Shown here piece after piece: positions 1-64,000 of a stretch of 64,000 nt of DNA (positions are counted from its first letter, which is position 1; the number at the start of each line of letters is the position of its first letter). The DNA is from Gammaproteobacteria bacterium (GTDB taxonomy: Bacteria; Pseudomonadota; Gammaproteobacteria; Pseudomonadales; JAUIET01). Location of the stretch: the NCBI GenBank assembly GCA_030431775.1, contig JAUIHW010000002.1, positions 131,087 to 195,086 of the forward strand, given 5' to 3'. A model generated the notes under the pieces. That model was not told the origin of the DNA and did not search any database. It worked only from the letters and a program-made list of their open reading frames with translations. A program made the position numbers and the translations under genes.

Positions 1-254
1 GTGGCCGTCTCAAGCTCTCTGCCAAGCCGTTGTGCGGCCCAGGCTCTCAACCGTTCAACCACCGGCTCGGCGGGATCGGCCACACCATGAAATTCCGTGC
101 GGTTACAGGTCGACAATAATGCAAGCTCATGAGCCCCGGAGGCCTTTTTCAGGTCATTCAGCACAGCAGGCGCATCGCTGTCGGCCACCGCGATCTTCTC
201 GCGCAGGGCCAGAGCGGCGGTTTTGTGACTTAAACCGAAGACAAATAACGTCAT
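1..254 (-). CDS. hemA: glutamyl-tRNA reductase, N-terminal part (gene runs off the window start)
   Basis: My own minus-strand translation from the ATG at 254-252 gives MTLFVFGLSHKTAALALREKIAV...HELALLSTCNRTEFHG. LSTCNRTE is the HemA active-site Cys motif. The gene is divergent from TPR-lolB-ispE, as in Pseudomonas-type synteny. It is absent from the ORF track because it is open-ended. Confidence 0.8.
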   Translation of the reverse strand, partial: MTLFVFGLSHKTAALALREKIAVADSDAPAVLNDLKKASGAHELALLSTCNRTEFHGVADPAEPVVERLRAWAAQRLGRELETA

Positions 255-389
255 GCTGGTGCCGGTTTCCGGGCTGAATGTTGAAATTGCTGACTTTTTA
301 TTATATCCGTTGTCTAAGCATGAAAGAATGCTTGTCACAGTCAGTAATTTCCCAAATTGCTGGCAACCACTGCACTCAGGTGGTTTACA

Positions 390-2159
390 ATGAAAGATAT
401 GGTAAAAACAGTATTCTACAGCCGGCGCCTGGCGGGCCTGCTCCTTCTCTGTAGCCTGGCAGGCCTGCATGGCTGCGCCACCCAGACCCCGGCGGAGCGG
501 GCCACCATGACGAGCCTGGACTCGCCCGAGGCTGCGGCGCCTGAGCCTGAGATCAAGTACCGACCATTCGACCTGCAAACTTTGTATTCATTATTGGTGG
601 CGGATATTGCTGCACAGCGCAACCGCTATGATATTGCCCTGCGCAACTATCTGCGCCAGGCCGCAAAGACCGAGGACCCGGGGATTGCGCGTTACGCCAC
701 TGTGATGTCCGAGCTTTTGCAGGCAGAAGCCGTCGCTCTGCGCGCATCGGAACTGTGGGCGCGTTCTGCGCCGGGAGATTCAAGCGCCTTGCAATCGGCT
801 GCGATCCACCAGGCCAGAGCCCAGGACCTGGACCAGGCGCTCGCTTACATGACCGGCGCCCTGCGACTGGGCGGGAATACCAATTTTACCGAACTTGCTG
901 AAGCAGCAGCTCAGCTGACGCATGGCCGCAAGCAGGAAGTACTGAAGCAGATGGAGGAATTGCTTCAGGAATACCCCAAGAACGCCGAGTTGTGGCTGGG
1001 CGTGGCCTTGCTGCAAGGAAAACTGAATCAGCACACCGCGGCGCTTGAGAGTGTCAATCAAAGCCTGGCGCTGGCGCCCAAAGACCAGCAGCAACATCGC
1101 ATTGGCGCATCGATTCTACGCGCGCAGACGCTGGAAGAACTGAATCGGACCGAAGACGCTATCAGCGTTATTGAAGCGGCGCTGGAAGAATTTGGTGAGA
1201 ATAAACGGCTGGGCTTGCAATACGCACGCCTGCTGACTCGAACCGACATGCGGCTGGCGGAAGACCAGTTCGAAAGCCTGGCCTCCAGACACCCTGATGA
1301 CCACGAATTGCAGTTTACTCTGGCCCTGGTATACCGGGAGAACCAGCAGCTCGATAAGGCCAGAGACATTCTGGAGGGGCTGCTTGAACTGGACAGCGAC
1401 AATCCATCCGTTCACTACTACCTTGGCATAGTCTTCGAAGATCAAGGCGATGACGACACCGCTCTGGAGCACTACAGCCTGGTGCAGCCCGGGCAGATGT
1501 TCATTTCGGCCCAGGCCCGCTACAGCGACATTCTTGGCAACCGTAATGATGTTGATGGTGCGGTGAATTATCTTGCCGGACTGGCAGACACCTATCCGGA
1601 CCACGAGGTTGACCTGACGCTACTGAGTTCCAACCTGCTGACTCGCCACGGCATGCTGGAACGCAGCCACGCGGTGCTCACGGGCGCTCTGCAGACCCAC
1701 CCAAAGAACCAGGATATTCTGTACGCCCGCTCCATGCTCAATGAGAAACGCCAGGACCTGGCCGCTGCTGAGCAGGATTTACGCCGATTACTGGAACTTG
1801 ACCCAAACAATGCGGCCGCGCTGAATGCATTGGGCTATACCCTGACCGTGCACACCGACCGCTACGACGAAGCGCTGGAACTGATTGAAAAAGCTTTTGC
1901 AATCAAGCCTGAAGATCCGGCCATTATTGACAGTATGGGCTGGATTCATTTTCGCCTGGGCAACATCGAGGTGGCCATAGAACACCTCAGGAAGGCATAC
2001 CAGATGTTCCCAGACCCGGAAGTTGCCGCGCATCTTGGAGAGGCTTTGTGGGCCGCTGGCGCCCAGGACGAAGCCCGAGAGGTTTGGCGCAACGCCCTGG
2101 ATGCCGCTCCGGACAACCAGTTTCTACTGGATATCGTCGAACGTTTCGGCGCTCCTTGA
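390..2159 (+). CDS. TPR-repeat lipoprotein
   Basis: ORF 357..2159; the likely start is the ATG at 390 (MKDMVKT...). Signal peptide with lipobox LAGLHGC. Many TPR-like helical repeats (NAAALNALGYTL, EALELIEKAF). Conserved position upstream of lolB. Confidence 0.8.
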   Translation: MKDMVKTVFYSRRLAGLLLLCSLAGLHGCATQTPAERATMTSLDSPEAAAPEPEIKYRPFDLQTLYSLLVADIAAQRNRYDIALRNYLRQAAKTEDPGIARYATVMSELLQAEAVALRASELWARSAPGDSSALQSAAIHQARAQDLDQALAYMTGALRLGGNTNFTELAEAAAQLTHGRKQEVLKQMEELLQEYPKNAELWLGVALLQGKLNQHTAALESVNQSLALAPKDQQQHRIGASILRAQTLEELNRTEDAISVIEAALEEFGENKRLGLQYARLLTRTDMRLAEDQFESLASRHPDDHELQFTLALVYRENQQLDKARDILEGLLELDSDNPSVHYYLGIVFEDQGDDDTALEHYSLVQPGQMFISAQARYSDILGNRNDVDGAVNYLAGLADTYPDHEVDLTLLSSNLLTRHGMLERSHAVLTGALQTHPKNQDILYARSMLNEKRQDLAAAEQDLRRLLELDPNNAAALNALGYTLTVHTDRYDEALELIEKAFAIKPEDPAIIDSMGWIHFRLGNIEVAIEHLRKAYQMFPDPEVAAHLGEALWAAGAQDEAREVWRNALDAAPDNQFLLDIVERFGAP

Positions 2160-2164
2160 AGAGT

Positions 2165-2797
2165 ATGCCTAAGCTGTTCAACTGGCCCTGCACCGGTCTT
2201 ACCTGCCTGTTATTGCTTTTGGTTTCCGCTTGCTCCCAGCAGCCGGTTCTGGAGTCGGTTTCATTTGCAAGCCAGCAGAGCAAACTGGCGGCAATTGAGT
2301 CCTGGCAGCTGCGCGGGAAAGTGGCGGTCAACTACGCAGGCAAAAGCCGTTCGGCCTATCTTAACTGGCAACAACAGCAACAGGCCTTTTCCATTCGCCT
2401 GCAGGGGCCCTTTGGCGCGGGCGCCACGCACTTGTTCGGCGACCCCTCACAAGTCACCTTGGAACGCACCGGTACCGACAGCCGCACCGCCGAGCAACCC
2501 CGTGATCTGCTGCGTGAGGCTTTGGGACTGGAAGCACCAATTGACCAGCTGCACCTGTGGATTAAAGGCATTCCGGCTCCCGGCCCATTGCGGAAACTGC
2601 AGCTGAACGAGGAATCAGCAACAATTGACAGCTTTGAACAGAGTGGTTGGCGAGTGGTCTACAACGCTTATCAATACCTTGAGGCTCTGCCACTGCCGCG
2701 TAAAATTACCATCACTCCAGCGGGCCAGAGCGGCAAGGCTCCCACCCGTTTGACACTGCTGGTCAGCCACTGGCAACTTGATAGCGCCGATGACTAA
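2165..2797 (+). CDS. lolB: outer-membrane lipoprotein LolB
   Basis: In-frame ATG at 2165 gives MPKLFNWPCTGLTCLLLLLVSAC (lipobox). About 210 aa. Conserved position directly before ispE. Confidence 0.8.
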   Translation: MPKLFNWPCTGLTCLLLLLVSACSQQPVLESVSFASQQSKLAAIESWQLRGKVAVNYAGKSRSAYLNWQQQQQAFSIRLQGPFGAGATHLFGDPSQVTLERTGTDSRTAEQPRDLLREALGLEAPIDQLHLWIKGIPAPGPLRKLQLNEESATIDSFEQSGWRVVYNAYQYLEALPLPRKITITPAGQSGKAPTRLTLLVSHWQLDSADD

Positions 2798-3650
2798 GCC
2801 ACCAGCGCCCCTGGTGCTGCCGGCACCGGCGAAAATCAATCTGTTTCTGCACATAACAGGGCGCCGGTCCGACGGCTACCACGAACTGCAAACGGTCTTT
2901 CAACTGTTGGATTACGGCGATGAGTTGACATTTACGAGCCGCCCGGACGCCTCAATTGAGCTGCTGGGTGACCATTGCGATACGCCAACGGACGATAACC
3001 TGGTAGTGCGCGCCGCCCGATTATTGCAGGAGCAATGTCAGTGCAAGCGTGGGGCTACAATCAAACTCGACAAGCGCCTGCCGCTGGGAGCTGGTTTAGG
3101 CGGTGGCAGCTCCGACGCAGCCAGCACCCTGCTCGGCTTGAACCGCCTGTGGCAGCTGAACCGTTCGGTGAACGAACTGGCGCAGTTAGGCCTCCGGCTT
3201 GGGGCGGATGTGCCGGTATTTGTGCGCGGTGAATCCGCCTTTGGGGAAGGAATTGGCGAGCGTTTGCAGAGCGTAGAATTGCCACCGAGCTGGTTTCTGG
3301 TGATTAAACCGCGTTGCAAGGTTGCCACCGGGCGCATTTTTTCGCACCAAGAATTGACACGAAACACCTCTCCGATCACAATACGCCGCTTTCTGAGCGG
3401 GGTTGTCAAAACCCGTAATGATTGCTTGGCGGTGGTGTGCACACTCTACCCGGAAATTCAGGCAGTGATGGAGTGGTTGAAACCCCTGGCTGAGCCAAGG
3501 CTGACCGGGACCGGCGCTTGCGTTTTCGCAGCCTTTGACGACCAGGGGAGCGCTGTTGAAGTGCAACAGCAAGTGCCCGCGAACTGGCAGTCATTTGTGG
3601 CGCAGGGCATCAACCGGTCACCAACGCACAGCGCGCTTGGCCTGTTTTGA
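2790..3650 (+). CDS. ispE: 4-diphosphocytidyl-2-C-methyl-D-erythritol kinase
   Basis: PAPAKINLFLHITGRRSDGYHEL and GAGLGGGSSDAAS (GHMP kinase motif). The ATG at 2790 overlaps the lolB stop; the alternative TTG at 2778 is the ORF-track start. Confidence 0.9.
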   Translation: MTKPPAPLVLPAPAKINLFLHITGRRSDGYHELQTVFQLLDYGDELTFTSRPDASIELLGDHCDTPTDDNLVVRAARLLQEQCQCKRGATIKLDKRLPLGAGLGGGSSDAASTLLGLNRLWQLNRSVNELAQLGLRLGADVPVFVRGESAFGEGIGERLQSVELPPSWFLVIKPRCKVATGRIFSHQELTRNTSPITIRRFLSGVVKTRNDCLAVVCTLYPEIQAVMEWLKPLAEPRLTGTGACVFAAFDDQGSAVEVQQQVPANWQSFVAQGINRSPTHSALGLF

Positions 3651-3690
3651 GGCAATGGTGGCAGGCTCGCGAAGAAACTGACAAGTTAAT

Positions 3691-3765
3691 TGGGGCGTCG
3701 CCAAGCGGTAAGGCACTGGGTTTTGATCCCAGCATGCGCAGGTTCGAATCCTGCCGCCCCAGCCA
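3691..3765 (+). tRNA. tRNA-Gln (anticodon TTG), CCA encoded
   Basis: TGGGGCGTCGCCAAGCGGTAAGGCACTGGGTTTTGATCCCAGCATGCGCAGGTTCGAATCCTGCCGCCCCAGCCA folds as a cloverleaf. The anticodon loop is TTTTGAT. Conserved position between ispE and prs. Confidence 0.9.
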
Positions 3766-3804
3766 TTTTGCTGGCTACAGGCAAGCAATAGCGGACCCAA
3801 CTCA

Positions 3805-4749
3805 ATGCGAAATATCCTAGTTTTCACTGGCAATTCCAACCCAGAGTTGGCTCATGGCATCGTGCGCAATCTTGGTATATCCCTGGGCAACGCAGAGATC
3901 GGCAAGTTTAGCGATGGCGAGATTTCCGTGGAAATAAAGGAAAACGTGCGCGGCCGCGAAGTTTTTATCATCCAGTCCACTTGCAAGCCCACTAACTCCA
4001 GCCTGATGGAGCTGGTTCTTATGGCGGATGCTTTGCGACGCGCCTCAGCTGGCAAAATCACGGCCGTGGTGCCCTATTTCGGCTATTCACGGCAGGATCG
4101 ACGAGTGCGCTCAGTACGGGTTCCGATCAGCGCGAAAGTCTGTGCAGACATGATTTCCAATGTCGGCGTGGACCGTGTGTTAACCGTGGATTTGCATGCC
4201 GAACAGATTCAGGGCTTCTTTGCCTGCGCAGTGGACAATGTCTACGGTGCCCCGGTACTGACCAGCGATATCGAGCGCCAGCACTATGCTGCACCGGTTG
4301 TGGTATCACCTGACATTGGTGGCGTGGTGCGCGCCCGTGCGGTGGCCAAGTCGCTTAACGACACTGACCTGGCCATTATAGACAAGCGCCGGCCGAAAGC
4401 GAATGAATCTCAGGTGATGCACATTATCGGCGACGTTGAAGACAAAACCTGCATCATGGTTGACGACATGGTCGACACAGCAGGCACTCTGTGCAAAGCT
4501 GCCGCCGCATTGAAAGAGCACGGTGCGGCCAAGGTGGTGGCCTACTGCACCCATCCGGTATTGTCTGGCGAAGCAGTGACGAATATTGCCACCTCACAGC
4601 TGGACGAGCTGGTGGTCACTGACACGATCCCGCTGCGTAAAGAGTCACGCAGTTGCACTAAGATTCGCCAACTGACTATCGCTGATCTGCTCGCGGAGTC
4701 AATCCGCAGGGTCAGTAACGAGGAATCCATAAGCGCCCTGTTTCGTTAA
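3805..4749 (+). CDS. prs: ribose-phosphate pyrophosphokinase
   Basis: 314 aa with [24 protein letters not shown] and [12 protein letters not shown] (PRPP-binding loop). Confidence 0.95.
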
Positions 4750-4820
4750 CACGGCAGGGTTTACACCAACCGCAGCCTGATTCGGTCGCAGAATCTTGCT
4801 GTTCATAAAGGAGTCGACAT

Positions 4821-5495
4821 ATGTCTGACGATTTCGTACTGCATGCGCAGAGCCGCAAAGACGTGGGGAAAGGTGCGAGCCGCCGCCTGCGTCGTGAACA
4901 AGACCTGATGCCCGCCATTGTGTACGGTGGCAAAGAGGAGCCCGCAAATATCAGCATTCCCCATAAGGACATGCTGAAGGCCACCTCCAATGAGGCATTT
5001 TATTCGCACATTATTTCGCTTGAAATTGACGGCAAAACTGAAGATGTCATTATCAAGGACTTACAGCGCCACCCGGCCAAAAAACGATTGCTGCACGCTG
5101 ACTTTCTGCGCATTGTAAAAGGCCAGAAAATCACGGTTAACGTGCCGCTGCACTTCATCAATGAAGAGCAATGCCATGGCGTGAAAATGGAAGGCGGCAT
5201 GATTCTGCACGCTGCCACCGACATTGAAATCAGCTGTCTGCCTAAAGATCTGCCCGAGTATATCGAGGTGGACATGCTGGACGTCAAGCTGGGCGAGCAG
5301 GTTCATTTGTCCGACATAAAGCTGCCTGAAGGTATTGAAAGTGTGGCCTTGTCGCACGGTGCAGATCACGACCTGCCAGTCGCGAGCATCAGCGAGCCAA
5401 GAGCGGCCAAAGAAGAAACCAGCGACGAAGATGTGTCACCTGATGTGCCAACAGCAAGTGACGAAGCCGCTGCCGACGACAATAGCGAAGACTAG
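4821..5495 (+). CDS. rplY: 50S ribosomal protein L25, long Ctc form
   Basis: AAGGAG ribosome-binding site 7 nt upstream. N-terminus RKDVGKGASRRLRREQDLMPAIVYGG. Acidic C-terminal tail. Sits between prs and pth. Confidence 0.9.
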   Translation: MSDDFVLHAQSRKDVGKGASRRLRREQDLMPAIVYGGKEEPANISIPHKDMLKATSNEAFYSHIISLEIDGKTEDVIIKDLQRHPAKKRLLHADFLRIVKGQKITVNVPLHFINEEQCHGVKMEGGMILHAATDIEISCLPKDLPEYIEVDMLDVKLGEQVHLSDIKLPEGIESVALSHGADHDLPVASISEPRAAKEETSDEDVSPDVPTASDEAAADDNSED

Positions 5496-5509
5496 ACCAG
5501 GGCCGGTTG

Positions 5510-6115
5510 ATGGCAGCGTTACAGCTGATCGTCGGCCTTGGCAACCCCGGTGCAGAATACGCCGGCACCCGCCACAATGCGGGTGCCTGGTTTATTACTG
5601 AGTTGGCCCGGCAACTGGGTTGCACCCTGCAAGCCGACAAAAAACTCAAAGGGGATACGGCCAAGGCCACGCTCGACGGCCACAGCGTGCGCTTGCTCGC
5701 GCCGTCGACCTTTATGAACCTGAGCGGCCAATCGGTCGCCGCCTGCGCCCAGTTTTATAAACTACCGCTTGAGTCTATTCTGGTTGCGCACGATGAACTG
5801 GACCTGCCTCTGGGCACGGCCAAGCTAAAACAGGGTGGCGGCCATGGCGGCAATAATGGTATTCGCAGCATTATTCAGGAACTGGGTAATCAACATGGCT
5901 TCATGCGCCTGCGCCTGGGAATTGGCCACCCGAGAGACCTTGCTCCAGAGCGCGAAGTGCACTCGCATGTGCTGGGTCGCCCCAGTCAAAGTGAGCGTGA
6001 GCAGATTGAAAACTGCATCGAGCAGGCCATCAAGGTGCTACCACTCATTGCCAATGGTCACTGGCAGAAGGCACAAACACAACTCCACAGCTACCAACCC
6101 ACACCGAGTAACTGA
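5510..6115 (+). CDS. pth: peptidyl-tRNA hydrolase
   Basis: [23 protein letters not shown] and [16 protein letters not shown] motifs. The ATG at 5510 is one codon inside the ORF-track TTG start. Confidence 0.95.
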
Positions 6116-6117
6116 AA

Positions 6118-7209
6118 ATGGGCTTTAAATGCGGTATTGTTGGGCTACCCAACGTCGGCAAATCCACTTTGTTCAACGCCTTGACCGACGCCGGCATTGG
6201 CGCCGAGAATTTCCCGTTCTGCACCATTGAACCCAATGCTGGCGTAGTGCCGGTTCCCGACTTGCGGCTTGACCGGCTGGCCGCCATCGTTAAACCGGAG
6301 AAGGTAATAGCCACAACCATGGAGTTTGTGGATATTGCCGGGCTGGTTGAAGGTGCCTCCAAAGGAGAGGGTCTGGGAAACCAGTTTCTGAGCAATATTC
6401 GCGAAACCGACGCGATCGCGCACGTCGTGCGCTGCTTTGAAGACAGCAATGTGATTCATGTCGCCAACCAAATTGACCCGGCCGCTGATATTGAAGTCAT
6501 CAACACCGAGTTGGCGCTGGCCGACCTGGACGCTGTGGAAAAAGCCATTCAAAAGCTGGTCCGTGTTGTTAAAAGCGGAGATAAGGAGGCCAAAGCCAAA
6601 ATGGCTCTGCTCGAGCGCCTGCAACCTCATTTGGATGAAGCCAAACCGGTGCGCACACTTGAGCTGACTCCAGCAGACCTGGACCTGCTGAAAGACCTAA
6701 ACCTACTGACCCTAAAACCAACCATGTACATTGCCAATGTGGATGAGGAAGGCTTTGAAAATAACTCCCACCTGGACACAGTGCAGCGCATAGCCGCCGG
6801 CGAAAACGCCGCTGTGGTTGCCATCTGCAACAAAATTGAAGCCGAAATTGCAGAACTGGAAGCGGATGAAAAAGCCGAATTCCTCGCTGAAATGGGTATG
6901 GACGAACCCGGCCTGGACCGGGTGATTCGCGCCGGCTACGAACTTCTCAACTTACAGACTTTTTTCACAGCGGGTGAAAAGGAAGTGCGCGCCTGGACCG
7001 TAAAAATCGGCGCCAGCGCCCTACAGGCCGCAGGGCGAATTCATACCGATTTCGAAAAAGGCTTTATTCGCGCTGAAGTGGTGGGCTACGACGACTTTGT
7101 CACACTCGGCGGGGAAAGCGGCGCCAAGGACGCTGGAAAATGGCGCCTGGAAGGTAAGGATTACATCATGCACGACGGTGACGTCGTCCATTTCCGGTTT
7201 AATGTCTGA
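6118..7209 (+). CDS. ychF: ribosome-binding ATPase YchF
   Basis: [19 protein letters not shown]-loop, [21 protein letters not shown], and a C-terminal TGS-like [11 protein letters not shown]. Confidence 0.95.
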
Positions 7210-7340
7210 GTAACGGCTTGCTCACTCGCACAGCAAACCATCAATAAGCTGTACTACTGCAACCATAAGCGCGGCGGGAGTTGACACCTTCAGGGCTCAG
7301 CCCCAGTATAAGCTGGCATTGCTTGCAGGGAACCCAGGAA

Positions 7341-7703
7341 ATGCTGGCCTACGATAAGGAAATGATCGACACCGTTCATGACATCCGCAAGAACCTGCCC
7401 ACCGGGCTGCGCCACGGAATCAAGCTATCCAACCCGGAACTGCCCGACGCGCTAGAGCGGATCTTCGGCCTGGTTAAAGACCCGCACACCCGCACGCTGA
7501 TCCAACACTTCTTCGACCTGGCCAAAGACGCGCGGCTGAACAGTGATAGCTCCGCAGGCGAACCGCAAATCGGCAGCCGGCATGACGACGCCACAGTAAT
7601 GCACGCATCCGAAGACGCACTGAAAGCAGTTAAAAAGCTTCTGGCCGGCCGCTTGTTCAACCGTCGCCACCCGGTAAGCGAGCCCTCCGACACGGGCGGA
7701 TGA
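7341..7703 (+). CDS. hypothetical protein (about 120 aa)
   Basis: ORF 7281..7703. An internal ATG at 7341 is preceded by AGGAA. I recognise no motif. Confidence 0.35.
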   Translation: MLAYDKEMIDTVHDIRKNLPTGLRHGIKLSNPELPDALERIFGLVKDPHTRTLIQHFFDLAKDARLNSDSSAGEPQIGSRHDDATVMHASEDALKAVKKLLAGRLFNRRHPVSEPSDTGG

Positions 7704-7756
7704 CTTGACAATCATGGGCGCTTTGAGCAGAATTCGCGCCTCACAATGCCCCGTGT

Positions 7757-7833
7757 GGCTACGTAGCTCAGTTGGTTAGAGCACAGCATTCATAATGCTG
7801 GGGTCGGTGGTTCAAGTCCACCCGTAGCTACCA
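7757..7833 (+). tRNA. elongator tRNA-Met (anticodon CAT), CCA encoded
   Basis: GGCTACGTAGCTCAGTTGGTTAGAGCACAGCATTCATAATGCTGGGGTCGGTGGTTCAAGTCCACCCGTAGCTACCA. It is very close to the E. coli metT-type sequence. The anticodon loop is TTCATAA. Confidence 0.9.
7789..7833 (+). repeat. attL-type repeat (3' half of the functional tRNA-Met)
   Basis: TTCATAATGCTGGGGTCGGTGGTTCAAGTCCACCCGTAGCTACCA matches 22659-22703 at 41 of 45 positions. Confidence 0.8.
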
Positions 7834-7839
7834 TATCTT

Positions 7840-9009
7840 TCAAAGGGTTACGTACGCGTAGCCCTTTTTGTTTCTGCCAAATGCGTGAGATTTGCGTGAC
7901 CCTCCTTCTGTCTTAGCATTTGGACTCTTCAGTAGCGTTAATGTCGGCGTTGATCCCCGCTCAAAACTCACCTTCTCGGCTGCTTCTATCAGTTCCCCGA
8001 TTTCCACTGCCGAGTAGTGTGTGGTGATTTGCTTGTTGGTGTGACCAAGCAGCACCATACGCGTCTCAACACCAATGCCAGCAGCGCGCAGGCGACGCCC
8101 GAAGGTGTGTTTCAAGTCGTGAACCCTGACCTGAGATAACTCTGTCACGTCCCGCGCCCGGCGCCACGCCTTGTTATTCATCCGCTCCACCGGTTTGTGC
8201 TCACCTTTATACTTATAGGTGAAAACGTGTTCCGGATGAATACCCCGCTGACGATTCACAACGGCTCTCGCGACGGAGTTCAGGACCACCAACCGATCTT
8301 CGCCATTCTTTACAAGTTCACCCGGTATCAGGAATACACTGGCAGACAGCTCTGGAAGAGAAACTTCCCACTCCCAGCGCAAGCCGCAGACTTCCGCTTC
8401 CCGCGTACCGGTATTGACCTTGAACAACGCCATTTCCCGCAGGTGCTTCGGCAATTCGGCAAACAGCCTCTCCTGCTCAACCCACGAAACCGGGTATGGC
8501 TTCCTGGCATCTTTCCAATCCAGCGTACGAATCAGCGGCGGTGTCTCCAGCCATGGATTGCCGCGATCATCGCGCCACAACCTGGCTGCCAACATCAATA
8601 CCCGCCGGACAACGGCCAAATCGCGATTGATCGTATTGGACTTCAGGCCCTCTTTTTTGCGTGAAGCAATAAAAGGCCCCAAGGTATCCTGATGCACCTG
8701 CCGTAACGCCAGATCCCCGATAAAAGGGTCGAGAATCCTCAGCGACTGGGCATCGCGATCTATACTGCGTTTGTGCTCATTCTCCAGAAGATACTTGGTG
8801 GCTGCCTGGCGAAAGGTGTGATCGGGTTTGATGCCGTACACCATTTCCTTTCGAATCTGCTCCAGTCTGAAGGTCAAGTATTGCTCAGCTTCCTGCCGGT
8901 CACCCGTGCCAGTGCTTTCGAAAAGGCGGCCATATCCTCTGATGCGTTTGTCGATTGTCCAGATGCCGTTTTTGCCCCGTTTGACGAGGCCCGGTGTTCT
9001 CTTCGACAT
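7840..9009 (-). CDS. tyrosine site-specific integrase (P4-like)
   Basis: 389 aa. Catalytic signature NTGTREAEVCGLRW (R), HDLKHTFGRRL (HxxR) and LLGHTNKQITTHY (H..Y). Ends 7 nt from the tRNA-Met 3' end. Confidence 0.9.
   Translation of the reverse strand: MSKRTPGLVKRGKNGIWTIDKRIRGYGRLFESTGTGDRQEAEQYLTFRLEQIRKEMVYGIKPDHTFRQAATKYLLENEHKRSIDRDAQSLRILDPFIGDLALRQVHQDTLGPFIASRKKEGLKSNTINRDLAVVRRVLMLAARLWRDDRGNPWLETPPLIRTLDWKDARKPYPVSWVEQERLFAELPKHLREMALFKVNTGTREAEVCGLRWEWEVSLPELSASVFLIPGELVKNGEDRLVVLNSVARAVVNRQRGIHPEHVFTYKYKGEHKPVERMNNKAWRRARDVTELSQVRVHDLKHTFGRRLRAAGIGVETRMVLLGHTNKQITTHYSAVEIGELIEAAEKVSFERGSTPTLTLLKSPNAKTEGGSRKSHAFGRNKKGYAYVTL
7843..7869 (+). terminator. rho-independent terminator of tRNA-Met
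   Basis: Hairpin GGGTTACG-TACG-CGTAGCCC (one G-U pair) followed by TTTTT. It lies inside the last codons of the minus-strand integrase ORF. Confidence 0.55.
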
Positions 9010-9224
9010 AGTGAATTACTCCTATGGTTCGTCGAACACCCACAGCGGGACTTATACTGCTCCACCCAGGCATCCATTTCAAGGCGGTCAAAGGCAATTC
9101 CCTGTTTGCCAATGGGAATCTCTGTCAACTGGTGTCGCACTTCCCGGTTGAAACGGTTCTTGTCCATACCCAGATAGATAGGGGCATCCCGGAGTCGAAT
9201 AAGCCGTGGCAGGATTCCTTGCAT
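8874..9224 (-). CDS. excisionase/AlpA-like small DNA-binding protein (C-terminus uncertain)
   Basis: The N-terminal about 65 aa (LPRLIRLRDAPIYLGMDKNRFNREV...GIAFDRLEMDAWVEQYK) resemble AlpA/Xis HTH proteins. It lies directly upstream of int on the same strand. The last 136 nt overlap int in another frame. Confidence 0.45.
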   Translation of the reverse strand: MQGILPRLIRLRDAPIYLGMDKNRFNREVRHQLTEIPIGKQGIAFDRLEMDAWVEQYKSRCGCSTNHRSNSLCRREHRASSNGAKTASGQSTNASEDMAAFSKALARVTGRKLSNT

Positions 9225-9226
9225 GG

Positions 9227-10096
9227 CTATCTTCCTAAATAAACTGCTGTTATCTGCTCGCGCTCATGACCCAACTCACTGGAGATTTGCAGTCGTGCTT
9301 GCTGATCCAGAACCTTTTGAGCTTTGGTGAGCTGCTGACTCGTTGGCCCACCCTGGTTCGGAGCATCCCAGCCCGTGAGCTCTCTGTAACGGGTCTGGGC
9401 ATAGGTATGTCTCAGCCCGTGCATTCTTGATAGCCCTGCATTGGCCGTCTGGCGTTCGTATACTCTTAGCTGTTGTATGTATTGCCGGTTTTGAGGAATC
9501 AAGGAATGACTGCCTGCCAGTGCTTTGGCCTGTTCAAGTAGCTGTCGCTGGTGCTCTTTACGGATGGGAATAGTTCTTTCTTTACCGCCCTTTGTCCAAC
9601 TGGCTTGAAGCCTGACCTGATCACCCTGATCCGCTTGCCGGGGTTTGATTTTCAGGGCCTCTTCCCGCCGTAAACCAAAGGCGGCTTGAAGTTGCAGGCT
9701 CATGCGAACAAAGGGGTCTGTCACCTTTTCCAGCTTGTCCTGTTCCAGGATTCTCGCCCTTGTGGTTCCAGTGGAACCATAGTGGCGATCCGGGATGCCA
9801 TAAAAATCGTTGGATCGGGCAATAACGTTTTGTTTGTTCACTGCCCTCGCCCACCAGCGCAGATTGCTCATCCGGTTCTTGATGGTGCCGGGCGACAGAT
9901 TCTGTGATTGCCACAGCTTAACCAGGGCTTCCACATGCTTGGGTTTCAAGGAATGTTTACTCATGCGCCTGAAACCCAATTCATGGAGCTGATCAGCGAT
10001 CTGGGTTAACTGATGCTCGCGATTGCTGCGGGTAGCATAGCTGCCTTCCCGGTTATGGCGACACAGTTGTTTCAATTGGTAGTTCAAGTCTCTCAT
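9227..10096 (-). CDS. second tyrosine recombinase (Integrase_1/Phage_integr_3-like)
   Basis: FGLRREEALKI (R), HGLRHTYAQTRY (HxxR) and ELGHEREQITAVYLGR (H..Y). The likely start is the ATG at 10096 (MRDLNYQL...), not the ORF-track start at 10264. Confidence 0.8.
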   Translation of the reverse strand: MRDLNYQLKQLCRHNREGSYATRSNREHQLTQIADQLHELGFRRMSKHSLKPKHVEALVKLWQSQNLSPGTIKNRMSNLRWWARAVNKQNVIARSNDFYGIPDRHYGSTGTTRARILEQDKLEKVTDPFVRMSLQLQAAFGLRREEALKIKPRQADQGDQVRLQASWTKGGKERTIPIRKEHQRQLLEQAKALAGSHSLIPQNRQYIQQLRVYERQTANAGLSRMHGLRHTYAQTRYRELTGWDAPNQGGPTSQQLTKAQKVLDQQARLQISSELGHEREQITAVYLGR

Positions 10097-10833
10097 CAGT
10101 GTAAACCTGTGTTGGTTAGTGTTTCTGATCAGCGCCAAGCCGTAGCTTGGACGGTCTGCACATGGCAGAAAGATCACGGGACACAACGCCCAAAATTGAC
10201 CTGAATATGTCTGGCCATAGACAGCAGGTGTGTTCTCTGAAGAGACCTGGTACCTGCAAACCAATATCCCGGCTATCCGGGTAAGTGGAATTACCTCCTT
10301 TATTTAGATTGAGTTAAGGGATACGAAATAGCTGCTTGTTGCAGCTAGTAACATTGACTTGGAAGGGTCGAGCCAGACGACAGCTATCAACTGTTGCTGA
10401 ATGCCACTGCCGAAAGGCTCGCTAACTGAAGGTGTATCCGGCCTATAACAACTACAAAGCTTGACCGGTACAGATTGAAAAGTACTTTTAAAAGTGCAGA
10501 CCGAAGCCCGCGTAATGAACGATAGGTCTATGCAGATTACAACTACTCTACTCTGCACTGATGCGATCACAGACCTGTTTCGCACTCTACTCCGTTTGCT
10601 TGCGCAAGGTGGAGCTTGCCTTGCCACTTTCCCGCAGTGGCCGCGGATAGAACCGTTACAACAACATTGGGGGCTAGTTTAGGAACAGATCATCCGGGTG
10701 TCATCGTGAAATTCCGGCGCAGACCGTTGCGGTTACTGGTCGGGTCGCCCACGTCACTACCGCTGGCGCTTTGCAGTGACTTGGGCGAATACCTGTATTA
10801 AGTGCGGGTGATTCCAGCTAAACCATTGTTGAT

Positions 10834-13800
10834 TCAATGCTGCGCCAACTCATTGGCAATCATCTCGGCCTGCTTGAGAACCGTTTCGGTAGCCAATAAC
10901 TGCATGTCAGGCGGATAGCCATACTGGCGTAGCAATCGCTTCACAATCACCTTCAATTTGGCGCGCACATTCTCCTTAATCTGCCAGTCGATACTGGCGT
11001 TCTCACGGATTTTTTTCGTCAGCACGACAGCGAGTTCGCGTAAACTCTCCTGTTTCATCAGCTCGCGAGCACTGTCATTATTGGCAACGGCGGTATAAAA
11101 AGCATACTCATAGTCTGACAGGCCCATCTGTTCTGCCTCGACATCGGAGGCGACAATCTCCTTGCTGATTTTTATCAGTTCGTCGATAACCTCGGCGGCC
11201 GTGAGAATTTTGTTGTGATATTTTTTGATAGAGGCTTCAAGCATCTCCATCAGCGATTTACTTTGCACCAGATTGGTTTTCGCTCGCACTCTCAGCTCGT
11301 CATTCAGCAACTTTTTCAATACTTCCAGCGCCACATTCTGGTGTTGATAACCTTTCAGTTCCGCCAGAAACTCATCGGAAAGAATGGAAATATCCGGCTT
11401 CTTGAGACCAGCCGCATCGAAGACATCAATCACCTGCTCTGAAACCAGTGCTTGGTCGATCACCTGGCGAATAGTGGTTTCGATTTCTTCGTTTGTCTTA
11501 CCGCCTCCGGTACTGTCAAACTTGGCGAGCCTGGCTTTCACCGCCTGAAAAAAAGCAATCTCATCTTTAACATCCAGTGCCTGTTCGTGGGGTACGGCAA
11601 TCGCAAAGGCCTGAGAGAGCATTGTCACTTCATTGATATATCGCTTCTTGCCATCCTCCAGCCCCAGAATATGATCTTCCGCGGCCAGTATCAGCGACAG
11701 TTTTTTCGCGGTATCCGCCTCGAAATAGTCTTCATACGCAAAGCCATGAAACATGGCGGACACCACTTCTATTTTCTCCAGCAGCAGTGCGACTGCCTGT
11801 TCCTGCGCCAAAGTAGGGTCGCCCTTACCACCCGCTTCCGAATAAAAAGACAACGCCTCTTTGAGGTCAGATGCAATCCCCAAATAGTCCACCACCAAAC
11901 CACCGGGTTTGTCGCCGTGAACACGGTTTACCCGCGCAATGGCCTGCATCAGATTGTGCCCCTTCATGGGCTTGTCGATATAAAGGGTATGCATAGCAGG
12001 GGCATCAAATCCCGTCAGCCACATATCGCGGACGATAACTAATTTGAGTTCATCGTCATCATTCTTCATTCGTTCGGCCAGCAACTTACGCTGCTGCTTG
12101 GTTGTGTGGTGTCTGGCCAGTTTGGGGCCGTCACTGCTGGAAGCCGTCATCACCACCTTGATCGTGCCCTTGGTCAAATCATCGGAATGCCATTCAGGTT
12201 TAAGTCTAATAATTTCATCATAAAGCTCGGCGGCAATTCGGCGGGACATACTGACAATCATGCCCTTACCCGCAAATACCTCCTGCCGGGCGTCGAAATG
12301 GCTGACGATATCCTGAGCAATATTCCTGATCCGCCGCTCACTGCCAATCAGAGCCTCCATCTGCGTCCACTTCGCCTTGGCTTTCTGGGTTTCCGTCAGT
12401 TCGTCCTGTTCCAGTTCCGCATCTAACGCCTTAACCAGATGCTTACCCTCTTCACTCAACCCCACTTTGGCAAGACGACTCTCGTAGAAGATGCGCACCG
12501 TAGCACCATCCTCAACAGCCTGGGCAATATCATAAATATCCACGTAATTGCCGAATACCGCCGGGGTATTCACATCGGTTTTTTCAATGGGTGTGCCGGT
12601 AAATCCGAGATAAGTCGCCGCAGGAAGCGCATCACGCAGATATTTGGCAAAACCATACACCACCTTCTTGCCAACCACCTGCCCGTTCTCGTCTTTTTCA
12701 TCGACGGTTTTCGCACTAAAGCCATACTGGGTACGGTGCGCCTCGTCGGCAATTACTACGATATTGCGTCGCTCGGAAAGGCACTCGTAGATATTGCCCT
12801 CTTCCGGCTGAAATTTCTGGATGGTGCTAAACACCACACCACCGGAAGCCACCTGTAACAGTGACTTTAACTGTTCCCTGCTTTCCGCCTGCTGCGGTTC
12901 CTGCCGCAACAACTGCTTGCAGGCAGCAAAGGTGTCGAAAAGCTGATCGTCCAGATCATTGCGGTCGGTAATCACCAGAATGGTCGGGTTATCCAGTGCC
13001 AACACAATTTTGCCGGTGTAAAACACCATGGAGAGCGACTTACCGGAACCCTGGGTATGCCAGATAACCCCCGCCTTCTGGTCGCCACTGGGTTGATTCG
13101 TCACATTAGGCAACCCGTAACTGGCGGGGGATTCAGCCACTTTGTTACCTGTTTCAGAACCCGCCGCTCGCAAAGTGGACGTGACAGCGGCGTTTACCGC
13201 GTAATACTGGTGATAGGAGGCAATCTTCTTCACGGTGTTGATGGTGATCTGCCCCGTTTCCGGGTCTTCTTTTTTCGATTTTTCAAACACCATAAAATGA
13301 CGAATCAAATCCAGCAATGTGGCTTTGTTCAGCATACCGTTAATCAGGGTTTCCATCTGACTGACCAGGTGCGATGCTTCGCTTTTGCCATCCGCTGTTT
13401 TCCAGGCCATAAAACGGGAGTAACCCGCTGACAGCGAACCCGCCCTTGCTTCCAAGCCATCAGAAACCACCAGCAGGGCGTTATAGGCAAACAGGCTGGG
13501 GATTGTGGATTTATAAGTTGCCAACTGTTGAAACGCCGATTTGATAGTGGCGTTTTCATCCGTCGCGTTTTTTAGCTCAATCACCACCAGCGGCAAACCA
13601 TTGATGAACAGCACCAGGTCAGGCCGCTTGTTCACATGGTTTTCAATCACCGTAAACTGGTTAGCCACCACAAACTCGTTGTTTTCTGGTCGTTCAAAAT
13701 CCACCAGCCAGACATACTCGCCACGCTCGTCACCATCTTGATGGCGACTGACTTTCACCCCTTCCGTCAGCAGGCGGTGAAACGCTTCATTATTGGCCAG

Positions 13801-14046
13801 CAAATCCGGCGACTGAATACGGGCAACTTCTTTTGATGCTTCAGCAATCAATGTATCAGGCAGATGGGGGTTAATACGGCGAATGGCTTGTGTGAGCCGT
13901 TCTGTGAGCAACACTTCATCATAGCGGCTACGCTCTGGATGCTCAGAGTCCGGGGCGATATCCGGCGCATGAATATAGTCATAGCCAAGCCGCTCAAACA
14001 GCTTGATGGCAAACTCTTCAATGGCGGATTCGGTTAAACGGCTCAT
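10834..14046 (-). CDS. hsdR: type I restriction enzyme, R subunit
   Basis: 1070 aa. Walker A HTQGSGKSLSMVF, DEAH box VIADEAHRTQ, helicase motif VI QAIARVNR, and an N-terminal nuclease region. Confidence 0.95.
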   Translation of the reverse strand: MSRLTESAIEEFAIKLFERLGYDYIHAPDIAPDSEHPERSRYDEVLLTERLTQAIRRINPHLPDTLIAEASKEVARIQSPDLLANNEAFHRLLTEGVKVSRHQDGDERGEYVWLVDFERPENNEFVVANQFTVIENHVNKRPDLVLFINGLPLVVIELKNATDENATIKSAFQQLATYKSTIPSLFAYNALLVVSDGLEARAGSLSAGYSRFMAWKTADGKSEASHLVSQMETLINGMLNKATLLDLIRHFMVFEKSKKEDPETGQITINTVKKIASYHQYYAVNAAVTSTLRAAGSETGNKVAESPASYGLPNVTNQPSGDQKAGVIWHTQGSGKSLSMVFYTGKIVLALDNPTILVITDRNDLDDQLFDTFAACKQLLRQEPQQAESREQLKSLLQVASGGVVFSTIQKFQPEEGNIYECLSERRNIVVIADEAHRTQYGFSAKTVDEKDENGQVVGKKVVYGFAKYLRDALPAATYLGFTGTPIEKTDVNTPAVFGNYVDIYDIAQAVEDGATVRIFYESRLAKVGLSEEGKHLVKALDAELEQDELTETQKAKAKWTQMEALIGSERRIRNIAQDIVSHFDARQEVFAGKGMIVSMSRRIAAELYDEIIRLKPEWHSDDLTKGTIKVVMTASSSDGPKLARHHTTKQQRKLLAERMKNDDDELKLVIVRDMWLTGFDAPAMHTLYIDKPMKGHNLMQAIARVNRVHGDKPGGLVVDYLGIASDLKEALSFYSEAGGKGDPTLAQEQAVALLLEKIEVVSAMFHGFAYEDYFEADTAKKLSLILAAEDHILGLEDGKKRYINEVTMLSQAFAIAVPHEQALDVKDEIAFFQAVKARLAKFDSTGGGKTNEEIETTIRQVIDQALVSEQVIDVFDAAGLKKPDISILSDEFLAELKGYQHQNVALEVLKKLLNDELRVRAKTNLVQSKSLMEMLEASIKKYHNKILTAAEVIDELIKISKEIVASDVEAEQMGLSDYEYAFYTAVANNDSARELMKQESLRELAVVLTKKIRENASIDWQIKENVRAKLKVIVKRLLRQYGYPPDMQLLATETVLKQAEMIANELAQH

Positions 14047-14723
14047 TCTTCAGCATCCCCTGCCAACTCGTCACCAGACTCCATAAATAATTTGTACTCA
14101 AGTTCATAGGCTTGGTAGTCCAAACCATATAAAACCTCACTTGCCACAAAAGAGTACACACCCATTTGGAAATCTCCAAAAGACTGATCCCAGGATTCGT
14201 TAAAATCTTCAGCATCGGCATAAATAATTTTTTCTCCTACCGCGACTTCACTCTCCTTCGGAACAGCCATATCTTTGCGTTCTTCAAAAGAACGGATCAG
14301 AAACACAGCCACAACTACCGTGCTATCAATTAAAAAGTCTCGAGTGAGCAAGTCAATACTGCTGTTTCTATCTCTAAGCTCGTCCATTGATCTGCCGTGA
14401 GATGTGGGGCTTATACCATTTCGTAGTGTGCCGATCTGCTGGCCAATATTTGCCAGTGAGCCTGAAATAGTTCGCACCATATCCTCATTTGGATAGCCCA
14501 GGGCGGTAAAAGCCGCTTTTATCACTCCATTGATTGTTGGGCTTGATCCCAACTCAACCTCCTTAACACTACAAATCTCCTTACCGATGGATTCAAGTAA
14601 AGCCTTCGCATTTTCAAGGGAATGACTGAAGTCAGATTCAAGATGGCCTTCCATCCTGTCGATGTAAATACCCAGGTCTTTCCAGCGCCCATATTGCTCA
14701 ATCGTCTTCCGTAACTTTTCCAT
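14043..14723 (-). CDS. Abi_C-like (abortive-infection C-terminal domain-like) protein embedded in the R-M operon
   Basis: 226 aa. IGQQIGTLRNGISPTSHGRS resembles the RN...HG core of the Abi_C family as I recall it. The stop overlaps the hsdR start by 4 nt. Confidence 0.5.
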   Translation of the reverse strand: MEKLRKTIEQYGRWKDLGIYIDRMEGHLESDFSHSLENAKALLESIGKEICSVKEVELGSSPTINGVIKAAFTALGYPNEDMVRTISGSLANIGQQIGTLRNGISPTSHGRSMDELRDRNSSIDLLTRDFLIDSTVVVAVFLIRSFEERKDMAVPKESEVAVGEKIIYADAEDFNESWDQSFGDFQMGVYSFVASEVLYGLDYQAYELEYKLFMESGDELAGDAEE

Positions 14724-14728
14724 TAAGA

Positions 14729-15553
14729 TTAACCTTGACTGCGCTTACCGCTCAAGTTCGCAATAGCAGCCTGAAGCACCTGCCAACTTATTTTAGCCGT
14801 ATGTATATCAGGATTGAATTTCTGAACCGCCTGCTGGCGAGGGTGAATATAGTTTCTGAAATCTTTCAACGAATGACTGTATTTCTTTACATCCAGGGAA
14901 AGCAGCCCGACTTCATGGGCCACGTTAATCAGTGAGTCTAACGTCCAATCCTGAAAATACCTCACCTTACCTTCGCTGTCTTTCGGTGCTGCATTAGCCT
15001 GGTTAAAAAACTGGGGGTTCTTTGATGCAGCGTCCTGCAACAAACCTTCGAGGGTACTGCCACAGAGAAACACAACCGCCAATGACGCTCTCGCTTCCAG
15101 TGCTTTGCCGATCTCATCAATACGTTGTTCCAGAATGGGCTGCAACTGCATATCAATATTTAGCCTTGCCCAGTCAATTCGGGCAAAGTCCTGTTGGAGA
15201 AACTCGTTTTCAGTGGATGACTGGCGAGCGTTATCGTCGTTATTTCCTAATAGCCGGCGTGTAATTTCCGATGCCTTACTTTGGTCTTCACCAGCAACCT
15301 GATCGACCGCACAAGCGTATTCCAATAGTGCATCAAGAACGGTGCCAACCAACTCATCAGGTTCGACTTCCCAAAACGCCCTGAGTCGTTTCATTTTGGA
15401 ATTACCATTGAACCGGTATTTCTGGTTATCAATATCGACCCCATGTTCCCTAAAAAACTCTGCATAGGTTCTATCGGTAAAATCCAGTACATAGCCACCG
15501 CGATCAAACAATCGCTCAAAAATCACTTTCTCGTGGGCTTTAAGCTGGGACAT
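14729..15553 (-). CDS. hypothetical protein embedded in the R-M operon (possible HEPN-like C-terminal helical domain)
   Basis: The ATG at 15553 (MSQLKAHEK...) is 1 nt after the hsdS stop. The C-terminus reads LKDFRNYIHPRQQ, an R-N-x-x-H arrangement that is one residue shorter than the canonical HEPN Rx4-6H. The function assignment is weak. Confidence 0.55.
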   Translation of the reverse strand: MSQLKAHEKVIFERLFDRGGYVLDFTDRTYAEFFREHGVDIDNQKYRFNGNSKMKRLRAFWEVEPDELVGTVLDALLEYACAVDQVAGEDQSKASEITRRLLGNNDDNARQSSTENEFLQQDFARIDWARLNIDMQLQPILEQRIDEIGKALEARASLAVVFLCGSTLEGLLQDAASKNPQFFNQANAAPKDSEGKVRYFQDWTLDSLINVAHEVGLLSLDVKKYSHSLKDFRNYIHPRQQAVQKFNPDIHTAKISWQVLQAAIANLSGKRSQG

Positions 15554-15554
15554 T

Positions 15555-16790
15555 TCAGGCCACTCTAACCGCGCCGCTGATGAGTTTCGGTAGCAGCATG
15601 TCACGAAGACTTGTCAGCTGTTTAATTTGACTGGAATTAAAAATCTGCTTTTCAATAATCGGCTCCATATGGGAATTCATCTCTTGCAGCTCTTTAGCCG
15701 ATGGCACAAGCACCACGGCCTCATCGAGATCACCACGCTTGATATGCCCCATTGTGGTTGCATGGGCCTGCGAAATTGCAATGAATTCTTGCAGGTGGTG
15801 CCTGCACCACATCAGATAAAACCATTTAGGAAACTCATCCGACGTCACTTTGAACAAATGCTGATTTAACACACAGGTTTCACCATCCCAAATTTTCACC
15901 ATAAGCGAGGCAGACCATGAAAAAATCACATCACCTGCTTTAACAATGTATTTTTCGTCCACTTTGCTGCTGGCAAAATCTGATGACTCTGAAATACCGG
16001 ACTGCAGCTCCCTGATTTTCAATACAGGTAGCTTTTCAACGTCGTTTTCAGGTGGATATTTTTGACAGGCTAAGCCATTCAAAAAATTTGCAATGCTGCT
16101 TAAAGGCCTTTCCTCCCAATCCTCCTGAGCTTCTTCCACAAACCACTGGCGGAACAGGGTTCCAGCGATGGCTTCGAGGGTTTTGTTTTGGCGATTGAGT
16201 AGGTCGATTTTGTCGTCAAGGCTGGAGAGAACAGAGGCAATGGCTTTTTGCTCCTCTATACTGGCGGGTAACACCACTGGCAAGTCTCTCTGTGCGGTAA
16301 TTCCTACATAAGCACGGGTCGATCCACTATCGCCGTGATTAATCAAGGTTTCTTGAAATTCAGGAGAATCGAAATAGTATTTTAGATATAGATTTGAAAG
16401 TTTTTCGTAGTCCTTGATCCGATAATACGTCACTTGGGGAGTCAACATGATAAAGTCGGTTTCGATTCTCCCAACTATCGCAGTTCTACCTAAGCTGGCC
16501 TTATGGGTTAGCAATACATCGCCAGGAATAGAAAACCCTTTTCTTAAAGAGTCTGCTTGTTCTCTCGAAATAAACTTGCAGTTATGCAAATCAATTTTCC
16601 CGTCGTTTATATCCGTTGCCATTACAAAGGGAATACCTGAATCTACAAAATCATCTCCTTTAGGATGAATTCCTCCGTGATTCCCATCTAGTGGCTTTTC
16701 AATTATTCCATGCGCTATGAGGTCAGCTACTGATACGCAATCCCAATCAATTGGAATATCACCCACATCCGTTGACTGAAACTCACTCAC
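15555..16790 (-). CDS. hsdS: type I R-M specificity subunit
   Basis: 411 aa. Two target-recognition halves are separated by conserved helices (LPASIEEQKAIASVLSSLDDKIDLLNRQNKTLEAI, and the C-terminal LRDMLLPKLISG). Overlaps hsdM by 4 nt. Confidence 0.9.
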   Translation of the reverse strand: MSEFQSTDVGDIPIDWDCVSVADLIAHGIIEKPLDGNHGGIHPKGDDFVDSGIPFVMATDINDGKIDLHNCKFISREQADSLRKGFSIPGDVLLTHKASLGRTAIVGRIETDFIMLTPQVTYYRIKDYEKLSNLYLKYYFDSPEFQETLINHGDSGSTRAYVGITAQRDLPVVLPASIEEQKAIASVLSSLDDKIDLLNRQNKTLEAIAGTLFRQWFVEEAQEDWEERPLSSIANFLNGLACQKYPPENDVEKLPVLKIRELQSGISESSDFASSKVDEKYIVKAGDVIFSWSASLMVKIWDGETCVLNQHLFKVTSDEFPKWFYLMWCRHHLQEFIAISQAHATTMGHIKRGDLDEAVVLVPSAKELQEMNSHMEPIIEKQIFNSSQIKQLTSLRDMLLPKLISGAVRVA

Positions 16791-18322
16791 ACTTTCACCC
16801 GCGCCAAACTCTGTTCAATCGCCTTATTGAGCCTTTCCTCTTCCTTTAGCTGCTCATTAAACTCAGCTTTCAATGCGGCAAATCGCTCGGCAAAGTCAAA
16901 ATCATCCTCTTCTTCCGCCAACCCCACATAGCGGCCCGGTGTGAGCACATAGTCCAGTTCGGCAACGCGCTCTAGGGATACGGAGGCACAGAAGCCTTTG
17001 ACATCCTCATAGCCGTTTTCGCCAGTACGCCAGTTGTGGTAAATACCAGCTATCTGTTGGATGTCATCGTGGGAGAGTTCACGGGTACGACGGTTAATAA
17101 GGTGGCCAAGATTGCGGGCATCAATAAACAGAATTTCGCCTTTGCGAGGGTGGCCATTGTTTCTGGATCGGTTCATAAACCAGAGCGCGGCCGGTATCTG
17201 GGTATTCAAAAACAGTTTGGCAGGCAGGTTGACGATGCAGTCGATCAGGTTGCCATCGGCCACCAGGCTTTTGCGGATATCGCCTTCACCAGAGGTTTTG
17301 CTCGTAAGTGCGCCTTTGGCCAGTACCACACCTGCCATGCCTGTGGGTGCAAGGTGATAAATAAAATGCTGCAACCAGGCGAAGTTGGCATTGCCTGGCG
17401 GCGGTGTGCCGTATTGCCAGCGGGCATCGCCACGTAGCTGTTCACCACTCCAGTCGCTGACGTTGAAGGGTGGGTTGGCGATAATGTAGTCGGCCTTCAA
17501 ATCCTTGTGGGCATCATTAAGGAAGGAGCCTTCGTTATTCCATTTGACCTGTGAACTGTCGATGCCGCGAATGGCCAGATTCATTTTTGCCAGCCGCCAG
17601 GTGGTCTGGTTACTCTCTTGCCCGTAGATAGAAATATCGTTGATGCGGCCCTGGTGCTCCTCGACAAACTTTTCTGATTGCACAAACATGCCGCCACTGC
17701 CACAGCAGGGGTCGAATACCCGGCCTTTGTAAGGCTCCAGCATATTGACCAGCAATTCCACAATACTGCGTGGGGTATAGAACTGGCCACCCTGTTTGCC
17801 TTCCGCCAGGGCGAATTCGCCAAGGAAGTATTCAAACACATGGCCGAGCACATCGGCACTGCGGGCTTTGGCGTCACCCAGTGCGATATTGCTAACCAGA
17901 TCAATCAGGCCACCCAGTGCGGTTGGGTCGAGGTTTTGCTTGGCGTAAACCTTGGGTAGTACGCCTTTGAGGGAGTTGTTCTCCTTCTCAATGGCATCCA
18001 TCGCCGCATCCACATGAATACCGATATCAGGCTGTTTGGCCAGCGTTAGCAGGTACGACCAGCGCGCATCCTGCGGCACGAAGAAGACGCTCTCAGCCTT
18101 GTATTCATCCTTGTCCTCCGGGTCGGCTCCGGCATATTCACCGTCGCCTGTTTGCAGTTTCTGGAACAATTCTTCAAAAGCATCGGAAATGTATTTGAGG
18201 AAAATCAGCCCCAACGCCACATGTTTGTATTCGGCGGCATCAATGTTTTTCCGCAGCTTGTCCGCTGACTTCCACAGCTGTTTTTCCAGTGGTTCTTCTT
18301 TTGTTTGGCTTTTTCTGGCCAT
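16787..18322 (-). CDS. hsdM: type I R-M N6-adenine DNA methyltransferase subunit
   Basis: 511 aa. SAM motif [12 protein letters not shown], catalytic IIANPPFN, and an HsdM N-terminal domain ([32 protein letters not shown]). Confidence 0.95.
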
Positions 18323-18350
18323 CTTTGTTACTTCCTTAAATACAATTCAG

Positions 18351-20273
18351 TTACGTGGCGCTCAAAGGCAAAGGGAGAGAGGGTGACGAAAGTACTGATT
18401 TCAACAAGTCGTCGTCTTCAATATCGGCATAACGATTCAGCTTTTCTCGTAACTTGAATAACCGCTTCTCTGCCGTCGATATCAGTACAGAAAAAGTCAC
18501 TGCTGTGACATTTCCGCAGTCTCCAATTTTTTGGCCCGGTTCTGTTTTAGGCTCAATTTTTTCCCCAACCACGAAAGCGTTCACAAAAGGCTTCGAGCCT
18601 ATAAGATCGCTATAGGCGATATCCTGAACATACCCACCTGCCTGATTTATTTCATCTCTGCCAATGGAATAACCACCACGCTTTACTTCTATCAACAAAA
18701 CACTTTTTGTCCGTTCAAGGCCATTTTCATCAACGCTGTCTAATGCTTGCGCTCCGAGGGTGGACTCCTTAAGCACAACAATATCCGGTCGTTTCTTCGC
18801 ATTGAGAAAGGCTGCCTGATCAATCTTTTGTCCGAATACCTGCGCGATGGTTTTTACAAGCCCCACATTGGAAGAGGAATATTCACTGGATTCGTATTCT
18901 GGGCCGAACAACCAGCGAGCTTTAAGCACCAATGGGTGAATGGTGTGTAATTCGTCTGCATCTTTATTGCCGGAGAATCTGCGCAAGGCTTCGATGACTT
19001 TCAATCTCACATCAATCTCGGAAAGGACAACGAGTGCATCCTGGGCCGTCCATTCGGCAAGCAACTCATCAAGGGAATCAACGTCGTCAATACTGATGGA
19101 TGTCAGTTTGCTTAACAGGCTTTGGCCTGAGCGAGATTTCTCAAGATTGATAGCCGCTTTTACTGCTAGCTGAAGGGTTTTTGGGTCAAGGTCAGGGTTT
19201 TCTTCCAACAAGCCATCAACAAACCTGGATACTTCCAAGGCCTCAACCGGCGACATGGTCTGCAGCTCTTGCTTATTGTGATAGAGCACATCTTCCTTAG
19301 CCTCGCGAATCTCGTCTTTCAATAATTCACGCCGCTTTTCACTGATATATTGAGCAAGCTCTTCTGCCACTTGCTGTATTAAGGTGCTGCCCGGCTTGAA
19401 GCCTGACCAATCTTCCAGAATCTCTTCTCTCAGCCCATCCGTGTTAACGACAACTACGAACCTTTTTCCAAAGGCCCTTCGTCCGTCAGCCAGCGAGATA
19501 CCGCCCAATGTCCAGCTATGTTCCCCAACCCGCCGTCCACCTACCCAAATAGCTACACCCTGAAATATGTTGTCTCTTCTACCCTGTTTTGAGTCAACCA
19601 ACGTAACGTGCAATTTGATCCCGGCCACTGTTAGTTCAGCCTGATCGACCACACCTGGGTGCTCATGCAGAGGAATGCTTTTTCCGTTAACTGAAATTGA
19701 AAAATCCGGCGTTGAAATAAACCGGGCGGCCAGTGTTTCCGCGATTTTCTCGTCAGAAACAAAGTGTTGACTAACAGCCACCGACAGCCTGGTGCCATGA
19801 CCTGTTTTTTGGCGCGTGTCTTTTGAAGTGACGTTCAATGGCTCTTCACCAACGGCGACGGATACCTGGAAAATGTTGCAACTTCCATCCCGCCAGGTTT
19901 CAACCTGATATTCATCCCCAAAACAAAGCAATCCATGTCGCCCTACACCATTTCGCCCAAAGGCTTTTCTCTTTAATCCCTTTCTATCCGCCGGGAAGGA
20001 AACATTGGGGCCTTGATGAGCAAGTCGGTTATAGCGCAGCATCATCCACCTTTCGCGAAAATGCTGTTCAGTCATTCCTACGCCATCGTCTTCAATAACC
20101 ATGACACCACCATTCGAATCAGGGACAACAATATCCACCTTGCTGGCTCCAGCATCATAGGCGTTAGCCACAAGTTCAGTAAGTGCAATGTCGGGCCTAT
20201 GGACTATTGCTCCAAGGTCACGCCGGAGGAAGTCCTTCTCGTAGGTGGTTTCAAATAAGTCCTGGTTTCTCAT
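18351..20273 (-). CDS. GHKL (MORC/Hsp90-type, HATPase_c_3-like) ATPase with a C-terminal PD-(D/E)xK nuclease-like domain
   Basis: Bergerat motifs ELVANAYDA (ExxxNxxDA), DDGVGM (DxGxG), GRNGVG (GxxGxG) and GHGTR. A long helical middle region follows. The C-terminus has RPDIVVL...(about 30 aa)...LLIEVKRGG, which is a PD...ExK arrangement. Confidence 0.75.
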   Translation of the reverse strand: MRNQDLFETTYEKDFLRRDLGAIVHRPDIALTELVANAYDAGASKVDIVVPDSNGGVMVIEDDGVGMTEQHFRERWMMLRYNRLAHQGPNVSFPADRKGLKRKAFGRNGVGRHGLLCFGDEYQVETWRDGSCNIFQVSVAVGEEPLNVTSKDTRQKTGHGTRLSVAVSQHFVSDEKIAETLAARFISTPDFSISVNGKSIPLHEHPGVVDQAELTVAGIKLHVTLVDSKQGRRDNIFQGVAIWVGGRRVGEHSWTLGGISLADGRRAFGKRFVVVVNTDGLREEILEDWSGFKPGSTLIQQVAEELAQYISEKRRELLKDEIREAKEDVLYHNKQELQTMSPVEALEVSRFVDGLLEENPDLDPKTLQLAVKAAINLEKSRSGQSLLSKLTSISIDDVDSLDELLAEWTAQDALVVLSEIDVRLKVIEALRRFSGNKDADELHTIHPLVLKARWLFGPEYESSEYSSSNVGLVKTIAQVFGQKIDQAAFLNAKKRPDIVVLKESTLGAQALDSVDENGLERTKSVLLIEVKRGGYSIGRDEINQAGGYVQDIAYSDLIGSKPFVNAFVVGEKIEPKTEPGQKIGDCGNVTAVTFSVLISTAEKRLFKLREKLNRYADIEDDDLLKSVLSSPSLPLPLSAT

Positions 20274-20313
20274 GTAAATCCTTTTCCCTGTTCAATCTCA
20301 GCGTTAGTTGTCC

Positions 20314-20958
20314 TTATTCCGAGACGGTCAATATGACGCTCAAATTATCAAGCCCCTGTTTTTCAATTCGACTAACTTCTCTCTTTAGCTTTTCTTCGAT
20401 AGATTCAGCGTCCCGAAACCAGTTATCGTCTGCATATGCCCAAAAGCCATCGCTACAAAGTAATAATCGTTCGCCTGTATATTCGAAGCTGTTTACTTCC
20501 AGCGAGCCTGTATCAGTAATCTTTACCCAGCCTGCTACTTTGTTGCGTTGTTCAGCATATTCAGTTTCTGTTAGTTCGCCGGTTTTAAGCCGCTGAAAAG
20601 CTGGAACATGATCAATAGTCAGCCATTTAATGCCTTGATCGCCAACCTTGCCAACTCTGCAGTCACCGGCATGGATCGTATAGAGCCTGCCACCATGAAT
20701 GAGCGCAGCCGCAACACAAAATGAGTAATCTCCGCAATATTTACCCTTCAAATTTGCTGCTGCCCTGGCGAAGCCATCGCGCAGGTTTTGTTCGATATCT
20801 GTAACTTCGCCCTTCAGTGAGAGATTTTGCGAACACACCTCCCGGCAGAAGGCACGAACCAGTTCTCCACACTCGGGTTGTTGCTGCACCCCATCACATA
20901 CGATGTAGAGTGGGGAACCATATATATACTGGCTTGAGTTACGTGGTCGGTATTCCAT
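20314..20958 (-). CDS. divergent short PP2C-family (SpoIIE-like) Ser/Thr phosphatase
   Basis: 214 aa. IVCDGV (DG motif), HAGDCRV (compare GDSR), LLLCSDGFW and GLDNLSVI (terminal DN). The N-terminal RxxNED-like region reads RPRNSSQ. Confidence 0.6.
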   Translation of the reverse strand: MEYRPRNSSQYIYGSPLYIVCDGVQQQPECGELVRAFCREVCSQNLSLKGEVTDIEQNLRDGFARAAANLKGKYCGDYSFCVAAALIHGGRLYTIHAGDCRVGKVGDQGIKWLTIDHVPAFQRLKTGELTETEYAEQRNKVAGWVKITDTGSLEVNSFEYTGERLLLCSDGFWAYADDNWFRDAESIEEKLKREVSRIEKQGLDNLSVILTVSE

Positions 20959-20998
20959 TCCCTGGTGCTACCAGAAAGGCTCATAAACACTTTTACCT

Positions 20999-21700
20999 TC
21001 ACTGGCTATCAACTCTACTCAGCTGCCCAAACCTCTCTTTCACCAATCCCAAACGATCAGGCGATTCGCTGGGTATTGAGCTTGCCAGCAGGTAATCAAA
21101 ATCCTTGTTCTTCAAAAATCTGCCTATTTCCCGTGCAATGAAACTGCGCAATTCTTCAGGGCTAGATGTAATCTCATCTACAAGCGCATCTCTGCCATTC
21201 ACCAGGGTCACAATATCCTCTGCATCCCTGCTCGCCAACATGCTGTCGCCGCGGCCGTTAAAAGCTTCAAGCTTGGTTGCCAACAGGTAATTCGCCGAAA
21301 CAATTTTTATCGTCGGGCCATTGGGGAGGTTATAAGGCACTGCGTGCTGCCGCCCTTCCTTGAACCACCGATTGCTGAATCCGATAACGTCTTCACTATC
21401 GGGCATTACATCAACCTTGATACCTCTGCATATATAACGGCAAATTGGTTCGTTTTCTTCGTCCGGCTCGTGCTGTTCTTTAAACCCTCTGTCTTTCAGC
21501 CGTTCAATGAGTTTGTGATATTCCACATAACCAGCAACTGAGACGATGAAATCAACATCCTTTGTACTGCGGATATCCATGGGCTGAGCATCATCCAGAT
21601 GAAGCGAAATAGTAGTCCCGCCTACAAAAGCAATTTCACCCAACAACTCCTCCCCAAGGGCTTCGGCAATATCTCGGAGCAAGTCCTCATGTTCACTCAT
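20999..21700 (-). CDS. nucleotidyltransferase-fold protein (AbiEii-like toxin candidate)
   Basis: The start MSEHEDLL at 21700 is 1 nt after the upstream stop. FVGGTTISLHLD...RSTKDVDFIV fits the Pol-beta NTase pattern GG..(n)..D.D. Confidence 0.6.
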   Translation of the reverse strand: MSEHEDLLRDIAEALGEELLGEIAFVGGTTISLHLDDAQPMDIRSTKDVDFIVSVAGYVEYHKLIERLKDRGFKEQHEPDEENEPICRYICRGIKVDVMPDSEDVIGFSNRWFKEGRQHAVPYNLPNGPTIKIVSANYLLATKLEAFNGRGDSMLASRDAEDIVTLVNGRDALVDEITSSPEELRSFIAREIGRFLKNKDFDYLLASSIPSESPDRLGLVKERFGQLSRVDSQ

Positions 21701-21701
21701 G

Positions 21702-22367
21702 TTACTTGCCCTCCAGAGTTTTCGACAAACGCTCTCGTGCGATTTGCTGACTTCGTGAATCACCTATTCGAAAAACATCGATAACAGCCAGCAGGCCATA
21801 TAGTTCTGTGTCTATCAACGCTGCCTTGGCTGCAGATTTATAGAGAGGTTCAACGGACATGCCCCTAACATTACCCAACGGGTCAGGCCATACTGGAGGC
21901 ATATCACTGGAACTGGCAATATCGCCTTTAAAAGATGGCGCTGCATGAGCTGTGGGAATTCCCCGGGCAATAGCACCAACTTTGGCACTGAATACTACAG
22001 GCGCACCGAATTGTATAAATTTCCCCAAAGATGGACGATTGACCCGTATATCATTGCCAATCTTTATCAAAAGCCCGGATTCAATTGCTCGCCCGACAGC
22101 TTTATTGGTTTCGCTCAAGGATATGAACAATTCAGAGGCGAGTTGACGATAGTTCCATTTGGCCTGTATTTTTGTTTCACGGCTCAGAAACTCTTCTATT
22201 ACCTCTAGCTCTCTTTCTGCTTCTCCATTACTGCCAGAGTCAACTTCCCATACAATGCCCTCTAGCTCGCGCATTGATGACCGTGGCGAGTAAGGGCGAC
22301 TGTCCGCTGAGCGAAGCTCCACCGACAGTATTTTGCAGCATACGAGTAAGTCCTGAGGTTTAAGCAT
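21702..22367 (-). CDS. putative wHTH DNA-binding partner (AbiEi-like antitoxin role)
   Basis: 221 aa. N-terminal MLKPQDLLVCCKIL and a central WNYRQLASELFISLSETNKAVGRAIESGLL HTH-like segment. Position and coupling with the NTase gene support the call. Confidence 0.4.
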   Translation of the reverse strand: MLKPQDLLVCCKILSVELRSADSRPYSPRSSMRELEGIVWEVDSGSNGEAERELEVIEEFLSRETKIQAKWNYRQLASELFISLSETNKAVGRAIESGLLIKIGNDIRVNRPSLGKFIQFGAPVVFSAKVGAIARGIPTAHAAPSFKGDIASSSDMPPVWPDPLGNVRGMSVEPLYKSAAKAALIDTELYGLLAVIDVFRIGDSRSQQIARERLSKTLEGK

Positions 22368-22403
22368 TATCGGCGCATTGTTTCCTGTTTCCGAAATGCG
22401 AAC

Positions 22404-22434
22404 ATTTTAGAACATTCCCCGCTTGGTTTGTCAA
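22404..22434 (-). promoter_or_regulatory. candidate sigma70 promoter of the nine-gene array
   Basis: The minus strand reads TTGACA (22434-22429), a 19-nt spacer, then TAAAAT (22409-22404), about 35 nt upstream of the ATG at 22367. The spacer is longer than optimal. Confidence 0.3.
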
Positions 22435-22658
22435 GACTCGATCATTTTCAAGGGGACTATTTCAGATTTTATTTGGCGCATTTCACCTTTTGCGACAAAT
22501 AAAGTGGCGCATTCTTAGAATTACGCCAGAAAACCCGAAAACTACTTGCGTGAGATTTGCGTGACTTGTTGTGAAAAGTTGTGCTCTGTACTGCAATTTT
22601 ACTGTGGGTGTCGAAATTAAAGTTAATAAAATCAATTAGTTAAAAATTACCAGCCAGT

Positions 22659-22703
22659 TTCATAATGCTGGGGTCACTGGTTCAAGTCCAGTCGTAGCTA
22701 CCA
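22659..22703 (+). repeat. attR-type repeat (displaced 3' half of tRNA-Met; not a complete tRNA)
   Basis: TTCATAATGCTGGGGTCACTGGTTCAAGTCCAGTCGTAGCTACCA. There is no D-arm or 5' acceptor upstream. The 4 mismatches are two compensated T-stem base pairs. Confidence 0.8.
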
Positions 22704-22783
22704 TTTTCAACGGCTTTCCGAATAGCTTCAAATTCCACAGCTGTTAGTGGTGTGAACAGTTCAATATTTTTTGCCTGTATTGC

Positions 22784-24016
22784 TTATATCAGCTGAGCGA
22801 GAAACGTTTTCGCCGGGACGATGATTGGGTCACGATGCGCAAAGCAGTCTCTTGCAACAAAGTCAGCGTCCATCGCTACCTGAAAAGCGTGTTTTGCATT
22901 GGTTTGCTGTTGAAAATAGCGTAGAGAATCCGAAAGCCCTGCGTTACCACTGGCTTTAACTTCCACCAAAAACCAGGGTTGCTGATCCCTCGTTACCAAA
23001 AAGTCGGCTTCACGCTTTTGTTTATCACGGATAAAGTGCAGTCCGAAATCCCCTTCTCCAGTTTCCGACCACCAGTGAACTGCCTTGAGCAGGGCACTTG
23101 CAACCATGTTCTCTGCTCGCGCTCCCGGGTCATCTACCTGGGACCAGTCACACAGGTAGTATTTAGGCTCCTTTCGCAAGGCCCGCGCAACGTTGCTGTG
23201 CCACGGCTTAACGGTGTAACAGAAGTAAAGGGATTCCAGAGTCACAATCCAGCGCCTAATGGTGTCCACTGAGACACGAACCGTTTTGGCGAGATAGGAA
23301 TAACTGGTCAATTGCCCGACTTGATTACGCAGCAATTCGGCCAGCATTTCCAACTGCCCCAACTCCTGAATACGTGTCAGGTCACGCAAATCTTCCCGAA
23401 AGAGCTGTTCCGTGCGCAGCTTTCTCCAGCGATTGTAAAATCGCTGATCAGCTTTCAAAAATGGCTCCGGGAATCCACCAAACCTCCACAGCGCATTCCA
23501 ACAATCATCTTCAATTGACTCAGGCTGCCTGTTAATCAGTTCGCCCGCTATTTTCTTTCCTGAAACACCAACACACTCTGCAACCGAGACTGGATGCAAG
23601 GTGTAGGGAAAATAGCGGCCCATCAGGCTATCCCCCCCACGTTTGAAGACTTCCAATGAGGCACTGCCTGTAACCAGCACGCGTGCACTCTCTTCATATT
23701 GATCGAAGAAACCTTTCAGAAAACCTCGCCAGTTTCGATATTTATGCAGTTCATCAAATGCACAGAACGGTGAATCAGCCTGCAAGCGATTCAGACCCAG
23801 CGCTTCGGCAATGGTATCCGGCCCTTTGAGAATTGACTCGCGGTGCCCTTGATTATCCCAATTGAAATATTGGTTTGCAGGGAATGTGTCACCCAACATC
23901 CTGGCAACGGTCGTCTTGCCCACCTGGCGTGGACCCGACAGAAAGATCATCTGACGGTTATTCTGGTAATGGCGAGTGAGCTCTTCAAGCAAATAACGCC
24001 TCATAACCAAATTCAC
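22784..24016 (-). CDS. AAA-family ATPase (DUF4143-type)
   Basis: 410 aa. Walker A LSGPRQVGKTT, Walker B-like FCAFDELH. The C-terminal region (FLVEVKASG) is typical of the AAA_14/DUF4143 architecture. Confidence 0.75.
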   Translation of the reverse strand: MNLVMRRYLLEELTRHYQNNRQMIFLSGPRQVGKTTVARMLGDTFPANQYFNWDNQGHRESILKGPDTIAEALGLNRLQADSPFCAFDELHKYRNWRGFLKGFFDQYEESARVLVTGSASLEVFKRGGDSLMGRYFPYTLHPVSVAECVGVSGKKIAGELINRQPESIEDDCWNALWRFGGFPEPFLKADQRFYNRWRKLRTEQLFREDLRDLTRIQELGQLEMLAELLRNQVGQLTSYSYLAKTVRVSVDTIRRWIVTLESLYFCYTVKPWHSNVARALRKEPKYYLCDWSQVDDPGARAENMVASALLKAVHWWSETGEGDFGLHFIRDKQKREADFLVTRDQQPWFLVEVKASGNAGLSDSLRYFQQQTNAKHAFQVAMDADFVARDCFAHRDPIIVPAKTFLAQLI

Positions 24017-24300
24017 ATTTATCGTAAAATAGTCATAACCATTTTACGACACTACTTAATTTAGTCAAGAACACTTGAGATTAACACTTGAGACGGCCTG
24101 CATTACACCAGTCGTAAAGTCGGTAGGGTTCGCTATCCCTTGAGGCCAGACAACAATAAACTGGCCCCTACCACCCACTAACAATGTGGAGTAAGCACCG
24201 ATTCTGTTTCGCGTTAGGCAGGAGAAGTGCAATAACGCATAGTGACACTTGCGCGCGATTTGATTGCAGCATAGGCTCGTTATTTTTTTATCGCTTCACA

Positions 24301-25044
24301 ATGCCCCCACCGCAAAGTAGACGCCTTCATGAGCAAAAGGTTGTGTTTCTTCATATCCAGAAGACCGCAGGAACGTCAGTCGTAGAATTTTTTCGGCCAC
24401 TTTACCAAGCCACTCAATTTCTCTCACATGGAGAGTTTCTCAATGCGCTGAAACAAAACCGGCGCGTTGACGAGATAGCGAAAGAGAAACTATTCGTTTC
24501 TGGTCATTTCGGATATGCCCACATTGCACATCTACTCCCAGAAGCCTATTCCTTTGTGTTTTTGCGAGATCCGGTAGCGCGAGCGGTCTCCTTGTACAAC
24601 TTCTGCTTTACGGAAGGGATGGAGCAATTTGAAATCAGTAAGCTTGCGAAGTCCTTACCCGTTCGGGAATTCTTTAATTCAACTCACCCGGAAGTCTGCC
24701 AAGCACTTGATAACCATCAGGTATGGCAGCTGATAGCCTGGTACACACCGAAGTTTAAAAAGCAATTTAGTAGAGTCTCAGAAGCGGATCTTGTAAGCAC
24801 GGCATTCGAACACTTATCTCAGTTCAATCGAGTCTGTTTAACGGAGCACTTTGAGACGGATTTTTCTCAGGTACTCAACGACCTTGGCATGGAAAAGACC
24901 GCGGGTGTGTCATATCCGCATGAATACGTATTCGACAAAGTGATCTCTCGCGATTCCTTGGACAGCGAAACTGTCGATATCATTCGCAATAGATCCAGTA
25001 TGGATCAGACGATTTATGATTTTGTAAACTCGTCCAGGCAATAA
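24301..25044 (+). CDS. sulfotransferase-family protein
   Basis: The ATG at 24301 gives MPPPQSRRLHEQKVVFLHIQKTAGTS, a PAPS 5'-phosphosulfate-binding-loop type motif. AT-rich gene. Confidence 0.6.
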   Translation: MPPPQSRRLHEQKVVFLHIQKTAGTSVVEFFRPLYQATQFLSHGEFLNALKQNRRVDEIAKEKLFVSGHFGYAHIAHLLPEAYSFVFLRDPVARAVSLYNFCFTEGMEQFEISKLAKSLPVREFFNSTHPEVCQALDNHQVWQLIAWYTPKFKKQFSRVSEADLVSTAFEHLSQFNRVCLTEHFETDFSQVLNDLGMEKTAGVSYPHEYVFDKVISRDSLDSETVDIIRNRSSMDQTIYDFVNSSRQ

Positions 25045-25165
25045 GACGGAGCCCATCGACCTGATCATCTACGCCTCAGGTGATGCTCAACGAGGCTGTT
25101 CAGCAACTGTCAAATAAAAGGAGCTACGGGCATGGAGAGCCAAAGTCAATGGCGGCAGGCTGGTA

Positions 25166-25921
25166 TCAGTCTTTCCAGGAAGGGTCGAGGCGATCGAGCT
25201 TTCGCAGCATGGCAGGCCAGAGCAATTCTTCGATAAAGTTCATTTCTTCAGTCATTCGAAGAGCGGACACCTTGGCAACAACGTATTCAGGCACTGCATG
25301 AAGCGGAAGGCCCATCGAAAAAGCGCGAACTTGTGCAGTGCAGGATTTTTCTAACAGGTACATCAAGGTAAACGCTTCAGCGACTGACGACCCTACCGTC
25401 AGCGTACCGTGGTTCCGCAGAAACATAATATTTTTCTCGCCAAGATCGGCAACCAGCCGTTCCCGTTCCTCCAGTTCGAATGCGACCCCTTCATATTCGT
25501 GAAAGGCGATGTCACCTTCCAGCAGCATTGCCAGCTGCTGGAGTGGCAACAAGCCATCTTCCAACATCGAAACGGCGACGCCGTCCTCGGTATGTAAATG
25601 CATCGCGCACATCACGTCGTGACGCGACATGTGGATAGCACTGTGGATCACGAAGCCCGCTTTGTTCACAGCCCACTTGCTAGGGTTGAGCAAATTGCCG
25701 TCAAGATCGACTTTGAGCAAATCGACCGGGCGAATTTCGTCGAACAGCATGCCAAAAGGGTTGATTAGAAAACTGTCTTCTCCAGGAATCCTGACTGATA
25801 TGTGCGTGGCAATCAGGTCATCCCAGCCGAAGTGAGCGACCAGCCGATAACAGGCGGCCAGATCACAGCGCAGGTTATGTTCCACCGGGCTGAAATGGGT
25901 TATATCAGATTGCGAGTCCAT
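25166..25921 (-). CDS. class II aldolase/adducin-domain protein
   Basis: RCDLAACYRLVAHFGWDD, FLINPFG and the metal motif AMHLHTEDG. A GGAGAA ribosome-binding site precedes the ATG at 25921. Confidence 0.8.
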   Translation of the reverse strand: MDSQSDITHFSPVEHNLRCDLAACYRLVAHFGWDDLIATHISVRIPGEDSFLINPFGMLFDEIRPVDLLKVDLDGNLLNPSKWAVNKAGFVIHSAIHMSRHDVMCAMHLHTEDGVAVSMLEDGLLPLQQLAMLLEGDIAFHEYEGVAFELEERERLVADLGEKNIMFLRNHGTLTVGSSVAEAFTLMYLLEKSCTAQVRAFSMGLPLHAVPEYVVAKVSALRMTEEMNFIEELLWPAMLRKLDRLDPSWKD

Positions 25922-25935
25922 AATGCTTTCTCCGA

Positions 25936-26979
25936 TCAATAGAGCAAAGACACCTGCACATTGCGAAGACCGGTGAAGCTGTTGCGACCATGTGCAGTGA
26001 ACCAGTTATCAACCAGCATCACATCGCCCGCACTCCAGGGAAAACGCAGGGTATGAGCGAATAATGTGCTGTAAAGCGCTCGCAGATCGGAGTCTTCGAT
26101 AGGGGAACCGTCACCAAAGTTAGTTTCGTGCGGTTTTGGCTTCGTAGTTCCATAGTATTGCTGATACGCTTTATACCGATCACCGATGCTCTCCGGACGG
26201 AATGTTGAACCTGCAATCTGATTGAACCAGACAAGTTCCCCGTTTGCTGGATGAGGGCGGATACCCGTTGGCGCAACGTAGCTGGCAGAAAGGCTGCCAT
26301 CATCCAGCCACTCGGCCGAAAGCCCCATGTCTGTGCAGTTCGCGATCGCTTCGGCAGGATCATCCGTTTCGAAGGCCGACTGCCAACTTCGGTGCATTCC
26401 ATCGAGATAGGCATTGCCACTCTCGATCGCTTTGTCGCGGAAATTGCGTTTATATTGAACACCCTTTTCTGCCACGGCATCCACAAAGCTTGCCGGAAGG
26501 GCCCTCGTCACTGCCCGCATATCGCAAACCAACGTTTCCCCGCCAGAGACTGATGGCAGTTGGCAGTAGAAGGCAACCTTGGTCGGTGGATCTGGCAGAT
26601 AAGACATTTCCTGATGTGCGAGCAGTACATCTTCTGCCGGAACTCTGGTGGATTCAAACACTCGGGGAGCCAGTTCAGCGCGAGGGGCAGCGCCGCCACG
26701 ATATCCAACATCGTTGCTTGGATAGTGCTCGAACAAGTGGCTAAAATCGGATGTACTCCTAACAGCAAAACCGCGAAATACAATTGCACCGTGTTCCAGA
26801 AGCAACTCTTCGAGCGGTTCCTGGTTTTCAACCAGCCATTTTCGAAATGTTGTTGATTCATCCTGCAGGCTGGAATCGATGGGTTGCAGGAATAGCGGTA
26901 GTCGACCACTTTCGAGCGTCGTCATCCTGACTTCGCTTTCCAGCGTTGAGCGCCCTCTCTGGGCTGTCTTAGTCGACAT
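25936..26979 (-). CDS. TauD/TfdA-family Fe(II)/2-oxoglutarate dioxygenase
   Basis: LLAHQEMSY (HxE) and VDNWFTAHGRNSF (distal His/Arg). A GGAGAAAC ribosome-binding site precedes the ATG at 26979 (MSTKTAQ...). Confidence 0.75.
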   Translation of the reverse strand: MSTKTAQRGRSTLESEVRMTTLESGRLPLFLQPIDSSLQDESTTFRKWLVENQEPLEELLLEHGAIVFRGFAVRSTSDFSHLFEHYPSNDVGYRGGAAPRAELAPRVFESTRVPAEDVLLAHQEMSYLPDPPTKVAFYCQLPSVSGGETLVCDMRAVTRALPASFVDAVAEKGVQYKRNFRDKAIESGNAYLDGMHRSWQSAFETDDPAEAIANCTDMGLSAEWLDDGSLSASYVAPTGIRPHPANGELVWFNQIAGSTFRPESIGDRYKAYQQYYGTTKPKPHETNFGDGSPIEDSDLRALYSTLFAHTLRFPWSAGDVMLVDNWFTAHGRNSFTGLRNVQVSLLY

Positions 26980-27273
26980 AGTTTCTCCTTTGTGGGGCCC
27001 TGAAAACAGAAGCGGTTCCACGTCGAACATTGTTCCAACAATGTGCAAAAATACTACTGTGCGAGCCACCCCAGATAGTAGAGCTTAAACTCTAATATAA
27101 AAGACGGATTTTTTCAACTATTGATGCATGAGAACACCTCTGCACACAGAGCATAGATTACTTTTGAAAATTGCAGTTTGCGCTAGATAGCTGCTAATTC
27201 GCTGACTCAACAGGTAGGATATGCATTTACAGACAAAGAACGCGCAAGGTATCGCCTTTTAAATTTAGCGCTG

Positions 27274-27307
27274 TATAATATTAGTGATTAAATTCTATTT
27301 TAGAGTT
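27274..27307 (+). promoter_or_regulatory. TATAAT -10 element plus inverted repeat AATTCTA-TTT-TAGAGTT (candidate operator)
   Basis: TATAAT at 27274-27279. The 7-3-7 inverted repeat at 27291-27307 has one mismatch and is near-identical to the site at 53913-53929. Confidence 0.4.
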
Positions 27308-27373
27308 TTCGCAGGCTCTATGCGCCGTGCAGAAGGTGCGTATGGTGATCTGTTGGACGATGACGGTGCTTCG

Positions 27374-29074
27374 ATGACCGACCACGATGGCTGTGCAGCC
27401 AAGTTGCAAACTCAGAAGCCAGATCACGCTACCAATTTAAGGGCTGATCAGGCTCTGCATCCAGTCTGGTTTGACCCGAAAATGCCGGAGCGCAAGGATT
27501 GTGTGCTGGGTGAGCTGTTGGAATCAGGTGCAGCGAATCACCCCGAAAGGGTTTTTGCGCGTTTCGAAAATGGCGACAATTGGACTTACAGAGCGACGTT
27601 GCAAAGAGTCCGGAAGCTTGCTGCATCGCTACAGAAGCTTGGTGTCCAAAAAGGCGACTGCGTCTTGGTGTGGCTGCCCAACGGCCCTGACCTCATCCAA
27701 ACGTGGTTCGCCATCAACTATCTTGGTGCCGTTTACGCACCTATTAACACCGCTTACCGAGGTAATCTGCTAGAGCATGTCATCGCTAACTCTGGCGCCA
27801 GCATTATTGTGGCCCACGCCGAATTATGTGAACGTCTTTTCAATTGCAACACGCGTCAACTTGAGACGGTGATCGCTACTGGACCAGGCGCAAAAGTGCC
27901 TGCTCCACTATTGCACCTGACAATCGATCAAGTGCTTTCGAGCTCTGTTGACACGGAGTTGCAACGCGACTTCGGGGTAATGCCTTGGGACACGTTGGCG
28001 ATCATCTATACCTCTGGCACCACTGGGGCATCCAAGGGAATTCTCTGTTCCCATTTGCACTTCTACACAATTGGCTTGCTTGCCGTCGGCTTTATCGAAC
28101 CCGGCGAGCGCTGTCTTGTCAATCTGCCGTTGTTTCACATTGGCGCCGCAGGGGGCGTTTACGGCTCCCTCGCCCGTGGCGCGGGCATCGCCGTGGTCGA
28201 CGGTTTTAATACTGAGAAGTTCTGGGATCAGGTACGCGACTACGATTGCGCCGTGGGGTGCGGGTTGGTTGGGAGCATGGTGACTTTTCTGGCCAGTCGC
28301 CCCGCTGCAGATAACGATCGAGACAATCCATTGCGGCGCATCCTGGTCGCCCCGGTCAACCACATGTTGGTTGATTTGGCCGCGCGGCACGATTTCGAAT
28401 ATTTCACCGGCTTTGGAATGGGAGAGGCACCGATTCCGTTGATCAGCGAACTGAATCCAACCCTGCTTGGGTGCTGCGGCACTTCCCGATCCGGAATCGA
28501 ATGCCGAATAGTCGACAGTCACGACTTGGAAGTTCAACCCGGAGAAACCGGCGAGTTGGTTATCCGCTCAGATCTGCCTTGGTCGATGAACCATGGCTAT
28601 GTAGGTATGCCCGAGGCCACCTGCGACGCCTGGCGTAACGGCTGGTTCCATACTGGCGACGCATTCCGCCAGGACGCTGACGGCAACTACTATTTTGTCG
28701 ATCGCATAAAGGACTCTATTCGCCGGCGTGGTGAAAACATCAGCTCAGTCGAAGTTGAAGCTGCCGTCATGCAGCACCCGACGGTGCAGGATGCAGCGGC
28801 AATTCCAGTACCCAGCGACCTGGGTGAGGACGAAGTCATGATTGTCGTTCAGCCTCGTGAAGGAGAGCAAGTAGTAGCGCAGGAGTTGATCCAGTTGTTG
28901 TCTGAAATCCTGCCGTACTTTATGGTTCCGCGCTACATCCGTATTATGAGTGACCTGCCGAAAACGCCGACCAACAAGGTGCGCAAATTTTTATTGCGCG
29001 AGCAAGGGGTCACCAAAGATACCTGGGACCGTGAAGCGGCTGGCATAAAGCTCAAACGCGAAAAACTAAGCTAA
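27374..29074 (+). CDS. AMP-dependent acyl-CoA ligase (CaiC-like)
   Basis: IYTSGTTGASKG, GWFHTGD and LPKTPTNKVRK. The start is uncertain: the ORF track begins at 27284, but that overlaps the promoter/operator, and alignment with the paralogue at 31268 favours a downstream ATG. Confidence 0.85.
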   Translation: MTDHDGCAAKLQTQKPDHATNLRADQALHPVWFDPKMPERKDCVLGELLESGAANHPERVFARFENGDNWTYRATLQRVRKLAASLQKLGVQKGDCVLVWLPNGPDLIQTWFAINYLGAVYAPINTAYRGNLLEHVIANSGASIIVAHAELCERLFNCNTRQLETVIATGPGAKVPAPLLHLTIDQVLSSSVDTELQRDFGVMPWDTLAIIYTSGTTGASKGILCSHLHFYTIGLLAVGFIEPGERCLVNLPLFHIGAAGGVYGSLARGAGIAVVDGFNTEKFWDQVRDYDCAVGCGLVGSMVTFLASRPAADNDRDNPLRRILVAPVNHMLVDLAARHDFEYFTGFGMGEAPIPLISELNPTLLGCCGTSRSGIECRIVDSHDLEVQPGETGELVIRSDLPWSMNHGYVGMPEATCDAWRNGWFHTGDAFRQDADGNYYFVDRIKDSIRRRGENISSVEVEAAVMQHPTVQDAAAIPVPSDLGEDEVMIVVQPREGEQVVAQELIQLLSEILPYFMVPRYIRIMSDLPKTPTNKVRKFLLREQGVTKDTWDREAAGIKLKREKLS

Positions 29075-29188
29075 CTTATCGGTGGTAATTGAAGCGCCTG
29101 ACCACGGAGTGCTGAAGGACGACCTTGAATTTGCGCAACAGATATCCAAGAGTGGCGAATTCATCAGCCCTCACGAACGGAAGCCTGA

Positions 29189-29878
29189 ATGATGAAATTG
29201 ATCAGTGACATTGATGAGGTATTGACCACGACGCGTGCAGTCCGCCGCCGTCTGAACTTTGACAAGCCGGTAGAGCGCGAGCTGGTTGAAGAATGTCTCC
29301 GCCTTGCGCAGCAGGCGACCATGGGCTCTAACCTTGAGGATTGGCGTTTTGTGGCCGTATCGGAACCAGAACAAAAAGCACGAGTCGCTGCATTGTATCG
29401 AGACACCTGGGAGCAAACTGTAGAAATTCCTTTGCGCGAACGGCGCCCGGACACGGTAACCAGGCTCGATCCAGGGGTGCGCTCGAACGAAGAAGCACAG
29501 GCGCGCCAACAACGTGTTCTGAAAAGCGTTAAATACCTGGTCGACAATCTTGAACGCGTGCCTGTGATAATGTTCGCCTGCAGTGCCAAGCCAGTCCCGG
29601 ACACGGCACTGGGTGACCGCGCTTCAGGTTACTATGGTTCGATCATTCCAATCGCCTGGTCGTTCATGCTGGCGCTGCGCAGCCGTGGTCTTGGCTCAGT
29701 AATGGCGACAGCGATAGTATTCCATAGCGAGCGGCTGTCTGAAGTTTTGGAACTGCCGGAAGGAACCCATCCAATCACGATGATTCCTGTGGCCTATACG
29801 GACACCCTCGATTTTAAGCCTGCTCCACGAAGACCACTGGAAGAAATTCTGAGATGGGAACGCTGGGGAAGCGAGTAG
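29189..29878 (+). CDS. nitroreductase-family protein
   Basis: TTRAVRRRLNFDKPVERELVEECLRLAQQATMGSNLEDWRF is a typical nitroreductase N-terminus. Confidence 0.75.
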   Translation: MMKLISDIDEVLTTTRAVRRRLNFDKPVERELVEECLRLAQQATMGSNLEDWRFVAVSEPEQKARVAALYRDTWEQTVEIPLRERRPDTVTRLDPGVRSNEEAQARQQRVLKSVKYLVDNLERVPVIMFACSAKPVPDTALGDRASGYYGSIIPIAWSFMLALRSRGLGSVMATAIVFHSERLSEVLELPEGTHPITMIPVAYTDTLDFKPAPRRPLEEILRWERWGSE

Positions 29879-29988
29879 TATCGCACGAGTGCGCGAACAG
29901 CCTCCTAAGCGACTGCCTGAGAGCCACATGCTTGCTAAATTAATAGCCAGTAAAATTTTCAGAATCAATTGATCACAGGACCAGGAAA

Positions 29989-31146
29989 TTGACCAGCATT
30001 ATCACGCCTGATAATGAGATTGCAGTTACGGCGGGTCTCTTCGGCATTGTCTATGTCGGATTACTGGCAGAACGAACAGAGTTGGGTCGTAAAATCTCGG
30101 CGCCGCTAATTGCGCTCGCTGGAGGCATGCTGCTATCCAATACAAAGATTTTACCATTCCAATCGTCAGCCTATGAGTTTGTTATTGGATATATGGTGCC
30201 AATCGCCATTCCCCTATTGTTACTCAATGCTGATGTTAAACGGATATTTAGAGAGACCGGACCGACGTTGATTGCTTTTCTGGCAGGCGTTGTCGGTACA
30301 ATGCTCGGCACCATAGCAGGGTTTGCATTGATCGACATCGGCCCCGAGACCCACAAAGTCTTCAGCGTACTTGCCGCGACCTATGTAGGCGGCTCTTTTA
30401 ACTTTGTCGCTGTTTCACAAGCCCTCGCTATCGAAGACGCTACTCTTATTGCTTCAGCAGCAACAGCACAGGGGATTGGCGCTTTGCTCTATCTGAGCCT
30501 GTTGATAATGGCGCCGAGCTTCGGGTTTATGTGCAAGCTTTACCCCTCCAAGCAAGACAAATCATCAGATAAAATCTGTACTACTGACTCAAATGGGGCT
30601 GTCCAAGCCGAGACTTATGGTGCTGCTTCAACGGTCAACGTGCCAGCCTGTATTACTTTCAGCTTAATAATTTGTGCGGTCAGTTTCGGGGCTGCAGACC
30701 AGTTCGGAATCCCAAAGTTCAAGATATTGATCATTACAACTATCACCGTAATTCTGGCGTCCTCGGCCCCCGGTTTTATGCGCAAATTTTCAGGAGGTGA
30801 AAATATTGGCCTATTCTTCGTTTATGTCTTTATCGCTGCCGTTGGTGCCCAGTCCAATGTCTGGCAACTCGCCGGCACGACATCAGTCCTTGTCGGGTTT
30901 CTCGCGATTTTACTCACAGTACATGCCAGCTGTGTCCTGGTTGTTGGCCGACTGTTCAAACTAACGCTTCCGGAAATAATCACCGGTTCCAATGCTTGCG
31001 CGCTGGGAGCCACAACGGCTGCCGCGATAGCAGCGGGAAAGCGTTGGCATGGGCTTGTGACTCCCGGTATTCTCAGTGGAATTCTTGGCTACGTCATCGC
31101 TAATTTTATTGGCATTGGGCTCGCTGCATTTCTCGGGTCTTGGTGA
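29989..31146 (+). CDS. polytopic membrane protein (DUF819-like)
   Basis: 385 aa and highly hydrophobic with multiple TM segments. The N-terminus GLLAERTELGRKISAPLIALAGGMLLSN resembles DUF819 as I recall it. Confidence 0.55.
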   Translation: MTSIITPDNEIAVTAGLFGIVYVGLLAERTELGRKISAPLIALAGGMLLSNTKILPFQSSAYEFVIGYMVPIAIPLLLLNADVKRIFRETGPTLIAFLAGVVGTMLGTIAGFALIDIGPETHKVFSVLAATYVGGSFNFVAVSQALAIEDATLIASAATAQGIGALLYLSLLIMAPSFGFMCKLYPSKQDKSSDKICTTDSNGAVQAETYGAASTVNVPACITFSLIICAVSFGAADQFGIPKFKILIITTITVILASSAPGFMRKFSGGENIGLFFVYVFIAAVGAQSNVWQLAGTTSVLVGFLAILLTVHASCVLVVGRLFKLTLPEIITGSNACALGATTAAAIAAGKRWHGLVTPGILSGILGYVIANFIGIGLAAFLGSW

Positions 31147-31267
31147 TAGCCTGGATGAGATGCTGCACGTCCATAGTCTCTCATTAAGCAGCTTGTCATC
31201 GATCAAAACTAGACAAAAGTCTCTGTTACTTGAATAATGCTAATACTGAGAAGCTGCTTGCCGACTT

Positions 31268-32881
31268 ATGATGCATTCACCGCCCTGGTTCGTTCCTGAC
31301 TTTCCACAAGCTGATCAATGCGTAATCAGCCATCTGATCTCAGAAGCCGACCAGAAATGTCCACAAAAAGTCTTTGCAGTTTTTGAAGATGGCAGCGAAC
31401 TGAATTACCAGGGGTTGAAGCGGCAGGTTGATGCTTATTGCGAGTGGTTATTATCGCTTGGCGTGGTACCGGGCGATCGTGTGCTGGTCTGGCTTCCGAA
31501 TTGCGAGCCATTACTACTGGCGTGGTTTGCAATCAATTCTCTTGGCGCGGTCTGCGTGCCTCTCAATACCGCGGCACGCGGCGACTACCTCGCCCATATC
31601 ATTGCCAATTCCGGTGCCAGGTTAATGCTTGCCCACCAGGGCCTTTGTATGCGACTTGCAGACATCGATACCGGGCCATTAACCGATGTTGCTGCCTTTC
31701 CAGCAGCCGGTATGGACCTACCCGGAATCAATTTTCACACGGAACCAGCGTCCACCAGTTTCCAGGAAACACCGTCACTGCCTGAACTCTCGCCGTGGGA
31801 TCCCTCGATGATTATCTATACATCGGGTACGACCGGTCCATCTAAAGGTGTTCTCACCACCTATTTCCACCTGTATTTGATCGCGGCCGTAGCTTACGGC
31901 TACATGCAGGAAGAAGATCGGATGCTGGTCAACTTACCTTTGTTCCATGTTGCAGCAATCGCGTCAGTGTTGGCGGTATTGCGTTGTCGTGGTTCGCTGT
32001 CGCTGCACGAGTCATTCGATGCGAAGCAGTACTGGTCATTAATTTCTGCGCATCAATGTACGGTTGCCTGTGGCCTTGTGGGCACGATGGCACAGTTTCT
32101 GGAGCAGCAACCTGTCCGGGAAAAAGATCTGGAAAATCCGTTGCGTATGGCGTTGATGTATCCCATTTCCGAGCAGACCATCCGTCTGGCGAAACGTTAT
32201 GGATTTCATTACGTCAGTGGCTTTGGTACGACTGAATTGCCGATGCCACTGATAACCGATGTAGACTGCGAAGTCACCGGCAGCTGCGGCAAGGTTCGCT
32301 CCGGCCTTCAGTGGCGTCTTGTCGATGAGCACGATATCGAGGTCCCAAGGGGTTCAGTTGGCGAACTGGTCATACGACCCGATCAGCCCTGGTCGGTTAT
32401 GAATCACTACCATGCAATGCCCGAGGCCAGTGCTGAGGTTTGGCGAAACGGCTGGTTTCACAGCGGCGATCTTTTTCGCGAGGGTGAATTTGGCTACCTA
32501 TATTACGTTGACCGACGTAGCGACTTCATTCGACGACGGGGTGAAAACGTGTCGTCATTTCAGATCGAGAACCGCGCCTGCTCATTCGCAGGCATTCAGG
32601 AGGCAGCTGCAGTAGGCGTGGAAGCAGAACATGGAGAAGAAGAAATCCTGCTTGTTGTCTGCACAAAAGATACGACGTTCGGCGATCCATTGGGCCTTTT
32701 TGAATACTTAAGAGAGCATCTGCCACACTTTATGTTGCCCCGCTACATCAGAGTAATGGAAGCACTACCGAAGACGCCAACTAGCAAGGTCCAAAAGCAC
32801 TTGCTGCGCAACTCAGGACTGACGGGAAACGTCTGGGATCGAGTGGAGGCTGGAATTGTCGTGAAACGAGAACGGCTATAA
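31268..32881 (+). CDS. AMP-dependent acyl-CoA ligase (paralogue of 27374..29074)
   Basis: IIYTSGTTGPSKG, GWFHSGD and LPKTPTSKVQK. Collinear similarity to the first ligase. Confidence 0.85.
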   Translation: MMHSPPWFVPDFPQADQCVISHLISEADQKCPQKVFAVFEDGSELNYQGLKRQVDAYCEWLLSLGVVPGDRVLVWLPNCEPLLLAWFAINSLGAVCVPLNTAARGDYLAHIIANSGARLMLAHQGLCMRLADIDTGPLTDVAAFPAAGMDLPGINFHTEPASTSFQETPSLPELSPWDPSMIIYTSGTTGPSKGVLTTYFHLYLIAAVAYGYMQEEDRMLVNLPLFHVAAIASVLAVLRCRGSLSLHESFDAKQYWSLISAHQCTVACGLVGTMAQFLEQQPVREKDLENPLRMALMYPISEQTIRLAKRYGFHYVSGFGTTELPMPLITDVDCEVTGSCGKVRSGLQWRLVDEHDIEVPRGSVGELVIRPDQPWSVMNHYHAMPEASAEVWRNGWFHSGDLFREGEFGYLYYVDRRSDFIRRRGENVSSFQIENRACSFAGIQEAAAVGVEAEHGEEEILLVVCTKDTTFGDPLGLFEYLREHLPHFMLPRYIRVMEALPKTPTSKVQKHLLRNSGLTGNVWDRVEAGIVVKRERL

Positions 32882-33013
32882 AAATGAAAATCAGCGAAGA
32901 TCATCGTTTTGACCTACCCAGTCTTACCTGCATATACCTGGCTTTGCACTGTTGCACCGGCAGTATGGCAACATGATTAAGTCTACCCACCAACTGGCAA
33001 TCAAGGAGTTCAT

Positions 33014-34198
33014 ATGACCCGTGCGGTTATCGTTTCAACTGCTCGTACACCGATAGGCAAAGCTTATCGCGGGGCTTTCAATGATACTAACGGACAAACA
33101 CTGGGAGCCCATGCGATTCACCATGCAGTGGAACGGGCGGGCCTAGAGCCTGGAGAGGTTGAGGATGTGGCGCTGGGCTGCGGGAATCCTGAGGGTTCCA
33201 CCGGGCAAAATGTCGCTCGCCAAAGTGCGTTGAAAGCCGGATTACCGGTCACAACGTCGGGAGTAACGATCAATAGATTCTGCTCTTCCGGCCTCCAGGC
33301 CATCGCGACAATTGCGGGTCGCATATGCAATGAGGGAGTGCCAATTGCTGTGGCCGGTGGCGTCGAATCCGTCAGCCTGGTTTACAACGAACACTACAAT
33401 ACCTATCGCGCTCAAGATGAAGAATTGCTTGCCATGCACCCAAATATCTACGCTTCAATGATTCAAACTGCGGAAACGGTCGCGGCGCGCTATCACATCG
33501 ACAGAGACGCTCAAGATGAATTTAGCCTTCAGAGTGAGCAGCGCACTGCGGCTGCTCAACGTGCCGGCGCCTTTGATGCAGAGATTGTTCCACTCAGGTC
33601 GCGCAAGCTGGTTCAGGACAAAGAGACCGGCGAAGAGTTTGTTCAGGAAGTAACGCTGAAGCAGGACGAGGGCAATCGGCCAGATGCCACACTCGAAGGG
33701 CTGAAGGCGTTGAAACCCGTCATCGACAACGGAACTGTAACCGCTGGAAATGCCAGTCAGCTTTCTGATGGCGCTTCTGCATGCGTGCTAATGGACGAGC
33801 GGCTCGCGGAGCAACGAGGCATTACTCCGCTGGGCCGTTTCATAGGATTCGCGGTTGCGGGCTGTGAGCCTGACGAGATGGGCATTGGGCCAGTGTTCGC
33901 CGTCCCTCGCTTGTTGAATCGAACGGGCATGCGCATGGAAGATATAGGTCTCTGGGAACTCAATGAGGCTTTCGCTGTGCAGGTACTATATTGCCGAGAT
34001 CAGCTTGGCATTCCTAACGATATGCTCAATGTGAACGGTGGCGCTATTGCGCTAGGTCACCCCTTTGGAATGAGCGGCGCCCGCATGGTAGGGCATGCGT
34101 TAATCGAAGGTAAACGCCGGAACGTCCGCTACGTGGTAGTCACTATGTGCGTCGGTACTGGCATGGGCGCAGCCGGACTCTTTGAGGTGCTTGGATGA
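33014..34198 (+). CDS. acetyl-CoA C-acyltransferase (thiolase)
   Basis: [10 protein letters not shown] (active-site Cys), [17 protein letters not shown] and [10 protein letters not shown]. Confidence 0.9.
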
Positions 34199-34644
34199 GT
34201 ATTGCAGATATCGAATCACTGGTCGGGGAATCCTCTCCACCTGGCGACTGGCTGACAGTAACTCAAGACATGATCGTTGAGTTTGCTGACTTAACGGGAG
34301 ACCATCAGTGGATTCACCTGGATGTGGACCGTTGCCGCCGGGAGTCACCCTATGGCACGACAGTAGCCCATGGCATGTTGATCCAATCTCTGATTCCGAA
34401 GCTACTGGGCGCGACTCCTAGCTGGATGGCCGGTTTCAGTGCAGGAATCAATCTAGGCAGCGACAAAGTCAGATTCACCAACCCTGTGCGTACCGGTAGT
34501 CGAATCAGGGCGAGCTGGACCGTCTCTAACGTCGCAGATGCCGGCGACGCGGCGGTACGCATGATTATCTGCGTTACCGTCGAGGTTGAGGGAGAGAGCA
34601 AACCTGCGTGCATTGCTGAGCTGGTGAGCGTTCTCTACCCGTAA
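34195..34644 (+). CDS. MaoC-like (R)-specific enoyl-CoA hydratase
   Basis: [11 protein letters not shown] hydratase motif, hotdog size (149 aa), 4-nt overlap with the thiolase gene. Confidence 0.8.
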
Positions 34645-35642
34645 CCAGATACGTCAAGCAACTCGCGCACCCAGCCAACCGCATAGGTGAAGTCTCCTGG
34701 GTTAACGATTGCCGGTCGGCTCGGAGCCATCATTAATAATGGCTGATCCCGGACTTCGAATTGCCGCTCAAGTCCCGGCCCCCAGAGATCGAAACCTTCA
34801 CCGTTCCCGGTAATCTCGCCAGGTCCTTCGATGATAAATTCCTCCATACGCGCGCCGGTCACGACGTTCGTGATCCAGCCAATTGGACCCGGCGCAACCG
34901 GCTGGCCCAAGTCGGCCGGACTATAGCGTCCATCCAGCACTCCATTGTGCGATGCCAGAAAGACTTTCACTTGGTCGAGAATCGGGACTTTGTCTGGCCC
35001 CGTCCGTTCACCCGTCAGGTGGCCACGATACCGCAAGGTATTGAGGCAGCCAGCGATTCCCGGTTCCGGATCATTGAGCTCAGCACCGCCGAATTCCGCC
35101 AGGAATGAGCTACCGCCCGCGGCAACGACCGCCTGGCTAAGCTGGCCAGGAACATGCCTATCAACAACAACCGGCAGATAGCCAAAAGACGCACTCAGAT
35201 GCAGGTCCCCATAGTCATAGGTGTAGTTGAGCGCCCTGGCCGGCGTTCCGGAATGAAGATCGATTACACAGTCGACCCGTTCTAGCAAGGAAGTCACGAG
35301 GGTATGCGCGATCTGGTCCGTCAGAAAACCAGAGGGCTTGCCGGGAAATCTTCGATTGAGCTCCAACAGATCGGGGTTTTGTCGGGTACCGACCTGCAGA
35401 CCGAACGGATTTGCCGCTGGTACCAAGATAACAGCACCTGCTAAGTCTGCAGATTCGAGGCGCCGTCCTAGTTCATGCAGCGCCAATACAGCAAGCGGCT
35501 TGTCGCCGATAACTCCGGCAACAATGGCGGTCGCCGGCCCAGGCCTGCTCCCCTTGAATTCATGACACCGAATAGTCCATCGGTCGCCACCGATGCGTCG
35601 CCCAGGGACTTCGATATCCCAGGATCGAACGGTAACGCTCAT
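34635..35642 (-). CDS. succinylglutamate desuccinylase/aspartoacylase (AstE/AspA, M14-like) family protein, atypical
   Basis: VILVPAANPFG, LNRRFPG and IDLHSG family motifs. The canonical HG.E zinc motif reads AGVIGDK. Confidence 0.65.
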   Translation of the reverse strand: MSVTVRSWDIEVPGRRIGGDRWTIRCHEFKGSRPGPATAIVAGVIGDKPLAVLALHELGRRLESADLAGAVILVPAANPFGLQVGTRQNPDLLELNRRFPGKPSGFLTDQIAHTLVTSLLERVDCVIDLHSGTPARALNYTYDYGDLHLSASFGYLPVVVDRHVPGQLSQAVVAAGGSSFLAEFGGAELNDPEPGIAGCLNTLRYRGHLTGERTGPDKVPILDQVKVFLASHNGVLDGRYSPADLGQPVAPGPIGWITNVVTGARMEEFIIEGPGEITGNGEGFDLWGPGLERQFEVRDQPLLMMAPSRPAIVNPGDFTYAVGWVRELLDVSGYG

Positions 35643-36697
35643 CAGTCGACACCAGCGAAACGTGGAATGATATCTCGACCGATTCGGTCGATCACTTTCA
35701 GCGTCTGTTCTGGAGAAGGTCCACCTTGGAAGCGCAATCTCAGAACGATTTCTTCCGGCTTGATGGACTCAATCCATCGCTCAAGGTTTTCGATCCAGGT
35801 GTCCACAGAACCCACGAGCAGCCTATCCTCCAAAAGTTGGTCAAGCGAGAGCTGCTGCTTGTCCTCAATATCTTTTAACCAAGGATCTACGCGCACGTCG
35901 TATGGCTTGCCTTCAGAACCGTCCGTGGTCTTCCATCCGCCCTTCATGCGCGGAAAGTACTCGCCATGGGCCTGAACAACGGCCGGGCCATACTCAGAAC
36001 GCGCCTGTTCGTCAGTATCAGCCAACCAGGCTTCTCTTAACATTGCTACACGCGGTGTCTTGCTGTGTTTCTTGCATTCATTACGATAAAGGTCGGCAAG
36101 TTCGGCGACCACCGCCCCAGTGCGCATGGGGTCGGGGAGCCAACCATCAGCAAGACTTGCTGCACGGCGTACTCCCGCTTTAGCCCAGGCTCCGACCCAA
36201 ACCTCTGGCCGATGATTCCCCATGGCAGGGTCTAGAGCTGGTATGGGCCCTCGACCAACGTCTATCGATATCTCCCCGTTTCGAAACGCGTTGATCATTT
36301 CCAGACCTTCTTTCATAGACTTGCCGCGGTCTTTGAGATCTTTTCCGAAAAGCTGGAAAGCATGCTCGTTATAGCCCGCACCGACGCCAAGGCGGAATCG
36401 ATCTGGAAAGATAGAGTTGAGTACGCTTGCGTCCTGAATCACTTGTATTGGATCGCGCAGCGGTAACTGGACTACCATGATCGCAAATCGCAGGCGGGTC
36501 GTTTGCGCAAGCGCAAGCGCCGCGAGAATATGGGGGCTGGTATTGTAGGCCGTGACGCCAATACGACGCTCGCCGACAACAGCCGCAAAGAAGCCGGCAC
36601 GCTCTGCAGCCTGGCATTCAGAGACAAAACTGTCTATATCGTATTGATAGTTACCGTCTACGATTCTTTGTAACGGTACGGCGATACTGAAACGCAT
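35642..36697 (-). CDS. LLM-class (luciferase-like) flavin-dependent oxidoreductase
   Basis: 351 aa TIM-barrel LLM pattern (FRLGVGAGYNEHAF, VWVGAWAKAGVRRAASLADGWL). The stop overlaps the AstE-like start (TGATG). Confidence 0.8.
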   Translation of the reverse strand: MRFSIAVPLQRIVDGNYQYDIDSFVSECQAAERAGFFAAVVGERRIGVTAYNTSPHILAALALAQTTRLRFAIMVVQLPLRDPIQVIQDASVLNSIFPDRFRLGVGAGYNEHAFQLFGKDLKDRGKSMKEGLEMINAFRNGEISIDVGRGPIPALDPAMGNHRPEVWVGAWAKAGVRRAASLADGWLPDPMRTGAVVAELADLYRNECKKHSKTPRVAMLREAWLADTDEQARSEYGPAVVQAHGEYFPRMKGGWKTTDGSEGKPYDVRVDPWLKDIEDKQQLSLDQLLEDRLLVGSVDTWIENLERWIESIKPEEIVLRLRFQGGPSPEQTLKVIDRIGRDIIPRFAGVD

Positions 36698-36890
36698 CCA
36701 TTCAACCTGGCAACCACCTAAGCTCGCTAGCTATGAATTAGAACAATTCCTCTAGTATAATGCAATAACGGTTGCGCAATGAGCCTGGATGTTCTTACTC
36801 GTTGCACTACGGTAATTCGACAATGCTGCAGTGGCGAGTGATCACCGTCTCAGGGCCAATTAGAATTATCAGCTGCCGCTTAAATACATC

Positions 36891-38354
36891 ATGACGACAA
36901 TCCAAACAAGGGAGACCGATGTGAATGAGCTAGCCAACCACGATGCCATGAGCCTGGCGGCCTTAGTCAAATCCGGTGAAGTATCGGCTGTCGAGCTTCT
37001 CGATAACGCCATCGCAAATGTCGAGACGCTCAATCCGGAAATCAATAGCATCGTCACGCGTATGTACGAGGAGGCGCGCGCGACAATTAAGGCCGGTTTA
37101 CCAGAGGGTCCGCTCCAGGGGGTGCCGTTTCTGCTAAAAGATTTGCGCGCGCTCTACGCCGGCGTTCCAACCACATCAGGTAGCCGTTTCATGACCAACG
37201 CGATACCTAACCACGATTCCGAACTCGTTGCTCGCTATAAACGTGCTGGTCTGGTCATATTTGGTAAGACCAATACGTCTGAATACGGGTGTTGTCCGAG
37301 CACTGAAGGCGCAATGTATGGGGCAACTCGGAACCCCTGGAATACCGGAGTGAGCGCGGGCGGCTCAAGCGGCGGCGCTTCTGCGGCGGTTGCAGCACGT
37401 CTGGTCCCGGCGGCCCATGGATCCGACGGGGGCGGTTCCATTCGTATCCCCGCGTCATGCTGCGGAGTTTTTGGATTCAAGCCATCAAGGGGCTTGTTGC
37501 CCGCGGGACCTGATTACGGGGAAGTCTGGAATGGGCTCAGTGCAGAACACGTTATGACAGTCAGTGTCCGCGACAGCGCTATGTTCCTGGATATTACTGC
37601 CGGCTCCACAGCCGGAGATCCATACTGCGGCCCAACGTTCGAGCGCGCACTGCTTGATGAAGTCACAACCCGCCCTGGTCCATTGCGCATCGCCGTGCAG
37701 CGGGAAGCATTGACTGGCGCGCCAGTTCACGCAGACTGCCTGGCAGCTCTGGACGATGCCGTGACCCTATTGGAGGACCTTGGGCATAACCTGGAAGAAG
37801 CGAAGCCAGAATACGACGTTTCTCAAAGCGGAGCGGCGTTTACGCTGCTGATCGCCGCTAACGTGCAGGGTGCGATTGATCAGCAAGCCGAACTAACCGG
37901 GCGAGAACCAGGCGAAAACGATATCGAACCTGTTATACGTTTTTTGGCCCGTATCGGGCACGATCGAACAGCGGCTGACATGGCACGGGCCATCTGGACG
38001 ATGCACCGTACCGGCAGGGAAATCGCCCCATTTTTCGATCGCTATGATGCGTTGCTGTCTCCGGTGGTTGCAACACCACCGCCGCCCATCGGCACCCTGG
38101 ACACAAGTTCAACCAACGTTGATGCATACCTTGAGGCCGTTTTCAAGTTTATTCCATTTACTTCATTGGCGAACCAGGCAGGGACGCCTGCTATGTCCTT
38201 ACCGCTTTACTGGAATGACGCCGGACTGCCAATCGGAGTCCAGTTGATGGCAGGCTACGGCCGGGATCCGATGTTGTTTCGTCTGGCTGGAGAAATCGAG
38301 GCTGCCCGTCCATGGGCAAACCGCCGCCCACCTATCTGCGCAGCGCCACATTGA
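36891..38354 (+). CDS. amidase (amidase-signature family)
   Basis: GGSSGGASAAVAA and GSDGGGSIRIPAS signature. Confidence 0.9.
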   Translation: MTTIQTRETDVNELANHDAMSLAALVKSGEVSAVELLDNAIANVETLNPEINSIVTRMYEEARATIKAGLPEGPLQGVPFLLKDLRALYAGVPTTSGSRFMTNAIPNHDSELVARYKRAGLVIFGKTNTSEYGCCPSTEGAMYGATRNPWNTGVSAGGSSGGASAAVAARLVPAAHGSDGGGSIRIPASCCGVFGFKPSRGLLPAGPDYGEVWNGLSAEHVMTVSVRDSAMFLDITAGSTAGDPYCGPTFERALLDEVTTRPGPLRIAVQREALTGAPVHADCLAALDDAVTLLEDLGHNLEEAKPEYDVSQSGAAFTLLIAANVQGAIDQQAELTGREPGENDIEPVIRFLARIGHDRTAADMARAIWTMHRTGREIAPFFDRYDALLSPVVATPPPPIGTLDTSSTNVDAYLEAVFKFIPFTSLANQAGTPAMSLPLYWNDAGLPIGVQLMAGYGRDPMLFRLAGEIEAARPWANRRPPICAAPH

Positions 38355-38370
38355 CAATGGCAAGAGCAAA

Positions 38371-38772
38371 GTGAACCACGGCGTCAACCTTTCCTGGATT
38401 GTTGATGATCCCTTTTCTCGGCTGCTGGGCTTAAGTATTGTCGAGAGTGTTCAAGACCGCGTAGTTGTACAGATGCCCTATCAAGAGGTGCTCGGTGCCA
38501 GTCGCATCCATGGTGGCGCGATCAGCACATTAATGGATACGGCCGCTACCGCTGCATTCTGGTCGCATCCAGAGCTTGGTAGCAATGCACGGGGCGCCAC
38601 CGTTAGCCTCAACATCAGCTTCCTGCGACTGGCCGTCGCTACAGATCTTAGCGCCGAGGCAATAGTGCGGCGCCGTGGCGGCACGCTGTGCACCGGTGAA
38701 GTAAAGGTTCAGAGTGAAGACGGCAACGAAGTGGCCATTGCAACGGTCATCTACAAATTGACGGCTGGTTGA
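38371..38772 (+). CDS. PaaI-family hotdog thioesterase
   Basis: 133 aa. HGGAISTLMDTAA motif and C-terminal GTLCTGEVKV. Confidence 0.7.
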   Translation: MNHGVNLSWIVDDPFSRLLGLSIVESVQDRVVVQMPYQEVLGASRIHGGAISTLMDTAATAAFWSHPELGSNARGATVSLNISFLRLAVATDLSAEAIVRRRGGTLCTGEVKVQSEDGNEVAIATVIYKLTAG

Positions 38773-38806
38773 GTGCCAAAACTGACTCAATTTCGTTAGC
38801 TGACTC

Positions 38807-39370
38807 TCAACGATTGAGATCGCTAGGCCCGGTAGCGGCATTTTGCTCGATGAGGTCGTATAAAAACGGAAAGTAACGGATTATGGACTGCACCACGATT
38901 TCCTGAGACGGATCCTGCCGATAGGCGCCTTGCCAATGAATGCGACTATTATTCACGCTGACCGGCTCCACCCTGACGACAGCGCCACCCGACAATGGAT
39001 GGTCAATACTTTGGTATTCCAATAGCAGATCATCTGGTTTGTATTGCGCCAAAGTATAACTGTACGTGGCTGATTTTGCGGGTACATCAGGCTTGTCAAA
39101 ACGTGGTACCCGGTAGGTCATCTTTACCAAACAGCCTTCGTGCACGCCGCCTTCCGGGGGCTCGGCGCTATTCTCATACTCAATCGGCCAAATCCAACTC
39201 TTTTCGCTATCGGTCAGGCCAAGTACCAGTTGCTCGAACATGACCTTTGCCGGGTGCTCGACTTCCATTTCAACGTGGAAATGAAGCAGAGCGGCATTCT
39301 CCGTCTGCTCGCGTGAGAGTCGTACAAACCCTCTCATCAGTTGGTGTTCAACAAGCGTCTCAGTGGGCAT
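38807..39370 (-). CDS. hypothetical protein, possible SRPBCC/START-like fold (paralogue of 54981..55529)
   Basis: A GGAGAAC ribosome-binding site precedes the ATG at 39370. Shares WIWPIE, ATYSY, DHPLSGG and HWQGAY blocks with the 55-kb paralogue. The fold assignment is a guess. Confidence 0.45.
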   Translation of the reverse strand: MPTETLVEHQLMRGFVRLSREQTENAALLHFHVEMEVEHPAKVMFEQLVLGLTDSEKSWIWPIEYENSAEPPEGGVHEGCLVKMTYRVPRFDKPDVPAKSATYSYTLAQYKPDDLLLEYQSIDHPLSGGAVVRVEPVSVNNSRIHWQGAYRQDPSQEIVVQSIIRYFPFLYDLIEQNAATGPSDLNR

Positions 39371-39420
39371 GCGAGTTCTCCCGGAATTGGCTCTAACATT
39401 CAATAATACTAGAGATTATA

Positions 39421-39432
39421 TTCTAGAATACC
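39421..39432. promoter_or_regulatory. TTCTAGAATACC (contains the 8-bp palindrome TTCTAGAA); identical 12-mer at 46465-46476
   Basis: Located in the promoter region upstream of the 38807..39370 gene. A TATAAT on the minus strand is adjacent. Confidence 0.35.
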
Positions 39433-39528
39433 GACTTATTACGAGATGTGTAACAACAAAACGTATCCAGCCGCTTTGGATTTCAGACTGTTACAAATTG
39501 TCGGCTTCGAATTACACCACGAAATAAT

Positions 39529-40302
39529 TCACATTGCCGACATTCCGCCGTCAATCGGGTAGGAGTTACCCGTAATGAAGCTGGCATCATCGCTAAGCAA
39601 GAACATCGCCATGCGCGCAACTTCCTCAGGTTGTCCATAACGTCTCATCGGAACGCCTTTTACCATTCTCCTTTTCACGATGTCCGCTGCGCCAGGTGCC
39701 AAGCCCTCCTCTAAGGCGTCCATCATGCGCGTTGCTATAGGTGCGGGATTGATGGTGTTGATCCGAATATTGGACGCCGCATTTTCTAAGGCGGCTGACT
39801 TCATCAACCCGACCACCGCGTGCTTCGATGCTATATAAGCAGAGATTTTTGCTGTCCCGCGAAGCCCGCCAAGTGACGACGTAATCACTATGCTACCGCC
39901 CCCGATCTTTTGTAGCTGGGGAATAATCAATTTTAGCCCCAGGAACACACCCCGAACATTGACTGCCATAACGTGGTCGTAAGCGTCCAGCGAATAGTCA
40001 GTCAGAGGCTTGAATTCTCCTTCAACGCCCGCGTTCAAAAAGGCCGCATCAATGCGTTTGAATCGTTCTATGCCCGCATTCACAGCCGCCATCATGCTGT
40101 CTGGATCGCTGACGTCGGCAGCGACGGCTGCGCATAGATCCGGTCCGAGCGTTGCGGCGAGTTCATCAAGAGCGTCCTGCTTGAGATCTACCAGGATCAA
40201 CCTTGCTCCATGCTTCGAAAACAGCTTGGCGCTTGCTGCGCCGATACCGCCGGTGGCCCCAGTAATCAGTACGACCTTCTTCGATAGCTTTGGCTTTGGC
40301 AT
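39529..40302 (-). CDS. SDR-family oxidoreductase
   Basis: VVLITGATGGIG, NAG and YIASKHA (YxxxK). Start at MPKPKLSKK. Confidence 0.9.
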   Translation of the reverse strand: MPKPKLSKKVVLITGATGGIGAASAKLFSKHGARLILVDLKQDALDELAATLGPDLCAAVAADVSDPDSMMAAVNAGIERFKRIDAAFLNAGVEGEFKPLTDYSLDAYDHVMAVNVRGVFLGLKLIIPQLQKIGGGSIVITSSLGGLRGTAKISAYIASKHAVVGLMKSAALENAASNIRINTINPAPIATRMMDALEEGLAPGAADIVKRRMVKGVPMRRYGQPEEVARMAMFLLSDDASFITGNSYPIDGGMSAM

Positions 40303-40355
40303 AATAAAATCCCGCGTGGTTCCCAATCGGTCGACTCGCAACCAGTATACGTCAC

Positions 40356-41645
40356 TCAGATTGGTTCGGAGGCTCTCTCCACTTTCGCAAGGTCAGCATC
40401 AAAGTGACGCGAGGCGATATAAGCCATCACCATGGCAGCAACGTAACTGCAGCTCATGATGAGCATCGCGAACCGTAGCGAGCTGTCTCCAAACCTTGGG
40501 GCCAACAGGTCACTTGCAAGCCCGACAAAAGTCGGCCCCAATCCAAGTCCGATGAGGTTAAGAATCAACAGTAATATGGCAGCTGCGGTAGCTCGCATTC
40601 TCACCGGTGCAATTGATTGAGTAGCCGCAAAAAGAGGACCGCCGGAAGCCGGCAGCATTATCAGTGGGACGAAAAGCAGTGCAAAAGTAACCACCAGTGA
40701 TTGTGATGAATAGACCAACACATTGCCAATCAGGGCAATAGCGAAGATGAGCACCGGCACCAGGCAATAATAACGGCGATCCCGTTTGCCCAAGTGGTCG
40801 GTGATCAGACCTGCTCCCACAGCTCCGACGATACCAGCCACACCAAAAGTCAACCCGAGGCGCAAGCCCACCTCTGTTGCGCTCAAGTCAAAACTGCGAA
40901 TAAGGTAGGTGGGTAACCACAGCAGAAGCCCATAACCAACAAAAGCGTCGGCTGTTGCTGCCGCGCATATGGCGCGAAAGCTTTTCGCCTGCCACAGATA
41001 GCGAAATGTTGCCATAAGAGTGGGGGCATCCTGGTCACTAACACCATCCACTTTTCCGCGCACTGGTTCCTTAAGAACCAACTTGACTACAATCGCCAGC
41101 AGCAGTCCGGGTAAACCTACGGCAATGAAAGCAACCCGCCAGCCATAGGTCTCCCCGAGCCAGCCACCCAACGCCAAGCCCAGTAATGACCCCAAAGGCA
41201 CACCAGTGGCATATGCCGAAAGCGCAAATGCGCGCTTATTAAATGGGAAATAATCTGCTATGAGCGAGTGTGCCGATGGATTACAGCCCGCTTCACCAAT
41301 ACCTACACCGATGCGTGCGAGCGTCAATTGGGCGAAGCTCAAAGCTGTTCCGCAGAGGGCAGTCATCATGCTCCAGAAAGCGATGCAGATCGCCAGTAGA
41401 TTTACCCGCGAACTCCGGTCGGCAATTCTTGCCAATGGAATTCCAAGCGTGGTGTAGAAAACAGCAAAGGCGAATCCTGTAAGCAAGCCCAGATGGGTGT
41501 CCGACACACTGAATTCAGCCTTGATTTGCGGTAGCAGTATAGAAAGTATCTGTCGGTCGAGGTAACTGGTCATGTAAACGACGATCAGCATGCCCAACGC
41601 GATATTTCGATGGGAAGACTCGTGGGTACTCGAGGTTGAATTCAT
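40356..41645 (-). CDS. MFS transporter
   Basis: 429 aa, about 12 TM. LGIPLARIADRSSR is an MFS loop 2-3 motif. Paralogous to 61384..62727. Confidence 0.85.
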   Translation of the reverse strand: MNSTSSTHESSHRNIALGMLIVVYMTSYLDRQILSILLPQIKAEFSVSDTHLGLLTGFAFAVFYTTLGIPLARIADRSSRVNLLAICIAFWSMMTALCGTALSFAQLTLARIGVGIGEAGCNPSAHSLIADYFPFNKRAFALSAYATGVPLGSLLGLALGGWLGETYGWRVAFIAVGLPGLLLAIVVKLVLKEPVRGKVDGVSDQDAPTLMATFRYLWQAKSFRAICAAATADAFVGYGLLLWLPTYLIRSFDLSATEVGLRLGLTFGVAGIVGAVGAGLITDHLGKRDRRYYCLVPVLIFAIALIGNVLVYSSQSLVVTFALLFVPLIMLPASGGPLFAATQSIAPVRMRATAAAILLLILNLIGLGLGPTFVGLASDLLAPRFGDSSLRFAMLIMSCSYVAAMVMAYIASRHFDADLAKVERASEPI

Positions 41646-41703
41646 CAGTCGTACCGGAGCGCACAGCCCTTTGCGACGGTTGCCGTGGCTGTCCCGGAAT
41701 CAA

Positions 41704-42747
41704 TCATGAAACGCTGCTTATTTTACTCAGCAGCGCCGAACCTAGCTGTTGCCTGTGCCAATGAGTACCTCCCAGTACTGCAGCTCGAGTGATCGCACGC
41801 TTCAAATACAAATGGGGCGTGGATTCCCAGGTCATGCCTATTCCACCATGAACCTGTAGTGCGCGTTCAGAACTGAACACAGCCGCCTCTGAAGCCTTCG
41901 CTTTGGCGGCATGAACGGCTTTTTGAGCATCACTATTACCACTGTCGATGGCCCAGCATGCATATAGCGTCAACGACCAGGCTGTCTCCGTTGCAACCTG
42001 TGCCTCAGCAAGTTGATGTGCAACCCCTTGATACGAGCCAATAGGTTGACCAAATTGAGCACGCTCTTTGGCATATGCAGAGCCATTATCGACCGCGCCC
42101 TGGGCCACCCCACAGAGTTCAGCAGCGATCAGAACTGTGGCCCTCAATAATCCACCGTTCGCATTATCCGATACGTGCTCCGCAGCTGAACCATTAAAGG
42201 TCAAACAGGCGTATTCAGCGAGAGGGTCAGCCGAGTCGGAAAGAATGCTCTCGCTTGGTTTTGCCAACGCAATCCGATTGTCTTCGAGAGCAATTATTGC
42301 AATTTCCGCTCTATTACCGAAGGGCACGCCGGTTTTTGTTCCATCAATCCTATTGTTGCTTAACCGGCAGGCAAAGGGTCCAAAAGGCGGAGTCCTAGGC
42401 TCCGCTACTGCCAAGCACCACTGGCCCTCATCAGCAACCTTGAAGTCTATCGGCAAACCGGCACCGAATGCGGCCTGTAATGCAATGACGTGGTCAATGT
42501 ATCGGCACGGAGTCAAACGGATAGAAAGAGTTCTGATCAGCAACGCTAGATCAACAAGACGACCACCACTACCTCCATCCGCTTCCCCAATGGCAAGCCC
42601 CTGCCAGTTTGCCATCAGGTCGTGGTCAGGATATTCAGGCCAGGGCGCTCCGGACAGAAGTCTCTGCGCATTTTGCAGTCCGTTCCCTGCCATGCGTTCC
42701 GCAACTTCGACAACTAGACGCTGCTCTTCTTCAAGTATGGCCTTCAT
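41704..42747 (-). CDS. acyl-CoA dehydrogenase-family protein (beta-type partner subunit)
   Basis: 347 aa. ACAD C-terminal helices (AKERAQFGQPIGSYQGVAHQLAEA, QVHGGIGMTWE). 4-nt overlap with the upstream ACAD gene. Confidence 0.75.
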   Translation of the reverse strand: MKAILEEEQRLVVEVAERMAGNGLQNAQRLLSGAPWPEYPDHDLMANWQGLAIGEADGGSGGRLVDLALLIRTLSIRLTPCRYIDHVIALQAAFGAGLPIDFKVADEGQWCLAVAEPRTPPFGPFACRLSNNRIDGTKTGVPFGNRAEIAIIALEDNRIALAKPSESILSDSADPLAEYACLTFNGSAAEHVSDNANGGLLRATVLIAAELCGVAQGAVDNGSAYAKERAQFGQPIGSYQGVAHQLAEAQVATETAWSLTLYACWAIDSGNSDAQKAVHAAKAKASEAAVFSSERALQVHGGIGMTWESTPHLYLKRAITRAAVLGGTHWHRQQLGSALLSKISSVS

Positions 42748-43892
42748 AGCCGTGATCTCGGCAAACCGAGCACGCGCTCGGCAATAATTGATTTTTGGAT
42801 TTCATCTGTACCACCCTCAATGCTGTGTCCACGGGCTCGCAGATATCGGTTGATCCAGTAGCCACTGCCCTCGGCACCTGCTAAGACCAGATCGATTGCG
42901 CCCAGTTCAAGTGCAAATCTGGCGATATTCTGTACCGCATGGGCCCACTGTAGCTTAACAGTGGACCCTTCTACACCTGCCTGTGAACCCGCCGACAAAG
43001 CAGACGTGCTGCGAATGGTCCCAATTCTTATGGCTTCTACTTCTGCCTCAAATTCTCCAAGCCGCTCAAGTACGTAAGTGTCATCTGCCAGCCCTTGCTC
43101 CATGACCTCAGCGGCGAGTCGATCTAACGCCTGCCTGGCCCAAACCTGAAGATTGAAAGCGACCGAATTACGTTCAACTGTCAGAGTTGTCATCGCGACT
43201 TGCCAGCCACCGTTAACCTCACCAAGCACATCTTCATCTGCGACAAAAACATCATCTATGAACATTTCGTTGAACTCGGCTTCACCGTTTATCATACGTA
43301 ACGGTCGAATATCGAATGCGGAGGTGTCTGCGAGAAAATAGGTGATCCCTCTGTGCTTGCTGGCAGATGGGTCGGTGCGTGCTAAGAGCAGACATTTATG
43401 TGCCAAGTGCCCCGACGAGGTCCATACTTTCTGTCCACTGATGCGCCACCCGCCCTCGGTTTTTTCCGCTCGAGTTCGTAACCCTGCCAGATCGGAGCCG
43501 TTTCCCGGTTCGCTGAAACCCTGACACCAAATTTCATCTGCGGAGAGAATTTTCGGCAGATAGCGTTTTTTTTGCGCATCTGTGCCATGGACTATTATAG
43601 TAGGCCCCCCCAGTAAGATTCCTAACAGGTTAATTGGGATTGGCGCGTCACGTCGCACGCATTCTTCATTAAATATTGCCTCTTCGATCGCACTAAGGCC
43701 TTGGCCACCAAATTCTTTTGGCCAGGCCAAGCCCAACCAGCCACCGTCATGCATTAACTTTTGCCAGTGGCGAGAGAGTTCCTCTTCACTTGACTCCTTT
43801 CCAACCTTTCTCAGCCCAGGCAATGTTTCTTCGAGCCAACTTATAACGCGTTTACGAAAGTTGGCTTGTTCCCGTGTATCATCAAAATGCAT
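42744..43892 (-). CDS. acyl-CoA dehydrogenase-family protein (alpha-type)
   Basis: CQGFSEPGNGSDLAGL and KVWTSSGH ACAD motifs. Likely start at MHFDDTREQ (43892). Confidence 0.85.
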   Translation of the reverse strand: MHFDDTREQANFRKRVISWLEETLPGLRKVGKESSEEELSRHWQKLMHDGGWLGLAWPKEFGGQGLSAIEEAIFNEECVRRDAPIPINLLGILLGGPTIIVHGTDAQKKRYLPKILSADEIWCQGFSEPGNGSDLAGLRTRAEKTEGGWRISGQKVWTSSGHLAHKCLLLARTDPSASKHRGITYFLADTSAFDIRPLRMINGEAEFNEMFIDDVFVADEDVLGEVNGGWQVAMTTLTVERNSVAFNLQVWARQALDRLAAEVMEQGLADDTYVLERLGEFEAEVEAIRIGTIRSTSALSAGSQAGVEGSTVKLQWAHAVQNIARFALELGAIDLVLAGAEGSGYWINRYLRARGHSIEGGTDEIQKSIIAERVLGLPRSRL

Positions 43893-43905
43893 GAACCATA
43901 AAACC

Positions 43906-44823
43906 TCAGGGCTTGATGCCCAGCGTTGACAGTAATATTTCCAGCTCTTCATTACCAGTTTTGGGAATGATGTAGTTGTCGACGTTACGAATCGAATCTA
44001 TATGTTCTGCTACGGTTTCTGGCTCAACGATTTCTCCACCACTGTACCAGCCCGGCCCGAGGCCCAGGAAAACACGTGCAAATCGACCACCTCCTGCCGA
44101 AAATATTTCGCTGCTAAACTCGCACTGCCGTGAACATAAATAGGCTATCAACGGTGCTACGTGGCGCGGGTCAAGGCGTTCGGTCAGTGGGCCGAGCAGG
44201 TCTTCTGTCATCCGGGTTCGCGCCGAAGGCGCCACACAGTTCACTTTGATGTCATAGCGGGCACCCTCAATGCTCAACACACGCATCAGCCCAATCAGTC
44301 CGGTTTTCGCAGCGCCATAATTTGCTTGACCAAAATTACCAAACAATCCCGAGGCTGAAGTGGTAAACGCAATTCGCCCAAAATTCTGTTGTTTCATCAG
44401 CTCGAATGCCGGCTGACAAACCCAGAAGGCGGCATTCAGATGCACATCCATAACATCGCGGACATCGTCCTCCTCTAGCTTCAGAAAACTCTTGTCGCGC
44501 AAAATACCAGCATTATGAATCAGCACATCTACCCTGCCATAGTGCTGCACTGCGGTATCGATAATTGACACTCCACCTTCGGGCGTGACCACGCTATCGT
44601 AGCTGGCCACGGCAATTCCACCTGCCGCGTTTATCTCACTGACTACCTGGTCCGCGGAGTTTGTACTCCCCCCCTGACCGTGAACGTTGCCTCCCAGGTC
44701 GTTCACTACAACACGTGCTCCCCTTTCGGCAAACAATAATGCATAGGCACGCCCTAACCCAGCTCCCGCTCCGGTAACAATTACGACCTGGTCGTCAAAC
44801 CTAATCTCGTTCTCTTTTTTCAT
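43906..44823 (-). CDS. SDR; MFE-2-type 3-hydroxyacyl-CoA dehydrogenase-like
   Basis: FDDQVVIVTGAGAGLGRAYALLFAERGARVVVNDLGG and YGAAK. Confidence 0.8.
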   Translation of the reverse strand: MKKENEIRFDDQVVIVTGAGAGLGRAYALLFAERGARVVVNDLGGNVHGQGGSTNSADQVVSEINAAGGIAVASYDSVVTPEGGVSIIDTAVQHYGRVDVLIHNAGILRDKSFLKLEEDDVRDVMDVHLNAAFWVCQPAFELMKQQNFGRIAFTTSASGLFGNFGQANYGAAKTGLIGLMRVLSIEGARYDIKVNCVAPSARTRMTEDLLGPLTERLDPRHVAPLIAYLCSRQCEFSSEIFSAGGGRFARVFLGLGPGWYSGGEIVEPETVAEHIDSIRNVDNYIIPKTGNEELEILLSTLGIKP

Positions 44824-44832
44824 TTAGCCTAA

Positions 44833-46380
44833 CTATATTGATCTTTCTTCTTGCTGCCAGTACCTTTCTCGTATACGCTGCTTATACAGTTTGCCAGACG
44901 GATCGCGCGGCAAATCTCTAACAAAGTCGACACTCTTGGGAACAATCTGATGAGACAGGCCTTCGCGGCAGAAGTTAAGCAGTGCTGTTTCCATGGTGCC
45001 GTTGGCTTGACAGCCGGGCTTAAGCCTAACCACAGCCTTAACTTGTTCACCGAATTCGGGATCAGGTATCCCGATGACGGCGACGTCTGCGACCGCTTCA
45101 TGGCTGAGCAAATGCCCCTCTATTGCAGACGGATAGATATTGACACCACCTGAGATGATTATTTCCGCATCTCTTCCACACAAAAATAAATCACCATCCT
45201 CATCAACGTAACCAATATCCCCGACGCAAATAAACCTGCCAAATCTGTTTCGGGCTGTTTTTTCCTTATCTTTATGGTATTCGAAAAGGTCATCACCCTG
45301 GCACATATATACCCAGCCCGGCTTACCGACCGGCATCTCCTGACCATCATCGTCCAGAATCAAGAGTTCAGTGATGCTGAAAGGGCGCCCAACCGTGCCT
45401 GGCTTGGAAAGCCAATGCTCGGGAGTTGCTAACGTCCCGCCAACTTCAGAAGACCCATAGTATTCGTAAATAACCGGGCCCCACCATTCCAGCATTCTCC
45501 GTTTGATGTCTACGGGTGTTGGCACCGCTCCGTGTATCACATAGGCAAGAGAACTGTGGTCGTAATTTGTGCGGACAGCTTGCGGAAGGGAAAGCAAGCG
45601 GTGGAAGTGGGTAGCAACCATATGTGTCGACGTAATCCGATATCGCTCGATCAGTTGCAGTGCGAGTTCGGGCTCCCAGTCATTCATTAATACCATTGTC
45701 TGGCCGCTGTGTAGCGATGCGAATGCAATATTCATTACAGCAGTGTGATAAAGCGGCGAATTGACAAGATGCACACCGGGACCAACCTCCATCCCGAAAA
45801 GGGCGAGAACCCATATTTGCCGGTTAGCTGCTGTGTCTGCGTCCTCCCGAGGGAGCGGGCGTAATACCCCTTTGGGATGGCCTGTTGTGCCGGAGGTGTA
45901 GTTCATGACGGCACCTGCACGAGTTGGCTCCGGCCGCTGGGTGGAAAACCCTTCGCACCATGATTCGCAGGGAATAAAACCTGGGACATCAACGGTACAA
46001 AAGCGCCTTGAATTTGGGTAATCTAATTCATCAAGTGCTTTGCGGCACTGCGTTGCATACTCGTAGTCTGTAAATACTGCCCGTGCATCCGAATCGCGAA
46101 CGATATAAGCAATATCCGACGCGGTGCTGTGATAATTGATTGGCACCAGATACATACCGTTTTGCATCACAGCCAGAACCAATTCAACTGCGGTCGGCGT
46201 ATTTTCCATAATAATCGCCACCCTATCGCCGGCTGAAAGCCCTATCGACTGCATCGCTCTGGAGTACTGGTTGCTTCTTTCTATTAGAGCCTGGTAGGTA
46301 ACACTTTGGCCATCTGCAGAAACCACTCCCAGTCGATCAGGATTCCGTTCGGCAACTATCCAGGCACTGGAGATACTCAT
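44833..46380 (-). CDS. AMP-dependent acyl-CoA synthetase
   Basis: MNYTSGTTGHPKG, GDIGYVDEDG and LPRDPSGKLYK. Confidence 0.85.
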   Translation of the reverse strand: MSISSAWIVAERNPDRLGVVSADGQSVTYQALIERSNQYSRAMQSIGLSAGDRVAIIMENTPTAVELVLAVMQNGMYLVPINYHSTASDIAYIVRDSDARAVFTDYEYATQCRKALDELDYPNSRRFCTVDVPGFIPCESWCEGFSTQRPEPTRAGAVMNYTSGTTGHPKGVLRPLPREDADTAANRQIWVLALFGMEVGPGVHLVNSPLYHTAVMNIAFASLHSGQTMVLMNDWEPELALQLIERYRITSTHMVATHFHRLLSLPQAVRTNYDHSSLAYVIHGAVPTPVDIKRRMLEWWGPVIYEYYGSSEVGGTLATPEHWLSKPGTVGRPFSITELLILDDDGQEMPVGKPGWVYMCQGDDLFEYHKDKEKTARNRFGRFICVGDIGYVDEDGDLFLCGRDAEIIISGGVNIYPSAIEGHLLSHEAVADVAVIGIPDPEFGEQVKAVVRLKPGCQANGTMETALLNFCREGLSHQIVPKSVDFVRDLPRDPSGKLYKQRIRERYWQQEERSI

Positions 46381-46464
46381 TTGCTCTTAGCTCACTTGCA
46401 GCTGACCTGCGGCAGCACACAGTTAAATCCAGGATTAACAGGTGTGTCATCATCATCTCATTTG

Positions 46465-46476
46465 TTCTAGAATACC
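46465..46476. promoter_or_regulatory. TTCTAGAATACC; second copy of the 12-mer at 39421-39432
   Basis: Lies in the divergent intergenic region between the acyl-CoA synthetase and PQQ dehydrogenase genes. Confidence 0.35.
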
Positions 46477-46631
46477 CACAAGCCAAAAATAGAGTCAAGT
46501 CTCCATTTGTTACAAGTCAGCCTGGCAATAGAGCTCATCTGCTAATGTCGATTACGAACAGTTGGCGCTCGTGAGGTAATGGTTTCTTCACCGTTTATTG
46601 GCCAGCGAAGTCCTAGAGGAAGATTTTTACC

Positions 46632-48623
46632 GTGAGAAAATCATTTAATACAATTCTTGTGGCTGTTTTTTTGCAGCTATCTTTACCGGCCTTGAGTGCC
46701 AACGGTAATTGGCCACAGCATGGCTTTAACGCTGCTGAAACGCGCCACTCACCGTTGACAACTATTCATTCGCAGAATGTCTCCAGGTTAGGCCTCGCCT
46801 GGGAAACCTCGCTCGATAGCAGCCGAGGGCTTGAGGCAACGCCGATCGTCATCGATGGAATCATGTACCTTACCTCCAACTGGAGTCGTGTTTATGCGCT
46901 CGACGCCCGCACTGGCTCTATCTTGTGGAAGTTCGACCCGAAAGTTCCGGGCGAATGGGCTGCTAAAGGATGTTGCGATGTTGTCAACCGTGGCGTTGCC
47001 GTGGCGAATGAACGTGTGTTTGTTGGCACGTTTGACGGGCGTCTCATTGCTTTGAACGCAAATGATGGCACAGTGCTATGGGAAGTGAACACAATAGACC
47101 GTACAAAACCCTACACAATTACCGGCGCACCTCGGGTTGTGGGCGACAAGGTACTCATTGGCAACGGGGGTGGTGATTTTGGCGTTCGGGGGTATGTCTC
47201 AGCTTATGCTGTGGCCGATGGATCACTCAGTTGGCGTTTTTATACAGTACCTGGCGGAGCAGACGGACCGTTCGAGCACCAGGAGCTTGCTGAGGCAGTG
47301 AAAACCTGGGATCGCGACAGCCTTTGGGAAACCGGGTTGGGCGGTACAGTTTGGGACAGTATGGCCTTCGACCCTGAACTGAATCTAGTCTATGTAGGTA
47401 CCGGCAATGGCTTTCCATGGCCCCGCTTTCAACGCAGCCCGTCGGGTGGAGATAATCTGTTCCTATCTTCGATTCTTGCGTTAAACGCTGATACAGGCCG
47501 GCTGGTATGGCATTATCAGACAACACCCGGTGACAGTTGGGATTACACGGCGACGCAGCATATAGTCCTCGCAGATATCAAGTGGCAGGGGAAGCCTCGC
47601 AAGGTCCTATTTCAGGCGCCGAAAAACGGGTTTTTCTACATTGTTGATCGAAGTAATGGAGAATTATTATCGGCTAATAATTATGTGCATGTCAGTTGGG
47701 CATCTCATGTTGACTTAAAGACTGGTCGGCCGATAAGCAACGCGAGCGCAGATTACAGCAAAGGCGAGCGCCTGGTGATGCCTTCTACCCTGGGTGGTCA
47801 TAACTGGCATCCCATGTCATGGAATCCTTCAACAGGCCTTGTTTACATTCCGGCACAGGAAGCGGCCACGTATTTTTATCCAGATCGATTTACTGTGCTG
47901 ATGGCTGGTGCAGGGCCAAGAAACAAGATCGACATAGTGCCTGATGATACGTTCGGTACCGCCAAATTATTAGCGTGGGACCCTATTGTTGGAGCGGCCC
48001 GCTGGACAGTAGCCTATCCAATGTTTAGTAATGCCGGAGTTCTGTCCACTGCAGGCAACCTTGTTGTTCAGGGAGATGGCGAGGGCTTTCTCAACTTCTA
48101 CGATGCTTCCAACGGGTCTGTGTTGCAACGCATCGAAATTGGCACCGGAATAATTGCACCACCAATCAGTTATGATATGGATGGCATACAGTATATTTCT
48201 GTACTGGCGGGCTGGGGCGGCGCACTTTTCTCACACGCCGAGAGCGGTGTGGCGGCGCGACGTCATAGCAACTCAGGGCGGGTTATCTCACTGAAACTCG
48301 GTGGCGGCAAAGTGCCATTACCAGTTGCACAGCCAGCGATTAGCAGCAGGCTGCCAGGCCCAGCTCTTCGTGAACTCAATGTGCACGCTCAGCGAGGGCG
48401 CGATGTTTATGAGGCACACTGCGGTAGCTGCCACGGCTGGTTCGGTCACAATGGGTTGCTCCCTGATCTGCGGCGGAGCCCACCAGAGCTTATTGATGAA
48501 TTAGAGCCGATAGTAATTGACGGCGCGCTAAAGGAGCGCGGAATGCCTTCTTTTGATGGCCAGATCTCAGAACAAGAGCTTGATGACTTGAAAGTATTCT
48601 TGCGTGCCGTAAGGGCAGAATAG
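46632..48623 (+). CDS. PQQ-dependent quinohemoprotein alcohol/aldehyde dehydrogenase
   Basis: Signal peptide, beta-propeller W-repeat pattern (GLAWE, WHYQTTPGDSWDY), and a C-terminal cytochrome c domain with CGSCHG (CxxCH). Confidence 0.85.
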   Translation: MRKSFNTILVAVFLQLSLPALSANGNWPQHGFNAAETRHSPLTTIHSQNVSRLGLAWETSLDSSRGLEATPIVIDGIMYLTSNWSRVYALDARTGSILWKFDPKVPGEWAAKGCCDVVNRGVAVANERVFVGTFDGRLIALNANDGTVLWEVNTIDRTKPYTITGAPRVVGDKVLIGNGGGDFGVRGYVSAYAVADGSLSWRFYTVPGGADGPFEHQELAEAVKTWDRDSLWETGLGGTVWDSMAFDPELNLVYVGTGNGFPWPRFQRSPSGGDNLFLSSILALNADTGRLVWHYQTTPGDSWDYTATQHIVLADIKWQGKPRKVLFQAPKNGFFYIVDRSNGELLSANNYVHVSWASHVDLKTGRPISNASADYSKGERLVMPSTLGGHNWHPMSWNPSTGLVYIPAQEAATYFYPDRFTVLMAGAGPRNKIDIVPDDTFGTAKLLAWDPIVGAARWTVAYPMFSNAGVLSTAGNLVVQGDGEGFLNFYDASNGSVLQRIEIGTGIIAPPISYDMDGIQYISVLAGWGGALFSHAESGVAARRHSNSGRVISLKLGGGKVPLPVAQPAISSRLPGPALRELNVHAQRGRDVYEAHCGSCHGWFGHNGLLPDLRRSPPELIDELEPIVIDGALKERGMPSFDGQISEQELDDLKVFLRAVRAE

Positions 48624-48629
48624 ATGCAG

Positions 48630-49334
48630 TCAAATGTTCCAGCTGTCTGCATTCAACAATGTCGCACTTAACGCACCTAGATGATATTCAAGATTATCGA
48701 CTTTCCAGGAATTTTTATTTGCGGCTTCTTCAACTCGCGAATCACATGGTCCGGCCGTCTGAGCGTCGCTGAGAGAGGCCCACTCAACAAGCAATACCCA
48801 CTCAGCCTGCTTTGATGGAAACATCGGGTGTTTACCCTCCTGGCGGGCGAGCCGTACCCGCATTGCTCGCTTGTCAAGCAACAAGGGTGCATATTTCGTC
48901 TGGAACCACTCACGAAATTCCTCATGATTGCTTTCAGCAATATCCACGCGTAGCGTGGCAACTACAGGGGCGCAAACCGCGCCACTTCGGCTTGGTCGCG
49001 AATCAGCGCGTTTTGCGGACTCGGGAATTCCAACCACGCATTGCTGGCTGTAAACTGTGTTTGAGTGATTGCTGATTTTATTCAGCACTTCATCGACCAG
49101 TTGGTGATCATCTTCGCGTACCTGGACATAAGCATCTGATGAAAAGATAGCGAGATCAGGTACTTCGTATACATTGCAAATAAATGGGCCACCAACTTGA
49201 GAATGATATGCGCTGCAACTGTGAAAACCACTGGCTATCAAATCCGGCCCGTGGCGCGTGTCATACCACTTAACGAATTCATCAACATAGTCTGATTCGA
49301 CATCCATTCTCACTATATAGAGTAGCGGCAACAT
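48630..49334 (-). CDS. hypothetical protein with two tandem copies of an about 100-aa alpha+beta domain
   Basis: IVRMDVESDYVDEFVKWYDTRHGPDLI aligns by eye with TLRVDIAESNHEEFREWFQTKYAPLLL. It may be an EthD/DUF4286-like dimeric alpha-beta barrel (a guess). Confidence 0.5.
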   Translation of the reverse strand: MLPLLYIVRMDVESDYVDEFVKWYDTRHGPDLIASGFHSCSAYHSQVGGPFICNVYEVPDLAIFSSDAYVQVREDDHQLVDEVLNKISNHSNTVYSQQCVVGIPESAKRADSRPSRSGAVCAPVVATLRVDIAESNHEEFREWFQTKYAPLLLDKRAMRVRLARQEGKHPMFPSKQAEWVLLVEWASLSDAQTAGPCDSRVEEAANKNSWKVDNLEYHLGALSATLLNADSWNI

Positions 49335-49349
49335 GTTTTCGATCCTAAT

Positions 49350-50282
49350 TCAGGTGTTGGGCACTGAAATCTCGTACTGTGGGTACGCTAATGCGGCGCC
49401 AAAATCGCCAGGCTTGAGCATGCTTGGCGAACTCCGAGCGAGGAGCAGAAGTGCACCATCCTTGTCCGCTGTGAATTCCTCTACTATCTTTCCCGTTCCA
49501 GGATTCACCAGCCAAGCTACTCTGCCTTTAGAAATCTGTTGACCCACTTTTGTAGTCGGGTAGGTGCTTACCATCGCACCTGTCTCTGAAGGCAGATACA
49601 TGGCCACATCGCCATCAATAACAGCCACTTTTCCAGGTCCGCTGGCAGATCCACCGAGTTGTTCACGGTAGCGCAGTACATTCAGGCATCCCTCTATGCC
49701 TACGCTGATATCCGAGAGTGCTCCACCACCAAATTCAACCAACACTGATTTGCCACCAGAATCGCTGAATGCCAGTGAAAGCTGGCCAGGTTGTGCCATG
49801 TTCTTAATAATTGGCGTATAACCAAAGCTTGCAGAAAGTGCCTCGTCACCATAGTCATAGCTGTACCACAAAGCCATATCCGGCGTACCCGAATGTAGGT
49901 CAATCAAACAGTCGGTACTGTTCCGTAACTCTGTTATTAGCGCATGAGCAATTTGCTGAGTTAAAAATCCTTTTTCTGTGCCCGGGAAGACGCGATTCAA
50001 GTACAGATGGTCAGGGCTTACACGCGTGCCTACTTCGAGAGCGAATGGATTTGCAGCAGGACAAAGCAAAACTTGGCCGCGCAGATCCGATGTCTCTTGC
50101 AGCCGTTCCACCAACCCCCACAATGCCAGAGTACCTAGCGGTTTATCCCCGAATACTCCTGCTACAAAGGCTGTGGTTGGGCCAGGGGTTTTTCCGACTA
50201 ACTCGACAAAGTGAAGCCGCCAAGGCTCGCCGTCAGCACGCCTGCTTACCTGGATCGAATAGTCGCGCCGGGAAGTTGTCAT
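49350..50282 (-). CDS. AstE/AspA-family protein, atypical (paralogue of 34635..35642)
   Basis: VLLCPAANPFALEVG, LNRVFPG and IDLHSGTP. The zinc motif position reads AGVFGDK. Confidence 0.65.
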   Translation of the reverse strand: MTTSRRDYSIQVSRRADGEPWRLHFVELVGKTPGPTTAFVAGVFGDKPLGTLALWGLVERLQETSDLRGQVLLCPAANPFALEVGTRVSPDHLYLNRVFPGTEKGFLTQQIAHALITELRNSTDCLIDLHSGTPDMALWYSYDYGDEALSASFGYTPIIKNMAQPGQLSLAFSDSGGKSVLVEFGGGALSDISVGIEGCLNVLRYREQLGGSASGPGKVAVIDGDVAMYLPSETGAMVSTYPTTKVGQQISKGRVAWLVNPGTGKIVEEFTADKDGALLLLARSSPSMLKPGDFGAALAYPQYEISVPNT

Positions 50283-51298
50283 CGATTAACCTTTGGAATC
50301 ACGTCATGTGCGATCGCATCAATACACTCTAGGGTTTCGCTTATTCCTGGCCCTTGAAAGTGTCGAAGGCGTAGTATGAGTTCCTCAGGCTGAATCGTCT
50401 CCGCCCATTCACCTATCTGGTCCAACCAAGTCTGCGCACCACCGCAGAGTACGCGATCAGGCAGTACATGATCCAGCGTAAGCTGTTCTGGACTCCGTAC
50501 TTCTTCTAGCCAGGCATCAAAGCGTGGGTTATAGGCGTTGCCACGACGAAAGTAAACCTGAGAGTAACCTAGTACGTGTGGTCCATAGGTTGCTCGTGCG
50601 GCAGCATCATCAATATCGAACCAGGCTTCACGTAACAGTACAATACGAGGCTGCTTCCCAACTTTCTCGCATTCTTCACGGTAGATATCTGCAAGCCAAC
50701 GAATCCAGCGTCCGCTTCTGATTGGGTCGGTTACCCAGCCGTCCGCGAGTCGCGCTGCGCGCCGCACACCAGGGGCACTCCAGGCGGCAGCAAAAACTTC
50801 GAGCTTATCCTGACCCAAAGCTGGATCGCGGCCAATTACGGTGCCCTGCCATGGTGAAGGAACTTCGATTGTACGCCCTTCGCGGTGCGCAGCTATTACT
50901 TCCATACCTTTTTCCATACGCGGGTGCCGCTCGTCAAGCGAAACACCAAAAGGCGCGTAATCTCCTTCAAAATAACCGGCACCCGTCGTTAGCCGAAAAC
51001 GGCCGGGGAACATAGCGTCAAGTAGGCAGGCATCCTCAGCGACCGATACCGGATGGTGTACCGGCAGCACCGTTACGCCGGTGCAGAACTTCAGCCTGCT
51101 CGTGCGCGCAAGACCGACAGCGCAAACCAGCTCAGGGTTAGTCGCATAGCTGGTATCACCTGCATGCTTTTCACCAGTATATGCTGCGTAAAAACCATTC
51201 TTCTCAGCGGCCTCAGACTCGGCGAGAAAACCAGCTAAGTCAAGTTCCCGGCTGCCGTTAACTACTTTCTGCAGAGCTGGTGCAATACTAAATTTCAT
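50279..51298 (-). CDS. LLM-class flavin-dependent oxidoreductase (paralogue of 35642..36697)
   Basis: FRLTTGAGYFEGDYAPFG and AAAWSAPGVRRAARLADGWV, collinear with the 35.6-kb LLM. 4-nt ATGA overlap with the AstE-like gene. Confidence 0.8.
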   Translation of the reverse strand: MKFSIAPALQKVVNGSRELDLAGFLAESEAAEKNGFYAAYTGEKHAGDTSYATNPELVCAVGLARTSRLKFCTGVTVLPVHHPVSVAEDACLLDAMFPGRFRLTTGAGYFEGDYAPFGVSLDERHPRMEKGMEVIAAHREGRTIEVPSPWQGTVIGRDPALGQDKLEVFAAAWSAPGVRRAARLADGWVTDPIRSGRWIRWLADIYREECEKVGKQPRIVLLREAWFDIDDAAARATYGPHVLGYSQVYFRRGNAYNPRFDAWLEEVRSPEQLTLDHVLPDRVLCGGAQTWLDQIGEWAETIQPEELILRLRHFQGPGISETLECIDAIAHDVIPKVNR

Positions 51299-51558
51299 CT
51301 GGCGTTTCTCCCGATTACCTCTTAAAGAAAACTGTACTTGCTATCAAGCTAGCGGGGCCATTCAACAATGGCATTGCGTGTTCGACCTGCACTGTGCGCG
51401 TAATGAGCAGGAGGCTATCCATCACAAATCCAGCATTAAAGTGAACGCAAGCCTGCTCGGGATTGCTTGCCTGAAATGGACAAGCCCAACTCTTGCTATT
51501 GATTCAGCAATGCCGGGCATGCTCCGAAGCAAGTGTGAAGGATATATAAACCTGCCGG

Positions 51559-53790
51559 TCAAAACCTGACTATCACTTCGGCGCCAAGTTGACGCTCAAG
51601 GCCGGGATGACCTGAGTAAAGGCCAGGCTCAAGAGGTGCATCAATGATCCGTACAAAGTAGTATTCATCGGTCAGATTACGGCCAAATATTGCAACTTCG
51701 ATATTCTCTCTGGGCAAAAATGCAAGCCTAGCGCTAAGCAGCCCATAGGAAGACACTGCGGTATTTTGATCCAGGTCGCCATCAAAGGTTGTATTATCAC
51801 GCCATGCATACTCAGCTCTGATATACCCACTTGAATCACCAACATTAAAGTCCTGCTGCCCGCTTATAACATAGCGCACCTTTGGGCTGTTATTTACACC
51901 ACGGCCAGAAAGGTCCGCGGTACCTGGGATAGCACCGTTGCAAGTTCCAGCCGTAATTTGCGGTACTGGACAGGGGGCCCCTGTAAATTCATCAAACTCC
52001 GCATCAATATAGGCCATCGCAAAGGACAACGATCCGCCTTCCCAGAGGCTGGCATTGATATCCAGCTCCAGTCCGCTGGTTTGTACAACACCAGCATTCG
52101 TGAAAACAAAAGAGTTCGCGTTGACATCGAATGCGGACGCCTGGAAGTCCTGAAACTCAGAGAAAAACACTGTAGCTGTCATGCTCAGTCTGTTATCCAG
52201 CATTGCTGTTTTGACACCTAGTTCAAAGCTGTCCACAGTTTCAGGTTCAACGATCGGGCCTTCAAAGTCTCCTAAGAAGAACGTCGAGCCAATCGGGTTA
52301 TCAATGTTACCGCTTTTATAACCTCTTGAATAAGAGCCGTAAAACATGGTGTTCTCAGACGGAAAATACTGCAGTCCGATAGTCCCCATCCAATCAGCGT
52401 CGTCGATAGAATGCTCCACGAATGGCTGGTCACCAGGAAACAGGAAATTACCTACACGCTTGCCGTCAACTGTCTGCTTCTCATGCAAAATTCTAGCTCC
52501 AAAAAAACCGGTCCAATGATCCGTGAATTTATAGGTGACATGACCGAAAGCAGCTACGTTCTCTACAACCACACCAGTTCTCCAATCATCTTGCAGATCT
52601 GCGCCGAAGATTCCGGCTGCGGATGTTTCGAGCCTAGTGGTCTCTACGATGTCATAATACAGGTAATACAGGCCCAAAATGTATTCAAGATCTCCGCCAG
52701 TAGGTGAGAGAAACTGCAGCTCCTGACTGTAGAAATCCATATCATGAGTAAGCCCCCCATCAATAATGTTGACATCAACGCCATCGACATCATTCCAATC
52801 GCTTTGCTCCCAGTTCCGATAACCGGTAACTGACTTGATCTGGTGACCACTGTCCAGTTCCCAGATCAACTCCCAGGCGCCATTGAACGCCTCAATATCA
52901 TCCCAAACCCGGCCTTCTCCAAGCGTGATATTATTGTCTTGATTCAGTTCGAGACCAGCCGCCTGAATCTGCCCCAAAGCGATTGCGGCAAAAGGCCCAA
53001 GCGAAGCAGGTTCGACTGCGGTGAAAACGCGGCCGCAACAGATGGCATCCTGCTCTTCGTAGGTCAGCGCCATGTTGAATTCGAACGAATCGCCCTGGTA
53101 AGCTGTTTTCAAGCGTATACCCAAACTGTCTTTCTTATTTTCCGTAGTGCCACGTGTCGGGTTTTGAATAATCCCTTCGTCCTGATTGTTTGAATAAAAC
53201 GAAAGACGTGCATTAAGGTTTTCTGTCAGCGGACCACTAAGCACGCCGTCAATACGGAGCTTTTCATATTCACCCTCATAGCTGACTGAAGTCATACCCT
53301 CGAATTCATCAGTTGGGTCGTTCGATACGATATTTATGAGGCCGGCGGAAACATTTTTGCCGAATAGTGTGCCCTGTGGCCCATTCAACACTTCAATTCG
53401 GGCAATGTCCCAAAAATCAACAAAGGCCGACCCCGACGGCCCCGTAGCAATCTGGTCAACGACCACACTGACGCTATGCTCAAAAGAGGAAGAGAACCCG
53501 CCTCCACCAACACCACGAATTGCCAGACTCTGTCCACCGCTGCTGACTCCGCCTTGAAACTGAACGGTGGGCGCAATTTTAAAGAGGTCTCTAACGTCTG
53601 ACAGACCCTCGAGATCCTTTTCAGTCAGCACATCCAATGAAACAGGCACATCGAGGAGATTTTGCTCTCGCCTCTGCGCCGTGACTACAATTTCCTCCAA
53701 AACATTTTGACCAACTGATATCTGTGGGATGGCCGTAAATGCAGTTGCAAGGATTGAGGACAGTAATACGGGTGTCTTGAAAATTCTCAT
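51559..53790 (-). CDS. TonB-dependent receptor
   Basis: Signal peptide, plug domain (EEIVVTAQRREQNLLDVPVSL, RIEVLNGPQGTLFG), a long beta-barrel, and a C-terminal ...VIVRF. Confidence 0.9.
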   Translation of the reverse strand: MRIFKTPVLLSSILATAFTAIPQISVGQNVLEEIVVTAQRREQNLLDVPVSLDVLTEKDLEGLSDVRDLFKIAPTVQFQGGVSSGGQSLAIRGVGGGGFSSSFEHSVSVVVDQIATGPSGSAFVDFWDIARIEVLNGPQGTLFGKNVSAGLINIVSNDPTDEFEGMTSVSYEGEYEKLRIDGVLSGPLTENLNARLSFYSNNQDEGIIQNPTRGTTENKKDSLGIRLKTAYQGDSFEFNMALTYEEQDAICCGRVFTAVEPASLGPFAAIALGQIQAAGLELNQDNNITLGEGRVWDDIEAFNGAWELIWELDSGHQIKSVTGYRNWEQSDWNDVDGVDVNIIDGGLTHDMDFYSQELQFLSPTGGDLEYILGLYYLYYDIVETTRLETSAAGIFGADLQDDWRTGVVVENVAAFGHVTYKFTDHWTGFFGARILHEKQTVDGKRVGNFLFPGDQPFVEHSIDDADWMGTIGLQYFPSENTMFYGSYSRGYKSGNIDNPIGSTFFLGDFEGPIVEPETVDSFELGVKTAMLDNRLSMTATVFFSEFQDFQASAFDVNANSFVFTNAGVVQTSGLELDINASLWEGGSLSFAMAYIDAEFDEFTGAPCPVPQITAGTCNGAIPGTADLSGRGVNNSPKVRYVISGQQDFNVGDSSGYIRAEYAWRDNTTFDGDLDQNTAVSSYGLLSARLAFLPRENIEVAIFGRNLTDEYYFVRIIDAPLEPGLYSGHPGLERQLGAEVIVRF

Positions 53791-53912
53791 AGGTTGATTC
53801 TCTCTTTATCTTCTAATAGCTAAATCACATTACTGGCTTCGCAATCCAAGGGTTTGAAATTCTTGCGAGCACCCATCCATTCCTTAGAGGCACTACTCCT
53901 GGAAAAAACATG

Positions 53913-53929
53913 AACTCTAAAATAGAGTT
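53913..53929. promoter_or_regulatory. perfect 7-3-7 inverted repeat AACTCTA-AAA-TAGAGTT (candidate operator)
   Basis: Lies about 125 nt upstream of the TonB-dependent receptor start. Near-identical site at 27291-27307. Confidence 0.4.
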
Positions 53930-54148
53930 TTAAATCTAGTTCTTATACTAATGCGAAGTAATCCGGTGGTCAAGAGCCTTGCTACCAACTATGCTCCCTT
54001 AGGCAAAGAACGCATTAAGCAATTGATATAAATAATAATTTTTAGTTGAAGCTTGGACGCCGGAGCATTTTTCACATGCGCAAGCTGTCACCGCATGAGG
54101 ATTACTGCCGCGACTTGGTTGAACGGGTGCAGCCCTGTAATAACCCGA

Positions 54149-54766
54149 TCAATTGTTACCCATATCCGCTAGTAAATTGATCAGCATAGACTTTAATTCA
54201 GCTATCAGCCTGCGCGCATCATTTGGCTTCAGAGTAAACAGCTGGCGCAAGAGACAGAAACAGATTTCCTCCATTATTATGGCTTTGATTCGCACTTCAG
54301 CAGGCTTGAGCTCAGGGAAGTATATTTTAATCAAACTAGAATTACGCTCGACGGCTTTTTCTTTTATCACTGACGTAATCGGATTCATTCGCGGTGAGTG
54401 CTCAAGCGCCTGCCACATAATGAGTTCGCCCTTGTTTTCCAGCCAGTATTTAGCCAGATCGTCAACAATGTTATTGATCAGCTCAGGTAATTCGTTGTCC
54501 GGTGCTGCCTCAGCGTAGAGAACCTGCATTCTCAGTTCCAGACGCTGGAACGCTCTTTGGGCTACCGCGGCGAAAATACTATGCTTGCCAGGAAAATAGT
54601 GATAGATCACTCCTGGAGAGATATTGGTGTGCTGCGATATCATCTGCGCCGTGACAGATTCGTACCCAAGTTCCATCACCAGCTTCTCAGCAGTATCCAG
54701 GATGTAATCAACCCGCTTCCGGCTGCGCTCCTGCCGTGGTCGGCTTCTTGCTTGAAGTTTTTTCAT
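54149..54766 (-). CDS. TetR/AcrR-family transcriptional regulator
   Basis: N-terminal HTH VTAQMISQHTNISPGVIYHYFPGKHSIF. 205 aa. Divergent from the 54981-57537 operon. Confidence 0.9.
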   Translation of the reverse strand: MKKLQARSRPRQERSRKRVDYILDTAEKLVMELGYESVTAQMISQHTNISPGVIYHYFPGKHSIFAAVAQRAFQRLELRMQVLYAEAAPDNELPELINNIVDDLAKYWLENKGELIMWQALEHSPRMNPITSVIKEKAVERNSSLIKIYFPELKPAEVRIKAIIMEEICFCLLRQLFTLKPNDARRLIAELKSMLINLLADMGNN

Positions 54767-54980
54767 TTATGTTTCCTTTTTTCGCACCGCTCGGTGCCCT
54801 GCTCTTTGCTCCATCAGATTTGGACGGGCCCTACGCAAAGCTTTCAATCCCGCAAGAATCGATATATAGTAGATACAAACCTCTATTTGTCGATTGATTC
54901 AGGTTAAAGTAGAGGGCTGATATCCACCGTACTTGTATAACGGTGAAACGCTCCGTTTTCAGAACACCAATCATCTAACA

Positions 54981-55529
54981 ATGAGCTGCAAGATGCACAA
55001 TTATACAGTCTCCGTGACCCGAAATTCCGACGACGATTTTATTTATTTCCCATTTAGTTTCGATGTACGAATTAACCTGCCGGCCCAGGAAGTTTGGGAA
55101 GAGTGGAAAACCACCCATCGTAACCACGACAACTGCTGGCTTTGGCCTATTAAATTCAGTCAGCCGACAGTGACGCCCTGGCCTCCAGCTGAGGGTGGTT
55201 TGCAAACGCTGACGTACCAGATACCCAATCCTCATGATGCGAGCAAGCCCAAGAAAAACGCAACATACCAGTTTCACATACTCGAATGGGATGATGACGC
55301 CATGACTTATGCCTATCGCGCGACAGATGATCACCCATTTCTTATTGGCGGGGGCAAACTGGTCATTACTGAAATTAACGCTCGTTGTTGTCGGTTTCAC
55401 TGGCAGGGTGAATACAAGCATATTGCCAAGGATCTCAGAATAGAAGCACAGGGGGATGTGTTTGCGTTTTTTCTGTGCCAGTTTTTTACAACAATGGCGC
55501 AGAATATTAAGAGCAAAGTGGGCTTTTGA
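54981..55529 (+). CDS. hypothetical protein, paralogue of 38807..39370
   Basis: Shares CWLWPIK, ATYQF, DHPFLIGGG and HWQGEY blocks with the 39-kb protein. Start ambiguous (TTG 54933, ATG 54981 or ATG 54993). Confidence 0.45.
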   Translation: MSCKMHNYTVSVTRNSDDDFIYFPFSFDVRINLPAQEVWEEWKTTHRNHDNCWLWPIKFSQPTVTPWPPAEGGLQTLTYQIPNPHDASKPKKNATYQFHILEWDDDAMTYAYRATDDHPFLIGGGKLVITEINARCCRFHWQGEYKHIAKDLRIEAQGDVFAFFLCQFFTTMAQNIKSKVGF

Positions 55530-55586
55530 TCCGATCTACGAGTATTTTGCTGATTATATTAGCAGTGACAGGAGAACAGTGAGGCT

Positions 55587-56756
55587 ATGAATTTTGATGA
55601 CTCTCAAGAATTGAGATTATTACGAGAGACGGTCCGCAAATTTGTCTCCGCTGAAGTTTCTCGCCAGCAAGCGAGGCAGCTTGATATTGACGCAAATTTT
55701 AATCGCGAAACGTTCAAAAATCTGTGCCGATTGGGGGTGACTGGTTTAACGGTACCGGAGGAGTATGGAGGCAGTGGAGTCGACATCGTAGCCGCAATAG
55801 CTGTAATCGAGGAATTAACCAGGCGAGGTACGTCCTTGGCTGGTCCATATATCCACTGCGCATTTTACGGCGCTATGAATATCCTCGAAAACGGCAATGA
55901 GCGCCAACGCAAGGAGATGTTACCCAAGTTTGCCCGAGGTGAAATGTTCTTTGCTTATGGATTAAGCGAACCGGACGTAGGTGGCGACCTTGCTTCCTGT
56001 AAAGTTACCGCAATACTGAGTGATGATCAGACACAGGTAAAAATTAACGGTACCAAACGCTGGTGCAGCGGCGTCAGGTTTGCCGATTACATATATACAC
56101 TGGTTCGAAGCGGCCCAGCAGAAAGTCGATATAAAAATTTGTCGCTGGTGCTAGTTCCCACAGATGCTACGGGAATCGAAATTACTGATATCAGTCACAC
56201 CAGTTTGCGGTATACCAGTACTACAGATGTCATTTATGAAGACGTGACAGTACCCGTCGAGAACATCGTCGGTGGTATAGAAATGTGGAACCGGGGCTGG
56301 CAACTGTTGGCAGGAAGAAGCCTTGATGTTGAACGCTTGGAGATCACAGCCGTCGCATTTGGTATTGCACAGGCGGCCGTGGAAGACGCTTGGCAGTATG
56401 CACAGGAACGAGTGCAGTTTGGTCGAAGAATCTGTGCACATCAGGCAGTGCGACACGAACTGGTCGATGCAAAAACCAAATTGGAAGCTTGCCGCCACAT
56501 GCTCTATCACGCGGCTTGGCTCGCCTCCCAAGACCGTGATTGCAGCGTCGCTAGCTCAATGGCGAAGCTCTTTGTCGGTGACACCGCTGTAGAAATTGTC
56601 CTGGCCTGCCAGCGTGTGATGGGCGCTTATGGTCTTGCCCATGAGTACGATATGGAACGATACGTGCGTGATATTCTTTGCATACCTATTGTGGGAGGAT
56701 CGTCAAATATGCAAAAAAATAATATCGCCGGCCGACTTAGATTACCTGAAAATTAG
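55587..56756 (+). CDS. acyl-CoA dehydrogenase
   Basis: 389 aa. [35 protein letters not shown] and a C-terminal [14 protein letters not shown]. Confidence 0.9.
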
Positions 56757-56772
56757 TGGGGGCCTGCCAGCG

Positions 56773-57537
56773 ATGTTTAGTTTAAAAGGAAAAGTAGCTG
56801 TGATAACCGGTTCAAGCCGCGGCATTGGACGCTCTATTGCCGAGTGTATGGCCGCTATCGGCGCGAAAGTTGTTGTCTCCAGCCGTAAAGCCGACTCCTG
56901 TCAACAAGTAGCGAAACAAATAGTAAGCAGCGGCGGGGAAGCCATAGTTGTACCCTGCAATATCGGAGAAAAGGCAGACCTTGCAAACCTGATTGATCAG
57001 ACTGTCTCTCAATTCGGAAAAGTAGATGTGCTGGTATGCAATGCGGCCGTCAATCCGTACTACGGTCCGATGTCCGAAATGCCCGACGAGTCTTATGACA
57101 AAATCATGAGTAGCAATGTGCGCAGCAATTTCTGGCTATGCAATATGGCGGCACCTCATATGGCGGCCCAGGGTGGCGGTTCGATTATTATTGTGTCCAG
57201 TATAGGTGGTAATCAAGGAAGTGATACGCTGGGTGTATACGGCATGTCAAAAGCTGCTGATTTTGCACTAGTGCGTAATTTGGCAGTCGAATGGGGTCCA
57301 AAGAAAATCCGTGCGAACTGTATAGCGCCTGGACTGATTAAAACCGATTTTTCCCGGGCACTGTGGGAAAATCCAGAAATCGGCGAAGCGGCTGAGCGGG
57401 CAATGCCCCTAAAAAGAATTGGTCAGCCAGAGGATATTGCCGGCGTAGCCATCTTCCTTGCATCCGAGGCCGCTTCTTACCTGACTGGTCAGACAATCGT
57501 TGTTGACGGAGGGCTAACAGTCAAGGAGCCAGTCTGA
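56773..57537 (+). CDS. SDR-family oxidoreductase
   Basis: The ATG at 56773 gives [19 protein letters not shown]. Also NAA and YGMSKAA. Confidence 0.9.
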
Positions 57538-57555
57538 TACCCAATCAGGCCAGAC

Positions 57556-58710
57556 CTATGTTTTCAATATCGTGACTGCAGCCACATGGTTCCAGCCAAA
57601 GACCTGACACAAACCAACCCGCGGCCGTCTGGACATCTGTCGTTTTCCTGCTTGCCCGCGCATCTGCCATACAATCTCGCAAACCTGCCCTAATCCTGAA
57701 GCGCCAGGCGGTTCGCCTTTGCATTGTATTCCCCCGCTGGGATTAATCGGTAGCCGGCCGCCAATATCGAACTCGCCATCTCGCAGTAATCGGAAGGCTT
57801 CACCCGGCTGACAGAAGCCGAGTTGTTCGATATGCACCAATTCGTGCGCGGATTCAGTGTCTTGCACTTCCGCCACATCAACGTCCTCAGGTCCGATCCC
57901 AGCCATTTCAAAGGCCTTTTGCGCGGCAAGCTTCGTTACAGGGATTCCTTCACCACTATTCATACAAACGCTGTACTGATTGCTGGGCTCAAGCACCGGA
58001 GGTGGGTACTGGGCGGTTTGCATGCATGTCGCAGCAATTGTAATAGGGTCTTTGATACCAAATTTTTTCGCTGCTTTTTTACTACAGACAATTGCGGCGG
58101 CAGCGCCGTCATCAGGCGTGCAAAAATTGTAAAGGTGTAGTGGATACGCAACCATTGGTGAATTGAGCACATCTTCGACACTGATGATGTTTTGAAACAG
58201 AGCGTTGGGATTATTTGCGCCGTTCTTGTGGGCTTTTACCGCGACACGTGCAAAATCCTCCTCAGTCGCACCATAATCACTCATATATTTCTGCGCAACC
58301 GTCGCAAAAGCGATTGGACTGGCCTTCATACCGAGAATATTCTGCCAGGGCTCGCCGAGTTCCTCGAACATGCCTTTGTGCTTGTCGAAACCGTAGACCA
58401 GTACCACTTCGCAGGCGCCACTATGGATTGCGTTTCGTGCCAACTCGAGCATGGCGCCGCCGGTCGCACACATCGCATTGACTTGGTTGATTGGCACACC
58501 GGTCATACCAATCTTCATCATCAGGTCAATGCCCATGCCCTCTTTTGGGATTACAACCTTGCCGGCCAGTACGTACTCGATATCCTTGTAGCTTATATTG
58601 GCATCAGCGAGCGCCTTCAGGATCGCATCGATGGCCAGGTCTTCCGGATCTTTGTCCGGATAGCGTCCAAAAGGGTGCATGCCCACACCGGCGATTACCA
58701 CGTCTTCCAT
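57556..58710 (-). CDS. thiolase-fold protein (SCP-x / Ltp-type)
   Basis: 384 aa. VIAGVGMHPFGRY, NAMCATGG and NPSGG. Paired with a DUF35 gene upstream. Confidence 0.8.
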   Translation of the reverse strand: MEDVVIAGVGMHPFGRYPDKDPEDLAIDAILKALADANISYKDIEYVLAGKVVIPKEGMGIDLMMKIGMTGVPINQVNAMCATGGAMLELARNAIHSGACEVVLVYGFDKHKGMFEELGEPWQNILGMKASPIAFATVAQKYMSDYGATEEDFARVAVKAHKNGANNPNALFQNIISVEDVLNSPMVAYPLHLYNFCTPDDGAAAAIVCSKKAAKKFGIKDPITIAATCMQTAQYPPPVLEPSNQYSVCMNSGEGIPVTKLAAQKAFEMAGIGPEDVDVAEVQDTESAHELVHIEQLGFCQPGEAFRLLRDGEFDIGGRLPINPSGGIQCKGEPPGASGLGQVCEIVWQMRGQAGKRQMSRRPRVGLCQVFGWNHVAAVTILKT

Positions 58711-58755
58711 CTTACTTCCTCAATCTGTTCAAAAGGAGCAGTTCTGAGCACTCTT

Positions 58756-59208
58756 TCAGCCCACTTCAACGGGTCGGTATTTGCTGACCATAATATCGTT
58801 TCCGTTGTCGTCCTGACGCAAGCATTCGATTCTAAGCTCCATGTCCATACCGACCTTTAACTTCTGCGGGTCGTTTTCGGTCAGCAGAGAATAAAGCACC
58901 AGACCTTCTGGAAGCTCTATCCACCCGACACCATAGGGTTCAAATGGATCAGGCGCCTGATAGGGTGGTGGTGCGGGGTAATACATTACAGTGAATGCGT
59001 AGAGTTTGCCTTTGGTGCTGAGCGCCACCGTCTCCAGATTCTGCCCATTGCAGTTTTCGCAGATCTGTCTTTCTATAAAAAAGAGCTCGTGACAGTCATT
59101 GCATTTGCTCCCCAGCAAACGCCCGTTTTCGCGCTCCGAACTCGGGATGTTCATCATGCCTTCCCGAATTGGTATTTGTTGTCGTTCAGCGTTGTTGCTC
59201 ATCGTCAA
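58756..59208 (-). CDS. DUF35 Zn-ribbon/OB-fold protein
   Basis: CNDCHELFFIERQICENCNG zinc ribbon followed by an OB-fold-sized region. This is the canonical partner of SCP-x-type thiolases. Confidence 0.8.
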   Translation of the reverse strand: MTMSNNAERQQIPIREGMMNIPSSERENGRLLGSKCNDCHELFFIERQICENCNGQNLETVALSTKGKLYAFTVMYYPAPPPYQAPDPFEPYGVGWIELPEGLVLYSLLTENDPQKLKVGMDMELRIECLRQDDNGNDIMVSKYRPVEVG

Positions 59209-60089
59209 TTTCCCAGCCCAGCCGCAGCGGCCCAGGTGTCCAGTTCGGCAGCAAAGTTCTTACTGCTCATCTTGGCAGCCACTGCCAGTTCTTGAACACC
59301 AAGACGTTTGGCTTCCTCAATTTTCGCAGGTAGCTTGTCTGGATCCGGATCTGCATTGAGCCCGAGTTTTAATCGAAATGACGCATCATTTTCGCGTCCA
59401 TGCGCTGCCAACTGTGCACGCAGTTTTTCCAGGTGTGGCTCCAATTCATAATTGGACCACCAACCGTACCAACCATCACCACTGCGTGCTGCACGCCGCA
59501 TTGCTGCGTCTGAATCACCACCTATCAAGAAAGGGGGGCCACCCGGAGTCAGCGGATGAGGGGCAACTATCGCATTATCGAAAGAGACAAATTCGCCGTG
59601 AAAACTGGCTCGTGGCTCAGTCCAGGCCGCCCGAATAGCAGCAATGTATTCATCAAAACGTTTTCCGCGGCGGGCAAAAGATACACCCAAGGCTTCGTAT
59701 TCTTCACTTGCCCAGCCTGCTCCCACACCAAACTCAAAACGTCCCTCGGTTAGATGGTCCAGTGTCATGACCTCTCTCGCCGTCAGTAACGCTGGTCGTT
59801 GAGGCAGGATCAACACACTCGTTGCGAAACGTAAAGTCGTGGTCGCCTGGGACGCGACAGCGATTACAAATAATGGATCAAACAAGGCTGCACCATCAGG
59901 GAAAGGAGGCTTTCCAGCCGCATCGTAGGGATACTTGGACTCATACTGTTTCAAGTCGAAAAACACCACATGTTCGGGTGCCCAGTAACTGCTGAAACCC
60001 TTGGCCTCTATTGCTGGCATGTACTCGCGTATAAAACCAAGATCTCTTCCGGGTGAGTTCCCAAACGGGGCGACAAGACCTATATCCAT
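59205..60089 (-). CDS. LLM-class oxidoreductase
   Basis: 294 aa. FSSYWAPEHVVF, FEFGVGAGWASEEYEALGVSFARRGKRFDE and PPFLIGG. Confidence 0.8.
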   Translation of the reverse strand: MDIGLVAPFGNSPGRDLGFIREYMPAIEAKGFSSYWAPEHVVFFDLKQYESKYPYDAAGKPPFPDGAALFDPLFVIAVASQATTTLRFATSVLILPQRPALLTAREVMTLDHLTEGRFEFGVGAGWASEEYEALGVSFARRGKRFDEYIAAIRAAWTEPRASFHGEFVSFDNAIVAPHPLTPGGPPFLIGGDSDAAMRRAARSGDGWYGWWSNYELEPHLEKLRAQLAAHGRENDASFRLKLGLNADPDPDKLPAKIEEAKRLGVQELAVAAKMSSKNFAAELDTWAAAAGLGN

Positions 60090-60104
60090 CTTCTTTCTCC
60101 TGTT

Positions 60105-61400
60105 TTAATCGTCCATCCCTACTTGCTTCAGCAATTCGGTTTCTACCACGCCTTTCACTCCTTTCTTCCATACGTATTGTCGACACGGCATGCCCTTGCG
60201 CATCTGCGCATGGCCGTCAACCACAAAGATAAGCGGATTTCCTTTGAATTGGTCTTTGTTGCCTGAAGCACAATGAACGCAATACATTGGGAAGTCGGTA
60301 CGGTTGAAAGTCAGATCATGCGGCTGCTTGACAATCGGCGCCAATTCGCCGCCATAGTGAAACCGGTCTTTGGTCATCTCTTCACGCAGCATCCGACCAC
60401 CGCTCCCACAAGGGTCTAGAACAAAAACAAATCGATCATCTTCCTCTTCGATACGAAAGGCTCCTTGGTGGTAGTGCCAATTCTGGGCAAGCGCATCGAC
60501 ACGGTCTTTGTCTGTCTCGAAACCTTCCATACTAGCGTAGAGGAAAGAGAAACTGGAGTCATACCCTTCCTTTAGGCAGTCTTCCAAGTAAGTCATTCCG
60601 CCGAGTTCCTCGCAAGCGGCAAATGTGTATTCATTCCACACCATCAGCGTATCGTGCCAGCCGGCCCAATCCGTTTCCTGGCCATCTATCAGTTCGCGTA
60701 CTTCAAGTTTGTCCGATGCGATTAGATTAAGCGCTTTTTCAGCTCTGGATTTTGGCAGTTCATACAACTCAGTTTCGGAATATAATTTTTGTCCACGTGT
60801 GGCTTTCTGCCGAAAGCGCATGGTACATCCACCAGGCAATTTCTTATTGATTTCAGTTGTCCATATCTTCTCTTCTGCAGCATCGTTGAGTGCTTTCTGC
60901 AACGATTTGCAGCCTACACAAAATATCGGGGTACCGTCGTCGAAACGCGTATACCAATGCGGCATTTTCTTCTCAAAGCCTTTAAGGACATTAATCCCCC
61001 CCGAACCGCAAGGGGCAAGAGAGAACTCAATTGCATCGTCAGCCTGCCCCAGCGGCACAATTTTAGCCCCGACATGATGCTTATAGATATCTATAAGTTC
61101 GCTGAACGTCTCCTTTTCCTGACCTTGAAGAAACTGTTCGATATACGGCCGCATTACCTGACGACCTATACGCTCAAGCATTTCCCGAGTTTTTTCCTGT
61201 CCATAATCTTGCTGCCACTTAGCCCAAATTCGTGTTATCGCGGCAACGCCAAGAAAATGCAGTGCAGTATGCGCAGTGGACATCTGCAAGAGTAGTTGAC
61301 TTAGCTTGCCTGTCTCGCCTTTGTCCAGCGCCTCGAGTGCCTTTTGAGGTAAAGACTTTGACAATTCCTTGAGTTCTTCGTCACTAAATATCCGAGACAT
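60105..61400 (-). CDS. hypothetical cysteine-rich protein with internal duplication
   Basis: An AGGAG ribosome-binding site precedes the ATG at 61400. Two halves each carry PCGSGG...CVxC...C (APCGSGG/FCVGCKS/GGCTM and DPCGSGG/YCVHCAS/MPCRQ). I recognise no family. Confidence 0.6.
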   Translation of the reverse strand: MSRIFSDEELKELSKSLPQKALEALDKGETGKLSQLLLQMSTAHTALHFLGVAAITRIWAKWQQDYGQEKTREMLERIGRQVMRPYIEQFLQGQEKETFSELIDIYKHHVGAKIVPLGQADDAIEFSLAPCGSGGINVLKGFEKKMPHWYTRFDDGTPIFCVGCKSLQKALNDAAEEKIWTTEINKKLPGGCTMRFRQKATRGQKLYSETELYELPKSRAEKALNLIASDKLEVRELIDGQETDWAGWHDTLMVWNEYTFAACEELGGMTYLEDCLKEGYDSSFSFLYASMEGFETDKDRVDALAQNWHYHQGAFRIEEEDDRFVFVLDPCGSGGRMLREEMTKDRFHYGGELAPIVKQPHDLTFNRTDFPMYCVHCASGNKDQFKGNPLIFVVDGHAQMRKGMPCRQYVWKKGVKGVVETELLKQVGMDD

Positions 61401-62727
61401 TTCCCTGCTCCTGTTCAATCGCCGCCGATCCAATTTTTACCGTTGACGGCGGCAGGCCCAGATACAATGAAAGTATCCCCAGCGGGGTTAGCACTGCCGC
61501 TGTCAAGGCAAGCGAGTAGCCAACAGCATTGTCGTAACCAAATATATAATCCGTGCATAGTGCAACTGCCATTGGTCCGAATCCAGTACCGACAAAAGCA
61601 ACAACCAACATATAAATCGCTGTAACCTGCGCAGCCATTTTTGCAGGAGTCAAGTTCTGGATAGCCGCAGCTGAAAGGCCAACCGGCGAACTGAGAAAGA
61701 AGGTTGCCGGTATCAAGAGTAATAATGCGACTCTGTCGTCTGAGACCAAAGGCATTGCAACCGCAAACGGTAGCGATGCGAGGCTCACCAGAATCATAGC
61801 GCGCAACGGTGCTTTGCTTGCGCCACGCGCGTGAAGAAAATCCGAAAACCAACCTCCAGCAACTGCACCAGTAGTGCCAAAAAGCAGCAAAATCCAGCCA
61901 TAGTTGATACCGACGCTGCTGATGCTCCAACCATGCAATCGGATAAAATAGCTTGGCGTCCAGGAAAGAATACCGATGATAACAATGCCAACAAATGATA
62001 TACCGACGAATATTGCTGCCAATTCACGGCGCTCGGCTTTCATGAAATCAATGATGTCTCTGGTAGAAGCTTTCTCTACTGTAGCCTCTTGTCCGATTGA
62101 GCCTCTGCGTACCGGCTCCTTAATGGTAAACATTAATAGGCCGACCAATACTCCCGGCAAACCGACAACAATAAAAGTGAGTTGCCATGGCTTCAACGCA
62201 CTCAATAGCGGCAGATCGATCGGCGCGTGAAGCGAGATCAATTCGATAACAGCACCTCCAACGAGCATCGCTAATCCGGCGCCGGCATAAACTCCAAGTG
62301 AATAGGTACCGGTGGCGAGAGCCCGTCTTTCCTCTGGAAAGTAGTCCGCAATAATCGAGTAAGCTGGCGGTGATAATGCCGCTTCGCCAACCCCAACACC
62401 AACACGGGCAAGAAAGAGTTGTAGAAAGTTACGGGCAAATCCGCAGGCGGCTGTCATCAGACACCATACAAAAATTCCGGCAGCTATAACATTGCGGCGG
62501 TTACCACGGTCAGCAATACGGGCAATCGGCACGCCCATCACGCTGTAAAAAATCGCAAATGCAAAGCCCTGAAGCAGACTCACTTGCGTATCGGAAATAT
62601 CGAGATCAGCTCGAATGGGGCCAACCAAAAGGTTAAAAATTTGCCGATCGATGTATGAAATGGTATAGGCAATCGTTAGTATTAGAACAACATACCATGC
62701 ATAAAAGTTTCTTGTTTCTGTTTGCAT
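61384..62727 (-). CDS. MFS transporter (paralogue of 40356..41645)
   Basis: 447 aa, multi-TM. MGVPIARIADRGNRRN loop motif. Confidence 0.85.
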   Translation of the reverse strand: MQTETRNFYAWYVVLILTIAYTISYIDRQIFNLLVGPIRADLDISDTQVSLLQGFAFAIFYSVMGVPIARIADRGNRRNVIAAGIFVWCLMTAACGFARNFLQLFLARVGVGVGEAALSPPAYSIIADYFPEERRALATGTYSLGVYAGAGLAMLVGGAVIELISLHAPIDLPLLSALKPWQLTFIVVGLPGVLVGLLMFTIKEPVRRGSIGQEATVEKASTRDIIDFMKAERRELAAIFVGISFVGIVIIGILSWTPSYFIRLHGWSISSVGINYGWILLLFGTTGAVAGGWFSDFLHARGASKAPLRAMILVSLASLPFAVAMPLVSDDRVALLLLIPATFFLSSPVGLSAAAIQNLTPAKMAAQVTAIYMLVVAFVGTGFGPMAVALCTDYIFGYDNAVGYSLALTAAVLTPLGILSLYLGLPPSTVKIGSAAIEQEQGNVSDI

Positions 62728-62878
62728 AGCTAAATAAATGCCAAATGAGTTCTGAGCCGAACCTCCTCAAGGTGACCTTCGCTCGCGAAAATACGACTGG
62801 ATCCGAAAGCCCATATTAGATAATATTCTCTATTTAGACAAGCCTTGATAGTTCAGTCCTGAGGTTACCTGGCGTAAC

Positions 62879-64000
62879 GTGAATGCATCCGTCATATTTG
62901 ATCCGTTAACTCCAGGCGCGTACACCGATCGTCAACGTGTTTTCGAGAGCTTGCGAAATGATGCGCCCTTATATCAAGTGGAAGTTGGTGGTCAACAGAT
63001 TCGCCTGTTAAGCCGACACGCGGATGTAGCAAGGATCATTAACGATCCGACGACAATGATGAACCCTCCAGGGCAAGATACACCACCCACGTATGGCAGG
63101 GGTCCAGCAGCGGTCCTTTGGCGCAACGCTATTTCGATGATGGACCCACCGCGGCATACCTGTTCACGCCGTGCGATCTCCAGGCCATTTACCAACCGCA
63201 ATATTGATCAGTTTCGGGAACTAATCGACGATATTGTTGCAGTAGTGCTTGCCGAAACCGACTTTGAGAACACTGATGTTGTCCACGATGTCGGATTGAA
63301 AATTCCAATGCGCGTCATTTGCAGATTACTGGGTATCCCAACAGCAGACTGGCCACAGCTGCAGTCCTGGACCAAAGATTTTCTACACATATTTTTGCCA
63401 GAAACCGCTTCACCAGAAATCGTTGAGCGAACACAACAAGCAAGTAGAAACTTCATCAACTACTTTGCTGAGATGATAGACCAACGACTGGAGAATCCTT
63501 GCGATGACCTAACCTCCGAGTTCACAGCCGCTATGAATTCTGCAGACGGGTTAAACAAAGCCGGGTTGATCGGTGCCTTGCGTGGCTTGTTAACTGCCGG
63601 GTTCGAAACGACAGCTGCAACAATCTCCGCTGGATTCTATGCTTTCGCTACACAGCCCGAGCAATACCAGCGGCTCCGTGAGCAACCAGAGCTGATTTCC
63701 GGCGCAATTGAGGAATTGCTGCGCTGGGAAACGCCGGTGCAAGTTATCATCCGCTATATTGGAAAGGACACGATATTACACGGCACAGTACTACCTGCGG
63801 GCACGCAAGTATGGTTACTGACGGGAGCCGCGAACCACGATCCACGCAAATATGACCAACCCTCGCGGGTTGACGTCAGTCGTGAGATTAGCGAGCACTT
63901 TTCCTTCGGAGGCGGAAGGCACTTTTGCCTTGGTGCATATCTTGCGCGACTAGAGTTGAAAATACTTTTGCAGCAACTCGTCAAGCAATGCAAGTCCGTA
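62879..64000 (+). CDS. cytochrome P450 (3'-truncated by the window end)
   Basis: My own translation from the GTG at 62879 shows AGFETT (I-helix), EELLRWETP (ExxR) and FSFGGGRHFCLG (heme Cys loop). It is open-ended, so it is absent from the ORF track. Confidence 0.9.
   Translation, partial: MNASVIFDPLTPGAYTDRQRVFESLRNDAPLYQVEVGGQQIRLLSRHADVARIINDPTTMMNPPGQDTPPTYGRGPAAVLWRNAISMMDPPRHTCSRRAISRPFTNRNIDQFRELIDDIVAVVLAETDFENTDVVHDVGLKIPMRVICRLLGIPTADWPQLQSWTKDFLHIFLPETASPEIVERTQQASRNFINYFAEMIDQRLENPCDDLTSEFTAAMNSADGLNKAGLIGALRGLLTAGFETTAATISAGFYAFATQPEQYQRLREQPELISGAIEELLRWETPVQVIIRYIGKDTILHGTVLPAGTQVWLLTGAANHDPRKYDQPSRVDVSREISEHFSFGGGRHFCLGAYLARLELKILLQQLVKQCKSV

Follow-up and report, generated by a model that had tools for sequence, protein, structure and literature searches.

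Genes A and B, which stand between hsdS and hsdR in a type I R-M operon of a gammaproteobacterium, are best read as independent, latent predicted RNases, each a single-gene module in the slot behind hsdS that would act as a second line of abortive defence; we put the probability of this reading at roughly 0.65. Here we establish the Abi_C identity of the product of B, present evidence for a HEPN-like domain in that of A, and establish the independence of the two genes from each other and their genomic coupling to the operon. The window, by which we mean the whole stretch of 64,000 nucleotides that was analysed, carries this operon on a small mobile island.

A type I operon with two inserted genes on a genomic island

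The features of the island and its operon are as follows:

7789..22704, strand not assigned: genomic island of ~14.9 kb at tRNA-Met, bearing the operon (tRNA-end repeat and integrases)
7840-9009 and 9227-10264: two integrases
10834..14046, minus strand: hsdR, restriction subunit, 1,070 aa (Pfam HSDR_N, SWI2_SNF2, T1R_D3-like and T1RH-like_C, the last at E 7e-128)
14043..14723, minus strand: gene B, 226 aa, solo AbiJ-type HEPN (Abi_C) by profile match, starting 5 nt past the stop of A
14729..15553, minus strand: gene A, 274 aa, predicted AbiJ-NTD-type N-terminal module and divergent DUF4145-like HEPN domain, with its ATG 1 nt past the hsdS stop
15555..16790, minus strand: hsdS, specificity subunit, 411 aa, overlapping hsdM by 4 nt (Pfam Methylase_S, two stretches)
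16787..18322, minus strand: hsdM, type I methyltransferase subunit, 511 aa (Pfam N6_Mtase, E 1.1e-107, and HsdM_N)

The open reading frames and the sequence itself bear out the order hsdM-hsdS-A-B-hsdR on the minus strand, as well as the gaps of 1 and 5 nt and the 4-nt overlap that had been described in the sequence-only reading of this DNA. The TGA of hsdS is followed by a single nucleotide and the ATG of A, the TAA of A by tctta and the ATG of B, and the stop of B overlaps the start of hsdR in an ATGA. HsdM, HsdS and HsdR are complete, with open frames of the lengths listed and a Pfam match for each. From the spacing of the junctions we infer that hsdS, A, B and hsdR share a transcript and are translationally coupled. 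No terminator-like site was found on the minus strand inside A or B, and the counts of promoters and terminators did not exceed those in shuffled sequences. A longer form of A, starting with GTG at 15604 and comprising 291 aa, was rejected, as the 27 homologues in the alignment all start with the MSxLK encoded from the ATG at 15553.

The operon is part of a horizontally mobile type I family, and here the whole of it resides on the tRNA-Met island. The tRNA gene lies at 7757-7833, and a 46-nt stretch comprising its 3' part (7789-7834) is repeated with 91% identity at 22659-22704. Across nearly all loci with relatives of A or B, HsdM is 74-87% identical to that of the window, and HsdR in related loci reaches 73-84%. 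The corresponding values for HsdS range from 24 to 73%, a spread that is expected because target-recognition domains get swapped. In complete E. coli genomes, megablast found no match to the region.

Gene B encodes an Abi_C protein

Judged by its profile match, B is a true Abi_C protein, that is, an AbiJ-type HEPN protein, as had been suspected from its sequence. It matches Pfam Abi_C (PF14355) over residues 69-143 with 37.1 bits, above the cut-off of 24 (E 3.5e-9), and the AbiJ model of PADLOC-DB v2 weakly over residues 29-143 (E 0.035). Its homologues form 778 clusters, and PF14355 is found in all of those listed. The putative catalytic residues lie in one conserved motif:

14394..14426, minus strand: LRNGISPTSHG motif of B (R101, N102, six residues, H109), identified by conservation

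All 27 homologues keep the R, N, S, P, T, S, H and G of this motif unchanged. The spacing, RN-x6-H, is within the range reported for the Abi_C motif R-polar-X(2-6)-H, in which 2-6 residues precede the histidine (PMC13590631). In SadR, an Abi_C protein validated as an RNase in 2026, cleavage of ssRNA has been demonstrated by experiment, and both this activity and defence depend on R, N and H (PMC13590631). B lacks a sensor domain at its N-terminus; its C-terminal extension of ~75 residues, with an acidic tail, is conserved.

Gene A encodes a two-domain protein with a HEPN-like C-terminal half

The product of A belongs to a large, unnamed family of 2,935 clusters at 90% identity, and the window's own protein has no match in Pfam, NCBIfam or PADLOC (PADLOC-DB v2), not even at an E value of 10. 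An AF2 model of the full-length protein (pLDDT 77) predicts two helical domains, with residues 105-124 between them as a disordered linker. Its parts are:

15239..15553, minus strand: A residues 1-105, modular N-terminal domain with conserved GYVLDF ... SKxKRLRxFW, identified by profile search
14732..15142, minus strand: A residues 138-274, HEPN-like helical domain, from the AF2 model, Foldseek and the DUF4145 HMM
14837..14860, minus strand: FRNYIHPR motif, R233-x3-H237, candidate catalytic dyad of A, identified by conservation

Several lines of evidence suggest that the C-terminal half is a divergent, DUF4145-like HEPN domain. Modelled by itself, it is predicted with a pLDDT of 90.3 and a pTM of 0.85. 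When this model was compared with the PDB in Foldseek, no match reached significance, the best E value being 0.68, but HEPN proteins made up about 24 of the top 30 neighbours; they include Csm6, HepT, the sacsin HEPN domain and TM0613, and their TM scores are 0.4-0.56. The full-length model returned nothing, probably on account of its two domains and disordered linker. DUF4145 (PF13643) matches the same region in 18 of 28 homologues of A, in one of them above the cut-off (24.8 bits against 23.1) and in the others at 13.8-20.4 bits, while the window's own protein has no match. A search of PDB sequences with the profile of A gave matches at chance level only. The window's genome also encodes a true ZnF-DUF4145 (RAZR-like) protein; an hhalign comparison of the A family with this protein gave no signal, at a low diversity of the alignments (Neff ~2).

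The motif FRNYIHPR is invariant in 28 of 28 homologues in each of two alignments, and its core RNYIH stays invariant in homologues as distant as those of Proteobacteria and Actinomycetota, whose overall identity is 35-40%. It sits where the alignment to the DUF4145 profile ends, around profile positions 63-74. The earlier reading had noted an arrangement close to that of HEPN proteins with a motif one residue short of the canonical Rx4-6H, and both observations hold: the dyad, R233-N-Y-I-H237, is Rx3H. As this falls outside Rx4-6H, catalysis by A is uncertain; the catalytic residues are missing in about 20% of DUF4145 members (PMC3710099), so HEPN domains can be non-catalytic.

What that reading had missed in A, while correct about its HEPN part, is the modular N-terminal domain of the sensor type. 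It is mostly helical, with a short strand after the first helix, and its profile retrieves 2,769 clusters at 50% identity, in proteins of 87-664 aa in which it is always N-terminal. Among the top 150 matches, its C-terminal partners include TIR_2 (23 proteins), Abi_C (10), DUF4145 (6) and Mrr_cat (3), with Ymh, DpnII-MboI, CHAT and SLOG as further partners. Deoxyribosyltransferase domains also occur behind the module, and together with its fusions to Abi_C, DUF4145, Ymh, Mrr and TIR they make up the pattern described in 2013 for AbiJ-NTD1 and AbiJ-NTD2 (PMC3710099); it is by this pattern, not by alignment, that we would assign the module to the AbiJ-NTD type. When the Pfam models AbiJ_NTD3 and AbiJ_NTD4 were run against the genome, neither matched in gene A, and NTD1 and NTD2 are absent among the Pfam matches of A and its homologues. 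Plasmid genes bearing the module are annotated as 'abortive infection family protein'. With tblastn, A found no match in phage genomes, and in plasmids half-length matches only. Its conservation is unusually high, with 60-70% identity across phyla, which fits a recent horizontal spread, although a constrained role other than that of a toxin could also account for it.

A and B are independent cargo

A and B do not form a pair; as a rule, only one of them is present in the slot. For B, we gathered 80 metagenome loci of close relatives (53-71% identity) with patterns from the B clade. All 80 lie in type I operons of the hsd family of the window, 67 of them directly after hsdS, and in the usual case B is found alone between hsdS and hsdR; as these loci are close relatives from one clade, the exclusivity for type I operons may in part reflect sampling. 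About 25 of 79 loci of A are within type I operons. Other loci adjoin MmeI, type III and Eco57I-like systems, RT/TIR and other defence genes, and A also occurs in contexts without R-M genes. Where A follows hsdS by itself, variable cargo comes next: AbiEi/AbiEii, RES, SLFN, RhuM or Fic.

The two genes are adjacent, in either order, in about 5 of the roughly 160 loci examined. Two of the B loci and one of the A loci contain both, in the reversed order hsdS-B-A (L015, L111 and L112), and the closest relative of the island, L096, has the A-B arrangement of the window. In a sample of 400 genomes, none encodes both A and B except the window's own, and hhalign detected no signal between the two families. 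The specific two-gene insert that had been envisaged from the sequence is therefore not supported as a unit, given its rarity among the loci and genomes surveyed. Likewise, A was rejected as an essential R-M subunit, since it is absent from many operons of this type I family.

Discussion

What could two such proteins do in this operon? In the scenario we favour, A and B were inserted in turn into a cargo slot directly 3' of hsdS. The N-terminal domain of A would probably sense an infection cue, and its DUF4145-like HEPN domain with the RNYIH dyad would be the effector. B is an AbiJ/SadR-type Abi_C HEPN protein that has no sensor but a conserved C-terminal extension of its own. Once a phage passes or disables restriction, the RNases of A and B would cut cellular and/or phage RNA, and the infection would be stopped. 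RNase activity, triggers and abortive outcome are here extrapolated from the characterised relatives SadR, RAZR and PrrC; for RAZR, it has been established that a DUF4145 domain can act as an abortive RNase (PMC13017515).

That HEPN and Abi genes nested in R-M operons are a known theme, as the sequence-only reading had stated, is confirmed by the literature (PMC3710099; 10.1101/2024.01.29.577857), including the description of HEPN genes in R-M operons in 2013 (Anantharaman et al., PMC3710099). B shares with SadR of S. aureus and AbiJ of L. lactis an Abi_C match above the cut-off and the R-N-X-H motif in the reported spacing. It differs from both in lacking an N-terminal sensor and in having the C-terminal extension with its acidic tail, and also in being embedded in type I operons instead of standing alone; SadR is a single-gene defence (PMC13590631). 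A resembles the class of AbiJ-NTD and DUF4145 fusions in the partners of its module, in the DUF4145-like HEPN domain that follows and in its site in an R-M operon. However, its module matches neither Pfam AbiJ_NTD3 nor AbiJ_NTD4 and is likened to the class by the described fusion pattern, while its HEPN-like domain, with the dyad Rx3H, has diverged so far that the window's own protein does not match DUF4145. A further analogue of A may be RAZR (PD-T7-4), in which a zinc finger is combined with a DUF4145 HEPN RNase: it gives abortive defence from one gene and senses through a separate part at the N-terminus (PMC13017515), as A would, but A has another N-terminal domain without a zinc ribbon, and the dyad is Rx7H in RAZR and Rx3H in A.

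A precedent for the arrangement is PrrC of EcoprrI, an anticodon nuclease and latent HEPN-class RNase that is encoded among the hsd genes of a type IC operon, is co-expressed with them and forms a second line behind restriction. Its embedding is nearly constant (10.1101/2024.01.29.577857), as is that of B in the 80 loci. Neither A nor B, however, has an ABC-ATPase domain, and masking by the R-M complex and the target tRNA-Lys are features of PrrC. The slot between hsdS and hsdR is also used by TgvAB on VPI-2 of V. cholerae and by DarTG2 of EPEC (PMC11411939, PMC12255303), and by candidates proposed by 'guilt-by-embedding' (10.1101/2024.01.29.577857), in all cases with the same logic of complementary systems. 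The effectors of TgvAB and DarTG2 are a GmrSD-like DNase and an ADP-ribosyltransferase TA system, as opposed to the HEPN domains predicted for A and B.

The comparison with PrrC leads to a possible, though in our view less likely, alternative, in which the HsdM/HsdS/HsdR complex binds and silences B, perhaps along with the clade of A that is embedded in type I operons, until a phage anti-restriction protein (Ocr, ArdA or Stp-like) hits the R-M enzyme and sets the RNase free. The trigger would then be the integrity of the R-M system, as opposed to the autonomous sensing of a phage component in our preferred reading. Such a guard would explain why B is confined to one type I family in every locus of the set and mostly follows hsdS directly, it would give the conserved C-terminal extension of this sensor-less protein a role in docking, and it would fit HsdM and HsdR sequences that remain 73-87% identical across loci next to a variable HsdS. 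Moreover, AbiJ proteins without N-terminal domains are those found in R-M operons (Anantharaman et al., PMC3710099), and PrrC, too, is nearly always embedded in type I systems (10.1101/2024.01.29.577857). On the other hand, the ABC-ATPase domain that regulates PrrC is absent from A and B, and the confinement of B may be partly a matter of sampling, as the 80 loci are close relatives; linkage by itself is, moreover, no proof of binding. The proximity of the A family to MmeI, type III, Eco57I-like and RT/TIR systems and to contexts without R-M genes means that a single Hsd partner cannot be a requirement, at least for A. A more specific proposal, to which we give little credence, regards the slot 3' of hsdS as a dedicated docking site, with B and the embedded clade of A as ATPase-less guardians on HsdM or HsdR that stay silent until phage anti-restriction proteins fire them. 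If so, two stacked, unrelated HEPN RNases would provide the operon with two different tripwires.

It is improbable that one or both proteins are non-catalytic accessories of the HEPN fold, involved in restriction alleviation, assembly or the control of HsdR, or form an addiction module of the island. The non-canonical dyad spacing of A and its conservation, unusual for a defence effector, are compatible with such a role, as are the ligand-binding or inactive members of some HEPN families (PMC3710099), and genes coupled between hsdS and hsdR would be well placed to encode a stoichiometric subunit. Yet the strict invariance of R, N and H in both families argues for catalysis, and the N-terminal module of A is common to TIR, Mrr, Abi_C and other killing effectors. 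In many operons of this type I family, A, B or both are missing and the slot is taken by other toxins, so that neither can be a required subunit, and the earlier suggestion of a regulator of HsdR found no support. By far the least probable is an obligate two-gene system, either a toxin-antitoxin pair or a HEPN heterodimer. The co-oriented genes, 5 nt apart in the window, the identical arrangement in L096 and the fact that HEPN domains act as dimers (PMC13017515) might point in this direction, but we rejected the idea on the distribution across genomes: each gene usually occurs without the other, co-occurrence is limited to three loci of reversed order in the two sets and to the window's own genome in the sample of 400, and the profiles of A and B are unrelated.

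The layered arrangement seen here is real, but of a kind already described, and it leaves current views in place: the prediction of the class dates from 2013, and its relatives SadR and RAZR have since been validated. Nonetheless, the locus is a clean natural case of layered immunity, in which restriction and two predicted suicide RNases are united in one operon on a small mobile island. A stands for a very large family, of about 2,900 clusters at 90% identity, without a Pfam, NCBIfam or PADLOC model, and its N-terminal module, with about 2,800 clusters at 50% identity, represents a widespread, unnamed adaptor placed before TIR, HEPN and nuclease effectors. The subfamily of B appears as bound to type I systems as PrrC and thus offers a tractable case of how a sensor-less HEPN RNase, as B is predicted to be, stays silent.

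Operon organization and setting

The type I restriction-modification (R-M) operon holds two inserts between hsdS and hsdR, here called genes A and B:

18322..16787, minus strand, hsdM, Pfam-confirmed
16790..15555, minus strand, hsdS, Pfam-confirmed
15553..14729, minus strand, gene A, 274 aa
14723..14043, minus strand, gene B, 226 aa
14046..10834, minus strand, hsdR, Pfam-confirmed

The junctions agree with those of the sequence-only reading: 1 base lies between the TGA of hsdS and the ATG of A, 5 nt lie between the TAA of A and the ATG of B, and in an ATGA the stop of B overlaps the start of hsdR. The 274-aa start of A is backed by 27 homologues, each beginning with MSxLK at the same ATG. As this spacing is tight and pattern scans of the minus strand within A or B found no terminator-like sites, with counts no higher than in shuffles, co-expression of the hsd genes with A and B can reasonably be inferred. 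The GC content is 0.44-0.47 over hsdS-A-B (window 14000-16999), lower than the 0.50-0.54 in hsdR and hsdM (window 10500-13999 and 17000-17999), which is consistent with a swapped operon middle and suggests that its history differs from that of the conserved ends.

The operon is carried by an island of ~14.9 kb, edged by a tRNA-Met and a partial repeat of it, with two integrases at one end:

7757-7833 (element to 7834), tRNA-Met, island edge, adjoining an integrase gene
7882-7900 and 22547-22565, exact 19-nt repeat, just within each island end
18351-22367, minus strand, four tightly spaced genes preceding hsdM in the same orientation: HATPase_c_3 (MORC-like), 640 aa; PP2C_2-like, 214 aa; AbiEii nucleotidyltransferase toxin, 254 aa; and a 221-aa gene overlapping AbiEii, with no Pfam match
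22659-22704, repeat of the tRNA-Met 3' part, 46 nt, 91% identity, island far edge

The tRNA-Met repeat delimits a small tRNA-integrated defence island, in which the 221-aa gene is probably the AbiEi-type partner of AbiEii. Elsewhere in the same genome, near the end of contig C14 (~20678-21232; L098:1179-1733), a separate 184-aa gene encodes a protein that combines a true DUF4145 domain (45 bits) with a zinc ribbon of the pattern CxxC...CxxC, and is by these features a candidate RAZR-like (PD-T7-4-type) single-gene defence.

Gene B

The earlier guess that the 226-aa protein belongs to Abi_C was borne out by a Pfam match (PF14355) of 37.1 bits at residues 69-143, against a cut-off of 24 bits. 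Together with a weak alignment of the PADLOC AbiJ model to residues 29-143, this match identifies residues 1 to ~148, at the level of sequence comparison, as an AbiJ-type HEPN domain. Its motif, R101-N102-x6-H109-G, is without variation among 27 homologues, and the six-residue spacer falls inside the 2-6 residues reported for the Abi_C family (PMC13590631). One Abi_C protein, SadR of S. aureus, is a demonstrated ssRNA RNase, whose RNA cleavage and phage defence both depend on its R, N and H residues (PMC13590631). Residues 150-226 of B form a conserved extension (Y168, FN, WD, G183, F185, M187, Y190, AY, E209), closed by an acidic tail.

Gene A

The homologues of gene A, at 60-85% identity and from very different phyla, make up 2,935 clusters. 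In a full-length AF2 model (pLDDT 77), a disordered linker connects two helical domains (residues 1-101 and 138-267).

The C-terminal domain had been read as near-HEPN. Speaking for this is DUF4145, a HEPN family matched by 18 of 28 homologues, always in the same stretch. One of them, at 24.8 bits, exceeds the cut-off of 23.1 bits; scores of 13.8-20.4 bits were obtained for distant members from actinobacteria and sphingomonads. Furthermore, when the domain was modelled alone from a more diverse alignment (pLDDT 90.3, pTM 0.85), ~24 of its 30 top PDB neighbours in Foldseek were HEPN proteins (TM 0.4-0.56), including Csm6, HepT toxins, sacsin HEPN, TM0613 and ST0689. On the other side, no single PDB match was significant (best E 0.68), and A's own sequence has no match in Pfam, NCBIfam or PADLOC. 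From profiles and models, the domain is thus likely a HEPN domain. As had been remarked, its dyad (Rx3H) is one residue shorter than the canonical Rx4-6H; the FRNYIHPR motif is unchanged even in homologues with 35-40% overall identity, and catalytic competence of the predicted domain is plausible.

A profile of the N-terminal module, built from residues 1-110, matched 2,769 clusters at 50% identity, without exception at the N-terminus of proteins of 87-664 aa. Partner domains in the best 150 of these are TIR_2 (23), TIR (11), Abi_C (10), DUF4145 (6) and Mrr_cat (3), and further SEFIR, SLOG, ThsB_TIR, DpnII-MboI, Ymh, CHAT and a deoxyribosyltransferase. Among sampled genomes from the phylum of the window's genome, the module is fused to Mrr_cat at three loci (L100, L101, L102) and to a CAP12-type TIR at another (L104), and plasmid copies lie inside genes labelled 'abortive infection family protein'. 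At locus L103, from the same phylum, it precedes 290 aa without a Pfam match. In its partner list the module resembles AbiJ-NTD1 and AbiJ-NTD2, for which Anantharaman et al. listed such fusions and for which a role in sensing invader components and restraining the effector was proposed (PMC3710099). Neither of the Pfam families AbiJ_NTD3 and AbiJ_NTD4 matches gene A.

Genomic distribution

Relatives of A directly follow hsdS, with varied cargo before hsdR: DUF6088 and AbiEii, RES and others, a 160-aa protein with a Schlafen-like one, RhuM, Fic, or nothing. About 25 of 79 genome loci of A are type I operons with hsdM and hsdR ~80% identical to the window's. Distant members follow MmeI-type, type III or Eco57I-like R-M genes, or TIR and reverse transcriptase genes, or lie beside Fic; mycobacterial ones follow a DUF1156/DUF499-HEPN_Swt1/helicase/Schlafen cluster. 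In Mycobacterium/Mycolicibacterium (loci L049, L051, L053; ~100-10830), such relatives end a conserved cluster of NOV_C helicase, DUF1156 methylase-like, HEPN_Swt1-DUF499 and Schlafen/AlbA_2 genes, an R-M-like system with two different HEPN proteins.

All 80 metagenome loci of B are hsd operons of the window's type I family, with B directly after hsdS in 67 and directly before hsdR in 42. In Methylobacter luteus, a marine contig and a Chlorobium genome, B is the only gene separating hsdS from hsdR. The specific two-gene insert of the sequence-only reading did not hold up: A adjoins B in only 2 of the 80 B loci, in the reversed order hsdS-B-A that recurs at comparison locus L015, and the window's A-B order is found only in the island's closest relative. 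Among 400 sampled genomes of the phylum, full-length A was found in ~8 and B in 2; the two occur together only in the window's genome. This distribution essentially excludes an obligate pair: A and B are not one unit. Some operons of this type I family have a second insertion point besides the slot after hsdS, as a DUF1016/YhcG nuclease-like gene lies between hsdM and hsdS in Chlorobium (L094/L095, 4829-5911).

Discussion

What could A and B do in an R-M operon? Their genomic coupling to R-M is tight. They are probably latent RNases that are made along with the R-M enzyme and would form a second, abortive layer behind restriction, with the trigger of A presumably acting through its N-terminal module. 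The main rival, control of B through the R-M complex by analogy with PrrC, would fit the lack of a sensor domain in B and its embedding at every locus seen. However, PrrC's ATPase is absent from both proteins, and genomic linkage to R-M does not demonstrate binding, so that we keep such control only as a rival, and a doubtful one. A non-catalytic, regulatory role is unlikely, since the R, N and H residues are invariant and A's N-terminal module is common to killing effectors.

The sequence-only reading rightly considered HEPN/Abi genes in R-M operons a known theme: such genes, including DUF4145 and sensor-less AbiJ, were described in 2013 (PMC3710099), embedding has been published as a general principle (10.1101/2024.01.29.577857), and so has the role of the site between hsdS and hsdR as a hotspot (PMC11411939, PMC12255303). 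RNases of both kinds, Abi_C SadR (PMC13590631) and DUF4145 RAZR (PMC13017515), have been validated. New are the A family, which is very large, unnamed and without a model, a B subfamily embedded throughout the sample, and the stacking of A and B in one operon as seen here.

Follow-up and report, generated by a model that had tools for sequence, protein, structure and literature searches.

Two independent defence units, neighbours by chance in a tRNA-Met island, very probably contribute to the interval 18351-20958 of the 64,000-nucleotide stretch of DNA analysed here (the window). Its two genes, one for a 640-aa GHKL ATPase-nuclease and one for a PP2C-like protein, do not together make up a novel defence system. 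The first unit (18351-20273, minus strand) would be a nuclease of the paraMORC3 / VcSduA kind, one protein that provides defence unaided. The second would be the PDC-M21 cassette at 20314-22367, in which A encodes a 221-aa protein, B a nucleotidyltransferase toxin of the AbiEii type and C the PP2C-like protein (Table 1). A phosphatase-gated ATPase-nuclease system, as proposed in a first-pass annotation of this DNA, would have been a notable discovery, but the evidence says otherwise; with the gene grouping of the island corrected, the wrong pair is not cloned.

Table 1. Features of the window discussed in the text
Feature	Position	Strand	Evidence
tRNA-Met island, ~14.9 kb	7757..22704	.	attL 7789-7834, attR 22659-22704, integrases 7840-9009 and 9227-10264
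Type I R-M operon	10834..18322	-	hsdM 16787-18322, hsdS 15555-16790, hsdR 10834-14046
291-aa ORF and Abi_C-domain ORF within the R-M operon	14043-14723 (Abi_C-domain ORF)	-	ORF and Pfam searches
Single-gene GHKL ATPase-nuclease, 640 aa, paraMORC3 / VcSduA-like architecture	18351..20273	-	ORF, homologues, AF2 model pLDDT 82.6
C-terminal PD-(D/E)xK nuclease domain, residues 435-616	18426..18971	-	Invariant residues, domain model
All-helical linker, residues 297-434	18972..19385	-	DSSP on structure model: helices 297-434
Beta-rich middle domain (transducer / S5-like), residues 181-296	19386..19733	-	Foldseek
GHKL (Bergerat) ATPase domain, residues 1-180	19734..20273	-	Pfam HATPase_c_3, motifs I-IV
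PP2C-like phosphatase gene, PDC-M21C, frameshifted as assembled	20314..20984	-	PADLOC PDC-M21C 3e-21; PP2C_2
(TA)4 run, +2-nt insertion relative to intact homologues, frameshift site	20921..20928	-	tblastn frame switch; DNA compared with L086
AbiEii-like nucleotidyltransferase, PDC-M21B, 233 aa from ATG 21700	20999..21700	-	PADLOC M21B 8e-72; Pfam AbiEii
221-aa putative antitoxin/regulator, PDC-M21A	21702..22367	-	PADLOC M21A 1e-44

Setting of the interval

The ORFs of 640 and 214 aa on which the first-pass annotation was built are both present on the minus strand, with the motifs and spacings that it had reported: 40 nt separate the PP2C ORF from the GHKL gene, 28 nt the GHKL gene from hsdM, and 40 nt the AbiEii-like gene from the PP2C ORF as called. 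Its domain calls were also right, in that a GHKL ATPase is fused to a PD-(D/E)xK-type nuclease and the smaller ORF encodes a PP2C-family protein. The tRNA-borne defence island that it had described is likewise found, with R-M genes as neighbours: the tRNA-Met gene occupies 7757-7833, its 3' half is repeated directly over 46 nt at the two att sites, and an integrase gene lies just inside the first of them.

The gene order of the type I R-M system is common to the window and a related island (L086), and PP2C, GHKL and hsdM form one co-oriented array in the window and in L086-88. A promoter and terminator scan of 18200-22750 returned no more sites than were found in shuffled sequence, and no promoter-like or intergenic terminator-like site on the minus strand. 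Because the array is co-oriented and free of such sites, PP2C, GHKL and hsdM are likely to be co-transcribed in the window, the scan itself being uninformative on operon structure.

Architecture of the 640-aa protein

The motifs ELVANAYDA, DDGVGM, GRNGVG, GHGT, RPDIVVL and LLIEVKRGG were all found in the 640-aa ORF. The ATPase motifs are E33-x3-N37-x2-D40 (I), D62xGxG66 (II), G106xNGxG111 (III) and G160-T161 (IV), and those of the nuclease are E441 (I), D497 of the RPD triplet (II), E529-x-K531 (III) and Q544-x3-Y548 (IV). E33/N37/D40, D62/G64/G66 and G106/N108/G109/G111 were invariant among 100 homologues with 44-88% identity, as were E441, D497, E529/K531 and Q544/Y548 in the same set; G160/T161 of motif IV were invariant in a 16-sequence alignment and at least 90% conserved among the 100 homologues. 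Pfam HATPase_c_3 matched the protein at 5e-17 (62.6 bits against a cut-off of 25). These motifs are far beyond chance.

PDB sequence matches of the ATPase domain were the N-terminal domains of MutL and Hsp90. When the full structure model was used as the query, Foldseek aligned the ~400 N-terminal residues with MORC2/3/4 (TM on target about 0.46-0.49) and, at E 1e-13 to 1e-11, with HtpG/TRAP1/Hsp90 over their N and M domains; the E-values of both groups together ran from 1e-13 to 1e-10. Since this search was dominated by Hsp90, TRAP1 and MORC and was uninformative on the nuclease, residues 425-640 were modelled separately, which gave an alpha-beta-beta-beta-alpha-beta core (pLDDT 81.9). The best Foldseek matches of this domain were the PD-(D/E)xK enzymes MspJI, AspBHI and EndoMS/NucS, all of them weak (best E 6e-3) and none at E<=0.001. 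PDB sequence searches with a full-length profile, a C-terminal profile and the C-terminal fragment of P0009 returned GHKL matches or nothing, and no Shedu chain.

The resemblance in sequence and fold to the N-terminal and middle domains of MutL and Hsp90 could be that of a housekeeping ATPase, with a role in repair or as a chaperone and none in defence. However, we give this reading almost no credence: the distribution of the protein is sporadic (408 species genomes of about 185,000 species), it is encoded in an integrase-bearing tRNA island, its homologues have R-M or defence genes as neighbours, the fused nuclease has an invariant active site, and no MutL model gives it a score anywhere near the cut-off. 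The earlier idea that it is an ATP-driven nuclease effector is upheld. Judging by how GHKL proteins behave, the ATPase would dimerise upon ATP binding and form a clamp, licensing the nuclease to cut invading DNA. If the results obtained with VcSduA can be carried over, the ATPase glutamate and the nuclease lysine would both be needed, and protection would be direct, not abortive.

Homologues of the GHKL-nuclease and their neighbours

Full-length homologues of ~640-650 aa are numerous (more than 1,900 clusters at 90% identity). A search of a representative library with the C-terminal profile returned 621 clusters at E<=1e-3; the best 150 of these were all ~620-690-aa proteins of the same architecture or fragments, with no alternative architecture among them. 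The 80 homologue loci that we compared span Gamma- and Betaproteobacteria, Bacteroidota, Firmicutes, Acidobacteriota and others. Among 149 immediate neighbours at 79 homologue loci, the commonest Pfam family occurred at most four times, and the recurrent neighbours were R-M or defence genes. Elsewhere the neighbours were type III, MmeI, GmrSD, MADS or BREX-like genes, or nothing related to defence. The neighbourhood check proposed with the two-gene model was thus borne out for varied restriction-modification and defence neighbours but not for PP2C adjacency: tblastn with the PP2C, M21A and M21B of the window gave no match (E<1e-5) at any of the 80 loci.

The surroundings of hsdM raise a different question, namely whether the GHKL-nuclease lacks autonomy and serves the adjacent type I R-M system as an accessory component, for example as an additional ATP-dependent cutter or as a back-up that draws on the methylation state of the host. 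Apart from its position immediately upstream of hsdM in the window, the gene lies between hsdS and hsdR at five loci (L014, L018, L020, L022 and L023), where the R-M system is 50-60% identical to that of the window, and directly upstream of hsdM at L026 and L080. Iyer et al. predicted that paraMORCs act with R-M systems (PMC2292703), and the presence of hsdM within 10 kb at 17 of the 80 loci makes a functional tie to type I R-M possible. However, the other 63 loci have no hsdM nearby, and their neighbours are varied or not defence-related; such a pattern is usual for cargo that has inserted into R-M operons or defence islands, and VcSduA works alone in E. coli (PMC12137116). We regard an accessory role as unlikely, and favour a nuclease that would act as a unit of its own.

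The PP2C-like gene and the PDC-M21 trio

To judge from profile matches and gene order, the PP2C-like gene belongs, as its third member, to the toxin-antitoxin-like cassette that begins directly upstream. The A, B and C genes of the window are adjacent and co-oriented, and match the component HMMs of PDC-M21 in the right order. PDC-M21 is a candidate system of the PADLOC database, with component C frameshifted in the window; no published work on it was found by literature search. M21B matches Pfam AbiEii (1e-9; 39 bits against a cut-off of 22.5) and carries the motif R44-x-T46-K-D48-V-D50, in which T46/D48/D50 are invariant in 116 homologues. M21A matches only the PADLOC M21A model and, below threshold, a wHTH, with no AbiEi Pfam match; it lies directly upstream of B in all other genomes sampled. 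The order A-B-C was kept throughout the contexts that we sampled from four B-homologue clusters, and also at 8 metagenome loci. The metagenome loci came from a scan with a PP2C alignment, which yielded 80 loci, mostly of generic PP2C proteins, 8 of them with the M21 trio.

The partners of the trio bear directly on the model in which the PP2C protein, as a phosphatase or pseudo-phosphatase, gates the GHKL-nuclease within a dedicated two-gene system. The two genes are adjacent and co-oriented in the window, and they are also neighbours in L086-88. However, as described above, the PP2C had no match at any of the 80 GHKL loci, and a GHKL homologue was found at none of the 80 PP2C-pattern loci (mostly generic PP2C, with the trio at 8). 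The PP2C travels with M21A and M21B in at least six other contexts without a GHKL gene. The trio occurs without that gene in Porticoccaceae, Shewanella, Aeromonas and Pseudomonas and at the 8 metagenome loci, and also in 98%-identical relatives, beside a different R-M system. Conversely, two GHKL relatives with 78% identity, one beside Fic and DISARM-like genes and the other solitary among metabolic genes, are both without PP2C. Together with the artefactual origin of the pseudo-phosphatase motif (see below), these observations leave the phosphatase-gated two-gene model highly improbable and already largely refuted. Nor does its claim to novelty survive, since the PP2C and the two genes upstream correspond to PADLOC PDC-M21C/B/A, and the GHKL-nuclease has the paraMORC3 architecture, which is also that of VcSduA.

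The PP2C-like gene matches Pfam PP2C_2 (26.1 bits against a cut-off of 24) and, below the cut-off, the NCBIfam Stp1/IreP PP2C model (3e-14). N11/D13, D30-G31, G106-D107, D178-G179 and D212 are invariant in 7 members of the M21C family, in which intact homologues are 222-228 aa long. In the 214-aa ORF as called (20314..20958), the first motif had been read as RPRNSSQ, and was considered degenerate. We reject the pseudo-phosphatase motif as a frameshift artefact. When P0121, an intact homologue, was aligned to the window by tblastn, residues 1-30 matched in one frame (90% identity) and residues 26-228 in another (92%). The first motif is read as RPRNSSQ because the 2-nt insertion shifts the frame, so that the N-terminal stretch is translated out of frame in the ORF as called. 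The true N-terminus is at ATG 20984 and reads MSLSGSTREWNTDHV..., with the N-x-D of RxxNED kept; intact relatives read REWNTDH at this position. A second disrupted PP2C, suspected in a Pseudomonas locus (L096), proved to be intact and merely missing from the gene table.

Either the phosphatase arm is off in this organism or the assembly is wrong. An error of assembly or sequencing, in a gene that is intact in the organism, is a serious possibility as the source of the frameshift but falls short of being probable. The 2-nt change lies in a short dinucleotide repeat, both frames are otherwise open with the identity to P0121 given above, and relatives with 70-98% identity are intact; on the other hand, dinucleotide repeats do mutate by slippage, and it is plausible that a gene which activates a toxin should be lost.

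A possible phospho-switch

The AbiE / MenAT systems (type IV, now type VII toxin-antitoxin) offer a possible role for component C. M21B is likewise a DUF1814/AbiEii-type nucleotidyltransferase with R-x-T-K-D-x-D, and its T46 is equivalent to the motif Thr that is the auto-phosphorylated site in MenT1, or the corresponding Ser in MenT3. In AbiEii/MenT toxins, the antitoxin induces an auto-phosphorylation that silences the toxin (PMC11375011), and AbiEii activity is restored in vitro by a PP2C-type phosphatase (bioRxiv 10.64898/2026.01.19.700257). In contrast to AbiE / MenAT, PDC-M21 has three genes, with its own PP2C, and its A protein lacks the AbiEi match. No paper naming both AbiEii and PP2C was found in the literature collection searched.

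By analogy with these systems, we tentatively suggest that M21C could be a phosphatase, encoded in the operon itself, that re-arms an AbiE/MenAT-type (type VII) toxin-antitoxin defence. M21A would induce auto-phosphorylation of M21B on the invariant T46, silencing the toxin, and M21C would take the phosphate off M21B when infection is sensed, so that the toxin is re-armed. The invariant T46/D48/D50 in B and the invariant metal-binding Asp positions of PP2C in C form the basis of this proposal. If it is true, the question of how the phosphorylated toxin is reactivated in vivo, open in the AbiE/MenT literature, would find a natural answer in a system of three components, and this combination of AbiE-like genes with a PP2C would give a clean genetic handle on the re-activation of phosphorylation-silenced nucleotidyltransferase toxins.

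Comparison with known GHKL and Shedu proteins

The ~200 N-terminal residues of the 640-aa protein are similar to those of BbrUII/HgiDII-type restriction enzymes (NF050001 3.5e-26; PADLOC REase_II PDLC03419 8e-13), but the NF050001 score is 91.9 bits against a cut-off of 550, the match being confined to the N-terminal domain and the rest of the protein unlike. The nearest relations in architecture are instead found among the paraMORCs and the Shedu nucleases. As defined by Iyer, Abhiman & Aravind (2008), paraMORC3 combines GHKL and S5 domains with a restriction endonuclease (RE) fold bearing E-D-ExK and RecB-like affinities; it is common in proteobacteria and bacteroidetes, and often stand-alone or near R-M genes (PMC2292703). 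The E-D-ExK signature, an S5-type middle domain, a sporadic spread and the lack of a fixed neighbour are common to paraMORC3 and the family described here. paraMORC3 was defined from comparative genomics alone, and the 640-aa protein is matched to it by these defining features, not by alignment.

VcSduA of Vibrio cholerae, a type I-D Shedu, is a stand-alone anti-phage nuclease (Adams et al., Nat Microbiol 2025; PMC12137116). Its single gene is sufficient in E. coli, E27A and K557A lose defence, and protection is direct, not abortive (PMC12137116). Like the 640-aa protein, it is a single polypeptide of similar size with GHKL motifs I-IV at the N-terminus, a clamp-like middle and a C-terminal PD-(D/E)xK domain, and it is found in defence islands; the likeness is one of architecture, not of sequence comparison. 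There are also differences. The motif I Glu and the nuclease Lys are 496-500 residues apart in the 640-aa family and 530 apart in VcSduA (E27-K557), and none of 100 homologues of the 640-aa protein has the 530 spacing. The nuclease of VcSduA is reported as DUF4263, whereas Pfam PF14082 (DUF4263) matched none of 36 members of the family, ten more distant relatives included, even at E up to 1-10. NCBIfam Shedu did not match the 640-aa protein, and no Shedu structure was among the top 50 Foldseek matches of the nuclease domain, themselves weak. The PADLOC SduA HMM matched 4 of 26 relatives (3e-5 to 0.017), over HMM positions 201-260 alone; this partial match corresponds to residues ~399-461, the end of the linker and nuclease motif I, and the window protein itself had no match.

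The clade as a whole is recognised neither as Shedu nor as any other defence system by the current Pfam, NCBIfam and PADLOC v2.0.0 models. On a weaker reading, it may stand apart from DUF4263 Shedu and have a functional link to a single lineage of type I R-M operons. The B. cereus Shedu protein has E204/D249/E264-K266/Q295, the same order of E, D, ExK and Q as in the 640-aa protein with other spacing, and the fold of Shedu is EndoMS-like, EndoMS/NucS being among the top Foldseek matches of the nuclease domain described here. With the family described here, a large, well-conserved clade, annotated only as 'ATP-binding protein', would be added to the GHKL-nuclease (paraMORC3 / VcSduA-like) class of defence proteins.

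Organization of the gene array

The coordinates, spacings, motifs and island setting described in the first-pass annotation hold: ORF calling shows that both ORFs of the proposed pair exist on the minus strand, and the tRNA, the 46-nt repeat and the recombinase genes were found. An AbiEii-like ORF and a 221-aa ORF lie upstream on the same strand; downstream of the 640-aa ORF, hsdM and hsdS come first, then two small ORFs and finally hsdR (ORF call; Pfam). The enclosing island measures about 14.9 kb. The original observation stands for the most part; neither the proposed pairing nor its claimed novelty was borne out. The region holds one more protein of an already known class of single-gene defence, adjoined by the frameshifted third gene of PDC-M21, a named yet uncharacterised candidate system.

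Positions of the features of the gene array and its island
Feature	Position	Strand	Remark
640-aa ORF	18351..20273	minus	ORF call
214-aa ORF (PP2C-like, as called)	20314..20958	minus	ORF call
AbiEii-like ORF	20999..21763 as called; true start ATG 21700	minus	ORF call; 233 aa from true start
221-aa ORF	21702..22367	minus	ORF call
tRNA-Met	7757-7833
46-nt direct repeat of tRNA-Met 3' half (island boundaries)	7789-7834 and 22659-22704		91% identical
Two tyrosine-recombinase genes	7840-9009 and 9227-10264
19-nt direct repeat	7882-7900 and 22547-22565		perfect
291-aa and 226-aa ORFs	14043-15604	minus	between hsdS and hsdR
AAA_14/DUF4143 ATPase	22784-24016	minus	PDC-S01 (1.7e-53)

The 19-nt repeat lies just inside each island end. 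Between hsdS and hsdR are a 291-aa ORF without a Pfam match and a 226-aa Abi_C-domain protein; in a Flavobacterium locus, a homologue of the former (47% identity over 179 aa) sits between the GHKL gene and hsdM (loci noted: L038, 6240-6776; L028, 3986-4333). The AAA_14/DUF4143 ATPase, which matches a PADLOC candidate, is just beyond attR and therefore outside the island.

The PP2C-like gene belongs to PDC-M21

The PP2C-like gene had been proposed as the partner of the GHKL-nuclease gene. With PADLOC it maps to a named candidate component, PDC-M21C (3e-21), and the two genes upstream match components B (8e-72) and A (1e-44). Close homologues are rare (6 found): in L086-88 the homologue lies in the same island as the window's, and in L089/90 A-B-C is followed by an hsdR remnant, without a GHKL gene. 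Each context sampled from the B side consists of a 221-260-aa gene, a 233-234-aa NTase and a 223-226-aa third gene, overlapping or nearly abutting, and the GHKL gene is absent from every one of them. These contexts are mutually unrelated (Shewanella baltica, Aeromonas, Pseudomonas, and 98%-identical relatives beside a different R-M system), and the third gene is a homologue of the window's PP2C-like protein, at 33% identity (E 1e-32 and 3e-34) or 25% identity (E 2e-7). When metagenomes were scanned with an alignment of the PP2C proteins, 80 loci came back, with A and B directly upstream in eight and a GHKL homologue in none. Conversely, tblastn searches that took PP2C, M21A and M21B of the window as queries found no match in 80 GHKL-homologue loci, with flanks of up to 10 kb. 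Adjacency to PP2C is thus not conserved, the neighbours of the GHKL gene being varied R-M and defence genes, and the PP2C gene is not the partner of the 640-aa protein. Trio loci were recorded at window 20314-22367 and in L091-L097, L098-L104, L110, L111, L128, L169, L173 and L181.

A frameshift in the PP2C-like gene

The minus strand of the window reads ...AGT ATA TAT AT GGT TCC..., and intact homologues read AGT ATA TAT GGT TCC. Two frames of the window are needed to align P0121, an intact homologue of 228 aa: its residues 1-30 match at 90% and residues 26-228 at 92% identity. The switch falls at a (TA)4 run (20921-20928) that carries a 2-nt expansion, within a gene that spans 20314-20984 (minus), with its true start at ATG 20984 and the true N-terminus MSLSGSTREWNTDHVTQASIY. 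Relatives at 70-98% identity are intact. The supposedly degenerate motif RPRNSSQ was rejected, as it is REWNTDH read out of frame. Because the metal-binding positions (N-x-D, DG, GD, DG, D(N)) are invariant across the family, its members are probably catalytically active and not pseudo-phosphatases. The gene is broken in this assembly; slippage may have inactivated a gene that activates a toxin, or the frameshift may be a fault of the assembly.

AbiEii/MenT toxins are silenced via antitoxin-induced auto-phosphorylation of Thr/Ser in an R-x-[TS]-K-D motif (PMC11375011), and AbiEii activity is restored in vitro by a PP2C-type phosphatase, the authors regarding what phosphatases do in vivo as an open question (bioRxiv 10.64898/2026.01.19.700257). 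In M21B, T46 of RxTKDVD is kept in 116/116 homologues examined, and the best curated match of M21C is the Stp1/IreP PP2C family (3.4e-14, below cut-off). Given these four points, the most economical reading is that the PP2C-like gene may encode the trio's own re-arming phosphatase, and the trio fits an AbiE-type phospho-switch carrying its own phosphatase. A literature search found no paper joining AbiEii and PP2C, and none on PDC-M21.

Neighbours of the GHKL-nuclease gene

De novo clustering of neighbours yielded no conserved partner of the GHKL gene. Among 149 immediate neighbours scanned, the commonest family occurred in at most four (Pfam) or five (PADLOC); ResIII, GmrSD, N6_N4_Mtase, HSDR_N, Methylase_S, SLFN_AlbA_2, Eco57I, MmeI and mad2/mad5 recurred. 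In L081, the contig of the 78%-identical relative P0004, a SoFic-like Fic protein lies on one side and a DISARM- or BREX-like cluster (PLD-SNF2 helicase, 1305-aa Eco57I-type methylase, SMC-like ATPase) on the other. Another 78%-identical relative is solitary, surrounded by metabolic genes. A functional link with type I R-M, which we hold as a minority reading, draws on recurrent insertion into such operons: hsdM lies within 10 kb of the GHKL gene in 17 of the 80 loci, the gene stands between hsdS and hsdR in five (L014, L018, L020, L022, L023), and it is directly upstream of hsdM in L026, L080 and the window (array at 16787-20273). Type I R-M operons with the gene embedded or abutting occur repeatedly across phyla; in several, HsdM and HsdR are 50-60% identical to the window's, which may reflect either co-transfer or functional coupling.

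Domains of the 640-aa protein

Pfam detects HATPase_c_3 in the 640-aa protein (5e-17). Against NCBIfam and PADLOC, similarity is confined to the N-terminus, where MutL and type II restriction enzymes with a GHKL domain are matched far below the family cut-offs (BbrUII/HgiDII, 91.9 bits against 550; REase_II, 8e-13, N-terminal). Full-length homologues of about 640-650 aa form 1,921 clusters at E<=1e-3, named solely 'ATP-binding protein', and 408 species genomes carry one. Across 100 homologues of 44-88% identity, the invariant residues are E33/N37/D40, D62/G64/G66 and G106/N108/G109/G111 in GHKL motifs I-III, and E441, D497 (RPD), E529-x-K531 and Q544-x3-Y548 in the nuclease; T161 of motif IV is invariant in a 16-sequence alignment and at least 90% conserved among the 100.

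In the AlphaFold2 model (pLDDT 82.6), the first ~400 residues overlay the N-terminal and middle domains of HtpG/TRAP1/Hsp90 and MORC2/3/4. Residues 425-640, modelled separately (pLDDT 81.9), form a core of alpha-beta-beta-beta-alpha-beta topology in which D497 and ExK occupy neighbouring strands. The top PDB matches are the PD-(D/E)xK enzymes MspJI, AspBHI and EndoMS/NucS, and because none is stronger than E = 6e-3, the main grounds for the nuclease call are the set of invariant motifs and the topology. By analogy with other GHKL proteins and with the model for VcSduA, the GHKL domains would dimerise in an ATP-dependent manner and so close around DNA a clamp built of the middle and helical regions; closure would license the C-terminal nuclease.

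Comparison with known systems

The GHKL-nuclease architecture had been taken as unrecognised, but it is already in the literature. ParaMORC3 (Iyer, Abhiman and Aravind 2008, PMC2292703), mainly of proteobacteria and bacteroidetes and often encoded by stand-alone genes, combines GHKL and S5 domains with a conserved RE-fold domain at the C-terminus that bears the signature E-D-ExK; compared by description, it agrees with the 640-aa family in each feature. Gu et al. listed as type 1D those Shedu homologues that join a HATPase_c_3 fold to a middle domain like that of Hsp90/MORC. As in the Shedu nuclease, the motifs of the 640-aa family run E, D, ExK, Q, and the EndoMS-like matches agree too. However, Glu-to-Lys spacing is 496-500 in the family against 530 between the mutated VcSduA residues E27 and K557, none of 36 members matches Pfam DUF4263, and the PADLOC SduA model matches 4 of 26, in a stretch confined to the end of the linker and nuclease motif I. 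Because these results limit the membership claim, we file the protein by its features under the paraMORC3/GHKL-nuclease kind, and take strict DUF4263-Shedu membership as a possibility. Plasmids of Rhizobium, Agrobacterium, Azospirillum, Sinorhizobium and Streptomyces carry full-length relatives (H1-H14, 22-32% identity), almost always annotated just as 'ATP-binding protein', which might bridge the 640-aa clade and DUF4263-type GHKL Shedu proteins. VcSduA, the type I-D Shedu of Vibrio cholerae, has the same GHKL-plus-nuclease layout, a likeness of architecture and not of aligned sequence. As a single gene it protects E. coli and V. cholerae, at all MOIs, and E27A (ATPase) or K557A (nuclease) each abolishes protection (Adams et al. 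2025, PMC12137116). Thus, the architecture was described with paraMORC3 and validated by experiment with VcSduA.
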